From: Mayamaea pseudoterrestris
Lineage: Eukaryota
Assembly (NCBI GenBank): GCA_027923505.1
Contig: BROI01000039.1
Span: forward strand, 62,001 to 126,000
Reading direction: 5' to 3'
Length of the DNA stretch: 64,000 nucleotides
This document shows, piece by piece, positions 1 to 64,000 of the stretch. Position 1 is the first letter of the stretch, and the number at the start of each line of letters is the position of its first letter. The position numbers were made by a program, and so were the translations under genes. The notes under the pieces are model-generated. The model was not told where the DNA came from, made no database searches, and saw nothing but the letters and a program-made list of their open reading frames with translations.

Positions 1-111
1 CTTGGCTCGACTGGGCCATGCGCAACTTTTGACAATGAGCCACTTTGCGACCAGGACACGTTTGAAATTGTAGACTTGGAGATTTATGGGTATCTCATCG
101 GACAGTTCTGA
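1..111 (+). CDS. 3' end of a TLDc-domain protein (gene starts before the window)
   Basis: Frame 1 reads LGSTGPCATFDNEPLCDQDTFEIVDLEIYGYLIGQF*. This is the TLDc C-terminal pattern and closely resembles the end of the ORF at 13106 (GTTGHCVTFNNEPLCDETIFAIEDLEVFGFLVGTF). Confidence 0.8.
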   Translation, partial: LGSTGPCATFDNEPLCDQDTFEIVDLEIYGYLIGQF

Positions 112-299
112 CGCGTCTTTTATACTTGATTACGATGAGGTATATCTACGATCTGTCGTTCTTCCGCCCAAGTTATCTTTTGATTTCATTGTCTACGCAA
201 ATATAACTATAAAGTAGGCACTGTGTTTTTATATTTTATGTAATGATGCTTTAAGATTGACGATACAACGCCGGATAAACAGTTTGTAACGCGATTACT

Positions 300-3200
300 T
301 TAACGATTCGCGAGTAAATTCATCTTTTCCGACTCAACCGAGACGAGACGGGTATTCAGTCTGTCATTTTGATCTCTCAAATCCTCATTGTCCATCAAGA
401 GCGTCTCTAACTTCTTGCTTAACTGCATGATCAGCTTAGAATCATTTGCCTGGACACGATCCTTCTCCTTAGTCTCAGACACTACATTCTGAAGTTTGCT
501 GCGTAGACCTAGCAGTTCGTCTTCCTTGTCCTTCAAATCCTCAGAGCCCTGCAGCAGCATCAAGAGGATGCGATCGTACTGCTCGCGCTCCCGATTCAAG
601 GCTGTGTGAACGGCCGCTAGAGGTACCATGATCTCGTCACGATCAGCGTCTTCCATATCAGGGCCGTTTTCGTTGTGCAAACCCGAAATACTGACACCTT
701 CTGAAATCTGCATGTCTGCCAAGATACTGCGTAAACCATTCATTGTATCGTTACGGGCCGACCTTGACTTGAAACGGAAAATGTAAGACCGCGTGGATGC
801 GAGTGGAGTTGGTGTAGCCTTGATGGTCATGAAAAGACTTGCTTGCTCGTTCTCACTCTTAGATGAGCTCTTGCTCTTCGACGATTTTGACGTCTTGCCA
901 GATGAAGAAGGCAGCTCAGTGTGATCGTATCCAGAGCACCCGGCGCGAACCTCTAAGATATCATGCAATGACAAGGGTTCAAGGGCAGTTTTGTCGACAT
1001 GGCGGTTACGACCCATCGCCTTGCTCAGGTACCCACCGCGAAGCATGAAAGTGAGCACCGTCTGTACGAAAAGCTCACCGCGTCGATGCATTTTCATTGT
1101 TACATTTGTCGACTTCAATGAAAACTCATCTGCTTCGCCGCCTGTTTCCGGTGCTCCCTTGTTCAACTGCCACAAGACGACATCGACACCTTCTTCTAAA
1201 TTATGAGCAAACCTTTTCATCCTGATTTCAAAACGATGCACCTCATCTCGCAAAGCTTCCTCCCTTTCCTTGCGACTGCGTATTTCAACCTTCCAACCCA
1301 CAGCAAGAGCGTCATCCACTTCTTGATCCAAATTACCAGCTAAGCCGCGACGAATCATTGGAATAAAGTCCGCTCCAATCTTAGCCAGCATGCTCGGACG
1401 CTGTGTTTCCTCTTTAATCCCGAGCTTCTCAAGTCTAGTTTGGACCTCCAATGGTCGTCCATCTTTCTCTTCCTGGCCAGTAAACTCCGGATCGTCCCTG
1501 AAAATAATACGAATCGAGCGTTAGTTGAATCAGAAATATTATAGGCTGAAACGATGGCGGGGTGCGATGGACGACTATATAAATCCATATGCGGACAGAA
1601 TCTGAAGGTTCTGTTGCAAATGAATAACATGGAAAGTAATATGCATACGATTTCATTTCAACAACTACAAACTGTCGATGCCGGGCAATTCGTATTTCCC
1701 AAGTATCGCTGAATCACCGTGCATCATCCCTGCATGAAAAAGCCCTCGTTGTGACACTCGATCAAATACTTGTGCGGCAGGATTTTGTAATCGAACAATT
1801 ATAGTGCCCACCAAACACAAAAACAGCATGACAACAAAAAGCAAAAGGAGGAGATGTGCATACCTAGGCCCGCCGGTCAAACGCACAAGCGAATAGTTGG
1901 TAACGGATGACAAACGTCACAATCCCAACGAGAGGCTTACCTTTTACCGTCTTCATCAAAGTCGACCGATCCAGCATCTGATACAGCAGACGAAGCTGTT
2001 CCGGATTGCTGCGGCGCCAAAAGAGCGTTGACATCTTCCGAATTGAGACTGACACCGTTAATCGCAGCACGTAGCTTAATAATCTCACCATCAGCATCGC
2101 GGCGCATAAGTCGTTCCTCTTCCAGTTCTTCTTCCAATCTGGCGACTTTCGACATGTGCTCTTGTAGAAGCGCGGGGCTAATGAAACTTTCCGACATCCC
2201 TTCTGGTGCCTCGGATGCCGCAGCAGACGAGACTCGCCGATGAATTGGTGGAGAATCAGGCATTCTCTTGCCCGAGCGGCGGGCAGTGCGGTGCTGTTGC
2301 AACTCTGATTTGTCATGAGCAGCCTCTTGGCTTTGACGTTGTAAATCAGCCTCAAGCTTTTGAACGACCGCCTTCGCCTCATCCAATTCCTTCTCTATTT
2401 CAGCAATCCGTCTCTCCAACTCAGCAATTTGGTCTTCTTTTTCTTTGAGTTCCTTCAAGTGAGCAGCTCCAGCCGCGCTTTCCTTCGCCTGTGCGTTCAA
2501 CATGGCACGAAGAGTTGCCATTTCTTCCTTAAGCTTGACATTGGCATTTTTGAGTTTGCCGACATCCTTCTGTTCCTTCTTGAGCTCTGTCAACGCATGC
2601 AACGCCATTCGGCGGCGAACTGCGCATTGAACTGCAATAATCGCAGACTTGAGCATTCTGTACTTCTTTTGAGCAATGAACTTACGGTAGCCTTGTTGAA
2701 CCACAATCGAAGCTTGTTCTTTTCGGACGTGACGACCACGAAAACGCGCTTGCAGTCTGATACTTCCCCGCCGAGCCCGATTGTATGCACGCCACTTGAC
2801 AAGCATGCGAAAATGGTTCGTAAGGAGATCGCCAGCAGAACCTTGCCGAAGTTGACGCCATCTAAAAGCGGAGCAAAATATCAGTGAGCGACACTAACAT
2901 TGAATACGTGCAACATATTATCTGAACCAACTCACCGTTCCCGTCCTTTCGCGCCTCTGTAACACCGCTGAATAGTTTCAACAGCGTTCTGAATAATATA
3001 AAATAGACGCTGTGCACCGAGTCCACGCGCCCATGACTGGATGACCGTCGCACTAGTGTGCTGATGAAATACGCGATGAGCTTCGAGGCAATCGTGTGGG
3101 TGCTTGCGCATGAACACTTTAGTTAGACCAAGTTGGACATCAGTCTTGGGAAATATCATGGGAAGGGGCTGCATAGCGCGTAAGCGACGAATCTTTTCTG

Positions 3201-5604
3201 AGCGAGTAATTCCAGACTCGCCCGGACTAAGCGGCCCATTTTGGGTTAATTGTTGGTGCTTTTGTCCTTCCTCCAAAGCCACTTCAACCAATTTCACGCA
3301 TAGAACTTGTGCCTTGTCTTCGTCGAAAGCCCAAGGTAGAACGCTATCAGGCGTAGTAGGCAGAAGCATGCGATATCGCTTGTAAAACGACTCATGATAC
3401 ATTCGTACTGGATAGCCAGCACGGGCAACACGGACAGCCTCGAGTACACCACCGTAACGGAGCTGCTCGGTCGTTCTCTTTCTCGTCAAAAGCAAAGGCT
3501 TTGCCGCGTCGTTTGGCTTGATACAACGAATATAATGAGGATCCGTCGTTTGAACGCTCTCAATGAGACTACTCAGCTGCTCTTTAAACTGTTGCCCAAC
3601 AGTTTTCGACTTGGCCTGCTTGCCACCTACTTCGGCGTCGCGTCCTGTGCTGTCCCGCGTTTGAACCGCATATGTGTCCTTGATGAGCTGAGACGGAGCA
3701 GTCTCAAACATTTGAACAGCAGTTAAGGGGATTTCGTCCTTGTTCTTTTCCATGAAATTAGTTTCTGCTCGGTATTCAACAATGCCAGCAAAGTGACGCA
3801 CACAGAAAATAGCCTTTGCTTTCTGAATATTCGTTGCATGAAATCGAGTATTCTCTGAGACAACAGTGTCTTTGCCGGGAACCCATTGCTCATACATTCG
3901 CTTCGACCAGTTGCGATCGCTTCCCTTGGGCAAACGGCATTCATCGTCCAACATGGACAGTATGCCGATTTTGGGAGCTTGAATCGTATCTAAGCAGTCT
4001 TGATTGTCAGGAAACTCAATGAATGCCCACTCGATCTTCTCCGCGTCATACTCAGCTTGTTCTAGCTTGAAGATAAATTGATTGAATTGCTGTTGTAGCG
4101 CTTCGTTTGTGTAATTGATACAAAGCTGCTCGAAGGAATTTATGGCGAAGCACTCGAAACCAAAGATATCAAGAACACCACATGACGACTTGATTTCTGA
4201 ATCATCCTTCCAACCAATACTTTGATTGACCTGATCGACAATCCACAAGAAGAGCGATCCGTACACAGTCTTGGAGAGTGCATCGCGAGCGTCAGCCGCC
4301 CTTTCGGGTGTTAGCTGCGTTTTGATTTCTTGACCACGCGCCAAAATGATACGCTCCGTCAAAGCGAGTCGCAAACGATCCAAATCGACACCGAGTAAGC
4401 GAGCGGAATATTGAAGCACCTTTTCGTCAGCAATTTCTGCCGTCTCCATGCCGTCCTTTTCCACGGAGTTGAATGTAATCTGACCAAGATGCAAAAGCCC
4501 AGCAATAATGCAAAATACTTGATCAATCGTCTCCTCGCTCCATCCAAGCCGTCGCATCGCTTTGATCGTATACTCGTAACCCGACTCGTCGGTGAATTCA
4601 CGCAAGTGCGGCGCTCCACCTTGGCCGGTGTAATGGAAAAAGTTTGGCAAGTCTAATCCTCCGGTAATACCTTCATGAAACTCGTACTTTGCATGGTCCT
4701 CTTCCTTGCAGCCTCGAAGCAGCTGATAAAAGATGTGATAGTTTCGTTCTCCTGCTGCATGAAACGCAAGACGGACCTTCTCCAGCAGATAGGTTTGAAC
4801 CTTCGCGCCTTTCAAATGTCCGGCGCGGTTAAACCCGAGCTCAATGAACTTTCCGAACCGACTCGAGTTATCGTTACGAAGGGTTCGTGCGTTACCAAAA
4901 GCTTCCAAGACAGGATTCGACTGCAGAACTCGTTCCATGACTGATAATTCTCCGCCTTCCTCTTCCGGCGGCGTCTCCTCGCTCCCCGCTCCAAGCGTCG
5001 TCAGGTAAAGCATGACGATCTTGGTCGATTCCGTCTTGCCTGCACCAGACTCTCCGGAAATTAGAATACTCTGAGACTTGCGTGCCTCGCTCATCATTTG
5101 CCGATAGGATCGATCTGCAATGGCAAATACATGCGGCTCTAAATCCTCGCCCGACTGCATGCCTTGAGCGCGCAATAAACCATCGCGCCGATACTGCTCG
5201 AGAATCTCGTTCGTGTAGAGCGCCAGCCGCTGGAAAGGATTGACAGCAATCAGGACAGGGCCCGTCCATGTGTAAATTTTCCCCCGAAAGAAGCGATCGC
5301 TGAGCGAGTGCAAAATAGCCGGTTCATGCAAATGCGGCAAGGTAATCAAGTCATTGTCGCGGCCTTCCTCCTTCTCCTCCTGGCTCAGCGGCGTATTTGC
5401 TAGTTCGACTCCGTCAAACTTCGTTTCACCTGTCTCTTGATTGAGCGTATCGATTCCACGCGTAAATGCCGATTGGCCGTTGAGAGGTTTGAGGGAAAGC
5501 TGGTCCGGTTTGCGTTGAACGACTTCGGCCAAAACCCAAGCCTCATCACCGTCCTTGTCGCGGCACCAAACCTGCGCGCCTGGTTCCATGACTACAAATG
5601 ACAC
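300..5604 (-). CDS. Myosin heavy chain: motor domain, IQ motifs, coiled coil, PH-like/coiled-coil tail. Exons ~5604-2936, 2861-1941, 1497-300.
   Basis: P-loop GESGAGKT, LEAFGNARTLRNDNSSRFGKF, DIFGFE, HYIRCIKPN and IQ motifs (IQSWARG, LQARFRG). GT-AG introns 2935-2862 and 1940-1498 join the three ORFs in frame. Confidence 0.95.
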
Positions 5605-5932
5605 TTGCTGCTCTTAGATTAAAGCAGACTATGTACTTGCGATGCTGTACTTCCTATATGAGAGACACGACTTGCACCGCCATCGCCATGGTCGAGACGA
5701 GTTGCACAAGGCGCGGCGGCGATCGGCCGCGCCAACCAGAAACCGTCAGCGACGTGGCGCACTGTGCCGCAGAGAGTACAACCAAGCGTTGAGCCTCACA
5801 TGACCGCACAATCCAAGTGTGCCGCAAACCCGGAGAGCCTGGGGAGATTGATGGTGCGACAAGCCGACTGCCTTTCATTTTTCAAAGCAAACCACACGAC
5901 GCAAAGCATCAACAAGCAAGCGTCTGTTAGTC

Positions 5933-6465
5933 ATGTCGAATTCGAATTACCCTCCAACACTGCATAACCATATTCTGCATTTACTGGAGGATCAGAAGCA
6001 GCAGCGCGAGGAGATTCCCGACAGGAAACGATTCGGCGTCTCGGCCGCAAGTTTACTTCTTACACACAAGAAACGGCGGCTGACTGAGACGAAACTTCCT
6101 TTTGAACAAGGGAAGGAAGAATTGAGCGAATCCGTAGTGGGAGAAGATGCCGAGGCTAAAGCTATGGATGTTCCTGATATGGCCTATTATCAAAAACTAA
6201 AGGATGAATGTCAACGCCAAGAACGCGAGCAGGAGCAGTGGGCTCGAGAACGACTGGAAAAGGTTCATGACCTGCGAAAGGTGTACCTATTCGGCCTCTC
6301 AAAAGTGTGAGTGAGCTAGAAAAGCCGAAATGATGCTTTTTGCAAGCGAAACGTCTCTAATCATCATGTTGTCTGTCTCACAGATCGGCTCTGCAAGACC
6401 TTCGGACTGCTCCAGACGCTATATTGCCTGGAAACATCGTACAGCCGCAGAAGAAGAAGAAGTAA
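5933..6465 (+). CDS. Small hypothetical charged/coiled-coil protein, 2 exons (intron 6307-6383), copy 1
   Basis: 125-aa ORF; a GTGAGT...CAG intron extends it in frame to ...VSALQDLRTAPDAILPGNIVQPQKKKK*. Confidence 0.6.
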
Positions 6466-6689
6466 ATATGTATTTACATTACTTAATTACAGTTGCTTCC
6501 TCCGTACAGTCAGGAAAAGCGCGACATGGTTGCCATCATCGTCGGCGCCCGCCAGCATGTTTGTGGTGAGCGACTTGCCTTTCGTCGAGTCACCTGTCTT
6601 AGCAACGCCTCCACATACCTTCACGCCATTCATAGATAATTCTAAATAATTGTAAATCTTTCTAATGCAACCAATTGGAGCTGTAGGGA

Positions 6690-6960
6690 TGCTTACGTAG
6701 CGCTTGACTCGTCTTTGTAACGGCGAGCTGAACATCAACCGGAAACCATTCATATACTCCTTCGCCCTCGCTGCCTCATCACATCATGAACCTTTGTCCA
6801 CGGTTCATTATTGTTTAGAAAATGCTTTGGCCAATTAGTATGCGATAGCGTTTTGGAACGCTTCGATAGATAGTCTTGCAACAAGCCGACACATACTTGG
6901 ATGTATTGTGTTCCTCTCACGCTTCTTGATCAGAGCGCCTCTTCCACAGAGAATGCCTCG
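6690..6960 (-). pseudogene. Degraded DUF6824-type domain remnant, copy 1
   Basis: Minus-strand fragments ILCGRG...HP, GQRFM and EWFPVDVQLAVTKTSQALR fit the diatom-expanded DUF6824 pattern (LCGRG...GGRFL...W..V...A..K.SQALR). They are interrupted by stops (TAA, TGA TGA) and a frameshift. Confidence 0.55.
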
Positions 6961-7639
6961 ATTAGTGTACGGTAACGATACTGAGTCTTTGCCAGTAAGA
7001 GATTCTGTTGTTGAGTGCTGCAAGGGTGCATGGTTGCCGCTGTATCGTGGTGGGCAACCAGCGGATGAACATGATTCACCGTGGGTTGTATAATGGAAGA
7101 AATGATGCCGGAACATCGTGTTTTCCCGTTATCTTGTTTCCGTTGTTTGATATCGCAAGAGATTGGCCTCAAAGAGCAAGCTAAGGCCTGCCCCTCTTGT
7201 GCCTGCAACCGATTCGTCAACTATACACGTTGGTTTGTCCGCCATATTCCATATTCAACTCAATGCACGCGGTCGCTTCCATTGGCACGCAGCATAGTTC
7301 GAATTGATGCCTGGCTGCTCGTTGACATGGCAGCTGGTTAATGTGTTGGCGCCGAGAGTTGCATGTTCTGCGTACTTTGGAAGAAATACGAGATAATGAC
7401 GAATGGCGAGGCATCGTCGTCGTCGCCGCCAGCGAATCATGCATTGGGTCTACAAAATCCGACATGCCGCTAAACATTGTTTTAATTTCACCACGTTTTC
7501 CGAGGCTCAGCCAGTGACAAACTCCTTTCTTGCTGCCGATGTGCTCAGGTCGATCCGCCACCAAGTGGTTCATGGATCTTGGATGATGGCGAGAATCTTT
7601 CGCGATACATCGTCACAGCGGTTCTGCATGGCTATTGTC

Positions 7640-8017
7640 TTGTGACGCAGTTTTCACTGGCACTTGTTTCGTATTATTGCCTCAATGACGTAGTTTTCAC
7701 TGGAACTCGTTTCGTATTATTACCTCAATGACGTCGTTTTCACTGGCACTCGTTTCGAACTATTGCCTCATGACGTATTTGACACTGGCACTCGTTTCGT
7801 AATATTGCCTTAAAACGTATTTGACACTGGCACTCGTAACAACTATTGCCTTGTGACGGGATTGAAAATATCACTCGTTTGACTATTGCCTTGTGACGTA
7901 ATTGACACTGGCACTTGTTTCGTACTATCGCCTTGTGACGTAATTGACACTGGCACTCGTTTCGTATTATTGCCTTTTGACGTAATTGACACTGGCACTC
8001 GTTTCGCGTTGACGTCA
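7640..8017. repeat. ~42-bp minisatellite (~9 units, consensus TGACGTAATTGACACTGGCACTCGTTTCGTAYTATTGCCTTG), copy 1
   Basis: Visible tandem units. TGACGT occurs at 7686, 7729, 7771, 7894, 7936, 7978 and 8010, with 42-43 bp spacing between adjacent intact units. Confidence 0.9.
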
Positions 8018-8116
8018 TCAACGGTTTTGCATGCCAACGTCTCGACCATGGCACAAATTCACCGCAACACGCCTCGCGTCCTACTCTCACTTGCAGGGCT
8101 ACTGTAATCTACCACC

Positions 8117-9024
8117 ATGCCTACATCGTACAAAAATTCATTCACGGCTAGTCTCCGTGAACGCCTCCATCTCGATCGCTCTCGCATTACCGAATGGGCC
8201 GAGCATGAAAAGGAGCATATTGACGTTCTAGCCGAGCGCCATCGATCGCAGGCCATGGAAAAGCAGGCATCCTTGGATGCATCCATGACGCAATATTTGA
8301 CGCTTAAAATGCAAGCCGACTGCAAGGTCCAGGAAGCGGTTCAGGCTCAGGGAACTATTGAAGAGTTGCAAGGGCAATCAGAGGAGCGGTCGCATGAGAT
8401 TGCTGCTCTTGAAGACAAATTAAACGAGCACCAAACAGCAATGCGGGGTAAGGAAAAAGGAAGTAAATTGGAATAAATGTAGATTGGCTCAGAATCTCAT
8501 ATTGCTTGGATTATATCTGTCTCTCCAGAACTCCGACTGGATTTGATTGACGAGAAGCATGCTGTCCAGTCGGCTAGACGAGGTTTGGAGGAAACGCAGA
8601 CGAGCCCCAACGCGGAGCTTGACATAATTCAGCGACATATCAAGCGCTTCAATTTTCTTGGTATTGATTTTGAGAGTTCCGAGAACAGCGTATTGCGGTG
8701 AGTGCCTTTGATTCACCTCCTGCTTGTGTGGCTGACTCCGTAACCTTTTTCAACACGAATTTGTACTAACGCGCACCCTTCTCTTGCCGCAGTTTCATCT
8801 TTACTCTCATTGATCCCAATAATCCTGAAAAAGAGTTTTGGATAAAACTGACAACCAACGACGAGGATGACTGGGTAGTCACGGATTACGAGCCGGGCTT
8901 ACACGAAGCTTTGGTCGATGAATGCTTGAACGAATTGAATGACGTCGGAGATGGACTACTGCAGTTTGTCAGGAGCATACGCCAACTCTTTGTTGCGAGC
9001 ATAAACAACAAAGAGGAGGAGTGA
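8117..9024 (+). CDS. SPC25: Kinetochore Ndc80-complex subunit Spc25, 3 exons (introns 8448-8528, 8698-8792), copy 1
   Basis: N-terminal coiled coil. The spliced C-terminus FLGIDFESSENSVLRFIFTLIDPNNPEKEFWIKL...WVVTDYEPGL...LNELND..DGLLQFVRSIRQLF matches the Spc25 RWD pattern. TACTAAC branch point at 8764. Confidence 0.85.
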
Positions 9025-9167
9025 TGGACACAATGTAGCGTTGCATGTGTAACTGCATTTGCAGGTTGTCGTCGGCAGCAAATACGAAGCTTACGTGCAG
9101 TAGATAATTATTAATGGTTTTGAATTATATGCTTGCAAGTTTTTGGTAGTAGCTGGGTTTCTATTAT

Positions 9168-9743
9168 TCAAAAGGTTCCGACAAGGAAACCAAAAACCTC
9201 CAAGTCTTCAATAGCAAAGATTGTCTCATCACACAAGGGCTCGTTGTTGAACGTGACGCAATGGCCAGTCGTACCGATCTGGAAGTGCCGCTCAATCACC
9301 AAGCCAAATGCAGTCTGTCCAAGGTCATCGCTGCCTCCTCCAAAAGCTATCCGTTGATTATTTGCATCGCATAGTTGTACAAACCGATTGACGCCGGACC
9401 ATTTATACGGAATGACAGTGCCGTCATACATCTTGTACAAACAGGCCGATGGACCGCCAACAAATTGAGGTGCGTTCTGCCATTCAGCATCGGCAAACGC
9501 CCCTAACAAGGACCCCTTGGTGGTCCGAATAACGATCAGTGTACGAGACTGACCCTTGACGCACTCCATAAAGGCCGCGAAGGAATCTCCGTCGCGCGAG
9601 AGGCGATACAGTCGTCTCCATGGACAGTAAGTAATTCCCTTTGGTATGATCAGCTCAGCGATTTGCTGCATCTCTTTGGTGGAAAGCAGGTACGCATACT
9701 GATCATCATCATTGTCTTTCACGACGCGGACAGGAGGAATGTA
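9168..9743 (-). pseudogene. 5'-truncated duplicate of the TLDc half of the ALG8-TLDc ORF, created by the duplication breakpoint
   Basis: Identical to 13106-13681. The upstream in-frame sequence comes from the start of duplication copy 2, not from ALG8. Confidence 0.75.
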
Positions 9744-9870
9744 GCACAATCCAAGTGTGCCGCAAACCCGGAGAGCCTGGGGAGATTGATGGTGCGACAA
9801 GCCGACTGCCTTTCATTTTTCAAAGCAAACCACACGACGCAAAGCATCAACAAGCAAGCGTCTGTTAGTC

Positions 9871-10403
9871 ATGTCGAATTCGAATTACCCTCCAACACTG
9901 CATAACCATATTCTGCATTTACTGGAGGATCAGAAGCAGCAGCGCGAGGAGATTCCCGACAGGAAACGATTCGGCGTCTCGGCCGCAAGTTTACTTCTTA
10001 CACACAAGAAACGGCGGCTGACTGAGACGAAACTTCCTTTTGAACAAGGGAAGGAAGAATTGAGCGAATCCGTAGTGGGAGAAGATGCCGAGGCTAAAGC
10101 TATGGATGTTCCTGATATGGCCTATTATCAAAAACTAAAGGATGAATGTCAACGCCAAGAACGCGAGCAGGAGCAGTGGGCTCGAGAACGACTGGAAAAG
10201 GTTCATGACCTGCGAAAGGTGTACCTATTCGGCCTCTCAAAAGTGTGAGTGAGCTAGAAAAGCCGAAATGATGCTTTTTGCAAGCGAAACGTCTCTAATC
10301 ATCATGTTGTCTGTCTCACAGATCGGCTCTGCAAGACCTTCGGACTGCTCCAGACGCTATATTGCCTGGAAACATCGTACAGCCGCAGAAGAAGAAGAAG
10401 TAA
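9871..10403 (+). CDS. Small hypothetical protein, copy 2
   Basis: Identical to 5933-6465 (+3938). Confidence 0.6.
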
Positions 10404-10627
10404 ATATGTATTTACATTACTTAATTACAGTTGCTTCCTCCGTACAGTCAGGAAAAGCGCGACATGGTTGCCATCATCGTCGGCGCCCGCCAGCATGTTT
10501 GTGGTGAGCGACTTGCCTTTCGTCGAGTCACCTGTCTTAGCAACGCCTCCACATACCTTCACGCCATTCATAGATAATTCTAAATAATTGTAAATCTTTC
10601 TAATGCAACCAATTGGAGCTGTAGGGA

Positions 10628-10898
10628 TGCTTACGTAGCGCTTGACTCGTCTTTGTAACGGCGAGCTGAACATCAACCGGAAACCATTCATATACTCCTT
10701 CGCCCTCGCTGCCTCATCACATCATGAACCTTTGTCCACGGTTCATTATTGTTTAGAAAATGCTTTGGCCAATTAGTATGCGATAGCGTTTTGGAACGCT
10801 TCGATAGATAGTCTTGCAACAAGCCGACACATACTTGGATGTATTGTGTTCCTCTCACGCTTCTTGATCAGAGCGCCTCTTCCACAGAGAATGCCTCG
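10628..10898 (-). pseudogene. Degraded DUF6824-type remnant, copy 2
   Basis: Identical to 6690-6960 (+3938). Confidence 0.55.
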
Positions 10899-11577
10899 AT
10901 TAGTGTACGGTAACGATACTGAGTCTTTGCCAGTAAGAGATTCTGTTGTTGAGTGCTGCAAGGGTGCATGGTTGCCGCTGTATCGTGGTGGGCAACCAGC
11001 GGATGAACATGATTCACCGTGGGTTGTATAATGGAAGAAATGATGCCGGAACATCGTGTTTTCCCGTTATCTTGTTTCCGTTGTTTGATATCGCAAGAGA
11101 TTGGCCTCAAAGAGCAAGCTAAGGCCTGCCCCTCTTGTGCCTGCAACCGATTCGTCAACTATACACGTTGGTTTGTCCGCCATATTCCATATTCAACTCA
11201 ATGCACGCGGTCGCTTCCATTGGCACGCAGCATAGTTCGAATTGATGCCTGGCTGCTCGTTGACATGGCAGCTGGTTAATGTGTTGGCGCCGAGAGTTGC
11301 ATGTTCTGCGTACTTTGGAAGAAATACGAGATAATGACGAATGGCGAGGCATCGTCGTCGTCGCCGCCAGCGAATCATGCATTGGGTCTACAAAATCCGA
11401 CATGCCGCTAAACATTGTTTTAATTTCACCACGTTTTCCGAGGCTCAGCCAGTGACAAACTCCTTTCTTGCTGCCGATGTGCTCAGGTCGATCCGCCACC
11501 AAGTGGTTCATGGATCTTGGATGATGGCGAGAATCTTTCGCGATACATCGTCACAGCGGTTCTGCATGGCTATTGTC

Positions 11578-11955
11578 TTGTGACGCAGTTTTCACTGGCA
11601 CTTGTTTCGTATTATTGCCTCAATGACGTAGTTTTCACTGGAACTCGTTTCGTATTATTACCTCAATGACGTCGTTTTCACTGGCACTCGTTTCGAACTA
11701 TTGCCTCATGACGTATTTGACACTGGCACTCGTTTCGTAATATTGCCTTAAAACGTATTTGACACTGGCACTCGTAACAACTATTGCCTTGTGACGGGAT
11801 TGAAAATATCACTCGTTTGACTATTGCCTTGTGACGTAATTGACACTGGCACTTGTTTCGTACTATCGCCTTGTGACGTAATTGACACTGGCACTCGTTT
11901 CGTATTATTGCCTTTTGACGTAATTGACACTGGCACTCGTTTCGCGTTGACGTCA
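11578..11955. repeat. ~42-bp minisatellite, copy 2
   Basis: Identical to 7640-8017. Confidence 0.9.
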
Positions 11956-12054
11956 TCAACGGTTTTGCATGCCAACGTCTCGACCATGGCACAAATTCAC
12001 CGCAACACGCCTCGCGTCCTACTCTCACTTGCAGGGCTACTGTAATCTACCACC

Positions 12055-12962
12055 ATGCCTACATCGTACAAAAATTCATTCACGGCTAGTCTCCGTGAAC
12101 GCCTCCATCTCGATCGCTCTCGCATTACCGAATGGGCCGAGCATGAAAAGGAGCATATTGACGTTCTAGCCGAGCGCCATCGATCGCAGGCCATGGAAAA
12201 GCAGGCATCCTTGGATGCATCCATGACGCAATATTTGACGCTTAAAATGCAAGCCGACTGCAAGGTCCAGGAAGCGGTTCAGGCTCAGGGAACTATTGAA
12301 GAGTTGCAAGGGCAATCAGAGGAGCGGTCGCATGAGATTGCTGCTCTTGAAGACAAATTAAACGAGCACCAAACAGCAATGCGGGGTAAGGAAAAAGGAA
12401 GTAAATTGGAATAAATGTAGATTGGCTCAGAATCTCATATTGCTTGGATTATATCTGTCTCTCCAGAACTCCGACTGGATTTGATTGACGAGAAGCATGC
12501 TGTCCAGTCGGCTAGACGAGGTTTGGAGGAAACGCAGACGAGCCCCAACGCGGAGCTTGACATAATTCAGCGACATATCAAGCGCTTCAATTTTCTTGGT
12601 ATTGATTTTGAGAGTTCCGAGAACAGCGTATTGCGGTGAGTGCCTTTGATTCACCTCCTGCTTGTGTGGCTGACTCCGTAACCTTTTTCAACACGAATTT
12701 GTACTAACGCGCACCCTTCTCTTGCCGCAGTTTCATCTTTACTCTCATTGATCCCAATAATCCTGAAAAAGAGTTTTGGATAAAACTGACAACCAACGAC
12801 GAGGATGACTGGGTAGTCACGGATTACGAGCCGGGCTTACACGAAGCTTTGGTCGATGAATGCTTGAACGAATTGAATGACGTCGGAGATGGACTACTGC
12901 AGTTTGTCAGGAGCATACGCCAACTCTTTGTTGCGAGCATAAACAACAAAGAGGAGGAGTGA
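12055..12962 (+). CDS. SPC25: Spc25, copy 2
   Basis: Identical to 8117-9024 (+3938). Confidence 0.85.
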
Positions 12963-13105
12963 TGGACACAATGTAGCGTTGCATGTGTAACTGCATTTGC
13001 AGGTTGTCGTCGGCAGCAAATACGAAGCTTACGTGCAGTAGATAATTATTAATGGTTTTGAATTATATGCTTGCAAGTTTTTGGTAGTAGCTGGGTTTCT
13101 ATTAT

Positions 13106-15292
13106 TCAAAAGGTTCCGACAAGGAAACCAAAAACCTCCAAGTCTTCAATAGCAAAGATTGTCTCATCACACAAGGGCTCGTTGTTGAACGTGACGCAAT
13201 GGCCAGTCGTACCGATCTGGAAGTGCCGCTCAATCACCAAGCCAAATGCAGTCTGTCCAAGGTCATCGCTGCCTCCTCCAAAAGCTATCCGTTGATTATT
13301 TGCATCGCATAGTTGTACAAACCGATTGACGCCGGACCATTTATACGGAATGACAGTGCCGTCATACATCTTGTACAAACAGGCCGATGGACCGCCAACA
13401 AATTGAGGTGCGTTCTGCCATTCAGCATCGGCAAACGCCCCTAACAAGGACCCCTTGGTGGTCCGAATAACGATCAGTGTACGAGACTGACCCTTGACGC
13501 ACTCCATAAAGGCCGCGAAGGAATCTCCGTCGCGCGAGAGGCGATACAGTCGTCTCCATGGACAGTAAGTAATTCCCTTTGGTATGATCAGCTCAGCGAT
13601 TTGCTGCATCTCTTTGGTGGAAAGCAGGTACGCATACTGATCATCATCATTGTCTTTCACGACGCGGACAGGAGGAATGTAGTCTACATCATCAATTTCA
13701 TCTGGCTTCACTGCAATTGAAAAATCCTTAATAGAAGTTGCGGTTGCATTGGCGACAACGTCATGGACGCTACAATAAATTAGCATGTTGGTTGTTAGCC
13801 TTGCAAAGCACTGAATGAGGCCGGCGGCACATGCCAAACTTGTCACCGCTAAGGGTGCGAATTCCATGCGACCCCAAAATGATATGGGAAGCCCCTCCAA
13901 CATAACAATAACAGCAAACACACCCACTAGAGATACTCCAACCCATGCCTTTTCTGTGTTGCTGGTTCGTCCGACGAATGCGTATAGTGCAGCCATGTAG
14001 GCCATATAGCTCGTCAACTTTAGAAGGAATTCCCTCGGCTCAAACAGGAGCGGAAACAAGCCCAACAATCCCCATGCCGTGGACTCCCACAGCAGTAGTG
14101 TATATTGCTTGTCCAAGGCAGCTAGAAACGTCAGTAGCACAAGTGTCGTCATGATTGCCTTTTCGTGAACGTGGTAGGCAGTCAGGAACGACACCATGGC
14201 CGAGTACGCGAGCGAAAGTAGCAGAAGATGATTGTCGCGTTGCGCGGCCGCCATCCATGCCGCTTTGGCGCCAATCATGAGAAAGAGAAGCATGATCATG
14301 CCGACAATGAAAGGAGAAACATCTGGCAGCGACGCCTGAAACAGCTTGGCAAACACCTTGTCGATGGCCTTGTAAACAGCCCAAACGTTGCCAGCCCAGT
14401 AGTCGTGAACTAGGCCCCGACCAAACGGAAAGAGTCTCGAAGCAATTTGCTTCACTAGCAAAGTCGGCTGCGGCGACGTCATGAGCAGCGGCAAAAAGGG
14501 CGTCATTAAACAATGCAACGTCCCCACTCCCAGTAGCAACAGTCGCTCAATGCTGAATTTGTTCTGCACAAAGCAGAACCTTCTCAGTAAATAGGCAAAA
14601 TACCAGAGCGCCAGTGTCAAGTACAAGTGTTTGAGCGTCAAGAGAATGGCAAATAAGGCGGCACCGACGAGCTGGTAAATGTCGGATGCAGCCGTTGGTT
14701 TGCCGCATCGTAGCTCGAGCTTATTCGCTTGTAGCAGACACGCCACCGATAAGAACAAGACTCCCAACAGCAAACCATTGTATTGAAAGTGGACATGATC
14801 CAGCCATATTAGTCCAGGATTAAGAACTGTGAAGAGAAAGCCAGGCATGCTCATGCTTGCCTCCGACGATTCGACAGCCACTGCCATGGTCCCAGCTCCC
14901 AGCCACAAGACAAGGTCGCCTACGATAACAGTTGATCTCATGAATGCGACGCATCGATTCGATATGGAATCTTTTAGTTCATTGTCATTTAGTAGCTCCA
15001 AACAAGTTTCGTCCAATATGAAACGTTGCAGCAACGTGCGTGTCACGTAGTTGTTGGCGAACGCACTTTCCAGAAAGGCAAAGCCGGGTGGATAGTCGAG
15101 CGTATGCTTCGTTGATACATAAACGTCGTCAAAGTACCATTCGCTCATTGGTAAATGCTTCGTCACTGCCTTCCAATGTCGATGGACGAGAAAATCAGTG
15201 GAATAGTAGGATGGAAAGAGGAGAATTTTGCTGCTGGTTGCAATGAGAAATGTGCAAATTAAAAGCGACTTGTTACTGACAGCAAACGTCAT
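13106..15292 (-). CDS. ALG8: ALG8-like dolichyl-P-Glc alpha-1,3-glucosyltransferase (ALG6/ALG8 family), in frame with a C-terminal TLDc domain
   Basis: YYSTDFLVHRHWKAVT...TLDYPP, DHVHFQYNG, RLFPFGRGLVHDYWAGN and YHVHEKAI motifs with many TM helices. The last ~190 aa (WRRLYRLSRDGDSF...GAFADAEW...FGGG...EDLEVF) are TLDc. Confidence 0.85.
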   Translation of the reverse strand: MTFAVSNKSLLICTFLIATSSKILLFPSYYSTDFLVHRHWKAVTKHLPMSEWYFDDVYVSTKHTLDYPPGFAFLESAFANNYVTRTLLQRFILDETCLELLNDNELKDSISNRCVAFMRSTVIVGDLVLWLGAGTMAVAVESSEASMSMPGFLFTVLNPGLIWLDHVHFQYNGLLLGVLFLSVACLLQANKLELRCGKPTAASDIYQLVGAALFAILLTLKHLYLTLALWYFAYLLRRFCFVQNKFSIERLLLLGVGTLHCLMTPFLPLLMTSPQPTLLVKQIASRLFPFGRGLVHDYWAGNVWAVYKAIDKVFAKLFQASLPDVSPFIVGMIMLLFLMIGAKAAWMAAAQRDNHLLLLSLAYSAMVSFLTAYHVHEKAIMTTLVLLTFLAALDKQYTLLLWESTAWGLLGLFPLLFEPREFLLKLTSYMAYMAALYAFVGRTSNTEKAWVGVSLVGVFAVIVMLEGLPISFWGRMEFAPLAVTSLACAAGLIQCFARLTTNMLIYCSVHDVVANATATSIKDFSIAVKPDEIDDVDYIPPVRVVKDNDDDQYAYLLSTKEMQQIAELIIPKGITYCPWRRLYRLSRDGDSFAAFMECVKGQSRTLIVIRTTKGSLLGAFADAEWQNAPQFVGGPSACLYKMYDGTVIPYKWSGVNRFVQLCDANNQRIAFGGGSDDLGQTAFGLVIERHFQIGTTGHCVTFNNEPLCDETIFAIEDLEVFGFLVGTF

Positions 15293-15385
15293 CTTTCATT
15301 GAAACGGATTCTTGTCGCAAATGATTGCCTTGAATGTAGAGGCGGAGCAATGGACAATGCTGCTGGTTTTGATGGTCGTGTTAAT
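15034..15385. repeat. 352-bp direct repeat, left copy (ALG8 5' CDS plus 93 bp upstream)
   Basis: Recurs at +3115 (18149-18500). Confidence 0.9.
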
Positions 15386-16171
15386 TTTTTCGTACAAGAA
15401 CGGCGACCTTTCGGAGTACCGGTCTGAAAGGTGCGAAACGTCAGTACCCCTATCCTTAAGTCAGTAAACGTCTCATGGGTTTTCAGTGCGACTCCAAGGT
15501 TTCGCTCGATGATGGCGCTTGCGCGGCGGCAACTCACTAGCTCTGCATCATCATCACCTTCACATGTTTGTTACCTTGGCTTGTCATAAATTAAATGAAT
15601 CAGCATGCCGCAGTAGGATTGTCTACAAGCATCAAAAGAGGCTATGATGCTGCCATTCAAGGTTTTGATGAATTCTAGTCCAAGTCCTGACGACTGTTCC
15701 AACTATGACCTTTTGTACAATCATTTGTGTCACCAAGCCTTGGAAAAGGATCAAGTCAGTGAGAAGACCAAGTGATCAAGTTCAATTCTAACAAGCCTTG
15801 GAAATGGATCAAGTCAGTGAGAAGACCAAGTGACCATGTCCAATTCTAAGCGAAGTGTTAACTCTGCCAAGCAATCCAGTTTGCCGAGGGTGAGGTGGAG
15901 GCCGTGACAGTGGAGCTGGTCGCGGTGGTGGTGGAGGCCATGGCAATGGAGGCAGCAATGCCAACTGTCCTGGTGACAGTCTCATTCTGGCTCAATTGTT
16001 GCAGCAACCCTGGTCCTACTTGTCGCAAGCCAGGTACAATGAGCTTCGTGATTCTGGGGAGCTCACTCAAGTGATGGAGGCATGCCATCGGATCTGGCGT
16101 CTACTCCTGCTCCTGCTCATGGTCCAGCTTCAAGTCAAGTCCCTAGAGTCGTGTTGTTTTTAATGACGGAG

Positions 16172-17480
16172 GCTCTACTTGGAAGCGAAAACGAAAGAGA
16201 AGGTTTATATCGTGGCAGGTCCGGAGTTCGGGGAGCTCGAGGGTCACACGCTCACGATCGTGAAGGCATTATACGGTCTTCGCACGTCAGGCGCACGCTG
16301 GCACGAGCACTTTGCAGACACGCTCCGCGACATTGGCTTCACGCCGTGTATCGCAGAACCGGACGTGTGGATGCGCTGGCACACGCTAATACGTTTGTGT
16401 GTATGTCGACGATTTAGCGATAGCGATGAAGAATCCGAAGGAACTAACGGATCTTTTAATTGAGAACTACAACTACAAGTTGAAGGGCGTCGGTCCATTG
16501 GCATATCATTTGGGCGCAGACGTTTGGCGAGATGACGACGGCGTACTCTGCTTCGGAGCGAAGAAGTACGTCACAAGACTACTAGCGAACTACAGAGAAA
16601 TGTTCGGCGAGGAACCGCGACCGCAGACAAGTCCACTACGCGACGGCGATCATCCGGAACTCGACGAAACGAAAGAACTTGACGACGACGGAATTGCGAA
16701 GTATCAATCGATCATTGGTGCGTTGCAATGGGCAGTAAGTTTATGTCGATTCGACATTCACTGTGCTGTCATGACTATGGGGAGATTCCGAGCTGCGCCA
16801 CGAGCGGGGCACTTGGAACGGTTGAAGCATATTTGCGGATACTTACGACGATACCCGGATGGAGCGATTCGATTCAACGTTTCGATTCCAACGGACGAGC
16901 GATACGCGACAGTTGACAAGATGGATTGGGATTACAGTGTAATGGGCAAGATCTGCGAAGAGCTTCCGTGGAACATGCCCACGCCGCGGCAAGGCGGTGC
17001 GAATGTCAACGTTCGAAGATGCGAACCTGTACCACGATTCACCCAGGGACGGGCAGCGATGGGCATGCTACACATGTTGAATGGGAAAGTCGTCGATTGG
17101 TTTCGAAACGCCAAGCGACGGTCGAGGCGACGTACGGCTCGGAGTTTGTAGCAGAGAGAGTAAGCACGGAGCAGATCATGGATCTTCGTTTCACGCTACG
17201 GATGTTGGTAGTTCCGCTCGACGGACCTTCATGGATGTTTGGAGACAACAAGTCGGTAACGCAAAGCAGCAACCTACCGGACTCTAGTCTGACGGCGACA
17301 CAATGCACTGGCATTTCACCGTGTACGCGGCATCTGGAGGAATTATTAATTTCAACCACATCATGGGAACGACAAACCCGGCGGATGTACTTACCAAGTT
17401 TCTTCCACGGGCTACGGCAAGCAAGCACTTAAAGAACCTGCTCTTCAAGGAATCTAACTATTAGGTATGACTTGAGGGGA
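16172..17480 (+). mobile_element. Degenerate Ty1/copia (CoDi-like) retrotransposon, RT-RNase H fragment
   Basis: YLEAKTKEKVYIVAGPEFG...KALYGLRTSGARWH, YVDD and RNase H ATVEATYGSEFVA...MFGDNKSV. Several frameshifts. A purine tract GAGGGGAG at ~17474 may be the polypurine tract (PPT). Confidence 0.92.
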
Positions 17481-18148
17481 GTTGCAGGATGCGAACGAAA
17501 ACAGCGAAAATCGGGCAAGTCACACCGAATGTCCGATAGGGTGACACAGCGGCACTCGCGGCTCACCACAGCCTCACGATCGCGTGATGCGTGGCAGCGA
17601 CGGCTTTGAAGCGATTCAACGAGCATATTGCTGAAACTAGTGCGATATAGAGTAAAAACAAGCAGACTTACTAAGCTTGAAGAGTTAAGAAAGCGATTTA
17701 TTCGTCTCTCGTATTGTAGCAACTGCAAGCTTGGATTGGCCATCCAAGGACAGCTACAAGCGAAAGGTGCAACGATTTGATTTACAAGTTACAAATCATT
17801 TGCTCTGGCTCAATCACCTTGCTCAATCACCACATGCGTTGGAATATGCGCCAGAAATAGATAGTGTGTCTTCTTTGGGTGCGCTAGAGATGACTGCTCC
17901 GGCAAGTACGATGGTTGTGACAAGTGTGTCTGGTGTGCCACGCGCAAGTTCTCTGGTGCCGGCTGCCGAGTGTGGCGGAATGGCCAGCTACGTCTGGAGA
18001 GTGCCAAGAATGGGACAATGGCAAGAGCGACGGGAGCTCTGGTGGCAACAAATGCAACTGGAGGACCTGCTCTGCTCTGTATGAAGCGTCAACACGTACA
18101 AGTCAAATGCAACTGGAGGACCTGCTCTGCTCTGTATGAAGCGTCAAC

Positions 18149-18500
18149 ACGTGCGTGTCACGTAGTTGTTGGCGAACGCACTTTCCAGAAAGGCAAAGCC
18201 GGGTGGATAGTCGAGCGTATGCTTCGTTGATACATAAACGTCGTCAAAGTACCATTCGCTCATTGGTAAATGCTTCGTCACTGCCTTCCAATGTCGATGG
18301 ACGAGAAAATCAGTGGAATAGTAGGATGGAAAGAGGAGAATTTTGCTGCTGGTTGCAATGAGAAATGTGCAAATTAAAAGCGACTTGTTACTGACAGCAA
18401 ACGTCATCTTTCATTGAAACGGATTCTTGTCGCAAATGATTGCCTTGAATGTAGAGGCGGAGCAATGGACAATGCTGCTGGTTTTGATGGTCGTGTTAAT
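18149..18500 (-). pseudogene. Right copy of the 352-bp repeat: truncated ALG8 5' fragment
   Basis: ORF 18144-18407 repeats the first 86 aa of ALG8, then stops. Confidence 0.85.
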
Positions 18501-19153
18501 CGTGGTAGGATATATCCGGACATGCTTCACGACATTAATGGGTGTAACTTGGTGCGACATGCCGTACTTCTTGGCGTTCATGCAGTCTTCTCCAATGACC
18601 CATAAGTGACCGGTGGTTCTGCGACATCATCTACCCGAGCCAGTTAATTTAGCATACTGCGTCTGCTGGTTGGCAATGTTTGTGCGCGCGTAGCGCGCAA
18701 AAGTCGTTGCAGACATTGTAAAACCATTGATCCTACCACCTCCCCGCCCGCGCGAAAGGTCGCTTTTTTCGCCATGGCGTGACCAACAGCGCGCGAGCCA
18801 TTTATCGCAGGGGTTTTGAACCGGTGGCAGCATCACGGCAATGATATGGCGTACGATTCACCCAATGATATCAATGGATCCAATTGGGCCTTTTTTCACA
18901 GTTATTGGACTACTCTTTGATCTACTGTGCCAATAACTTTGATTTCAAAGTTTTTGGCACTACTCTTTGATCAACAGTGGCACAAAAAATCAAAGTTTCT
19001 GTTCGTACTGTTTTGTTTGATCCATAGTGAGTGATTATGCACGACCGCCAAGATCGCAGTCCGGAGCGTTTCGTCTTCATCACGAAACACGAAGGATATT
19101 GGAAAACTCTTCCGTAACTTTACTTCAAAGTCAATGTCATAGTACACAATACA

Positions 19154-20068
19154 ATGCCGGACATATTTGCAAGCCTCGGGCAGTATGAAAATGGCTTTCA
19201 GACGGGCCGAAAGGCTGCCGCAGCGGAATGCAAAGCCTTGGAGGAGAAAATCATTTCGCTTGGCAACGAAAAGAACAACTTGCTCGTCGACTTGGCCGCA
19301 AAGGAACGTGCAGCCGAAAACAAAACTATCCGTCTCGAAACTGAAAATGAAGCTCTGAAGCGAGAGCTGTTAACGTACAAGGCGAGTCTGTCTTTTTTGG
19401 GTCAGGTGTTTGCGGAGGAAGTCATTCGTTTGAATGGACCGCAACTGGCGATTGACGATACTAATGGACTGGCGGAAAAGTCCCATAAGCGACTCAAAGC
19501 CACTCAAGAGGACGCTCTTGGCTTGCTTCATACGGAGAAGCAGCAAGCGACTACGAACACAGTTGCAGACATTGCGACGACGACGACTACTGCTGCTGCT
19601 GCGGCTGAAGTTTCTCATTCGTCACGCTTGCAGGAGAAACTCGACATGGTCAATCAGCAAAAGGATTTGCTTACGGCAAACTTGAAGAAGACGACTGATG
19701 CTTTGGCAGCTGCTGAAAATGGAAATTCTTTTCTCCAAGAGCAAGTTTGGGACGCCAAATCAAGAATGTCTGCTATGCAGAATGAGTGTGACACTGCCAT
19801 TCAAGCCAAGCGGCTGCTCGAGACGGCTAATCAAACCGCACATGGCAAGCTCGCTACAACGGAAGCAAAGATGAAAGCCATGATTGTCAAAACTCAAACC
19901 TTAGAGGAGGCATTGGCGATGGAGCGTCGAAAGAATCTAAACGCTGATGTCTGCGAGCGCTGCCGACGCGGTCCTTCCTACCACAAGGCTCATACCTGCC
20001 CTGAATACGCATGCCCCGAGTCGTTGGCGTACCAGCAACGAATGGCAAAAACGAATGGTCGGATTTAA
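19154..20068 (+). CDS. Hypothetical coiled-coil protein with a C-terminal Cys/His cluster
   Basis: 304-aa ORF, rich in E/K/A/L heptads, with CERCRRGPSYHKAHTCPEYAC near the C-terminus. Confidence 0.65.
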   Translation: MPDIFASLGQYENGFQTGRKAAAAECKALEEKIISLGNEKNNLLVDLAAKERAAENKTIRLETENEALKRELLTYKASLSFLGQVFAEEVIRLNGPQLAIDDTNGLAEKSHKRLKATQEDALGLLHTEKQQATTNTVADIATTTTTAAAAAEVSHSSRLQEKLDMVNQQKDLLTANLKKTTDALAAAENGNSFLQEQVWDAKSRMSAMQNECDTAIQAKRLLETANQTAHGKLATTEAKMKAMIVKTQTLEEALAMERRKNLNADVCERCRRGPSYHKAHTCPEYACPESLAYQQRMAKTNGRI

Positions 20069-20530
20069 TGAGGAGAATTGGCAACTCGCATGATTCGTCA
20101 CATGAATATCCTTAATTCGAAAAGATTTCCTAGTCCAAGCTATTGACACGGATATTTATTTGCGCACCAGCTGTATGCGTTGCAAGTGTGTGACTGCTTA
20201 ATTTGCTGGGTAGTACCTTCAACTGTATTATATAACCTTCGTTTCGTAACATGAGACGTCGTTTGACTTAATCGATCTCTGCTGAGCCTGTTTTATGTAG
20301 GTCAGTAAAGCGCCACGGAAGTGAGATGCATTCAAAGCTTATCGGCGAGAGCCATCTTTACTTTACTCTTATGCTCAAGAGCAAGATATACGGTTGCCTA
20401 CAGCAGTTCGTTGAGCGGCAAAGGTCAAGAGCTACAGAGCGACAATAATCCAAGTCCATATGGTATGTCATCCTACAGTACGAGCAAAATGAGCATATTG
20501 ACCCATATAAAACTTTTAATATCAAGCCCA

Positions 20531-21169
20531 TTACATTCCGTCTCTGCTGGTCATATTGGCCATGAACTGCTCGCGAGCTTGTCGAAGCGCTTGCCCAATG
20601 GTCATATCCGCTGCGCCACCCCCAGCATGCACAACGCCAGGCTGGCGCATCTCTTCCACCATGCCTGGTTCTTCATCGCGTAACAAAACGGCCGATGCGA
20701 GCTTGGATCCATCAACCTCCAGTATAATACCTCCATCGCAATGCTCATCAATCAACAAAAAGACAAGCTCCAAACTATCCAAAACGACGGCACGATCAGT
20801 CGATCCTCCCATGAGATGACTGAGTGCATCATACATGCCTTCGCACAAATGCGCCAATACCAGTTCACTTTCACCAGGAGGACCAATGTGAACGATTCGT
20901 ACGTCGCCATTGCCTCCGCCACCGACGGATCCTCCGCAAAAGACTGCTGTACGGCCCTGACACGTTACAACCTCGGCAGCATCCGGACGAGCGGCAATGC
21001 CAGCAATCTTTTGATGCAGCTGCTTCTCAAACTCCTTGCGAAGGTCTTCAGAAGTCTTTTCGCCTACCGTATTCTTCAAAAAGGTGCCATAGTACTTGCC
21101 GGCCAAGCGATTGCCGTCGCCGTCCAGTACCAAAATGGCGTCGACTTTGGGGAGCAACGGAGGAAATGA
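20531..21169 (-). CDS. COPZ1: Coatomer subunit zeta (longin/adaptor small-chain family); short first exon probably near 21322, not resolved
   Basis: KVDAILVLDGDGNRLAGKYY, ESELVLAHL and LELVFLLIDEHCDGGIILE. CAG acceptor at 21170-21172. Confidence 0.85.
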   Translation of the reverse strand, partial: SFPPLLPKVDAILVLDGDGNRLAGKYYGTFLKNTVGEKTSEDLRKEFEKQLHQKIAGIAARPDAAEVVTCQGRTAVFCGGSVGGGGNGDVRIVHIGPPGESELVLAHLCEGMYDALSHLMGGSTDRAVVLDSLELVFLLIDEHCDGGIILEVDGSKLASAVLLRDEEPGMVEEMRQPGVVHAGGGAADMTIGQALRQAREQFMANMTSRDGM

Positions 21170-21690
21170 CTGTGATGAAAGAGTAAAAAAGGGAGTTAGG
21201 TACCAATGAGTCGTTTAGCAATGACAAGGCCTGATCATATGAACAGGATCATGACAAGGGCGATGAATGATGAATGCGAAAGGCGAAATACACGGATGCA
21301 GCATCGGAATCGGATCTAGCATATTAAGCGGTTGGATCTCCGACAAAGCGATGATTCGTTTCTCTTCCATCACACTCTCGACAATCCTCTATGCATACAA
21401 CAATTAACCCCATCGACAGAGACCGACATACCGTCATGGTGAGTTTCGACTTGTGGATCGTCGCGTCGCATCTCGCGGCTCGCGGTGACCCGAAACGACT
21501 TACGGTACGTTTTATACAGTTAAGGTTTGTGTGATGACGCCATTTCCACGACCCAACATTTACCACGACTTACGCGCATACGTTGAAGTCGCAAGATCGG
21601 CGCGAGATCTTGTGGGAGGCGACGAGGATGATGCAAGAGCCAAGAGTTGGCTCCTTCAATTTCAGCCTTCATCCCTTTTCAATTGTCACC

Positions 21691-22474
21691 ATGAAGCTCT
21701 CCCTTGCCATCTGCGCCGCCGTTGCCACTTCGGCCGCTGCCTTCCAGCCTGCCGTCAGCCAGGTACGGAATTTTGATTGATCCTTTCGGATGAGATTGAT
21801 GGGTGATGGATTGGAGAGGATGACTGATGGCCAAATTGTCGTCAACTACCGGTAGTGGCGTAATTTACAAATACCTCAAAATGCTTTCTCACTTTTATCT
21901 TTGTCGACTGTTAAAATCTATAGCGCTCCGGCACTGCCTTGAACATGGATCGCCGTGCTGCCATTGGCCAGGCCGTCGTCGGAGCCGCAACCATCGCTGC
22001 ACTTCCTCAGCTTGCACTTGCCGATGGTGCTGTCTCTGGTGCCACCATTGCTCGCGCCAAGTTCAATTACGGAAGCAAGATTTACTCATTGAAGTCTGCC
22101 GTGGAAAAGGGCGACTTTGACGCTGTTGCCGCCGAAAAGAATTCCTTCATTCTCTTCAACTCGGGCGTTTACCCAACCGCCAAGAGTAAGCCATTGAAGA
22201 AGGCTGCCATCAGCGCAACGAATGAAATTTTCCGCGCCGTCAAGAGCAAGGATGCCAAGGCACTCAAGGAAGCATACGGCGCCTACCTGGCGGCCAACTC
22301 AATTACTGCCCCAGCCGTTGCCGATAAGAAGACCACCCAAGGTTACTCCAACGACTTTGACTACAAAGTGCGAACCACGGCAGGGTAAGTCATTTAGGGA
22401 CACTACTTTATTCCTTGTCGCGCCCGTTCTCAATATTATATCCATCCCTCCACAGCACCATCTACCAGCGCTAG
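21691..22474 (+). CDS. psb31: Photosystem II extrinsic lumenal protein Psb31, 3 exons
   Basis: Signal peptide plus AAAFQP, RR...ALA lumen transit, mature DGAVS...AEKNSFILFNSGVYP...GYSNDFDYKVRTTAG|TIYQR*. Introns at about 21763-21922 and 22385-22455. Confidence 0.85.
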
Positions 22475-22937
22475 ATTGTAGACTGCTTTCTTACAGAAAA
22501 TAATGCAGGATTGATCGTCGGCGGCTAGATCATGCATCAACTGTTAAGACAGTGCACTAAATAGGAATGCTTTTACAAATACAAATAGCTTCTTTTTGAT
22601 TTGTACACATAGTGCATGGCGCGTACCATTCAAGGCGCGAGTTTACGCCTGGAGACTGTACCTAAGACGCTGCGCATGTCTTGGCCGAGAGTTTAGTGCT
22701 GTCGACACGAGTGCTCGAATCGCTTTCCTTGCAGGAACCAATAGGAAGCGGAATTAGTCTGATCCTGCTTAACTTGACTCGGAGGCGTAGGCAGGGATAC
22801 TTAGAAGCTTGCTTCATGACGGCTAGCATTTGCGGTCCTTGAGCAAGTCAATATAATTCAAAGGATAACTATGGCTGACGTATTAGGAGTAGTATAAGAA
22901 TGGTACATTTCGTTCAATCCGTTCCGTTGCAAGAATC

Positions 22938-24309
22938 TTATGCTGCCACCGCGACGGGCATGTCAATCTCCGCAACAGCCTTGGCAACGGCTTCACCCAT
23001 CTCCACGCACCCGACAAGCTTGCATCCATCATTTTCTTGCTTGATATCGGGAGTACGGAGTCCTTGGTCCAAGACTGCTACGACTGCATTCTCAATCAAC
23101 AAGGCCTCGTCCGATCGATCCAAATCGTACTTCAGCATCATGGCGGCCGACAAAATCATGGCTAGCGGGTTTGCCTTATTTTGTCCAGCGATATCGGGAG
23201 CAGATCCATGGCAAGGCTCGAAAACACCAGGTCCAGAGTCACCGATCGACGCCGACGGAAGCATTCCCAAACTTCCAACAAGCATACTAGCTTCATCCGA
23301 AAGAATATCCCCAAAAATGTTTCCTGTTACAATGGTATCAAACTGCTTGGGCCACCGAATGAGCTGCATGGCAGCATTGTCAACGTACATGTGGCTGAGC
23401 TCTACATCTGGAAAGTCCTTGGTAATGACATTCGTGACAACGTCCCGCCATAGTTGGCTCACGTCCAAAACGTTGGCCTTGTCAACGCTGCACAGCTTGC
23501 CTCCGCGCTTGCTGGCAACATCGCCAGCGACGCGGGCAATGCGATCAATCTCGGATTCGCGATATATCATGTTATTGTAGCCAACGCGTTCTCCTGTAAA
23601 AACAATGAACAGTAGAGATGTGGCCTCAGGGATGTATAACTTATAATTCATCACAAGGTCGCATTGACAGCAAATACTCAAGAACAGGACATTACTCACC
23701 ATCGACAACATCAATTCCCTTGGGCGTTCCAAAGTAAACATCTCCGGTCAATTCTCTCACAACCATGACATCAACTCCTTCCACAACTTCTCGCTTTAGT
23801 GTCGACGCATCAATGAGCTGATCCAATACCTTGGCCGGTCGCAAATTGGCAAAGAGTCCCATTTCCTTGCGCATCTTGAGCAGTCCCGATTCAGGTCGTA
23901 GCTCCCGTGGATTATTGTCCCACTTGTATCCACCAATGCAGGCCAGCAAGACAGAATCCGATGCCTGACACTGTTCCAGTGAAGCTTGCGGAAAGGGATC
24001 ATTCTCGGCGTCAATGGCAGCTCCGCCAATCAAGGCTTCCTTCAACTCCATTTGAAAGCCGCAGCGCTCACACAGCGTCGCCAAGACTTGCTTGGTCGCC
24101 GTTGTGATTTCGGGTCCAATGCCATCTCCCGGCAGTAGCGTAATCGAGTAGCTATCCTTTTTGGAGACGGCATGTAGCGACGGAAATGGCGACACGGAGG
24201 ATCCAATCATTCGACTAGCAACTTGACGCATGCCGCTCAAAGATGGCGCAAAGGCGCTACATGTCTGCTGAGATACAAGGACGGCAACTGCGAGATATGG
24301 GGAACGCAT
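22938..24309 (-). CDS. leuB: 3-isopropylmalate dehydrogenase, plastid-targeted (intron 23699-23594)
   Basis: SAFAP presequence; [53 protein letters not shown] and [12 protein letters not shown]. Confidence 0.95.
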
Positions 24310-25754
24310 GTTGATATGGCTGTTGCTTGCTTTTCTTGCAGCGTGACAAGCAATGGATCAACGTTCGATCCGTCGTCGCGATAAAATCGACGGTCGCAGA
24401 CGGATGTCCTCCGTGAAACGATGCGACTGATTCAGTACCGGTACGAGGATGTGGACATAAGCCTTTTGTTTCACTTTAGCACGACTGACTGTGGATCTAT
24501 GGATCTATCGTCGACAACTCCTCCATCAATCCTTTCTTTTGTCGCTCAACTTACATCATACTGATTAGCGGTTCATCATATCAGTTGCTACTGGTAAAAC
24601 AAGATTGCACTTCTAAATCAAGGCACTCATTTTGCGAGTAATGAGCACCAGGGTTTTTGCAAGATTTACCACAGAAGAAGAGCACTTGTGACTTGTGCAA
24701 CGAGTGGATAACAAAGTTCGAGCGACACACTGATTCGAGTACTTCCGTACCGTGGCGGGAAAGCTATGTTAAGTTGTAAAGCTAGTGTATTACCGAGATT
24801 GACGGTCTTTGGGACTACCAGGCTCGCGCACCTACACTATTGCAATGGACTGTATCTTCTGGCACGATGCTGCAAATCGCAGGGACGGTAACTGTTCAAG
24901 CTGCCTCGGATGAATAAAAGGCGGCGCCGGTAACTTTTTTTAGGATGTGGACAAGTCTACAGCGATTGAAAATAGCCAGCGCGAAACTACGGTCTCAATG
25001 TCTCGCCGACGCCGCCTCGATGCAGCCTTCTTCAAGCCGACGCCATCCGATGCGGCCTTTCGTTAAGCCAATGAATATCGTTCTGCGGCGGTAACATAGG
25101 ACGTCGTAAGGCCATATCTTTGCATTTGCTTGCAACCATATATGGCCTTCGCTGCCTTTCTATATGCCAACACACACTGTATGCAGCTGCGTCTTCGCCA
25201 ACTGCCATGATAACATGCGCCCACTCGCGTCAGCGTCACATTAGAGGACGTCAACAGCCTCTCAGACGACGTGCGAAGGATTTTTGGAGCTACATCGAGT
25301 CTCGACGAACGTCAGACAAACATGCAAAACAGCGATACATCCAAACGACTTCCTTTTATTGATTCGTCAAATTCTTCTCAGTCTTGTTCAAAGGAACAAC
25401 CGTAAACTCACTTACTGTCGCCATAAAAGTACATGAAAATATGGCTTGTGCTTAAGTACGTTTGTGAGTAGAAAGCGTCGTAGTTTACGGTTAATAGGCG
25501 TTATTTACAACTGGACGCACGACTCACATTACTCCGAACCAAGACCAACCACGTGCGCAATGACGCATACCGTACCACCAATGCTCATTGCGATTGGAGG
25601 ATTTAGGTTCACGCCTTTTTGGCCGACCGATTTCTTTGAAGCATGTGGATCCGCCAAGTTCACGGATCTTCGGAGAGAGATTCGCACGTAAAGGCTGGCC
25701 AAAGTGTGCATCAATGTCATGCTCACAATTCGAGAAAGCGAGTAAGTTGAAACG

Positions 25755-27105
25755 ATGAAGATCTCTCAAGCCCTCCCCACTGTCCTCGTCCTCGCTAGCG
25801 CGATGGTTACGCATGGCGCCGGGTGTGAGACTGCCTACGCCCTATGCCAGAATACGTTGAGTCAATGCTTCATTACCGACCCATTGATCAAGTCTGAACA
25901 GTGGGGTTGGAATAACAAGATTGTCAACAGCCCTTTCGGACCACCGCCGATCAAGTGCACCATGTACGCTGGAGCTGCCGGGTGCGACACGGATGTTGGC
26001 GAGAACGTTGGAACCGTGACCATTAAGCCCAAATCCTTCTCGATTGATTGGGATGCAGGATGGGATGTTCAGGAAGTGCACTTCTACCATGGCACTGATC
26101 CGTACCCAACGAGTAATGGCGCGTACACTGTCGCTCCTGGTCAGTATTCTACCAAGAACTATTCAAGTTCGGCAACGACGTGGACAATCTATGATGGGCC
26201 ATTGTCCATCGGAGATTATTTCATCCTTCATGCGAGTGTCTGCCCAAGCGTAAGTAACTGACGAGTGTTGCCTACCGGTAGCTATTTGGTATTCTTGCCG
26301 TTCGTGTGTCTTACAAAGCCTTACTAAAACAAACAGGGTACTACTGCATCACCCACCTATGCCCCTACTTCGTCCCCAACGGATTCCCCCACGAAGGTAA
26401 GTTTTGCCCGCCTCGTTCTACGAGCCATCTGCTGTTGCTTGCAGTGACATCTAACCTAAAAATCAACTGCTGTTGTACTCACAGAGTCCCACCGCATCAC
26501 CAACCAATGCCCCGACTTCGTCGCCAACTGATGCCCCTACAAAATCCCCAACGTCCAGCCCGACTCAGTCTCCCACCAAGTCACCTACGTCGTCGCCATC
26601 TGCTGCGCCGAGTCCGGTACCCAGTCCTAGTCCATCTCTACGTCCCACCAGCGCTCCTACTGCCGCACCAACTGCCGGAAAATGCGAAACTGCCTTTGCC
26701 AAATGTGAAAGTGTCGCCAACGTTTGCTTCTTGGACGATTCGATGGTAGCGTCCTTTCAACGATGGGGTTGGAAAAACAAGCCAACCAACCCGGGCACCT
26801 TTACGTGCACACTTTGGGCCGGAGCTGCTGGTTGCGACACTAGCAAGGGTGCCAACGCTGGCACCGCAAGCTTCGAAAGCGGAGACAGTTTTTCGATTGA
26901 TTTGAACGCAGGATGGAGCTTGAAGGAGGTTCACTTTTACCACGGCTTGAAGAAGTATCCCAAGGACTCCAGTGGCAAGTACACTGTCGCTCCCGGTCAG
27001 TACTCGCAATCAAATTACGATCCATCTTTGACCACTTGGACCATCGATGAGGGAGGCTTGGAGTCGAATGAATATTTCATTTTGCACGCGGTTGTCTGCG
27101 AGTAG
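25755..27105 (+). CDS. Secreted protein with two homologous Cys-containing domains separated by a Ser/Pro/Thr linker, 3 exons
   Basis: Signal peptide. CETAYA/CETAFA...WGW.N...C..YAGAAGCD...EVHFYHG...YTVAPGQYS...YFILHA.VC occurs twice. Linker has SPT repeats. GTAAG donors at about 26250 and 26397. Confidence 0.8.
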
Positions 27106-27459
27106 TTTGTCTCATAAGTAACTAGCGCAACTGTTGACCCGCCAAATGACTGCTTATAAAGTACTTTTGAAAGCTGTTCCAATTCTGTAGTTTTAACAGT
27201 GAGCCAACTACAAGATAACCATGACGGAAGTAACATGACAATACAGCATATTTCTCTGCTACTTCCATAATTGACGGGAATATGGAGAGGCCCAGCAGCG
27301 GACCATGTTGTGGACTATTGCACGTCGACGAAACATTGATTTGTCTCACCGGTTGATACTGAGACATCTTGATCGGGTCGACGGATGTGTGGGATGCAGC
27401 GAACACACACCTCGCCTTGATCTTGCGCACGCATCAACTTCGTTACTCGCATTACAAGC

Positions 27460-28293
27460 ATGTCGGCTACAAAGTCTTCACAATCTGCTCTCGCTCACTT
27501 GAAGCGTCTCAAACCACTGGACGGCTGGGCGCTCGACTTCAAGTCCAACACTGTTCGCTTGCTTCGCCGCAACGTGCCAGTAAGCGAAACGTACTTTCTT
27601 GGCTTGCATGTTACTCCACAGAATCAAGTAGTTGGAATATTGACGGAAAGCAAGAATGGACAAGCACAGGGACAAGCGCTGGTGGACGAAAAGAGAAATT
27701 TAGTCAAGTCTGTTTCGATTGTTTCCGTCAAGGACTGGAAGAAGACGACCGAGACTGCACATGCCTCATCGACGGCTCGCTCCAACTTTTCGAGCAGCAA
27801 CGCAAGCAACAATTCATCGATACCATTCTCTCCAGACGAAAATAAGCAACTACTTCAATACGCTGCGATAGCAGTCGGGGCTGCAATCTTTCTCAAGATT
27901 CTCTTGTCGTCGCTGTCGGGTCTATTGATCCTTATACTACCTGCTGCATACGTTTACTGCGTTTTGAATTGTCCATCGGAGGATTCGTTTGACATTAAGC
28001 AGCAACTGAAGCGAGTCATGCGAGGTCAACACTTACCAGAGACTCATCCCGACAAGCCAAAAGGCTTCTTCTCCGAAACCTTGGCAAGATTTCAAGCGAC
28101 TGTCGCGACGGAACTTAGCACGTCGCTTGGCTACAATCTTAACATGATTAACGTTATTAATGCGGCGCTGGTCGCCAATGTGCATGTTCCAAGCATCGAG
28201 CGAGAGTTTTATTGGCTTGGCGTGAACAATCATTGGTATTATCTGTTTTCGAGCAGTACTTCGTCGACGGCGAGGCCAACGCGATCGGTTTGA
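27460..28293 (+). CDS. Hypothetical membrane protein
   Basis: 277-aa ORF with two adjacent hydrophobic segments (LLQYAAIAVGAAIFLKILL; LLILILPAAYVYCVL). Confidence 0.7.
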   Translation: MSATKSSQSALAHLKRLKPLDGWALDFKSNTVRLLRRNVPVSETYFLGLHVTPQNQVVGILTESKNGQAQGQALVDEKRNLVKSVSIVSVKDWKKTTETAHASSTARSNFSSSNASNNSSIPFSPDENKQLLQYAAIAVGAAIFLKILLSSLSGLLILILPAAYVYCVLNCPSEDSFDIKQQLKRVMRGQHLPETHPDKPKGFFSETLARFQATVATELSTSLGYNLNMINVINAALVANVHVPSIEREFYWLGVNNHWYYLFSSSTSSTARPTRSV

Positions 28294-28449
28294 AAATGTG
28301 CGGCGAAAGGCGAAAGAATAACGGTGGTCACATTTTTTGCATAATATACTGACTGCTTTATGACTGTTCTAAATTATTATAGTATTGTAGTCGGAGTACT
28401 TTCCACGCAGCAAACGCATGCACTTGTATCCAACCCATACCTCCGATGA

Positions 28450-31400
28450 CTACAAAGCGCGCGGCTTCTTGTCGACGACGACAACTTCGACGCTGGAATC
28501 ATCCAACGACGGCCGCTTAAGGCCGGCCTTGGCCGAATGCGCAACAATTTCGACGCTGCTGTCGTCGCTCATAGCAACATCCACCACATATCGCGCATCA
28601 ACGTCATGGAGTGCCTTGGCGAGCAGACTCGCACGACTTTGGACGGCGCGTTTGGACACTCCAATATTTTGCAAGGTGAGTTTTGCAGCAGACTGGGAGA
28701 ATACGTAGAGACGACGTTAGTCATAGCGCGTCTCGTCATCGCAACGCAAACAACTGCTAGCTCAACTTACGACCTCAGTGATACCATAGTCTTGGGTGTC
28801 GAGGTGGACAGAGTTAAAGCCCTTCCGGATAAGCCGCTGAAGCAACAGCATGTCGTGTGCGGCATCTTTTTCATGACCGACACCTACGCCCCTCCATCCG
28901 ATTCCAAGCTCCCACTTTTCAGACGCAACAGATTCACTTGCCTCACTGACAAGCTCAGTAATTAGTGCATCTCTCGTGACAAAAATGTTCCGAAGTCGTG
29001 AAATGACAGCCACTTGTTGCAAAATATTGTAGCAGCCTCGTTTGTCAACGCAGGCAGCAATCACAATGCAATGGCGATCTTCTTCGGGCAAGTCCTCCAT
29101 AAAGTCTTTTGCGGTAAATCCCAACGGAGCACCTGCGCTGTCGACGAGTTCTAAACTTGTACTCCAGCGATGAACTTCAGTTTCCATCCAGTGCAACACC
29201 TTGGGATCCAACCCTATATCGCCTTTCCAAACAGGCAACCCAGGTTTTTTGGAAAGAAAACGTTGTAGCCGAGGAAACATCATTACAGACTTCTTAGCAA
29301 GTTTCTCGGGGTCATCGGCGTACTCGCTAGCCTGAGAACATGCAGCCTCTCTCATGTTGTAGCGACGCTTTGCGTTGTATAGCACTGCTTCCGAATTCCC
29401 TTGAATGCGTCCCTTTGCTTGCTGAACACTCGCCAGCTTCGCCTCTTCCTGCTTTAAGCCGTCTTTCGCACTTTGAATAAGAATCTGACTGAAGCGGTAC
29501 CAAGTCAAAGCGTAGTCGTTGCACGCAACATTTTTCAACAATAATGACTTCCAATCATGTTGCCACACGGGGAGTCCTACTGCACATGCCACTTTCAGTA
29601 TGAGCGTTTCAATTTCAGTAAGATCGAGCAAGTCATCCGAATTTTCTTGGCCTCGTGTGACCACGTACAACTTCCGAGCCGCTGCATCGAAAGCGCGATC
29701 ACCAGATGTCTTTGAGTCGCTTGGAGATTTATTATCGGAGCCAGCAAACGTCTGCAACACATTCGCATCAAGGACCGCCCTTTCAGTAGGAAACATTGCC
29801 TCCTCAGTTTTGCTCGGGATCGGGTCATCGCCCAAAATCACACGAAGCACATTCTTATACAGGCGCGACTTGGTGGAGGTTAGTTCTCGCTTGACTAAAT
29901 CCAAATGATCGACGATTCTTTTCATATCCGAGAAGCGTTCTTTTTGCTGCTTCGCAGACTCGGCTAGTGTTAAGGCCTCGTTTCTGGCAAGCGCGCACAG
30001 ACTCTTTTTTCTATATAAATATTTCTGTGGCGGCGCCTTCATGATTCCGCGGAGAAGCTCGGCCAGAAGTGCATTAATTCGTTGGCTTTGATCCAATACT
30101 GCAAATGGGTACGACGGTTGTTGAATCACTTGTTTCGTTAAGGTGGTAGTAGCCTCCCCAACTGGGTGATGGATCGATTGCCGAGCTAGTAACAGTTTTG
30201 CCCGAGCAAGCAAATCCTTCTGCGAAGGAAGGTCCTGCGCGACATTCGAATCCGGCTCGTGAGCAGCGCTAGCACTTTTCAAAGCCATTTCGTCAACTAT
30301 CCAAGGGAGGTAGAAATTGCCGTCGCCATCTTCACCCGCTTCACTTTCATGCGATTGTTTCAGTCCGTATGCTTTCTTCAGTTCGTCCACTCGTATGCCC
30401 TTCATTTCGTTCAGAAGATCTACGTTAGCGTTGAGAAAAGATGCAGTACGACGAGCGACGGCGAGGACGTCAGTGAAGCTCTCCCTGAGATTTTGCGCCG
30501 AGGGGTCTACGCTCGAGTTGCGCGTACCATCGAAAGGAGGTCCCCATTTCATGCTTGAGTCTTGCGCAATTGCCCGGCAACTCGCGTCTTGCTCAATCCA
30601 GCCATGCTTTGCAATTGCGCAGATCAAGGTGGCATCGTGAGCTACCACCCATTGCGGATGCGGAACTTTTGACTTCCGCTCGACAGTCATCAATGCTGCT
30701 TCAAGCTTATCCGTTACAGAACCCATTGAGGGATTGGCGATCGCTTCTTTGTATAAAGTATTGGCGCTTTCCATATATATACATGTCTTCAAGTTTCTTC
30801 TAGGAAGGCTTACTTTTCTGGGCCTTGTTCGGTCATACAAAAGTTGCAAACAACCGTAGCGCTCCATGAAACTTTGGATCTTATCAGCTGTGACGTTTTC
30901 ATTGTTCAATTCAAGTTCGACTTCACGCTCCTTCAACTCGTGATCTTGGCCACGTCTCCTGTCCAAGTTGTGCAGATCAAGCACGCGGCTGCAAACATGC
31001 TCTAGGTCTGGGTGCAGCTTGCTAGCAGCTTGCATGACGGATTGCTGTGTCCAATACTAACAAGTCGGCAATCTTCGTCAGTTCACTGGTGAATGACATA
31101 ATGAAGGTACTTTGTAGCACTTACCTGCTTATCGTCAAATTCATATTTCGTCTTCCCAGCCTTGTCACCTTCCGTCAACAGTGTTGCTTTCCACCCTCGA
31201 TTCTTTAAAGATTGCCATGTCTGTGCAAAACTAGATGCAATCGCTGAATCCGTTTCTGCCTTGGACTTGAACGTTTCCGGTCGTAGCGTTTGCTCGATTG
31301 AGTCGGAATCTCGTGGCTGGTTTGCTTGCGCGAACGCGACGGCGTCGCACAGAGCCTTATTAATCCAATTTTTGTTTTCTTTCCACAACTCCTCGAACGC

Positions 31401-34400
31401 ATCTTTTGCGATTCTAATTTCTTGGTCAGCTGTAAGTTTTATCAGTGCTGTTCGAGCTAGCATACCTCCGTTTCCAGCGTCGTCTTTAAACGCATCTTTT
31501 GGTGGTTCCATCTCACGTTTCCGGCGCTTTGCTATGACTTCAGCCACACTTTCAAGAAAGGTCATAAATATGACGCTCCACATCATGCGATGAACCTAGA
31601 AGCAGAATGAATGAGTAGTGGTCGCGCCGTACACGAACTGGACCAAGAATGGCTGTCGTTAAGACTTACCTCTTGGTCAGGGAATGAACTGCGTGGACCA
31701 GCAGCCTTGAACAACTCGATGATTCGACAATTGTAGCCATGGGTAGACATCAGCTTTATGATGTGCTCAAAGTCTCCTCTCCCCCATTCGCCCTTCTCCG
31801 GAACGCCTCCCCATCGGTATCGTTCCTGATCTCCTTGTTCGTTGTTGTCATCGTCATTCTCATTCGCGTCAGATGCATCCGAATCCGACACCAAGAGAGC
31901 ATCCTCGACGTCTGCGGCCAACGCCGTTTCTGCGTACGACTTCATCTTAAATTTCTCTCGACGCGATGTCAAAGCTTCCTGCAGCACAGCCTCAACGGCC
32001 GTCTCACCGACAACTTTCTTCCAAAATTCAGGATCATCAACATCTAGGCAGATAAACGCATCAGAAACAATGATTGTAGATCAATCGTCATATTCAACTC
32101 ACCTACGTCTTCATAATTGACATTCCCCGAAGCGTCCGGCGACTTCGCCACTTTGAAGCTGGCTTTTGAAAAAGTACTGCCAGCAGCAGACCTATTAGTG
32201 CCATTGGTACCTTCGTGTACAACAGTCCGCGCATGCCGCTGCATAATCGTGTCAATGTCTTGCTGAATAAATTCGTTTGATTCATCTTCAGCCTTCCCCT
32301 CTTTATCCTCCTTAAAGATCTCATAGGCACCATTGCGAAGTAATCTTTCGATCTCTTCCTTTGACAGCGCGCCCTCACCACTGGCGCCAACCTCAAATCC
32401 ATTTAACACTGCCTGGTCAAGACCCATCTTTAAGCTTGCCATATGGAACATCTGGACTTCATATGTCTTGCGGGTCAGCAGGCGATATACCTAAATAGAT
32501 TGCACAGAAGTGTCAGCAGAGTGTGACGCCCACGATAATGGCACCAATGTAAGCACGAACCTTTACGCTCTTGGTTTGACCAATGCGATGACACCGTCTA
32601 CAGTTTGGAAGAACAGAAGATAAGATAGAAAAATTAGCCGATGCGTTCAACGACTGTCTTAATCTCCGTAGCATACTTACGCTTGTCTGCGTCGCAACAG
32701 ACGAACAAAAAAGGGAAGGAAGTGTGAGCATTAGTATGCAAAAAAGTGGTTTGGTAACGCAATCTCCTGCACTGTAACGTACGCTTGTCTGCAGCATCGT
32801 GAAAAGAATGAGAAGAAGAATAGACGGTGCGTTAGACGTGATGCCAGGGACAAACAAACAAATTTTACCGGCATGTATGACCTACAAGTCGGCCTGTGGG
32901 TTCCAGTCAGAGTCAAAGATAATTACCGTGTCCGCTGCAGTGAGCGTTATACCAACCCCACCGCTGCGAGTGCTCAACATCATAATAAACGGCGACTCCC
33001 GTCCCTCGGTAGGCGGTGCCTGAAATCGATCAATCGCCTGCTGCCGTCTGTGGCCCGTAACTGAACCATCAATTCGCTCAAATACCATATGTCTTGATTT
33101 GAAGTAGTCTTCAAGAATATCAAGCATAATCTTGAACTGCGAGAACATGAGGACACGGTGCCCTTCTTCCTTCAGACGCGGTAGCAGTTTATCGAGTAGC
33201 ACAAGCTTCCCCGATGCCTTTACAAGGAGATCAGCTTCAGATAGACTTTTATTCTCTGCTTGGGCTCGAATAACATCCTCGACGCCATTCAAAAGGAATG
33301 TATGGTTGCAGCACTTGCGCAACTGCATCGCGAGATTGCTAAGACTCGGCCCATCCATCGCCTTCTTCTTCGTTTTGTGGAGAAACCCGACATTCTTCTC
33401 GTACAGCGCGCGGTAGTACTGCTTCTGCATCATAGTCATTTCAATTTCAATTAGCGTCTCTTCCTTTGGTGGCACCGACTTCTCCACGTCTTCCTTGAGG
33501 CGTCGTAGAATAAACGGTCGGATCTCTTCGTGAAGCCCATCAATTGTTTCTTTGCTTTTCATATCAGCATACTTGTCATTGAAGTCATCTGGGTCCGCGA
33601 ATTGATGAGGTTCAATGAAATTTAATAGCGTCCAGAACTCTGAAATTGAATTCTGCAGTAAAGGAATCGTATTTCATAAGGGCATTTAGACACCACAGCC
33701 TATTAGACATCGAGAGGATTACATCCAGCGCGTACCTGAATTGGGGTCCCAGTGAGCAGGAGCTTAAAATTGAAAGAGAACTTTGGGTCGCGCAGCTTGA
33801 CTGCCAGTTTTGACGTATGATTCTTTAAACGATGGGCCTACAGCGACGAGCACGTTTGTCAGAATGTGCAAAAGACGAGAATTAACCACATCAACAATCT
33901 TACCTCATCGACCACCAAGCACTCCCATTCTACAGCAGTTAGCTCACTGACATCGTCGGCGATCATCATTTCAGGCGTCGTCAAAACAACGTCGACCATC
34001 CAGGGACAATCCGTCTTGGTGCGCTTGGGTGAACCGCACTTCTTAAGGTAGAGTTGATTGATGCCGACAGTTTGAGACGGACGGTCATCGTGGTACGCAA
34101 ATTCATGATAACGTAAGTGTTTCCTATCATTCGCTGAGCCGTAGTAGACAATAGTGTTCAAATCGGTCCACGCCTGAAATTCACGTTTCCAGTGAATCAG
34201 TGTCGACAAAGGAGCTATGATCAAAATGGGCCCAAATACACATATCTGTTTGATTATAATGTTCATTGAAGCGGCAGTTTGAAGCGTCTTGCCGAGGCCC
34301 TGAGACAGCGAGTCGATGTAACGTTAAGCGGATTGAAATGCATACGGCAATTACCTCGGCGATTATGTGTTTGCAACTTACCATCTCATCCGCAAGAATA

Positions 34401-36005
34401 CAAGAACGATTGTTGATATAATTAGAAAGCATCCAAGCAACGCCTTCTGCCTGATAATCACGAAGCTGGCCGCCATTTTTAAATTCAAGATTCTGAAGCG
34501 CGAGCTTGTACTCCTCCACCGCTTCTTCCTTGCTTTGTGCGTCAATGGGGCTCTTTTCGCCGAAAATCTTATACAATCGACGCCGTTCCTTTTCGCAAAC
34601 TCTGAGCAACTCTCGCGTGACCGACTTTTTTGGTTTTGTCCGTCGCCGAATAAAGCCTTTCACCTCGTCCTTGTAATCAACGTCTGCGAGAATTAGATCC
34701 CTTTCAAACTCATATGATGCGTCGTCATAACATGTGTTACCCCACTTGACGAGGAACTGCCGACCCGTTCCTTGGTCAAAATCCTTGTGCAGTCGATCCA
34801 AGATTATACCATAATCCTCTAGTGTCGCCTTGTCTTCATTCTCAATCGTCAATGCAGGGCAGCCATCTAGCGGCTCAACATCCAAAATGCGCTCAATCTG
34901 CGTCCATGCCGGATCGAAGTAGTCTCCGTCGCATCGTTCGTCCGCTGACAATAGTACTCCATTACTCATCTTTCGAAAGAAGGTTGTCAATTGCGCCTTT
35001 GACTTGTTGAGCGTATAGCTGTCCAAATCGACCTGCGTCTCCCAAGAGCAGTGAAGGTAGCTCAAGTCACTCCACTTGACGAGGAAGCGTTCCTCAAACA
35101 CATTCTCCATGTCAACTGACGGATCGACTTCTTGATGCCAGCGACTGCCCGTATCAATCTCTGAGGTTTGAATTTTAGCGCAGATTGCTCTCCATGTTGC
35201 CAATGTTTCGGTCCGAACAGCCAGAATGCGGTGAACCCTGAGCGGCTCCCCATCCTCCTCCATTTCGTCGTCGTCGTCATCATCCGACTCACTCTCGGCT
35301 GAACCATCATCCGAAAAGGATCCGTCAGCATCTGCATCCATGGCTGTTGTCGAATGGTCCAGTGACAAGCGAGGCTTGGCGTGCCGTCGGGCCGAAGACT
35401 TTGGCGGACTGCCAAGTGAGGCCAAGGAATCGCGAAGACCACTATCCGGCTTATTGCTGCGTTGTAATCCTCCGGTCCTCTTCTTTGCCGGCGGTGGTGG
35501 CGACTCGCTTTCACTCTCATCCGTATCTTCCAACGTTTCTCGCATGGATCGCTTCATGCGAAAGTCTGCGTCGGACGGTTCCGTCATGGTTTTGGTGCAT
35601 TTCGTGGTGCGCGAGGAAATGCGACGATACCCATTCTTGGTTGCCGCAGGTTTCGCAGACCGGCTGCTAGTCTGCGCCGTTCGTGAACTCTTGCGTCGAG
35701 CGACTGGTTCCTCGCTTGATTCTTCTTCCTCGTCTTCGCTCGTGTTTGAGCTTTGATTGTCGTCGTCGACTGCATCCTCGTCGCCAACGCCAGAGGTGTC
35801 GTCATTCTTGTCGTCATCATCGTCTTCACTTGCCGCAACATCTTCATTCTTTGCCAAAAAGTCAGTCTGCTTGATTTGGCGAGTAGTGCGACGGAGGTTC
35901 AGCTCATCCTGCGGTTGGCAAATTGAATTTGGAAGCGTGAGAGTTGTATAACGAGCAGCGTAACGAATGCTCGGCGACATGAGCCAGACTTACGGACGAC
36001 GACAT
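28450..36005 (-). CDS. CHD-family (CHD6-9/Kismet-like) chromodomain SNF2 chromatin remodeler; many exons, including two 6-nt microexons
   Basis: Two chromodomains (FLVKWSDLSYLHCSWE; FLVKWGNTCYDDASYE), [94 protein letters not shown]. 12-nt first coding exon 36005-35994. Confidence 0.92.
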
Positions 36006-36600
36006 GGTCGCAAGTACAACTCAGCCAAGATGCAACAGTCGAATCAATAGGCAAGGCTAGATAAGATGTATTGGTATATTGCTACTGTATGACTGCCTCT
36101 TCTTTCCCAAGCTCGATCATCCAGAGGTGTCGCGGTTGCCTCGATGTTTTCCAAGGTCTCGCCTTGGCGGTTTCGCATTGGGACGAAATGGATGAGGGGG
36201 CGCCCCCGCGACATTACTTTGCTGATGATACAGCTAATTTTTTCGCACCTCTACCCTCGACTTTAGCTATCCATGAGCTAAGTCCACGCAGAATTAGAGG
36301 CCAGCAGAGCATTAATTCTGCTAGGATATGGTCCGAAATTTATCTACAATCCGAACCTGCTAGACCAAGAACCACACTAGCATGCTATGAAAGTCTCATC
36401 AGTCTGAAGCGTAGACCACTGCTGTATATTCGATCTACCCCTACTATGCATCTCTTTTACAAAAGCAAACTTCTACACCCAGTCTCCACAATGAATCTAT
36501 CAAAGCTCAAGCTATCTCCTCTCCGTGGCCAAGAAAAACGGCGACATACTAAGCATGTGATTTGCTTGTGTAAGCAATGTGCATTATTACTTTCTGCCAG

Positions 36601-38170
36601 CTACAATGCTACTGCGCCATTTTGTGCATAGTTCATCAACAAGTCGTGGTGATGACGCTGATGGTGCCGAGTCGTCATTGCAGTCGTCTCGCCATGGCGT
36701 TGATTGCTCACGTCAACAGGATATGCGTCGGCGTATAGAGAAGCATCTTGATGGTTTATTGCGTCACCGTCATTGCCGTCGCGGATATTTTCACCACCTC
36801 GCCTTGCGCGTAGCTTTTTGCGAAAGGATGCCTTGGCTTCATCGGAAAGTTTGCTGCCGGCATCGCTCCGACGCTTGCGGTCAACTTCACCGCGGCGTTC
36901 GCAAACCGATTGAGCAAGCGCCGTATGAAAGCCCTTGTCGCGGCCCCATGCGTGAGCAAGGTCTGCTTGCGAGAAGGATGTTGGATGAGTTGAGTCGTGT
37001 ACCCCGGGAGTATAGTAGGATGCAACGCAATCTACCCTATACATACCTTTAAAGTTGGCATAGGGGGTTCCTCCGCTAAGCATGAGCGTTTCGACGAGCG
37101 CCTGCAGCAAGCACGAAAAAGCATGAAAACGTAAGCTACAGCTAAGAGAGATGCGCAAAGCAGGAGCGACAAGATCAATAACGTTACATAAACCAAGGAT
37201 CAAACATAGACTTACCAATTGTCGCTCCCAAGGCTCCAACTGCTGCGACAAGTTTGAAACAAGAAACATGCCTCTTGCTCGTCGCTCGGCATTGCGATGC
37301 CAGCCCGCTTCTCGATGCCGCTCGTGTCGCAGAAACGTAATGAGAGGCATGACGCAAGTGCCTGGAGGCGGATGAAGAGGGTCGAGTGGATCGTTCCGTG
37401 CTGCTGCTTTCGAAGTTCTAGGCGCAGCTGCTGCAAGGTCAAGCGCATCAATATTGCCTTCCCATATAATTGATGCATCAGTTGGCGCCGTCATTGTCTC
37501 GCCGTGAAGTTGTTGATGCTGCTGCTGAGGCGCAACTGGTCTTATACGCATATTGACTGGACGAAAGGCAATGGACGCTGGAAGAATTGTGTCATAGACC
37601 GACTCTCCCTCGGGCGGCGGAGGCTGCTCACTGACAGGTTGCTCCTCTGGACAGTTAATGGACTTCCAGTGGCGCTTACACATGCCATCATGAGTGCCCT
37701 GCGCTTGCTTTTCGCAGCCTGCAACATGGAAGAGGCGAGAAATTCGATATCAAGTTGAGTCGTGGATGCAAACGATTGGAGTTGATGGTACCATCCGAAA
37801 TTCAATACTCACCATCTATGCGGCAACGCTTCGTCTTGGCTCCATGCCGCTGACAATGTCCCTGTGACTTGATCACGCGGGTACATCCTGGAAAGCGACA
37901 CAATCGCTTGCCCTTGGGAGCATCATCACACAATGAGGATGCGCCTCCTCCGTCGACTAGCAAATCGGCTCGAGCATCGTTTAAAGCAGCAGCTACATGG
38001 TAGGCTTGCTGATGATGAAGGCTCACATGGTCACTGCTGCTACTGCCTCCAGCAAAACTCATAGTGTTTTCCTGTCGATGCACTAGCAATGGGTCCATTG
38101 CCGCGTTCATAATGCCAATGTCGCGCCTCGTTATGAGTGAGTAATGATCCATCTGCAATGCAAGAGTCAA
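36601..38170 (-). CDS. Stramenopile WRKY19-like Cys/His zinc-finger repeat protein, multi-exon
   Basis: CRFPGCTRVIKSQGHCQRHG and, across an intron at ~37810-37719, CRIDG|CEKQAQGTHDGMCKRH. Further introns near 37214-37102 and 37047-36963. Confidence 0.7.
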
Positions 38171-38332
38171 GTCGTGCGGCGAGCTCTAGAAACGTCTGTT
38201 CGTCGTCGGATCGTAGTTCGTGATGACGTCATTTGCGTAGAATCCACGTGGGTTCAGTATGACGCCAGCTGTTTCAGTCGGAAGCAATCGTTGTCCTCCA
38301 CAGTGAAAAGCTTTTATCACACTTCATCGAAG

Positions 38333-38531
38333 AGTAGTTGTCATGAGTCCCGGGAAAATCAAAGTTTTTGGCACTGTAAGCTCAACAGTAGTCATGAGTC
38401 ATTGAAAATCGAAGTTTTTGGCACTGTACGCTTAACAGTAGTTGTCATGAGTCCCGGGAAAATCAAAGTTAATGGCACTGTAAGCTCAACAGTAGTCATG
38501 AGTCATTGAAAATCAAAGTTTTGGCACTGTT
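38333..38531. repeat. ~50/54-bp tandem repeat (4 units arranged as a 104-bp dimer)
   Basis: GTCATGAGTC...GAAAATCAAAGTTTTTGGCACTGT repeated four times, alternating CCGG and ATT variants. Confidence 0.85.
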
Positions 38532-38800
38532 TTCCACATAGTACTTAGCTGTACTGTTTGAAACCTTCATCCAAATCGCGACATTGATTGCGACCATGGA
38601 GGAAGGCAGCGTTTGTTACCTGAAATAACAGTGGCAAAAGAAGACACTATTCAAGGGAGGTTGATGCAAGACTGTTCATCACAACGTTGACTGCAAATTA
38701 GTCGCTAATGTTTGTTTAGTTCAAGCTCTATCATTCAAACAGCGACCGTTCGAGTCCGAGGACGAACATCAATCAGTCATCATTCACCCATCGTTTTGTA

Positions 38801-39693
38801 ATGTCCAAGGTCCTGCTGCGACAGTCCAAAATAGCACCCAAACTAATCTACGAAGCTTGCCATGACACGCGCGTTGTTCAAGTCTGGACGACTCCGTGCA
38901 TTGTGACTCGGTTCGGCAAGCCAAATGGCTGCTGCTCCATTCTTGTCAATCCATCCAATCCAGAGCTTTCCGGGTGTCGAAATTTCCCGTACTTTCCCAA
39001 GGGAGGTCCAGTGCCGGCAAAGGTGGATTCCATGCACAAGGATTGGCAGCCGCTTGGTATGTAATGCTATTTGTGACAGTGTGGACGAACTGCGCGTTGA
39101 CGTATGTGTCAGCTAACGCTCACTTTGCGCTTGTCCATCGACTACTGCAATAAACAGGCTTTGTCTCACAATGGGGAGGCATGGAGGTAGGCAGTGGCAT
39201 GCTGTTTCCCGTTTCCGTGGTTGACGGCTTGGTCCATCAACTGGGTGGATGGACTTTGCAGGCGGAAATTGCAGTCAAGCGTCTGGTGAACTCTCAGCCT
39301 TGCCCTGTTGGAAGGGCATGTCGCACCACTGCCGGCCAAGGCAAACTACGAGACGAATACGATGAAATAATACATACGACTCCTCCCTTTTACAAGCATG
39401 ACAAGTCACCGGAGCAAATGCTGTCAAGTTGCTACGAGTCGGCGCTCCGCCTGGCGTTTGAACACCAAGAGACTGACATGGGCGTTGCGATTCCGTTACT
39501 TGGCGCAGGTGCCAGAGGATTTCCTACAAATATTGCCATTGATGTTGCAGCCAAGTCTGCTGTCGCATGGTGCAGGTCTGACAACAAGAAATTCGCGAGC
39601 AGGAGTTCAACGCAGAGGATTGCGTTTGGACTGCTCGAAGACGACGACGCGAAAGCATTGTCCGAAGCCATAGATCTGGAATTGAAAGGATGA
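38801..39693 (+). CDS. Macro-domain (ADP-ribose binding/hydrolase) protein, 2 exons (intron ~39057-39158)
   Basis: ILVNPSNPEL, VDGLVHQLGG, IIHTTPP, LSSCYESALRLA and VAIPLLGAGARGFP motifs. Confidence 0.8.
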
Positions 39694-39953
39694 TGGGTTT
39701 TTGAACCAGGTACATCTACTGATGTCTAGCTCCCGTTGCAACATTTGCGACGTGGAGTTTTAACGATCAGTTCGGACCATGCGACGAAGATCTATCGAAG
39801 GGCAAGATCATTATTATACTGACTGATAAATGCAATAGTATTGGACAATGGCTGGTCACGTACCAAAATTAAAGCTCTGACCGCAGCAACGATAGATACG
39901 ACATGGAATAAGTAGCTTATATTAAATGCCCTAGCTTACATTTGATACTGCAT

Positions 39954-41643
39954 CTATGCCTTGACGGAAACCCAATCTTCTCGCAGCACTGGCATGTAGT
40001 ATGTTGGACCCCGACACCAATCCAAACCTTCCAAATCGGCGCAAACATTCTTGACAGCCTGCAACGGAACCTTTTCGGTAATGAGGACGAATGCAGCATC
40101 ATCTCGTCGAGTGACTGGATTTTGAAGAATTGAATGAATGGAAACGTTGTGTCGCTCACATATCTCTCCACATTGTCTCGTGATGCCAACTTGATCGCGA
40201 TACTTGATGCGAATGTAAAAGACGGAATCGTAATTATTGACAAAAATTGTGTCCGTCGAAACTGGATTGAAGGGTGCAGGATTCGCGTCGCCTTTTGTCA
40301 ATGAAACAAGATCGTTGACGCAGCTATTGGCAGTCGGGTATCGACCGGCTCCTTGTCCAATGTAGGTGGTTGATTGCAGGTTGGCGGAAATGACTTCAAC
40401 AGCATTGGTGGCTCCATTCACCGAGGCCAATGCGTCGTTACCAGTCACGTAACAGGGCGATACAAAGGCTGCCACCTTGTTTCCTGGCAGCTTCTTGGCC
40501 ACACCAATTAGTTTCAACGTCCCACCCATCATTTTGGCATACTCGAAATCAAGCTTGGTGAGCTCCGTGATTCCCCGACACGAAATTTCTTCCTCGTCGA
40601 CTTCAACCCCGTACGCCAGTCGCATCAATATACGCAACTTGCTTCTGGCGTCAAAGCCACCTACGTCCAACGTTGGATCTGCTTCGGCGTATCCAAGTCG
40701 CGCAGCCTCCGCCAATGCCTCGTCATACGATTTACCAAATTGGTCCATTTCCGTGAGCATAAAGTTGGTGCATCCGTTGATAATTCCCGAAAGCATGGAA
40801 ATGTCATCACCGACAAAGTCCGTCTGCATGGAACGAATGACAGGAATGCCTCCACAGACGGCAGCCTCGTACCGAAACTCGACAGGCTTTTCGTTGGCTG
40901 CCAGTCTCTTTTGATTAACTTGTTCCAGTAACGCTTGAATCTCGGGCAAATGCTTAGCAATGAGCGCCTTATTGGCCGTGACAACGTCCTTTCCGTTGCG
41001 AATAGCAGTTTCCACAATCGTCTTGGCATCCGTCACACCGCCCATGACTTCCACGACAATGTCAATGGAGTCATCCTGCAAAATGTCGCTGTACGAGTCG
41101 GTGACGGTCACGCCGTCGGGTAGCGTAAAGTCGCGCTCCTTGGACTTGTCGCGTACGCAGAGCGAAACAATCTCCATGCTGTTGCCACCCGTCAAGACGC
41201 GAAAGTGATCCTGTTTTCGTTGGAGAATCTCAACAATTCCTCCACCGACGGTTCCTGCGTGTGCAAAAACAAGGGTTTAGCGGTGAGTTATTGTAATTTA
41301 TGACATTCGGGTGAGATAGTAGTGACATGGCGATTGGCGATGGAGTGGCTGAATATGAAATCGAATCCAGATGTTACATTCGTCCGTATTGAACATGCTG
41401 ATATTTGGCACGCATGTATCAATCAAGTCATTCATTCCTTGGTAAGCCAAAGATACTCCATATGTAGTAAGTATTGCACTCACCGCCTCCAAAGATTCCA
41501 ATTCGTCGCGTCGTGGCCGACAAGACTGTCGATGACGATGACGATGCTCGTTGGCTCAACACTGGCGCAAAAGCAACTGCTCCATTCCTTAGAAAAACAG
41601 TCGATAGCAACAGCGACATGCTTCTTCTGATAGCTCTAGTCAT
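39954..41643 (-). CDS. hom: Homoserine dehydrogenase with C-terminal ACT domain, plastid-targeted (intron 41483-41255)
   Basis: VAFAP presequence; IGIFGG|GTVGGG, VVTANKA, YEAAVCGGIP, GIINGCTNF, GYAEADPTLDVGGFD and GQGAG. Confidence 0.93.
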
Positions 41644-41944
41644 GGTAAGGTTGCTAATCAAGCTCGACACGAAACAAGTCCTTGATTCGACGTTGCACAA
41701 CAAAGAATGATGGCCGATTTGTTTGTGCGGCTGTCACATCATCATCGCGGCTGTCGTAACGGTACTAGGACGAACCTCAACGTCTCGAAAACGCGACTGC
41801 TTTCGGCCATGGCCGCATAAATGTTCGCAAGTGATCGACTTGCGCAGAGAACGCAACAAGCTGCTGCATACACATTGCTCATTACTCGCAGTGAAACAAG
41901 GTTTGCTGTTTTCACGAAAAGAATACTTAGAGACTCCGGAAAAC

Positions 41945-43168
41945 ATGGCTGACAAGGGCAAACTCCAAAAACCAGCAGCATCACCATCACCACAAGACTC
42001 ATCGTCATCATACGTTCCTCGTCAATCCAACCGCGTCGCTGCTAATCAAACACCATTATCCGACGGCGACGTTTGGAACGAATGCTTGTCGGTCTGCGAG
42101 GGAGCCACGCCCAGCGGAGCGCCCAAACTCATGGTGCGCAGCTACTTTCGCAACCAGCGCACCCAACAAAAGGTCTGGGACGAGCCTCCGAGTGGCGCCA
42201 GCAGCGTCAAATTCGCCAGTAGCGACAAGCGCGCCAAGGCGCAGGCGAAACTCAACGAACTGCAAACGACGTTGGATATGATTCCGCCGGATTCTGATGA
42301 GAATGAACAAGGGTGGAAGCAAGTTCAGCATACTCTGCCGAGTAGCAACAAGAAGGAGACCAAGGGAGGCTTCTTTCGGAAATTGATCAAGAAGAAGGAA
42401 AAGCCAATTTACCAAATTAATGAGTCGCAAGATATCAACTTGCAGCGAGCCATTGCGCAGAGCATGGTGGACTTTCATGGGCACCCTTCCACGAGCAATG
42501 TTGACGACGAGCCCATCGTACTATTCGACACGGAGAGTTCAACGCCATTACGCGCCGGACGAGGCAAATCATCACGGCCTGCAGCGGAAGATGATGACTT
42601 GGAGCTGGCCAAGGCTCTTTCCATGTCGCACGGTGGTGTAAATAATTTGAGCGAGGAGGAACAGTTGCTCATGGCGCTGGAGCAGAGCCGCATCGAAGCA
42701 GAACAAGGAATGGAACCGACAAGCGTTGCTGCAGCCGCAAGGTCGACGGAGCTTGAAGATCTTGTCGACTATTCAGAGTTTGAAGCAGTTGGTCCAGCCA
42801 TTGCTCCCTCGTTTTCAGACGACGACTTGGATCGCAAAATGCCGGCTGTGGAGCGAGTCAACCCGTTCGAATCACCGCCACCATCGCCATCCAAGATTGC
42901 AACCTTTGATCCATACTATTCACCCACGTCGCTGGGAAGCCAGCAGGAAGCCACTTTTAAGTCACCGCCGCCGCCAAGTGCAGCTGACATCGAATCACTC
43001 TCCTTGCCTCCGACCGAGGCTGACCTCTTGTCAATGGAGACGCTGCAACAACAGGAGCCTGCCAAACATGAAAAGGAGCAGCAGACGAACAAGCCCAAGC
43101 GAAACGTTGGTCGCATGTTTGCCGGTGGCCGGCGCAAGGCAATCGAGGACGAAGCAGGAGTTGTGTAA
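41945..43168 (+). CDS. Protein with a WW-like motif and ubiquitin-interacting motifs
   Basis: SYFRNQRTQQKVWDEPP; UIM-like EDDDLELAKALSM, EEEQLLMALEQS and QDINLQRAIAQSM. Confidence 0.7.
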   Translation: MADKGKLQKPAASPSPQDSSSSYVPRQSNRVAANQTPLSDGDVWNECLSVCEGATPSGAPKLMVRSYFRNQRTQQKVWDEPPSGASSVKFASSDKRAKAQAKLNELQTTLDMIPPDSDENEQGWKQVQHTLPSSNKKETKGGFFRKLIKKKEKPIYQINESQDINLQRAIAQSMVDFHGHPSTSNVDDEPIVLFDTESSTPLRAGRGKSSRPAAEDDDLELAKALSMSHGGVNNLSEEEQLLMALEQSRIEAEQGMEPTSVAAAARSTELEDLVDYSEFEAVGPAIAPSFSDDDLDRKMPAVERVNPFESPPPSPSKIATFDPYYSPTSLGSQQEATFKSPPPPSAADIESLSLPPTEADLLSMETLQQQEPAKHEKEQQTNKPKRNVGRMFAGGRRKAIEDEAGVV

Positions 43169-43246
43169 TAAAAGATATATATTTTACTTTATCTGAACGA
43201 TAACCATAGTTGCCCGGGGCGGCCACGCGGGTGGCATGCCAGTCTT

Positions 43247-43556
43247 GCAAGCGCTGCCTCTCCATAGCGAAAGGAGTTCAAAGAACCTTGCAGCGCTTGC
43301 GAAAAATGCAGCAAAGACAGAAATGATCTTTCGTTCGACAATGGGCATTGGTGAAGATCATGCTGTCGTGCAAGTAATAAGGCAACGCTCTAGCACGCAA
43401 AGTAACTGATGTCATTCCATTCTAGCAAGCGCACGCCCCTCCGCAACGAAAGGAGTTCGAAGAACCTTGCAGCGCTTGCGAAATGCTGCAAAGCCAGGAA
43501 CGATGTTTCGTTCGACAATGTGCATTGATAAATTCTTGTTGTCGTGCTTAGTAATG
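43247..43556. repeat. Diverged direct-repeat pair (~135 bp, spacing ~178) with conserved hairpins; possible structured ncRNA
   Basis: GCAAGCGC...CTCC..GGAG GTTC..GAAC..GCGCTTGC...TTCGTTCGACAATG..CATTG...TGTCGTGC..GTAAT at about 43247-43380 and 43425-43556. Confidence 0.7.
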
Positions 43557-43953
43557 ATAAGGTGACGCTAGTAAGCAAAGTGACTTTGATCTCTGTCTGG
43601 AGGAAAAGTAATGCCTAAGGTACATCAAGTGAACTGAAATTTACCAGTAGTTTGCATTGTGGAGTTGACATAGGCGGAAGTTGAGAGAATCTCCCCCAAT
43701 GCTTAGAATACAGCATCGATATGCGGAGCGTATATAGCTGTAAAGATTATCACGACCACACACAGCCACGAGAGCTAAAGGATTCAAAGAGTTGATAGTG
43801 AGTGAACTGATAGCTCGCCCAGCTACCCTGCGGCAAGGCAATTTTGGCACCCGCGCGGCTTCTTTGCCATGGCGGACAGGATGAGGGTGAGAAATAACTC
43901 ACCAGATTTACAAAGTTGCTTGTCCATGATTTCAAATCATTCTGAAAAAGACC

Positions 43954-45378
43954 ATGACGAATCCACGAGCTTCCGTTATGGAATGTGAAGACTTTGTAGA
44001 ACACAGTGGCGCCAAAGGTCGTGGCATTTTACTCGCTGCAGGCGAAGCTGAATATTCTGCTCCAACCACTGTAACTGCAATCAGTGACTTGACAAATCGC
44101 AATTATGTTAATTTAAGCTGGTCCCATAAAGTAGCTCGAAAAGGCGCTGCAGGATTAAGTGAAGATGCTTCGTTTGATGCTCTGTTTACCGCAAAACCAG
44201 AAAACCTATTGGCTCTACCACATGACAAAGACCCACTGAATGAGAGTAATGGTCGTATTTGTTACAAGTGTCAGAATTGCCTGGGCTATTCCAACTCCCT
44301 CATCCTGGTTCCTTGCGGTCACGTCTTTCACGAAAAATGTGTGAAGGTGCCGCAGCGGGCACATGCGGCAGACGCTGGGGCTTGCCCTGCATGTTGCGCA
44401 CTCTTCACGAGCAGCAATCGCATTTTTCTCAATCAAAACTGTCCAGTTTGTCTCGAGGGAGAATGGTTGTCACGAAAGTGCACTTGTTTTAGTCCATGCG
44501 GTCACGTATTGCATAACAAATGCCACAAAACGACGCTCTCGCACGGCCTGCGTAATTGCCCATTGTGCAACCAAAACATCTCCTCTACTACTAAAGCGTT
44601 CCTAAAACACGATATCGATGCAGAAGCAGAAGAGCTGATGTTATCTATCAGGCGCTCCAGCGAAGTTGTCGACATAGAACATGCGCTCGCGAACATCGTC
44701 GAGTTTGTACATTTACATGATCCACGCGAGCAACGGACAGAGACTGCGCAGTTAGTGCGTCGATCTTCTGCAATAAGTAGGGCGGGAGGCGTTGAGGTCA
44801 TTCTCGGGACCATTCATGCTCTCGCGGATGGGCTACTGCGTCGGTGTTTTGCAATATCAACGGCGGGAGGTGTAGAAGTGATTCTTGATACCATTCATGC
44901 GCTCGAGGACTGGTCAGATGCAAAGAACTATGCACTTTCCGTTCTAGCTAGATTATGTTTCTCCAGTGACGACAGTAAACGTGAATTTTTGCGCTACGGC
45001 GGTATGTCTATGCTTATTGAACGTTTTGATATGGGTGGGATTTCAGCGGAGTTTGCAGCTTACGCAACACATTACCTTATTCGATTGCGCTCGACGCATG
45101 AGTCATTTGTTGCTTTAGGAGGAATCAAGCACGTCGCAGCTGCCATGCGACGAGTTATTGACGATGCGGAGCTTCAATACTCTGGGTGCTACATCATCTT
45201 TTATCTATCGTCAAATTCTGACTACCTTGAGGAACTCGAGAAAGAAGGTTGCTTCTCACTCGCGGCCATGGCGTACGAGACTTATCCAAACTATTTACGT
45301 ATGAAATATCGATTCGCTATTGTTATGAAACGTTACAAGGCTTTCATTGCATCGAGTAAGAGTAAAGAGTCCCTCTGA
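43954..45378 (+). CDS. Double RING-finger protein with an ARM-like helical C-terminus (putative E3 ligase)
   Basis: CQNC...PCGHVFHEKC...CPAC and CPVC...PCGHVLHNKC...CPLC. The ARM-like segment AGGVEVIL.TIHAL is tandemly duplicated. Confidence 0.8.
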   Translation: MTNPRASVMECEDFVEHSGAKGRGILLAAGEAEYSAPTTVTAISDLTNRNYVNLSWSHKVARKGAAGLSEDASFDALFTAKPENLLALPHDKDPLNESNGRICYKCQNCLGYSNSLILVPCGHVFHEKCVKVPQRAHAADAGACPACCALFTSSNRIFLNQNCPVCLEGEWLSRKCTCFSPCGHVLHNKCHKTTLSHGLRNCPLCNQNISSTTKAFLKHDIDAEAEELMLSIRRSSEVVDIEHALANIVEFVHLHDPREQRTETAQLVRRSSAISRAGGVEVILGTIHALADGLLRRCFAISTAGGVEVILDTIHALEDWSDAKNYALSVLARLCFSSDDSKREFLRYGGMSMLIERFDMGGISAEFAAYATHYLIRLRSTHESFVALGGIKHVAAAMRRVIDDAELQYSGCYIIFYLSSNSDYLEELEKEGCFSLAAMAYETYPNYLRMKYRFAIVMKRYKAFIASSKSKESL

Positions 45379-45537
45379 TTCTTAATATGCGCAGGTCGCG
45401 GGCGCGAACGAATCAGCGCAAGCCATGGTCCTTCCTTTTCTAGTTCAACACAATCCGTTGCCCAGATACAAGTTTTTAATGTTAGCAATGACTAGAAAAC
45501 TGTACACTATATTGTAATAAGTGACCTCGCACAATTG

Positions 45538-46728
45538 CTAGTTTAATCGTTCAATGACAATGGCCGAAGCGCCTCCACCTCCATTACAAATGCTGGCGCA
45601 TCCAATCGTCGCGTCCTTTTGGTTAAGCACGTTGTACAAATTCCCTACAATGCGAGCGCCACTCATCCCAATGGGATGCCCAAGAGCCACTGCTCCTCCA
45701 AAGACGTTTACCTTGGTTGGATCAAGGTTCATGAGCTTCATATTCGCAATCGCCACGACGCTAAACGCTTCGTTAATTTCGTGATAGTCCACATTCTCCG
45801 CTTGCACTCCGGCATGCTGGAGCGCCACCGGCACCGCCAAGGATGGCGTCGTGGTAAAGTCAACGGGAGCCTGCGCCGCGTCGCCGTAGCCCAAAATGCG
45901 GGCCAGCGGCTGCATGTTGCGCGCCATGGCTTCGCTCTCCGTCATGAGAACGAGCGCGGAAGCTCCATCGTTCAACGAACTGGCATTGGCAGCCGTGACA
46001 GTACCTTGCTTGCGATCAAAAGCTGGTTGAATTGTTGCTATTCGGTCCATTTTGACATTGGACGGCTCCTCATCCGTGTCGACAACCAAAGCATCACCCT
46101 TGCGCTGCGGAACAGATACAGGAACAATATCGGTAAAGGCTCCATCTTGAATCGCCTGTTGCGCGCGCCGATACGATTCCACGGCATGTTCATCCTGCTC
46201 CTCCCTTGATATGGAGTAGTCCTTGCTGCACTTTTCGGCGCACATTCCCATGTGCTGCTCATTGTAAATGTCGTACAAGCCGTCGTGCACCAGGCCATCA
46301 ATGAGACTAGCGTTTCCGAGTGGAAATCCATTGCGTGAATTCATGAGATAGTGTGGAATGTTGGACATGCTTTCAAAGCCACCGGCCAGCATGGCGTAGT
46401 TGGCATTTTGAGGAGCGGCGCACTGGAGCGACTGCGCCGCCAGCATGATGGACTTCATGCCCGACGCACACACCTTGTTGACAGTGGTACAAATGGTAGT
46501 TTCCGGCAAGCCCGCATATATTACAGCCTGACGAGCTGGCGCTTGGCCCATGCCAGCCGAAACAACATTCCCTAGAAAGGCTTCCTTGATCAGTAAATCG
46601 TTTGGCAGCTTGGATACTGCTCCCTTGATGGCAGCCGCGCCAAGCTCGGAGCCCTTGAGCGAACTCAGTGAACCACGGAACTTGGCAATGGGAGTTCTGG
46701 CAATGCTGACAATCACAATGTTTGTCAT
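45538..46728 (-). CDS. Acetyl-CoA C-acetyltransferase (thiolase II)
   Basis: TVNKVCASGMK, HEINEAF, GGAVALGHPIGMSGARI and CNGGGG. Confidence 0.95.
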   Translation of the reverse strand: MTNIVIVSIARTPIAKFRGSLSSLKGSELGAAAIKGAVSKLPNDLLIKEAFLGNVVSAGMGQAPARQAVIYAGLPETTICTTVNKVCASGMKSIMLAAQSLQCAAPQNANYAMLAGGFESMSNIPHYLMNSRNGFPLGNASLIDGLVHDGLYDIYNEQHMGMCAEKCSKDYSISREEQDEHAVESYRRAQQAIQDGAFTDIVPVSVPQRKGDALVVDTDEEPSNVKMDRIATIQPAFDRKQGTVTAANASSLNDGASALVLMTESEAMARNMQPLARILGYGDAAQAPVDFTTTPSLAVPVALQHAGVQAENVDYHEINEAFSVVAIANMKLMNLDPTKVNVFGGAVALGHPIGMSGARIVGNLYNVLNQKDATIGCASICNGGGGASAIVIERLN

Positions 46729-47096
46729 GCTGAAAGTCTCGTAGCTGTAAATGGATTGTGAAGTTGACGAAACGTTTTCGTTTCACAGTCTCAAGTGTCA
46801 TGGTCGCGTGACGCGCGGCGACGCCCTGTCGCATCGCAACAGACACATTCTGGTCGCATCGGTAATGACATCGCGCGACTCGGCGGCCAGTCGCCACCAT
46901 GGAGGAAGCGTTCGACAAGAGTCAGTCTGATTCCGGAACGATCAAGCGATTTATTCTCTTTGCTTGAGCTCAGTAACTCAGTAAATCACATTGATCCACC
47001 AATTCGCATACCAAGAACCATAAAGTCCTGGAGTATAAGCTTTTCTTTTTGTTTTTGCCACCAAAAACAACAATCAATTGAACAACAACAGCAACA

Positions 47097-48047
47097 ATGG
47101 CTCCTCCAAGCGTTTCATCACCAGTGACTACGCCTTACTCGAGTCAATATATAAGTTCTGCGTTGAAAGGTAATGGCGGTGAAAAGGCCAAGACTGTCAG
47201 AATACAAGAATCGCAAGCAGATGAAGCGCATCAGCAACAAGGAACGAACAACAATTCTACGAAACGAGCGACAGCAACGACTGCTTTTAATAGTCCAACT
47301 TCTACTCCAGCTGCTACCCTGCCAACATCAAATGTCGCTCCGTTGCTTCCATCATCAGCACTATATGGAGGAGCCAGCAGTTTATACGGCGGCGCCAACA
47401 TGGGAATGTATGGTGGCGGCTACGGAGGTGGCGGCGCCTACAACCCCATGTTGATGGGAGGAGGCATGTACAGCGGCGGCTACGGCGCCATGAACATGCT
47501 GGGAGGTCCATTAAACACACTGAATCAAGTCTTGTTCAGCGTGCAGACGGTCGTCTTTTCGCTTGGCCAGGCGGTGCAAATTATTGGCATGAACACGCAG
47601 GCAATCAAGCAATTATTTGAATCATTGACGGGCATGTTTGACCACATTGTCGCCGCCGTGCAGGAACTGCAGGCACTGGAGCAGCAACAACGAGACAACA
47701 TGACGGAGCAACAACTGAAACGGAAACGAAGGTTGCAAATGCTGCGATGGACCCTTGCGACGGCTGTCAGTTATAGTGCCTACAGGCTTGTTCGACGAAT
47801 GTTTGGTCGACGACGAGACGATGCAATGCAACGACTTACAATGGGCAATGGCGGGAGCTACGGTGATCCATCGGGAGCGCTGCCAAATTTCAATACTCAG
47901 TATGGGAATGCTGGATACGGCAACGGTTCATACAATGGTTATGGAGGCATGAATCATCCACCGTATTCATCGTCTGGAATGTTGCCGCACCAATCGTCCT
48001 ACGGCGGCTACAATGGCAACTACGGACAAGGTGGAGGCTACTACTAG
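47097..48047 (+). CDS. PEX13: Peroxin 13-like (plant-type, no SH3 domain)
   Basis: YG-rich N-terminal tract followed by an amphipathic helix VQTVVFSLGQAVQIIGMNTQAIKQLFESLTGMFD (NTQA motif) and a TM-like segment. Confidence 0.7.
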   Translation: MAPPSVSSPVTTPYSSQYISSALKGNGGEKAKTVRIQESQADEAHQQQGTNNNSTKRATATTAFNSPTSTPAATLPTSNVAPLLPSSALYGGASSLYGGANMGMYGGGYGGGGAYNPMLMGGGMYSGGYGAMNMLGGPLNTLNQVLFSVQTVVFSLGQAVQIIGMNTQAIKQLFESLTGMFDHIVAAVQELQALEQQQRDNMTEQQLKRKRRLQMLRWTLATAVSYSAYRLVRRMFGRRRDDAMQRLTMGNGGSYGDPSGALPNFNTQYGNAGYGNGSYNGYGGMNHPPYSSSGMLPHQSSYGGYNGNYGQGGGYY

Positions 48048-48133
48048 CGTTAACCATGTAAAACATTCTATATTATGTCTTTTAAAAGCATTTACATTGT
48101 TTCGATTCGACATTCCCAATAGTCGAAGCTTGT

Positions 48134-50257
48134 TTAAAGATCCACTGTATCATGCAAATTATACGTTCGTCGAGCGTTCCTCGGAATATCGCTCGCTCGC
48201 TGTGGATTGGTTGGTATAAAGGTGACGCCCCGTTGCCGCTTGAGCTCGCACGATTCGCAGTGCGGCGATGAGCACCAGTGGTGATCGGCATGTTGAATGC
48301 GATCCTGCGAGTCCACCTCTATGTTTTCATCCTCGTTCATAAAGTCCTCGTCAAATGTACGGTCCAGTCGATTGTTGTTTTTAACTCTTGACGCTGCATA
48401 GACCGGTTGCACTTCAACTCCGTCGCCATTGTTCGAGTAGTCCGATGTCAGAATGGAGTCATCTTCGCCTACTACATGCGCCATGCGCTTTTGCTGATAC
48501 GGAGTGCTGCTGTAAGCACTGGAACTATGCAGCATGCTTTCGTCCTCCTCGTCATCGGTATTGGCCGCCTTGAGCAAGCTATTGTCTTCGCGGAAGCGCC
48601 TGCCGCGGCGGTTCGCGGCAAAGACGGACGCCAGCACCACCACCAGCACGCTCAAGGTGACAGCCACGGCGGCGCCAGCGGAAATGCCACCCGCGCCAGG
48701 TTCCACGTTGCTTGGTCCCTGAATGCCCGACGTGCCGTCATCGTCGTTGGTATCGTCATCGCGACCCGATGCATCGTCATTATTGTCAAGGTCATCGTCG
48801 TTGGACGAGTCTCCGCCACCTTCCTGAACCGGTGGCGTACCATAAACACTCTTCGTCGCCAGTGAGCTCACAACGTCATTGCCTTGCACGTCAAGATTGG
48901 CGCTCATAATGGCCGTCTCGAGCGAGTTGGGAAAGCCGCTCAAATTGCCGACAGAATTGTCGTAATAAGCAGTGACGCGACTCCTTGTCGTGACGCAAAC
49001 AGTCTTGCCGTCGGATGCAATTCCAAACTCGCTGCACTCGTCTGTGGGCGCAGTAGTGAAAAGAGAGAATCGTGTGAGTTTAGAATGGGATGCGAATCTA
49101 AAACGACATCGTTTCATTCAATTGAATCACTTACTAAACTCATCCACTTGCAGCGACCCAAAGACAACGTTAACAATCGTAGCTTCCTCCTGCGAGTCTG
49201 TATTCTGCAGGTACCGCAGTCGCCGGCGTCCATTGCTATTGTTTCTATCACTATTTTCGTCGCTTGCGGCGTCACTACAATTAGTCAATGTGGGTGCCAC
49301 TTGCGTCTGCAGCGCCAGTCGCAACTCGTCCAAGACTTGCTCGACGGATGCCGTGGACGACACCGCCAAGCCAAGCTGCAAGTCAAAGGTGGTTGACGAG
49401 GACGAAGCGGAGCTGCTAACAAACGTTTCATCCGCCACTTTGTCGCAGGCAGTCTTTGGTGTAGCCGTGGGACGACTCGTTGGGGATGCACTTGGTCTAC
49501 CGGTACGCGTCGTCGGTTCCTTGCTTGGAGCAAACGTTGCTTCCGCTTCGGCTCTACCCGCAGTTGGAGCTACTGTTGATGTTTCAAAAACACTTGGTGT
49601 CGGAAAGGGAGTCGTCATTGTTGGAGTAGTCATGGAAGGTGCCATGACTGGTGGCGTGGTGTAACTCGACGCTGCAGTTGGTGCAGGTGTGCCGTCGCCT
49701 TGAAGTCCAGGTGATATTGTAGGTTCGCCGCGTCCAATGAGTGTACTGTCGTCGTCATCGGCATTTACTTCGGGAACACTTGTTCCATCAGTGCCGCCTC
49801 CTCCAGTTCCATCAGTCTTTCCTTCATTATTGTCTGGAGGAGGAGGCGGCGGTGGAAGCGGTCTACTCCCGGCCGATCCGCTGCTACTGGAGATTTCGCG
49901 ACAAAGTCGAGGCGGCGGCCCCTTCTTCTTGGACGCCTTTGCTTGCTTGAGTGAAGCTCCTTTGAGTTGCTTGACGCAATCAGTTGTCAAAGGAGGCGTT
50001 CCCTTGGGCGGTGCAGCTGCTTGAAAGGCGCGACTCAGTACTTGCAGCGGATTCTGTGGAGTGGCAATGACGACCTCATTATTGTCAACGTGAAGTTTAC
50101 GACTAAATTGTTCGTGTTCGTCGTCTTGTCGGGAATAGTCATGGCGTACTATTGCATCGACCGATGTTACTGATAGTTGTTGAGGTTCGCCGCTTGCATT
50201 GAGCGAGTTCCATGATAGAAGAAGCAACCCGAGTAATTGCAGAGATTGTCGCATCAT
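48134..50257 (-). CDS. Type I membrane/cell-surface protein (signal peptide, Pro/Thr-rich stalk, single TM), intron 49134-49042
   Basis: Signal peptide, PT-rich region, RRRLR processing-like motif, TM AGAAVAVTLSVLVVVLASVFAA followed by NRRGRR, and a C-terminal H.C.S..C..C motif. Confidence 0.75.
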
Positions 50258-50617
50258 TCACTGTCAGGTAGTCTCCTTATTCCAATCAAGTATTACTGTA
50301 TAAACTTTGCAGGGATGTTGACGCTAGCAACGACGACGAGGACGTTCATTCCAGAGTCGTTGAGGACGTGTGCGTCAACAGGCGGATGAAAATTTCGTTG
50401 GCAGTCATCGCGCACGCAAATCGTGTGCACGTCCATGGGCTCGGGAAAATGGCGGGTCACTTTGTGGCGGTCATTGTCCGTTGGGCGAGCGTGTCGGGTT
50501 GTGCTGTGTGCGAAGATAGTCGTATCGGTACTAAACATCGGAACGGGACTGATTCCAGCGTCGGAACGAGCACCGTCCGATTCCTTCGTTCCAACAGCAT
50601 GAACATCAACTTTAACT

Positions 50618-52015
50618 ATGGCAGCAGCAACGACAAGACCTATATGCGCTTGGGCGCTGACTCTGTGGATGCTTGCATCTTGTATTCATGACGCGAGCGC
50701 CTTTGCCAATGTCAATAGTAGCAAGCGACAATCACTCGGCGTCGCCCGAGCAGCAGCAGCATCCGATCTGGGAAGCACCGTCGTTAGCAAACATCACTAC
50801 GACGTTGTCAAGGTTGATTTGGAAGATGGAAGAGACTATCCCATTTACATTGGAACGAAATTTGCAAATGACGAAGGTACGTAGTGTGGCATTGACTCCC
50901 ATGCAGACTACTTGCATTGCTTCTTTGCTCATTCATTTTCGAAAAATTGCCGTGCCACAACTACAGCCGCATCAATACTACAATCGCATATTCACGGAAA
51001 CAAGGTTCTCATTGTCACGAACGATCGCATTGCACCAATGTACCTTGACAAGTACACGCAATTGCTAGCTTCCAATCCTCAATTATCCGTCGACACGTTG
51101 GTCATTCCAGACGGCGAGCAGCACAAGAACTTTGACGTATTGCAAAGCATACTCGACAAGTGTTTGGAGAATAGTTTGGATCGCAAGGCGACACTCGTTG
51201 CCCTGGGCGGCGGTGTCATTGGTGACATGGTGGGTTTTGCGGCGGCCATTTACCAGCGCGGCGTCAACTTTGTGCAAATACCCACCACCGTCATGGCCAT
51301 GGTTGACAGCAGTGTCGGAGGCAAGACGGGGGTGAACCATCCAATGGGTAAAAACATGATTGGCGCGTTTCATCAACCTCAATGTGTTTTTGTTGACACT
51401 GATACACTAGCGACCTTGCCGGATCGGGAGCTGTGTTCGGGTATTTCGGAAATTATCAAGTACGGACTTATCAGGGATGCTGCATTCTTCGAGTGGCAGG
51501 AGGAGCACATGGATGAGTTGCTGCAACGAAACCCTGAGGCGCTGCGGTATGCCATCACAAGGTCATGCCAAAACAAGGCAGCCGTTGTCAAGGCTGACGA
51601 AAAGGAGGCTGGGCTTCGTGCAACGCTGAACTTGGGTCATACGTTTGGACATGCGATTGAGAATGGGTCTGGCTACGGCACTTGGCTACACGGTGAAGCC
51701 GTCGCCATTGGAACCGCCATGGCTACGAGCATGTCGGCGCGACTGGGCTGGATTGACACGAGCTTGGTGAAGCGAGTTTACGACATATTGCACCGGGCCA
51801 AGCTACCAACGGAACTACCATTGGACTCACCCATGAACCGCGACAATTTTCTAAGGCTCATGTCTGTTGACAAAAAGGTGGCCAATGGGCAGTTGCGGTT
51901 AATTTTGCTCAAGGGCGAACTGGGCGAATGCGTCTTTACAGGCAACTTCGACAATGAAGCTATGATTGATACTGTGGATGAATTTGTGGCTGAATGTGGA
52001 GCCATTGCAAAGTAG
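50618..52015 (+). CDS. aroB: 3-dehydroquinate synthase, plastid-targeted (intron 50877-50966)
   Basis: ASAFAN presequence; ALGGGVIGDMVGFAAA, PTTVMAMVDSSVGGKTGVN, LNLGHTFGHAIE, HGEAVAIG and DKK. Confidence 0.95.
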
Positions 52016-52119
52016 CAACAATATACTAACTCTATTTACAAGTATGAGTAGTAAAGTCTTTGTGATAGTTAAAAGGTATGTCAGTCAGATCCCGTTGCTA
52101 CACTGTTGCGGGACTATGT

Positions 52120-55100
52120 TCTCAGCCTGCAGATGCCTTGGCATTCAAAACGCACCTACAGCAGGCCATGTATATACCCAAATGACACCAGAATGGTGCT
52201 AACATCATTATTCAGGCTGCGCTACAAGATGGTAGGCTTGGCTGGTGTCTCAGGGCATGGCTTTGTATTTGGTGACAACTTGTCACCAGTCTCAGCCTGC
52301 AGATGCCGTGACATTCAAACGCCCCTACAGCAAGCCCTGTAGGTGCCCAAAATACACCAGAATGGTGCCAACGTCATTGTTCAGGCTGCGCTACAAGATG
52401 GCAGGCTTGGCTGGTGTCTCAGGGGATGGCAATGATATTGGTGACAACTTGTCACCAGTCTCAGCCCGCGGATGCCGTGACATTCAAACGCCCCTACAGC
52501 AGGCTATGTATACACCCAAATGACACCAGAATGGTGCCAACATCATTATTCAGGCTGCGCTACAAGATGGTATGCCTGGCTAGTGTCTGAGGGGATGGCA
52601 ATGTTATTGGTGACAACTTGTCACCAGTCTCAGATTACTGATGCCGTGACATTCAAATGCCCCTACAGCAGGCCATGTATACACCCAAGCTACACCAGAA
52701 TGGTGCCAACATCAATATAAAAGCTGCGCTACAAGATGGTATGCCTGGCTGGTGTCTCAGGGGACGGCAATGATATTGGTGACAACTTGTCACCAGTCTC
52801 AGCCTGCAGATGCCATTACATTCAAACGCGCCTACAGCAGGCCATGTATAAACCCAAATGACACCAGAATGGTGCTAACAACATTATAAAACCTGCGCTA
52901 CAAGATGGTATGCCTGGCTAGTGTCTCAGGGGACGGCAATGATATTGGTGACAGATGCCGTGACATTCAAACACCCCTACAGCAGGCCATGTATACACCC
53001 AAATAACACCATAATGGTGCCAACGTCATTATTCAGGCTGGGCTACAAGATGGTATGCCTGGCTAGTGTCTCAGGGGACGGCAATGATATTGGTGACAAC
53101 TTGTCACCAGATGCCCGGCATTCAACCTACAGCAGGCCATGTATATACCCAAATGACACAAGAATGGTGCCAACATCATTTTTCAGGCTGCGCTAAAAGA
53201 TGATATGCCTGGCTAGTGTCTCAGGGCATGGGGATAGACAACTTGTCACCAGTCTCAGCCTGCAGATGCCGTGACATTCAAACGCCCCTACAGCAAGCCC
53301 TGTAGGTGCCCAAAATACACCAGAATGGTGCCAACGTCATTATTCAGGCTGCGCTACAAGATGGTAGGCTTGGCTGGTGTCTCAGGGGATGGCAATGATA
53401 TTGGTGACAACTTGTCACCAGTCTCAACCCGCTGATGCCGTGACATTCAAACGCCCCTACAGCAGGCCATGTATACACCCAAATGACACCAGAATGTTGC
53501 CAACATCATCATTCAGGCTGCGCTACAAGATGGTATGCCTGGCTAGTGTCTGAGGGGATGGCAATGTTATTGGTGACAACTTGTCACCAGTCTCAGATTA
53601 CTGATGCCGTGACATTCAAATGCCCCTACAGCAGGCCATGTATACACCCAAATGACACCAGAATGGTGCCAACATCATTATTCAGGCTGCGCTACAAGAT
53701 GGTATGCCTGGCTAGTGTCTCAGGGGATGGCAATGATATTGGTGACAACTTGTCACCAGTCTCAGCCTGCAGATGCCATTACATTCAAACGCGCCTACAG
53801 CAGGCCATGTATAAACCCCAATGACACCAGAATGGTGCTAGGGTAACTTCATTATACAACCTGCACTACAAGATGGTATGCCTGGCAAGTGTCTCAGGGG
53901 ACGGCAATGTGATTGGTGAGTAGTTCTCACCAGTCTCATCCCACAGATGCCGTGACATTCAAACACCCCTACAGCAGGCCATGTATACAACCAAATGATA
54001 CCAGAATGTTGCCAACATCATTATTCAGGCTGCGCTACAAGATGGTATGCCTGACTAGTGTAGTGTCTCAGGGGACGGCAATGATATTGGTGACAACTTG
54101 TCACCAGTCTCAGCCTGCAGATGCCGTGACATTCAAACGCCCCTACAGCAGGCCATGTATACACCCAAATGACACCAGAATGGTGCCAACTTCATTATAC
54201 AACCTGCGCTACAAGATGGTTTGCCTGGTTAGTGTCTCAGGGGATGGCAATGTGAGTGGTGAGTAGTTCTCACCAGTCTCATCCCACAGATGCCGTGACA
54301 TTCAAACGCCTTTACAGCAGGCCATGTATAAACCCATATAATACCAGAATGGTGCCAACATCATTGTTCAGGCTGCGCTACAAGATGGTAGGCTTGGCTA
54401 GTGTCTCAGGGGACGGCAATGATATTGGTGACAACTTGTCACCAGTCTCAGCCTGCAGATGCCGTGACATTCAAACGCCCCTACAGCAGGCCATGTATAC
54501 ACCCAAATGACACCAGAATGGTGCCAACATCATTATTCAGGCTGCGCTACAAGATGGTATGCCTGGCTAGTGTCTCAGGGGACGGCAATGATATTGGTGA
54601 CAACTTGTCACCAGTCTCAGCCTGCGGATGCCGTGACATTCAAACGCCCCTACAGCAGGCCATGTATACACCCAAATGACACCAGAATGGTGCCAACATC
54701 ATTATTCAGGCTGCGCTACAAGACGGTATGCCTGGCTAGTGTCTCAGGGGACGGCAATGATATTGGTGACAACTTGTCACCAGTCTCAGCCTGCAGATGC
54801 CATGACATTCAGACGCCCCTACAGCAGGCCATGTATACACCCAAATGACACCAGAATGGTGCCAACATCATTATTCAGGCTGCGCTACAAGATGGTATGC
54901 CTGGCTAGTGTCTCAGGGGACGGCAATGATATTGGTGACAACTTGTCACCAGTCTCAGCCTGCAGATGCCGTGACATTCGAACGCCCCTTCAGCAGGCCA
55001 TGAATATATCCAAATGACACCAGATTGGTGCCAACATTAATCATTATTCAGGCTGCGCTACAAGATGGTATGCCTGGCTAGTGTCTCAGGGGACGGCAAT

Positions 55101-58100
55101 GATATTGGTGACAACTTGTCACCAGTCTCAGCCTGCAGATGCCGTGACATTCAAACGCCCCTTCAGCAGGCCATGTATACACCCAAATGACACCAGAATG
55201 GTGCCAACATCATTATTCAGGCTGAGCTACAAGATGGTATGCCTGGCTAGTGTCTCAGGGGACGGCAATGATATTGGTGACAACTTGTCACCAGTCTCAG
55301 CCTGCAGATGCCGTGACATTCAAATGCCCTTACAGCAGGCCATGTATACACCCAAATGACACCAGAATGGTGCCAACATCATTATTCAGGCTGCGCTACA
55401 AGATGGTATGCCTGGCTAGTGTCTCAGGGGACGGCAATGATATTGGTGACAACTTGTCACCAGTCTCAGCCCGCGGATGCCGTGACATTCAAACGCCCCT
55501 ACAGCAGGCCATGTATACACCCAAATGACACCAGAATGGTGCCAACATCATTATTCAGGCTGCGCTACAAGATGGTATGCCTGGCTAGTGTCTCAGGGGA
55601 CGGCAATGATATTGGTGACAACTTGTCACCAGTCTCAGCCCGCGGATGCCGTGACATTCAAACGCCCCTACAGCAGGCCATGTATACACCCAAATGACAC
55701 CAGAATGGTGCCAACATCATTATTCAGGCTGCGCTACAAGATGGTATGCCTGGCTAGTGTCTCAGGGGACGGCAATGATATTGGTGACAACTTGTCACCA
55801 GTCTCAGCCTGCAGATGCCGTGACATTCAAACGCCCCTACAGCAGGCCATGTATACACCCAAATGACACCAGAATGGTGCCAACATCATTATTCAGGCTG
55901 CGCTACAAGATGGTATGCCTGGCTAGTGTCTCAGGGGACGGCAATGATATTGGTGACAACTTGTCACCAGTCTCAGCCTGCAGATGCCGTGACATTCAAA
56001 CGCCCCTACAGCAGGCCATGTATACACCCAAATGACACCAGAATGGTGCCAACATCATTATTCAGGCTGCGCTACAAGATGGTATGCCTGGCTAGTGTCT
56101 CAGGGGAGGGCAATGATATTGGTGACAACTTGTCACCAGTCTCAGCCCGCAGATGCCGTGACATTCAAACGCCCCTACAGCAGGCCATGTATACACCCAA
56201 ATGACACCAGAATGGTGCCAACATCATCATTCAGGCTGTGCTACAAGAGGGTATGCCTGGCTAGTGTCTCAGGGGACGGCAATGATATTGGTGACAACTT
56301 GTCACCAGTCTCAGCCTGCAGATGCCGTGACATTCAAACGCCCCTACAGCAGGCCATGTATACACCCAAATGACACCAGAATGGTGCCAACATCATTATT
56401 CAGGCTGCGCTACAAGATGGTATGCCTGGCTAGTGTCTCAGGGGACGGCAATGATATTGGTGACAACTTGTCACCAGTCTCAGCCTGCAGATGCCGTGAC
56501 ATTCAAACGCCCCTACAGCAGGCCATGTATACACCCAAATGACACCAGAATGGTGCCAACATCATTATTCAGGCTGCGCTACAAGATGGTATGCCTGGCT
56601 AGTGTCTCAGGGGACGGCAATGATATTGGTGACAACTTGTCACCAGTCTCAGCCCGCGGATGCCGTGACATTCAAACGCCCCTACAGCAGGCCATGACTA
56701 TACCCAAATGACACCAGAATGGTGCCAACATCATTATTCAGGCTGCGCTACAAGATGGTATGCCTGGCTAGTGTCTCAGGGGACAGCAATGATATTGGTG
56801 ACAACTTGTCACCAGTCTCAGCCTGCAGATGCCGTGACATTCAAACGCCCCTACAGCAGGCCATGTATACCCAAATGACACCAGAATGGTGCCAACATCA
56901 TTATTCAGGCTGCGCTACAAGATGGTATGCCTGGCTAGTGTCTCAGGGGACGGCAATGATATTGGTGACAACTTGTCACCAGTCTCAGCCTGCAGATGCC
57001 GTGACATTCAAACGCCCCTACAGCAGGCCATGAATATACCCAAATGACACCAGAATGGTGCCAACATCATTATTCAGGCTGCGCTACAAGATGGTATGCC
57101 TGGCTAGTGTCTCAGGGGACGGCAATGATATTGGTGACAACTTGTCACCAGTCTCAGCCCGCAGATGCCGTGACATTCAAACGCCCCTACAGCAGGCCAT
57201 GAATATACCCAAATGACACCAGATTGGTGCCAACATCATTATTCAGGCTGCGCTACAAGATGGTATGCCTGGCTAGTGTCTCAGGGGACGGCAATGATAT
57301 TGGTGACAACTTGTCACCAGTCTCAGCCTGCAGATGCCGTGACATTCAAATGCCCCTACAGCAGGCCATGTATACACCCAAATGACACCAGAATGGTGCC
57401 AACATCATTATTCAGGCTGCGCTACAAGATGGTATGCCTGGCTAGTGTCTCAGGGGACGGCAATGATATTGGTGACAACTTGTCACCAGTCTCAGCCCGC
57501 AGATGCCGTGACATTCAAACGCCCCTACAGCAGGCCATGACTATACCCAAATGACACCAGAATGGTGCCAACATCATTATTCAGGCTGCGCTACAAGATG
57601 GTATGCCTGGCTAGTGTCTCAGGGGACGGCAATGATATTGGTGACAACTTGTCACCAGTCTCAGCCTGCAGATGCCGTGACATTCAAACGCCCCTACAGC
57701 AGGCCATGAATACACCCAAATGACACCAGAATGGTGCCAACATCATTATTCAGGCTGCGCTACAAGATGGTATGCCTGGTTAGTGTCTCAGGTGACAGCA
57801 ATGATAGTGGTGACGACTTGTACCAGTCTCAGCCTGCAGATGCCGTGACATTCAAACGCCCTCACAGCAGGCCATGTATACACCCAAATGACACTAAAAT
57901 GGTGCCAACATCATTATTCAGGCTGCGCTACAAGATGGTATGCCTGGCTAGTGTCTCAGGGGACGGCAATGATATTGGTGACAACTTGTCACCAGTCTCA
58001 GCCCGCAGATGCCGTGACATTCAAACGCCCCTACAGCAGGCCATGTATACACCCAAATGACACCAGAATGGTGCCAACATCATTATTCAGGCTGCGCTAC

Positions 58101-61100
58101 AAGATGGTATGCCTGGCTAGTGTCTCAGGGGACGGCAATGATATTGGTGACAACTTGTCACCAGTCTCAGCCTGCAGATGCCGTGACATTCAAACACACC
58201 TACAGCAGGCCATGTATACACCCAAATGACACCAGAATGGTGCCAACATCATTATTCAGGCTGCGCTACAAGATGGTATGCCTGGATAGTGTCTCAGGGG
58301 ACGGCAATGTGATTGGTGACAACTTGTCACCAGTCTCAGCCTGCAGATGCTGTGACATTCAAACGCCCCTACAGCAGGCCATGTGTACACCCAAATGACA
58401 CCAGAATGGTGCCAACATCATTATTCAGGCTGCGCTACAAGATGGTATGCCTGGCTAGTGTCTCAGGGGACGGCAATGATATTGGTGACAACTTGTCACC
58501 AGTCTCAGCCCGCGGATGCCGTGACATTCAAACGCCCCTACAGCAGGCCATGTATACACCCAAATGACACCAGAATGGTGCCAACATCATTATTCAGGCT
58601 GCGCTACAAGATGGTATGCCTGGCTAGTGTCTCAGGGGACAGGAATTGGTGACAACTTGTCACCAGTCTCAGCCTGCAGATGCCGTGACATTCAAACGCC
58701 CCTACAGCAGGCCATGTATACGCCCAAATGACACCAGAATGGTGCCAACATCATTATTCAGGCTGCGCTACAAGATGGTATGCCTGGCTAGTGTCTCAGG
58801 GGACGGCAATGATATTGGTGACAACTTGTCACCAGTCTCAGCCTGCAGATGCCGTGACATTCAAACGCCCCTACAGCAGGCCATGTATACACCCAAATGA
58901 CACCAGAATGGTGCCAACATCATTATTCAGGCTGCGCTACAAGATGGTATGCCTGGCTAGTGTCTCAGGGGACGGCAATGATATTGGTGACAACTTGTCA
59001 CCAGTCTCAGCCTGCAGATGCCGTGACATTCAAACGCCCCTACAGCAGGCCATGTATACACCCAAATGACACCAGAATGGTGCCAACATCATTATTCAGG
59101 CTGCGCTACAAGATGGTATGCCTGGCTAGTGTCTCAGGGGACGGCAATGATATTGGTGACAACTTGTCACCAGTCTCAGCCTGCAGATGCCGTGACATTC
59201 AAACGCCCCTACAGCAGGCCATGTATACACCCAAATGACACCAGAATGGTGCCAACATCATTATTCAGGCTGCGCTACAAGATGGTATGCCTGGCTAGTG
59301 TCTCAGGGGACGGCAATGATATTGGTGACAACTTGTCACCAGTCTCAGCCTGCAGATGCCGTGACATTCAAACGCCCCTACAGCAGGCCATGTATACACC
59401 CAAATGACACCAGAATGGTGCCAACATCATTATTCAGGCTGCGCTACAAGATGGTATGCCTGGCTAGTGTCGCAGGGGATGGCAACGATATTGGTGACAA
59501 CTTGTCACCAGTCTCAGCCTGCAGATGCCGTGACATTCAAACGCCCCTACAGCAGGCCATGTATACACCCAAATGACACCAGAATGGTGCCAACATCATT
59601 ATTCAGGCTGCGCTACAAGATGGTATGCCTGGCTAGTGTCTCAGGGGACGGCAATGATATTGGTGACAACTTGTCACCAGTCTCAGCCTGCAGATGCCGT
59701 GACATTCAAACGCCCCTACAGCAGGCCATGTATACACCCAAATGACACCAGAATGGTGCCAACATCATTATTCAGGCTGCGCTACAAGATGGTATGCCTG
59801 GCTAGTGTCTCAGGGGACAGCAATGATATTGGTGACAACTTGTCACCAGTCTCAGCCTGCAGATGCCGTGACATTCAAACGCCCCTACAGCAGGCCATGT
59901 ATACACCCAAATGACACCAGAATGGTGCCAACATCATTATTCAGGCTGCGCTACAAGATGGTATGCCTGGCTAGTGTCTCAGGGGACGGCAATGATATTG
60001 GTGACAACTTGTCACCAGTCTCAGCCTGCAGATGCCGTGACATTCAAATGCCCCTACAGCAGGCCATGTATACACCCAAATGACACCAGAATGGTGCCAA
60101 CATCATTATTCAGGCTGCGCTACAAGATGGTATGCCTGGCTAGTGTCTCAGGGGACGGCAATGATATTGGTGACAACTTGTCACCAGTCTCAGCCTGCAG
60201 ATGCCGTGACATAAAACGCCCCTACAGCAGGCCATGTATACACCCAAATGACACCAGAATGGTGCCAACATCATTATTCAGGCTGCGCTACAAGATGGTA
60301 TGCCTGGCTAGTGTCTCAGGGGACGGCAATGATATTGGTGACAACTTGTCACCAGTCTCAGCCTGCAGATGCCGTGACATTCAAACGCCCCTACAGCAGG
60401 CCATGTATACACCCAAATGACACCAGAATGGTGCCAACATCATTATTCAGGCTGCGCTACAAGATGGTATGCCTGGCTAGTGTCTCAGGGGACGGCAATG
60501 ATATTGGTGACAACTTGTCACCAGTCTCAGCCTGCAGATGCCGTGACATTCAAACGCCCCTACAGCAGGCCATGTATACACCCAAATGACACCAGAATGG
60601 TGCCAACATCATTATTCAGGCTGCGCTACAAGATGGTATGCCTGGCTAGTGTCTCAGGGGACGGCAATGATATTGGTGACAACTTGTCACCAGTCTCAGC
60701 CTGCAGATGCCGTGACATTCAAACGCCCCTACAGCAGGCCATGTATACACCCAAATGACACCAGAATGGTGCCAACATCATTATTCAGGCTGCGCTACAA
60801 GATGGTATGCCTGGCTAGTGTCTCAGGGGACGGCAATGATATTGGTGACAACTTGTCACCAGTCTCAGCCTGCAGATGCCGTGACATTCAAACGCCCCTA
60901 CAGCAGGCCATGTATACACCCAAATGACACCAGAATGGTGCCAACATCATTATTCAGGCTGCGCTACAAGATGGTATGCCTGGCTAGTGTCTCAGGGGAC
61001 GGCAATGATATTGGTGACAACTTGTCACCAGTCTCAGCCTGCAGATGCCGTGACATTCAAACGCCCCTACAGCAGGCCATGTATACACCCAAATGACACC

Positions 61101-64000
61101 AGAATGGTGCCAACATCATTATTCAGGCTGCGCTACAAGATGGTATGCCTGGCTAGTGTCTCAGGGGACGGCAATGATATTGGTGACAACTTGTCACCAG
61201 TCTCAGCCTGCAGATGCCGTGACATTCAAACGCCCCTACAGCAGGCCATGTATACACCCAAATGACACCAGAATGGTGCCAACATCATTATTCAGGCTGC
61301 GCTACAAGATGGTATGCCTGGCTAGTGTCTCAGGGGACAGCAATGATATTGGTGACAACTTGTCACCAGTCTCAGCCTGCAGATGCCGTGACATTCAAAC
61401 GCCCCTACAGCAGGCCATGTATACACCCAAATGACACCAGAATGGTGCCAACATCATTATTCAGGCTGCGCTACAAGATGGTATGCCTGGCTAGTGTCTC
61501 AGGGGACGGCAATGATATTGGTGACAACTTGTCACCAGTCTCAGCCTGCAGATGCCGTGACATTCAAACGCCCCTACAGCAGGCCATGTATACACCCAAA
61601 TGACACCAGAATGGTGCCAACATCATTATTCAGGCTGCGCTACAAGATGGTATGCCTGGCTAGTGTCTCAGGGGACGGCAATGATATTGGTGACAACTTG
61701 TCACCAGTCTCAGCCTGCAGATGCCGTGACATTCAAACGCCCCTACAGCAGGCCATGTATACACCCAAATGACACCAGAATGGTGCCAACATCATTATTC
61801 AGGCTGCGCTACAAGATGGTATGCCTGGCTAGTGTCTCAGGGGACGGCAATGATATTGGTGACAACTTGTCACCAGTCTCAGCCTGCAGATGCCGTGACA
61901 TTCAAACACCCCTACAGCAGGCCATGACTATACCCAAATGACACCAGAATGGTGCCAACATCATTATTCAGGCTGCGCTACAAGATGGTATGCCTGGCTA
62001 GTGTCTCAGGGGACGGCAATGATATTGGTGACAACTTGTCACCAGTCTCAGCCTGCGGATGCCGTGACATTCAAACGCCCCTACAGCAGGCCATGTATAC
62101 ACCCAAATGACACCAGAATGGTGCCAACATCATTATTCAGGCTGCGCTACAAGATGGTATGCCTGGCTAGTGTCTCAGGGGACGGCAATGATATTGGTGA
62201 CAACTTGTCACCAGTCTCAGCCTGCAGATGCCGTGACATTCAAACGCCCCTACAGCAGGCCATGTATACACCCAAATGACACCAGAATGGTGCCAACATC
62301 ATTATTCAGGCTGCGCTACAAGATGGTATGCCTGGCTAGTGTCTCAGGGGAAGATATTGGTGACAACTTGTCACCAGTCTCAGCCTGCGGATGCCGTGAC
62401 ATTCAAACGCCCCTACAGCAGGCCATGTATACACCCAAATGACACCAGAATGGTGCCAACATCATTATTCAGGCTGCGCTACAAGATGGTATGCCTGGCT
62501 AGTGTCTCAGGGGACGGCAATGATATTGGTGACAACTTGTCACCAGTCTCAGCCCGCAGATGCCGTGACATTCAAACGCCCCTACAGCAGGCCATGTATA
62601 CACCCAAATGACACCAGAATGGTGCCAACATCATTATTCAGGCTGCGCTACAAGATGGTATGCCTGGCTAGTGTCTCAGGGGACGGCAATGATATTGGTG
62701 ACAACTTGTCACCAGTCTCAGCCTGCAGATGCCGTGACATTCAAACGCCCCTACAGCAGGCCATGTATACACCCAAATGACACCAGAATGGTGCCAACAT
62801 CATTATTCAGGCTGCGCTACAAGATGGTATGCCTGGCTAGTGTCTCAGGGGACGGCAATGATATTGGTGACAACTTGTCACCAGTCTCAGCCCGCAGATG
62901 CCGTGACATTCAAACGCCCCTACAGCAAGCCCTGTAGGCACCCAAATGACACCAGAATGGTGCCAACATCATTATTCAGGCTGCGCTACAAGATGGTATG
63001 CCTGGCTAGTGTCTCAGGGGATGGCAATGATATTGGTGACAACTTGTCACCAGTCTCAGCCTGCAGATGCCGTGACATTCAAACGCCCCTACAGCAGGCC
63101 ATGTATACACCCAAATGACACCAGAATGGTGCCAACATCATTATTCAGGCTGCGCTACAAGATGGTATGCCTGGCTAGTGTCTCAGGGGACGGCAATGAT
63201 ATTGGTGACAACTTGTCACCAGTCTCAGCCTGCAGATGCCGTGACATTCAAACGCCCCTACAGCAGGCCATGTATACACCCAAATGACACCAGAATGGTG
63301 CCAACATCATTATTCAGGCTGCGCTACAAGATGGTATGCCTGGCTAGTGTCTCAGGGGACGGCAATGATATTGGTGACAACTTGTCACCAGTCTCAGCCT
63401 GCAGATGCCGTGACATTCAAACGCCCTTCAGCAGGCCATGTATACACCCAAATGACACCAGAATGGTGCCAACATCATTATTCAGGCTGCGCTACAAGAT
63501 GGTATGCCTGGCTAGTGTCTCAGGGGACGGCAATGATATTGGTGACAACTTGTCACCAGTCTCAGCCTGCAGATGCCGTGACATTCAAACACCCCTACAG
63601 CAGGCCATGTATATACCCAAATGTCACCAGAATATTGCTAACATCATCATTCCGGCTGCGCTACAATATGGTATGCCTGGCTAGTGTCTCAGGGGACGGC
63701 AATGATATTGGTGACAACTTGTCACCAGTCTCAGCCCTGCAGATGCCATGACATTCAAACGCACCTACAGCAGGCCATCTAGATCCACACATAACGCCAC
63801 AATCTTGCCATCATCATCATTCAGGCTGCGCTACAAGATGGTATGCCTGGCTAGTGTCTCAGGGGACGGCAATGATATTGGTGACAACTTGTCACCAGTC
63901 TCAGCCTGCGGATGCCGTGACATTCAAACGCCCCTACAGCAGGCCATGACTATACCCAAATGACACCAGAATGGTGCCAACATCATTATTCAGGCTGTGC
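52120..64000. repeat. 169-bp satellite DNA array (~70 head-to-tail monomers, continuing past the window end)
   Basis: Monomer TGACACCAGAATGGTGCCAACATCATTATTCAGGCTGCGCTACAAGATGGTATGCCTGGCTAGTGTCTCAGGGGACGGCAATGATATTGGTGACAACTTGTCACCAGTCTCAGCCTGCAGATGCCGTGACATTCAAACGCCCCTACAGCAGGCCATGTATACACCCAAA. The ORF track recurs every 169 bp. Confidence 0.98.

Follow-up and report, generated by a model that had tools for sequence, protein, structure and literature searches.

The window analysed here, a 64-kb stretch of the genome of the pennate diatom Mayamaea pseudoterrestris, contains a CHD-type remodeler gene on the minus strand, the only gene of this type in the window. Based on the joints found in spliced contigs, the gene was modelled with 13 exons and 12 GT-AG introns, and its translation of 2204 aa is identical over all residues to the deposited NCBI protein P0121 of M. 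pseudoterrestris. Both of the 6-nt microexons described below are thus already part of the public gene model, although it had first been supposed that gene predictors would likely miss them. According to the Mayamaea genome paper, the gene models were produced with funannotate, with RNA-seq reads as input. Pfam matches in P0121 comprise Chromo, SNF2-rel_dom (PF00176, 7.2e-74) and Helicase_C (PF00271, 1.6e-21), so that the SNF2-related domain and the Helicase_C domain by which Snf2-type ATPases are recognized are both present. With its N-terminal chromodomain, the protein resembles the CHD subfamily of these ATPases, and it is CHD7-like by the source names of its relatives, since several of those at 73-75% carry the JGI label 'chromodomain-helicase-DNA-binding protein 7'. 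The best relatives of solved structure are CHD1 (9ear_W, 1.7e-68) and CHD4. About 1250 C-terminal residues show no Pfam family match, which sets the protein apart from the CHD subfamily. Of the tandem chromodomains that characterize this subfamily on the N-terminal side of the ATPase, one stretch clears the Pfam threshold (residues 272-302, 3.9e-10), and a possible second one was noticed by eye in the ORF, in the stretch FLVKWGN...YEFERDL.

Between a 767-nt and a 37-nt exon of this gene, three phase-2 introns split a coding sequence of 12 nt (TT|ACAAGC|ACAAGC|A; Table 1). The two microexons thus delimited are identical and both are flanked by canonical GT..AG introns (AG|ACAAGC|GT, twice); when the exons were joined across them by script, the reading frame was open throughout. 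The 10-mer AG-ACAAGC-GT has two copies in the window, both strands considered, and both are found at this site with the correct strand and order, which is more than chance would give. Within the 288-nt interval, only one solution was found for building the 12 letters from AG/GT-flanked pieces, namely the two hexamers. The coordinates given in the preliminary description of this DNA were correct to the base, including those of the 37-nt exon and of the GT-AG introns of 83-97 nt.

Table 1. Features of the CHD-type remodeler gene around the two microexons (positions in the window; X2-X4 are the runs with spliced contigs).
Feature	Position	Strand	Remarks
CHD-type remodeler coding region	28450..36005	-	ATG at 36005, stop codon 28452-28450
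767-nt exon: SNF2 domain end and most of Helicase_C, ends ...DSDWNPQAD + TT	32886..33652	-	contig joints 33652/33736, 32597/32886
Intron 1, 97 nt, GTAGGT...CAG, phase 2 in Leu codon (TT|A)	32789..32885	-	removed in X2-X4 contigs
Intron 1 CTAAC, candidate branch A 32832, 43 nt from 3' end	32835-31	-	longest pyrimidine run 11
Microexon 1, ACAAGC: Leu third base, Gln, Ala first two bases	32783..32788	-	letters in spliced contigs
Intron 2, 96 nt, GTACGT...CAG, phase 2 (GC|A)	32687..32782	-	removed in X2-X4 contigs
Intron 2 CTAAT, candidate branch A 32731, 44 nt from 3' end	32734-30	-	pyrimidine run 16
Microexon 2, ACAAGC: Ala third base, Gln, Ala first two bases	32681..32686	-	letters in spliced contigs
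Intron 3, 83 nt, GTAAGT...TAG, phase 2 (GC|A)	32598..32680	-	removed in X2-X4 contigs
Intron 3 CTAAT, candidate branch A 32634, 36 nt from 3' end	32637-33	-	
37-nt exon, A CGG TGT CAT CGC ATT GGT CAA ACC AAG AGC GTA AAG	32561..32597	-	joints 32597/32886, 32488/32559 (cut +2)
Intron 4, 70 nt, GTTCGT...TAG, phase 0 between K and V	32491..32560	-	
Next exon, 388 nt	32103..32490	-	after intron 4

Contigs from four runs of one study (X1 to X4) were compared with the gene; the kind of library is unrecorded, and their spliced nature was judged from the joints in the contigs. In each of the runs X2, X3 and X4, one contig joins position 32597 to position 32886 with 12 letters in between (GCTTGTGCTTGT on the plus strand, ACAAGCACAAGC on the gene strand), at depths of 8.69, 19.1 and 9.6. 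No intron of the gene is left in the contigs of these three runs, all ten GT-AG joints being spliced, and the neighbouring exons of the CHD gene are continuous in them. Run X1 yielded unspliced contigs alone, with none of the ten CT..AC joints, so that the joined form does not stem from a processed DNA copy. The preliminary description held that the two ACAAGC microexons assemble the SNF2 motif, and that cDNA without the motif letters or with other junctions would speak against this. The spliced contigs carry the 12 letters at the predicted junctions, reading TT-ACAAGC-ACAAGC-ACGG, and the QAQA supplied by both microexons is present in the deposited protein. The two 6-nt coding microexons are real and are spliced into the CHD transcript.

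The motif D-x-Q-A-x-x-R-x-H-R-I-G-Q at the end of the Helicase_C lobe, the QAQA-containing helicase motif that we take to be motif VI, is encoded only once both microexons are joined. Its QA-x-x-R spacing was invariant in the 84 homologues that show the motif among 120 listed, the other 36 ending or meeting an intron before it. We looked for the introns of the window in 80 metagenome loci of relatives, 77 of which reach the site. The region coding for D-x-Q-A-x-x-R is uninterrupted in 74 of these 77, while in the other three (L052, L058 and L075) a single phase-0 intron lies at DLQ|A. None of the three intron positions of the window, nor any microexon, was found in the 77 evaluable loci, so that the comparison of intron positions with CHD relatives, proposed at the outset as a check, gave no shared position. 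Conservation of position in orthologues, as in plant microexon clusters, is thus absent from these loci, the closest of which are about 78% identical. Other relatives have nearby introns at S(AG|T), W(TG|G), P(C|CG), NPQ|, C(TG|C) and R(CG|G), and this variety of positions points to a quick positional turnover in the segment. A map of introns inferred from breaks in tblastn alignments gave at least one intron in 44 of the 80 loci, with clusters at residues 907-941, ~332, 428-432, 510-524 and 990-996; in this map the HSP ends are approximate, some introns visible by eye are missed and conserved blocks are favoured. Many of the metagenome-derived relatives end at their own introns.

Intron gain in diatoms was reportedly treated by Roy and Penny in 2007. 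As the architecture of the window is absent from all 77 relatives that could be evaluated, the three introns likely originated by three separate lineage-specific gains. Loss in the other lineages would be a less likely alternative, and dating is limited by relatives that are just ~75-78% identical in the compared exon. The gains would have occurred in a segment where diatom relatives have introns at many positions, and the identity of the two hexamers would be a by-product of QAQA coding.

Clustered gains are known from Daphnia pulex, where unrelated introns have been gained at sites only a few bases apart in one gene segment and gains no more than 10 bases apart were regarded as parallel (Li et al. 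2014, PMC4202315). In the CHD gene, 6 nt separate each of the three introns from the next, and introns of relatives occupy at least six other positions close by. The Daphnia gains are found in different alleles, are datable and often have internal direct repeats, whereas the introns described here are in one allele, are undatable and carry no sign of repeats apart from the coding repeat.

The preliminary description had seen in the two identical microexons a possible trace of intron gain by tandem duplication. In such an event, a unit of about 102 nt made of an intron and ACAAGC would have given rise to both microexons and to introns of 97 and 96 nt. The sizes agree with such an event (103 nt for intron 1 plus microexon 1, 102 nt for intron 2 plus microexon 2), and a stretch of 13 nt, GCAG-ACAAGC-GTA, is identical around both microexons. 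However, the shared flanks are those of the splice consensus, and introns 1 and 2 are no more alike than unrelated introns: their local alignment score of 16 was reached by 100 of 300 shuffles (mean 14.8), and their global score ranks 14th among the 66 intron pairs of the gene. Among 67 relatives that lack an intron at this site, 12 also have identical QA hexamers in the same register, three of them with exactly ACAAGC twice, and a duplication would add QA to a motif whose length never varies. In view of this, the duplication is decidedly unlikely. A search for similarity between the introns and the neighbouring exons gave no match.

There is likewise little probability that the introns are copies of an introner or transposon favouring the repeated target ...ACAAGC|AC. 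Introns 2 and 3 do share one 8-nt context (ACAAGC|AC), and introners have been reported from the diatom Thalassiosira oceanica as well as from a Parmales alga, termed a marine diatom in that paper (Gozashti 2025, PMC12130899). Yet a search of the 64-kb window and of the 80 related loci gave no further copy of any of the introns, the best non-self match having E 0.19 in the window and the best match in the loci E 0.007 over 25 nt. The three introns are mutually dissimilar, and neither terminal repeats nor target duplications were seen by eye.

Regarding the use of the microexons, the 12-letter form is the only one in the contigs of the three spliced runs. In the contigs of X2 to X4, a kind of assembly that drops rare variants, joints that place 0 or 6 letters between 32886 and 32597 were absent. 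Inclusion of both microexons is apparently constitutive. It had been proposed that they might serve as a splicing-based switch for ATPase activity. On this reading, regulated skipping of one or both would yield an in-frame, chromatin-binding CHD protein without QA or QAQA, ATPase-dead and possibly dominant-negative, that would tune remodeling under some conditions. With exons of 6 nt the frame survives skipping, minor isoforms could escape the contigs, and exon skipping has been reported for 1099 genes of the diatom Phaeodactylum over a nitrogen-starvation time course (Rastogi 2018, PMC5859163). This proposal found no support, however, as a skipped isoform is absent from the three spliced runs and the signals of introns 1 to 3, presented below, surpass those of all other introns of the gene, whereas weak ones would be expected around a cassette exon. 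Moreover, the spacing of the motif is the same in every homologue that shows it, and a microexon-skipped form would thus probably be a dead enzyme. A switch at this site seems to us very improbable; if it existed, the dense packing of introns would be kept by selection and not by drift. That the 12 letters are an artefact, coming from another locus, a retrocopy or an assembly error in the window or the contigs, is extremely unlikely, because, even with runs of unrecorded kind that all belong to one study, the identical joint and letters recur in three runs (depths 8.7-19), the joint contigs run on through the neighbouring exons and differ little from them (5-12 differences in 767 nt), run X1, which is unspliced, has no joined form, an independently deposited protein has the same sequence and the hexamers sit exactly between AG and GT.

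The splicing signals were compared among the 12 introns of this one gene. In the last 40 nt, the pyrimidine share of introns 1 to 3 is 0.75, 0.75 and 0.72 against 0.50-0.65 in the other nine, which makes them the top three of twelve, a result expected by chance once in 220. A CTRAY sequence is located 43, 44 and 36 nt from the 3' end of introns 1, 2 and 3, respectively. Six other introns contain this motif, which in five of them is closer to the end, at 17-24 nt; intron iD likewise has a distal CTAAT, at 50 nt from its 3' end. By length of the AG-free zone, introns 1 and 2 rank first and second and intron 3 sixth of twelve, this zone being a proxy for a distal branch point that discriminates weakly in introns so short. 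There was no sign of a special RNA structure presenting the microexons: the fold of the 326-nt pre-mRNA stretch had an energy of -77.6 kcal/mol against a shuffle mean of -75.0 kcal/mol (z -0.55), and 33 of 100 shuffles were as stable.

Microexons are believed to lack the size that exon definition calls for and to rely on intron definition, the mode used by default for short introns (Choudhary 2021, PMC8378409). Splicing of the CHD transcript would proceed in this way, since each intron is complete in itself: it has a good 5' site, a branch-like CTAAY unusually distant (36-44 nt) from the 3' site, and one of the three 3' regions richest in pyrimidines in the gene. A 6-nt exon would leave no room for the U2AF/U2 of the upstream intron and the U1 of the downstream intron simultaneously, so that the introns are probably removed one after another. 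A possible order would have the outer two introns removed first and the middle one last, and the distal branch sites may ease the steric clash. This order and the candidate branch points are proposals from the DNA, as the contigs give neither isoform ratios, splicing order nor branch points.

The proposed one-after-another removal recalls the recursive splicing of Drosophila, where the stretch between large exons is removed stepwise at ratchet points (PMC6110457). Those ratchet points (AG|GT) leave no exon, whereas here 6 nt stay at each step and every intron has full signals. A ratchet point was rejected as an account of these sites since six letters remain in the mRNA at each of them. The neural microexons of animals (3-27 nt), dependent on SRRM4/nSR100 and PRP-40, are also too small for exon definition, and their splicing is believed to rely on intron definition and on particular properties of the intron upstream (Choudhary 2021, PMC8378409); an extended region from the branchpoint to the 3' splice site has been described upstream of them (PMC12871342). 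They are, however, regulated cassettes with long introns and mostly modulate surface loops, whereas the microexons described here lie between introns of 83-97 nt, are apparently constitutive and encode part of an invariant catalytic motif.

A close likeness in kind is offered by the ultra-short microexons of plants (1-15 nt), described as constitutive, coding, located inside conserved domains, flanked by canonical introns and verified by RNA-seq (Yu et al. 2022, PMC8831610; Feng et al. 2024, PMC11096116). The Peptidase M1 genes of plants contain an adjacent pair of 5 and 12 nt, comparable to the two adjacent exons found here, and in more distant relatives plant microexons are fused into larger exons, which the authors read as stepwise intron gain. 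In contrast to the plant cases, the present one is in a stramenopile, both exons are of 6 nt and identical, and three introns fall within 12 coding nucleotides. Across land plants such pairs are conserved, whereas none of the relatives sampled here has the pair, and most plant microexons are misannotated, whereas here the public annotation already includes them.

Taken together, the anatomy of the locus, the hexamers in the contigs, a deposited protein of identical sequence and the lack of this architecture in the sampled relatives are very probably best explained by two real and apparently constitutive 6-nt microexons, spliced by intron definition and arisen through three separate lineage-specific intron gains, where mechanism and origin are as we infer them and a regulatory role is unnecessary. 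Consecutive ultra-short microexons are rare, but cases of this gene structure were already known, and this is a real one. Our literature searches found no paper on diatom microexons, and none of the matches listed joins both themes; the main text of the Mayamaea genome paper does not mention the word 'intron'. With clean support from transcripts, the locus shows three introns crowded into 12 nt of coding sequence amid an invariant catalytic motif in a diatom. For annotation it is a caution, since in the absence of RNA evidence the predicted protein would be truncated or would not contain QAQA, as with the metagenome-derived relatives that end at their own introns. The compact stretch of ~330 nt would be a natural substrate for studying in which order introns are spliced, which steric limits apply and what distal branch sites contribute. 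The case indicates that an organism with short introns and intron definition is able to splice two consecutive 6-nt exons reliably, and the diatom CHD segment for the last helicase motifs, with its introns at many positions, bears on the debate about recurrent intron gain.

The microexon pair in the CHD-type remodeler gene is confirmed as real and transcript-supported. The minus strand of 32300-33200 was read directly and then cut and joined by script, and all the microexon and intron coordinates of the preliminary description, which had been made from the sequence alone, were reproduced exactly; the frame is open across all joined pieces. The 10-mer AGACAAGCGT occurs just twice in the window, both strands counted, with both copies at this site, and the window has no contiguous copy of the 12-mer ACAAGCACAAGC. 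When all ways of assembling ACAAGCACAAGC from AG/GT-flanked pieces of the 288-nt interval were enumerated, there was a single solution, the two hexamers. This two-hexamer arrangement is more than chance.

Exons and introns around the microexon pair, and intron places in the same protein segment of metagenome loci
Feature	Window position	Strand	Loci
Long exon, 3' end ...GAC TT	ends 32886	minus	
Intron 1, 97 nt, GT-AG	32885-32789	minus	
Microexon 1, ACAAGC	32788-32783	minus	
Intron 2, 96 nt, GT-AG	32782-32687	minus	
Microexon 2, ACAAGC	32686-32681	minus	
Intron 3, 83 nt, GT-AG	32680-32598	minus	
37-nt exon	32597-32561	minus	
Intron 4, 70 nt	32560-32491	minus	
Next exon	from 32490	minus	
Single intron between DLQ and AQA, phase 0			L052, L058, L075 (3/77 loci)
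Intron in Ser codon of DSD			L064
Intron in Trp codon			L030, L033
Intron in Pro codon after DSDWN			L007, L008, L013
Intron after NPQ			L028
Intron in Cys codon of RCH			L014, L038, L041
Intron in Arg codon of YR			L010

Assembled contigs of four sequencing runs (coded X1 to X4; one study, library kind unrecorded) were aligned to 28500-36500. Contigs of X2, X3 and X4 skipped ten intervals, each with CT..AC ends on the + strand and hence a GT..AG intron of a gene on the minus strand; the joint 35907/35993 was confined to X2 and X3. The joint from 32597 to 32886, with 288 nt skipped, was carried by one contig each in X2, X3 and X4 (depths 8.69, 19.1 and 9.6, in contigs that are uninformative on abundance, order and strand). 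It held 12 extra letters, GCTTGTGCTTGT, which match neither flank and correspond to ACAAGCACAAGC on the gene strand. Spliced inclusion of both microexons, as first proposed, is thus borne out to the letter in all three spliced runs. X1 yielded unspliced contigs only, and since it lacks any joined form a processed DNA copy does not account for the joint. One X1 contig runs gapless over the 440 nt of 32369-32808, taking in both microexons and introns 2, 3 and 4, and departs from the window by 15 substitutions; in the spliced contigs, 5-12 of 767 positions differ from it. These differences suggest a second haplotype or strain with identical exon-intron layout. In-frame length variants were also present, with 3 letters missing at 31981 (X2 contig) and 6 at 35746 in the acidic N-terminal region (X1 and X2 contigs), as was a 40-nt skip at 36205-36246, upstream of the ATG and in X1 only, whose CC..CG ends are not those of an intron.

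The ten joints and two microexons give a 13-exon model with its ATG at 36005, its stop codon from 28452 and a product of 2204 aa. When the large C-terminal exon was searched against proteins, the NCBI 2204-aa 'hypothetical protein MPSEU_001102900 [Mayamaea pseudoterrestris]' matched at 100% identity, and this entry equals the 13-exon model over its full length, QAQA stretch included. Both microexons are therefore already in the public gene model, contrary to the expectation that gene predictors would likely miss them. The Mayamaea gene models were built by funannotate from RNA-seq reads, and the word 'intron' is absent from the genome paper (Suzuki et al. 2022, PMC9724779). Pfam matches were Chromo (3.9e-10), SNF2-rel_dom (7.2e-74) and Helicase_C (1.6e-21), with none in the C-terminal half of the protein. 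The solved structures closest to the 262-aa exon are CHD1 (9ear_W, 1.7e-68) and CHD4 (6ryr_W, 8.1e-65); the relatives with names, at 70-72% identity, come from the diatoms Pseudo-nitzschia, Fragilariopsis, Cylindrotheca, Seminavis and Thalassiosira oceanica, and several relatives were named CHD7 by JGI.

The four residues coded via both microexons, QAQA, lie in the motif D-x-Q-A-x-x-R-x-H-R-I-G-Q, which is helicase motif VI; in SF2/Snf2 enzymes it is well established that arginines of this block contact ATP. This motif was visible in 84 among the 120 best homologues listed, and in all 84 exactly two residues separate QA from R-x-H-R-I-G-Q; the four residues read QAQA in 75 of them, QAMA in 6, and QAMD, QAQD and QALS in one each. 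The remaining 36 listed homologues are predictions that either terminate short of the motif or continue into an intron. Because the spacing is invariant, and given the role of motif VI, catalysis would most likely be impaired in a form without QA or QAQA. Near the motif, many database proteins of relatives (P0007, P0026, P0042, P0061, P0069 and others) terminate within an intron of their own or are translated across it, and a Thalassiosira oceanica entry has 22 unrelated residues in place of ARCHRIGQ. Public models for the CHD family are often wrong at exactly this segment.

The intron positions of relatives were examined in a metagenome scan, for which the exon was aligned with 16 relatives to form the query. 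Of 566 pattern matches, 302 passed confirmation, and the 80 best loci were kept; three of these (L059, L060 and L074) stop before the site, leaving 77 evaluable. Among these 77 (best 80 of 302), D-x-Q-A-x-x-R is uninterrupted in 74, where transcript contigs are possibly numerous, and neither a microexon nor an intron at any of the three window positions was found. An inferred intron is present somewhere in 44 or more of the 80 loci, which marks these as genomic. The database protein P0064 also reads into an intron between DLQ and AQA, and the sequence 'DLQAQGN' in proteins P0069 and P0071 suggests an intron that would lie one base off intron 3 of the window. The segment of the last helicase motifs (residues ~907-941) has at least eight distinct intron places within ~35 codons in the diatom-like relatives L007-L075, with other groups of introns around residues 510-524, by the GLGKT motif, and ~990-996; positions taken from HSP ends are approximate and the method favours conserved blocks. 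Intron positions in the motif segment vary widely among diatoms, and Roy and Penny reportedly argued in 2007 for widespread intron gain in a diatom. The simplest reading would be three gains in the lineage of Mayamaea pseudoterrestris, the nearest relatives compared being just 75-78% identical.

An alternative origin, raised in the preliminary description, is tandem duplication. That the two hexamers are identical is uninformative here: of 67 relatives in which QAQA is coded with no intron at that place, 12 have identical hexamers in the same register, three of them ACAAGC twice. The interiors of introns 1 and 2 are no more alike than shuffles or other intron pairs, with a local score of 16 against a shuffle mean of 14.8 (reached by 100/300 shuffles) and a global score ranking 14th among the 66 pairs formed by the 12 introns of the gene. 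Introns 2 and 3 scored 14 (127/300 shuffles; 27th), and introns 1 and 3 scored 24 (2/300; 8th), a match of pyrimidine tracts. Duplication of an intron together with its hexamer would moreover lengthen a motif whose length is invariant. Tandem duplication is rejected as the likely origin, an ancient event with decayed traces being conceivable. Gozashti et al. (2025, PMC12130899) describe introners in a diatom; at introns 1-3 we saw no sign of them, and neither the window (best non-self E 0.19) nor the 80 loci (best E 0.007, over 25 nt) has a further copy of any of the introns.

Elsewhere in the window, in region 5800-13688 (+ strand coordinates), a near-perfect tandem duplication (3938-nt unit) pairs 5800-9750 with 9738-13688 (10 mismatches in 3951 nt). 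Each duplicate has an internal array of 42-nt repeats (7687-8044 and 11625-11982), and a minus-strand ORF at the junction, 9171-9812, encodes a TLDc domain (5.5e-35). The region may reflect a recent duplication of a gene or, alternatively, an assembly effect arising from two haplotypes.

In a comparison limited to the 12 introns of this one gene, introns 1-3 are distinctive: the pyrimidine share of the last 40 nt was 0.75, 0.75 and 0.72 in introns 1-3 and 0.50-0.65 in the other nine, and the longest pyrimidine runs were 11, 16 and 7 against 4-7. CTAAY lies 43, 44 and 36 nt from the 3' end of introns 1, 2 and 3, AG-free between; CTRAY in six other introns lies 17-24 nt from the end in five and 50 in the sixth. 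The 5' sites are GTAGGT, GTACGT and GTAAGT, and folding gave no sign of special pre-mRNA structure (z -0.55). For exons so small, exon definition is described as sterically blocked and intron definition, the default for short introns, is used (Choudhary et al. 2021, PMC8378409). Introns 1, 2 and 3 may each be recognised independently, with distal branch sites that would keep U2 clear of the U1 sitting just 6 nt downstream. Removal would be stepwise; in the simplest order intron 2 would be taken out after introns 1 and 3, when long exons flank it. That microexon inclusion is regulated as a splicing switch, as also suggested earlier, is very improbable and without support, the 12-letter form standing alone among the contig joints of X1-X4, with none of 6 or 0 letters at 32597/32886 in contigs from which rare variants are dropped.

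In plants, coding microexons 1-15 nt long are amply documented, most of them having been missed in annotations, and Peptidase M1 genes contain two neighbouring ones, 5 and 12 nt long, that RT-PCR confirmed in rice (Yu et al. 2022, PMC8831610). Introns split the Peptidase M1 pair in Zygnema and land plants, and in other algae the pair is fused; Feng et al. (2024, PMC11096116) interpret this pattern as a stepwise gain of introns. The same logic appears to apply to the diatom CHD pair. In Daphnia, unrelated introns were gained <=10 bases apart (Li et al. 2014, PMC4202315). Animal neural microexons differ from the CHD pair in being regulated cassettes with long flanking introns (Choudhary et al. 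2021, PMC8378409), and recursive splice sites differ in leaving nothing in the mRNA. In the literature searched on both themes, best matches only, no paper on microexons in diatoms was found; as far as these searches go, the pair is implicit in the deposited gene model and has no earlier description. We place it with a known kind of feature, ultra-short constitutive microexons that arise through intron gain. What makes the case notable is that three introns are packed in 12 nt, that the site is in a catalytic motif and that the host lineage is a diatom.

Follow-up and report, generated by a model that had tools for sequence, protein, structure and literature searches.

The DNA analysed here, referred to as the window, is a 64-kb stretch of the genome of Mayamaea pseudoterrestris, in which 52,119 bp of flanking sequence give way to a tandem repeat. 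The unique flank closes with the last exon of a plastid-type 3-dehydroquinate synthase (DHQS) gene (50963..52015, plus strand; stop codon at 52013-52015), which holds the Pfam domains DHQ_synthase (6e-51) and DHQS_C (4.1e-52). Past the first three aligned residues, the match to the Mayamaea pseudoterrestris protein MPSEU_001103800 is complete (350 of 350 residues identical), which sets the source as this diatom; the three residues that differ probably lie upstream of a splice site. A spacer of 104 bp, as read from the sequence (52016..52119), separates the stop codon from the first monomer. The flank is gene-dense, with Pfam matches in 8 of the 18 long ORFs scanned, none of them transposon-related, and its 52 kb hold no transposon-rich, pericentromere-like zone beside the array. 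Two consecutive CCCTAA or TTAGGG units are found nowhere in the window, and the lowest GC content of any 500-bp segment across the 64 kb is 40.6%.

From 52120 to 64000 the window consists of a head-to-tail array of a 169-bp unit, which continues past the window end, so that its 11,881 bp are a minimum. Two tracts of period 169 are called by Tandem Repeats Finder, one at 52120-52953 with 4.9 copies and 88% matches, the other at 53126-63997 with 64.4 copies, 96% matches, 0% indels and a score of 20055; an irregular stretch of period 145 (52807-53409) lies between the two. The self-match at lag 169 is 0.83, against 0.21-0.27 at the other 19 lags in the range 160-179, and an anchor motif found 68 times in the array has a spacing of exactly 169 in 55 of 67 intervals. 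The alignment comprised 65 monomers of 150-190 nt each, leaving out the incomplete unit at the end and three longer intervals (with truncated monomers or no match to the anchor), and gave a consensus of 169 nt with 86 G+C (50.9%). With monomers of constant length following each other head to tail across kilobases, the array is a genuine satellite whose unit is of nucleosome length.

The first ~2.3 kb of the array, its proximal edge (52120..54445, plus strand), are degenerate and hold 11 full monomers together with truncated ones. These 11 monomers, from 52120 to 54277, carry 6-23 differences from the consensus, and units within 52797-53252 have internal deletions of ~24 nt. In a block of ~600 bp that starts at 52290, the first 507 nt match a stretch 963 bp further on at 96.8%, while both match the consensus less well, at 93-95%. 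The remainder is nearly uniform: in the interior (54446..64000, plus strand), which runs off the window end, the 54 aligned monomers show 0-10 differences, and 20 of them are identical to the consensus. There is no higher-order repeat in the interior, where the mean pairwise difference stays at 3.47-3.70 across monomer distances 1-12, and no sub-repeat inside the monomer (57 matches at the best lag, null mean 55.9). The original prediction, made from the letters alone, had described at least 11.9 kb of 169-bp monomers in a diatom, nearly identical inside and degenerate at the edge, with a hand count of 86/169 GC. Its unit and extent are borne out by Tandem Repeats Finder, lag self-match and anchor spacings alike, its divergence gradient and diatom source are those found here, and its hand count is exactly that of the 65-monomer consensus.

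No protein or structured-RNA product was found for the satellite. Its ORFs are capped at ~113 aa, the unit length of 169 is no multiple of 3, a protein search covering lengths of 62-198 aa gave no homologue of the 113-aa ORF, and Rfam returned 0 matches in the window at gathering score and 0 at E <= 1 for four monomers; the array is accordingly taken to be non-coding. The sole inverted repeat of at least 7 nt in the consensus is a 19-nt palindrome with 9-bp arms and a 1-nt centre, located at monomer positions 150-168 (60674..60692 in one example copy). The palindrome is predicted to form a hairpin in a DNA fold of the monomer, and the fold of the monomer as a whole is within the normal range (z = -1.0, with 35 of 200 shuffles folding as well). 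Its conservation is not significantly above chance (permutation p = 0.52), and the apparent conservation at monomer positions 1-21 is biased by the anchor used for alignment. The WW-dinucleotide periodicity is strongest at a period of ~12 nt, not ~10.

The array is also set apart by its CpG content. The observed/expected ratio is 0.30-0.41 in all 12 of its 1-kb windows (0.33-0.41 in the ten interior ones, 54001 to 64000), against 0.85-1.37 in all 52 windows of the flank, a depletion that is effectively measured on one 169-bp unit. The consensus monomer has 4 CpG, with 10.9 expected. Among interior monomers, the per-site frequency of C>T and G>A changes at CpG is 10.4 times that at other C/G positions, and exchanges between CpG and TpG or CpA make up 37 of the 85 substitutions. 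Relative to the neighbouring DNA the array thus combines CpG depletion with CpG-biased transitions, as would be looked for in DNA-methylated heterochromatin, and this pattern of base changes reads as a methylation-type signature.

The abundance of the repeat was assessed by placing contigs of public runs from two studies on positions 48500-53600. In the runs X1 and X5, one from each study, satellite bins reach ~10^3-10^4 times the single-copy depth per bin. Summed contig word depth in X1 is 0.96-5.2 million in nine satellite bins, against a median of ~145 in 19 unique bins (48500 to 51748), and in X5 it is 0.09-0.67 million against ~32. The contigs that fall on the analysed stretch (83,918 of 555,133 in X1 and 14,957 of 182,933 in X5) lie almost all on its satellite part. 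The 169-bp repeat is therefore a genome-wide family with many copies beyond one locus, and the single-locus occurrence that the original prediction had named as counting against it is not what is seen. Although summed contig depth does not equal copy number, a literal reading of the depth ratios would put the family at 0.5-6 Mb per bin, and at up to ~13-26 Mb with bins summed, an amount that is large for the subtelomeres of a ~30 Mb genome and speaks against placing the family there. Two further runs, X2 and X4, come from one study and carry other organism labels; the satellite is present in both, the unique flank appears as a patchy trace (depth 0.6-3.6 in a small number of bins), and contigs of X4 pass over into sequencing adaptors. 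The satellite in X2 and X4 is read as carry-over, and no inference on conservation in other species is drawn from it. Exact 28-mer scans for the monomer gave 0 matches each in metagenome, prokaryote-genome and viral contigs.

The passage from unique DNA to satellite is bridged by a 162-nt X1 contig that covers 52021-52182 with 0 differences, a support that is possibly not independent, as X1 may be the assembly's own source. Just inside the flank, the stretch 51749-52090 has a depth ~2-3 times that of its neighbours in X1 and ~1.6 times in X5, together with 2-4 variant contigs, indicating that the boundary segment is a low-copy repeat. An origin of the satellite from the flanking DNA was also considered and rejected, since matches between the 52,119-bp flank and the monomer stay at chance level (the best being 11-13 nt, E 0.21-3.3).

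Synteny was assessed in metagenome stretches, 552 of 599 of which encode DHQS relatives; the best 80 were kept, and 7 of these were compared with the 18 window ORFs. Across these 7, the comparison yielded DHQS itself and one weak upstream match, the latter in a single locus (L001). Ordinary ORFs follow DHQS in L001 and in a second locus (L011), and three or more consecutive telomere units occur in none of the best 80 of the 552 loci. The comparison says that the satellite block would be lineage-specific, not where the block sits.

At position 52163 (monomer position 44), one contig each in X1, X5 and X2 runs leftwards out of the monomer into CCCTAA units, the loose part measuring 10, 41 and 75 letters, respectively; this makes one contig per run, where X2 holds traces of Mayamaea only and X1 or X5 may be the assembly source. 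Published accounts give CCCTAA/AACCCT as the telomere unit in two relatives, F. solaris and P. tricornutum. A satellite-to-telomere-repeat junction thus exists somewhere in the genome. The units are perfect beside the satellite and degenerate further out, an order also compatible with an interstitial stretch of telomere-like repeats. In the junction contigs the telomere-type repeats are found 5' of plus-strand monomers, where the window has its unique DNA, and the window array can therefore not be explained as a simple terminal array with this polarity. This objection is weakened by a head-to-head monomer joint in X1 (one contig, depth 208), which indicates that arrays can switch polarity.

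With these observations, the family stands about an even chance of being a lineage-specific, high-copy heterochromatic satellite of Mayamaea pseudoterrestris that is located at least partly at chromosome ends. That the window array is the gene-proximal edge of one block of this family, and that the family resembles a subtelomeric satellite and not a centromere, we hold with equally divided confidence. Subtelomeric or interstitial heterochromatin, which the original prediction had offered as its alternative, is the better-supported reading compared with a centromere. We infer all four of the following: methylation, heterochromatin, a terminal position of most arrays, and the absence of a kinetochore role. 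The satellite family would be cytosine-methylated constitutive heterochromatin, with at least some arrays at chromosome ends beside the TTAGGG/CCCTAA telomere. Unequal crossing-over and gene conversion would keep the interior monomers near-identical, while edge monomers would escape homogenisation and decay, and methylation of the repeat would drive the decay of CpG to TpG/CpA. The blocks may separate telomeres from the gene-dense chromosome body and may be exchanged between chromosome ends, taking short flank segments along. The low-copy boundary at 51749-52090 is as expected if array edges and some flank have been copied between loci.

A possible but rather doubtful explanation is that of a position-neutral selfish satellite, forming large interstitial heterochromatin blocks scattered along the chromosomes, some of them near telomere-like stretches by chance, with no role at ends or centromeres. 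The boundaries of the family are indeed heterogeneous, because unique genes occupy in the window the side on which the other junction has telomere-type repeats, and the degenerate outer CCCTAA units would fit an interstitial relic. The block seems, moreover, to be a recent lineage-specific gain at this site, given that relatives with 78-81% identical DHQS have ordinary gene-bearing DNA downstream, without the repeat. Polarity switches and the 523 loose-end rows among the run contigs on the stretch point to many junctions and variants, but many of these loose ends are variant monomers or sequencing adaptors only. The telomere-type junction, in turn, recurs in runs of two studies and thus looks like a fixed feature, and megabase-scale satellites in compact genomes are usually found at ends or centromeres.

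A centromeric or pericentromeric role is improbable. Under this explanation the 169-bp unit would wrap CENH3 nucleosomes and one large array per chromosome would build the kinetochore, an architecture different from that of the P. tricornutum centromere. Centromeric satellites of nucleosome length include the primate alpha satellite (171 bp) and Arabidopsis CEN178/180, and the Mayamaea repeat shares with them the unit length, long and highly homogenised arrays with divergent edges, and a very high copy number. In many plants and animals the tandem repeat of highest abundance is centromeric, and no other repeat in this analysis comes near the 169-bp family in abundance. A protein could bind the 19-nt palindrome that each unit carries, although the palindrome's lack of significant extra conservation counts against a centromere. 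The Mayamaea unit differs from alpha satellite and CEN178 in being 51% GC and not AT-rich and in having no higher-order repeat; its array ends 104 bp from an essential gene, in a gene-dense flank with normal CpG, and some copies adjoin telomere-type repeats. Telocentric chromosomes would reconcile a centromere with that junction, and the 41 contigs of the published assembly (N50 1.07 Mb) would fit chromosomes broken at unspannable internal arrays.

The comparison with related diatoms weighs against a centromere as well. According to published accounts, the P. tricornutum sequences that work as centromeres, in both CENP-A recruitment and episome maintenance, have less than 33% GC over at least 500 bp and are without repeats, and the putative centromeres of F. 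solaris have 36-42% GC, span 1.4-2 kb and are without highly repeated elements. Mayamaea shares the order Naviculales with both species and clusters with P. tricornutum in a published phylogeny, the two being its nearest sequenced relatives and bracketing it. Against these short, low-GC and repeat-free centromeres, the Mayamaea satellite is 51% GC, repetitive and at least 11.9 kb long, and no 500-bp segment of the window is as low in GC as the P. tricornutum type. The candidate centromere of the original prediction stands as a satellite of nucleosome length; its reading as a centromere is unsupported, and the GC content, the telomere-type junction and the adjoining housekeeping gene lean against it. 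Adjacency to telomeric repeats, which it had set in advance as a ground for refutation, is found for some copy in contigs of three runs. Diatom genomes studied to date are described as lacking satellite-type centromeres, and it is quite improbable that in Mayamaea pseudoterrestris megabase-scale, GC-balanced centromeres made of the 169-bp satellite have taken the place of the short, AT-rich centromere of diatoms, which is sequence-independent. If they had, centromere type would have switched inside one diatom order, and one satellite, missing from the assembly, would account for much of the nuclear DNA of a "compact 30-Mb" diatom.

An assembly or sequencing artefact, in which the array or its junction with the gene would be absent from the organism, is very improbable: long-read assemblers can mis-join or inflate satellites, short contigs cannot verify array length, and the X1 base differs from the window at some flank positions (e.g., 51874), but runs of two studies carry the repeat at very high depth, a contig bridges the junction without differences, and the gradient at the edge, the truncated units and the variants of CpG type have the look of sequence that has evolved.

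Among subtelomeric satellites, units of nucleosome length occur in TGRI of tomato (~162 bp), HRS60 of tobacco (~180 bp) and the "Sultan" arrays of Chlamydomonas. Like these, the Mayamaea satellite forms head-to-tail arrays of kilobases to tens of kilobases with homogenised interiors and a lineage-specific sequence. Known subtelomeric satellites sit between the telomere repeat and the first genes, and in Mayamaea there is a monomer-to-CCCTAA junction and genes reach right up to the array. The sequences are nevertheless unrelated, a terminal position applies to at most one junction and not to the window array, and the order-of-megabases amount is high for such a genome. The 177-bp repeat of Trypanosoma brucei, which makes up the bulk of its minichromosomes, offers another parallel as a nucleosome-length unit that accounts for much of the nuclear DNA of a unicellular eukaryote and shows polarity inversions inside arrays. 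Lineage and sequence are unrelated and Mayamaea has given no evidence of minichromosomes; this analogy is a lead only.

The genome paper of the species gives "Satellites 0" in its repeat table, and the word "satellite" is absent from its main text. We found no description of a major satellite in any diatom in the literature, and the 169-bp satellite is apparently undescribed. Should the depth ratios be even approximately correct, the values published for genome size (27-31 Mb) and repeat content (19%) are too low. Mayamaea pseudoterrestris is a proposed freshwater model diatom, and the repeat provides a concrete probe for whether the centromere architecture of P. tricornutum holds in the diatoms most closely related to it. 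CpG content changes abruptly 104 bp from an essential gene, which would make the site a compact natural example of a boundary between putative heterochromatin and euchromatin.

The 169-bp satellite array occupies the window from 52120 to its last base, 64000, where it is still uninterrupted. Tandem Repeats Finder resolves the 169-bp period into a first stretch at 52120-52953 (4.9 copies, 88% matches) and a main stretch at 53126-63997 (64.4 copies, 96% matches, no indels, score 20055), the two being separated by an irregular stretch. Self-match reaches 0.83 at lag 169 and stays at 0.21-0.27 for the remaining 19 lags within 160-179, and an anchor motif found 68 times in the array is spaced by exactly 169 in 55 of 67 intervals. 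The consensus, derived from 65 aligned monomers after omission of three longer intervals, in which units are truncated or an anchor was missed, and of the incomplete final unit, measures 169 nt and contains 86 G+C, the same value that the original prediction had reached by hand count. From 54446 onwards, the 54 interior monomers differ from this consensus at 0-10 positions (20 are identical to it), whereas the 11 edge-most monomers differ at 6-23. The array is thus as originally noted, a 169-bp repeat with a nearly identical interior and a degenerate edge.

The interior holds no higher-order repeat, since the mean pairwise difference stays at 3.47-3.70 across monomer distances 1-12. At the edge, some units carry deletions of about 24 nt, and a block of about 600 bp is duplicated 963 bp downstream; the first 507 nt of this block and its copy share 96.8% identity, more than either shares with the consensus. 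No sub-repeat was found inside the monomer, which contains one palindrome of 19 nt (positions 150-168) that is not significantly more conserved than the rest of the monomer (p = 0.52), and the fold of the whole monomer is not unusual (z = -1.0). The array is non-coding: 169 is not divisible by 3, its ORFs end at about 113 aa, a homology search of proteins 62-198 aa long returned nothing for them, and Rfam gives no match to it. No pieces of the monomer occur in the other 52 kb of the window.

The array also differs from its flank in dinucleotide composition. The CpG observed/expected ratio lies between 0.30 and 0.41 in each of the 12 array windows of 1 kb, which as copies of one unit are not independent samples, versus 0.85-1.37 in 52 of 52 flank windows, and the step coincides exactly with the array boundary. 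The consensus contains 4 CpG against an expectation of 10.9. Among interior monomers, 37 of 85 substitutions interchange CpG with TpG or CpA, and C>T/G>A changes occur 10.4 times as often per site at CpG as at other C/G sites. This pattern is of the type that cytosine methylation leaves; diatoms methylate repeats.

A 3-dehydroquinate synthase (DHQS) gene, whose last exon lies at 50963-52015 (+), precedes the array, its stop codon separated from the first monomer by 104 bp. Past the first three aligned residues, this exon is identical at 350 of 350 residues to a protein labelled Mayamaea pseudoterrestris, and the next named matches are other diatoms at 77-78% identity, which bears out the assumed diatom origin and identifies the organism as a raphid pennate. 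In metagenome stretches carrying DHQS relatives at 78-81% identity, ordinary genes follow downstream, without the 169-bp repeat. The flank, 52 kb of unremarkable, gene-dense DNA, encodes among others myosin, ALG6/8, thiolase and homoserine dehydrogenase; Pfam families match 8 of 18 long ORFs scanned, and none of the 18 has a transposon-related match. It contains neither telomere repeats nor a low-GC tract, the lowest 500-bp GC being 40.6%.

Eight public runs from two studies are available, and the Logan contigs of four were aligned to 48500-53600. In X1 and X5, either of which may be the source of the assembly, contigs matching this interval number 83,918 of 555,133 (nearly all on the satellite part) and 14,957 of 182,933, respectively. 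Median depth on unique flank is about 145 in X1, versus 0.96-5.2 million in nine satellite bins; in X5 it is about 32, versus 0.09-0.67 million. Summed contig depth is not copy number, and the figures are taken to show only that the family is repeated thousands-fold, which corresponds to roughly 0.5-6 Mb judged by any single bin, or a larger amount with the bins added together. Depth and contig share thus show a true, genome-wide satellite. Two runs labelled as other organisms, from one study (X2 and X4), contain the satellite with patchy unique-flank traces at depth 0.6-3.6, and X4 satellite contigs continue into sequencing adaptors. The probable cause is transfer of this diatom's very abundant repeat from one library to another, and such traces are uninformative on other species. 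Together, the data support a lineage-specific, very abundant heterochromatic satellite, probably methylated.

Several contig observations bear on its location. In X1, X5 and X2, one contig each runs out of the satellite at monomer position 44 and into CCCTAA units, perfect beside the satellite and degenerate farther away. One X1 contig (depth 208) links opposite-strand monomers head to head at a 52199/53150 joint, so some array in the genome reverses polarity. Finally, the segment 51749-52119, comprising the DHQS 3' end and spacer, has about 2-3 times the depth of its neighbours in X1 and about 1.6 times in X5, with 2-4 variant contigs; the last ~300 bp before the array therefore form a low-copy repeat, and the boundary with its gene fragment seems to be present at several loci. 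In X1, all contigs differ from the window's flank at some positions (at 51874, four of four have G where the window has A), with several one-base indels; these stem either from differences between strains or haplotypes or from long-read errors that remain in the assembly.

M. pseudoterrestris groups with P. tricornutum and then with F. solaris (PMC9724779). Centromeres of P. tricornutum are described as below 33% GC and without repeats (10.1101/096016), and its 25 chromosomes as having AACCCT telomeres and unique subtelomeres (PMC9266582). For F. solaris, CCCTAA is given at 82 of 88 chromosome ends, and putative centromeres as 1.4-2 kb at 36-42% GC, without highly repeated elements (10.1101/2021.11.10.468027). 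This phylogenetic bracket, together with the telomere-type junction, low-copy boundary, gene-dense flank and balanced GC, favors chromosome-end heterochromatin over a centromere, a reading with about an even chance of being right. Against it, the junction is seen in a single contig of each run and might lie at an interstitial site, it has a polarity unlike that of the window's array (arrays can, however, switch polarity), and the apparent amount of satellite is large for subtelomeres. Position-neutral interstitial blocks, which would accommodate an interstitial junction, are a possible but rather doubtful alternative. The original interpretation is thus supported in part, but its putative centromere is not, and appears improbable rather than refuted on the same five lines of evidence; it would be compatible with the data if the chromosomes were telocentric or had recently changed their type of centromere. 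That the array is an artefact is scarcely credible given the depth in both runs and a 162-nt X1 contig spanning the DHQS-satellite junction with 0 differences.

The assembly comprises 30.6 Mb in 41 contigs (N50 1.07 Mb) against a k-mer estimate of 27.2 Mb, with 19% repeats, chiefly Copia, and a chromosome number given as unknown (PMC9724779). The main text of that paper contains neither "satellite" nor "telomer", and its supplementary repeat table lists Satellites as 0 and Unclassified as 2.26 Mb (PMC9724779, supplement). No account of a major satellite, satellite centromere or satellite subtelomere in any diatom was found in searches of the literature. The family, satellite DNA by kind, appears undescribed; it may make up a large, hidden share of a genome regarded as compact, and through it the generality of the P. 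tricornutum centromere type can be tested directly.

Elsewhere in the window, a tandem duplication of a 3,938-bp segment spans 5800-13688 (9 mismatches over 3,950 positions between 5800-9750 and the stretch 3,938 bp on), each duplicate holding nine copies of the same 42-bp minisatellite (7632-8006 and 11570-11944). There is no ORF of at least 250 aa between 5589 and 13106, and the duplication could be recent or arise from assembly. A single 728-aa ORF at 13106-15292 (-) joins an ALG6/ALG8 glycosyltransferase domain (residues 19-497) to a C-terminal TLDc domain (554-723); this could reflect an unusual fusion or read-through of two genes. At 38333-38530, within one of the window's lowest-GC 500-bp stretches (about 41% GC), sits a small tandem repeat of 50/104 bp (3.5 and 1.9 copies).
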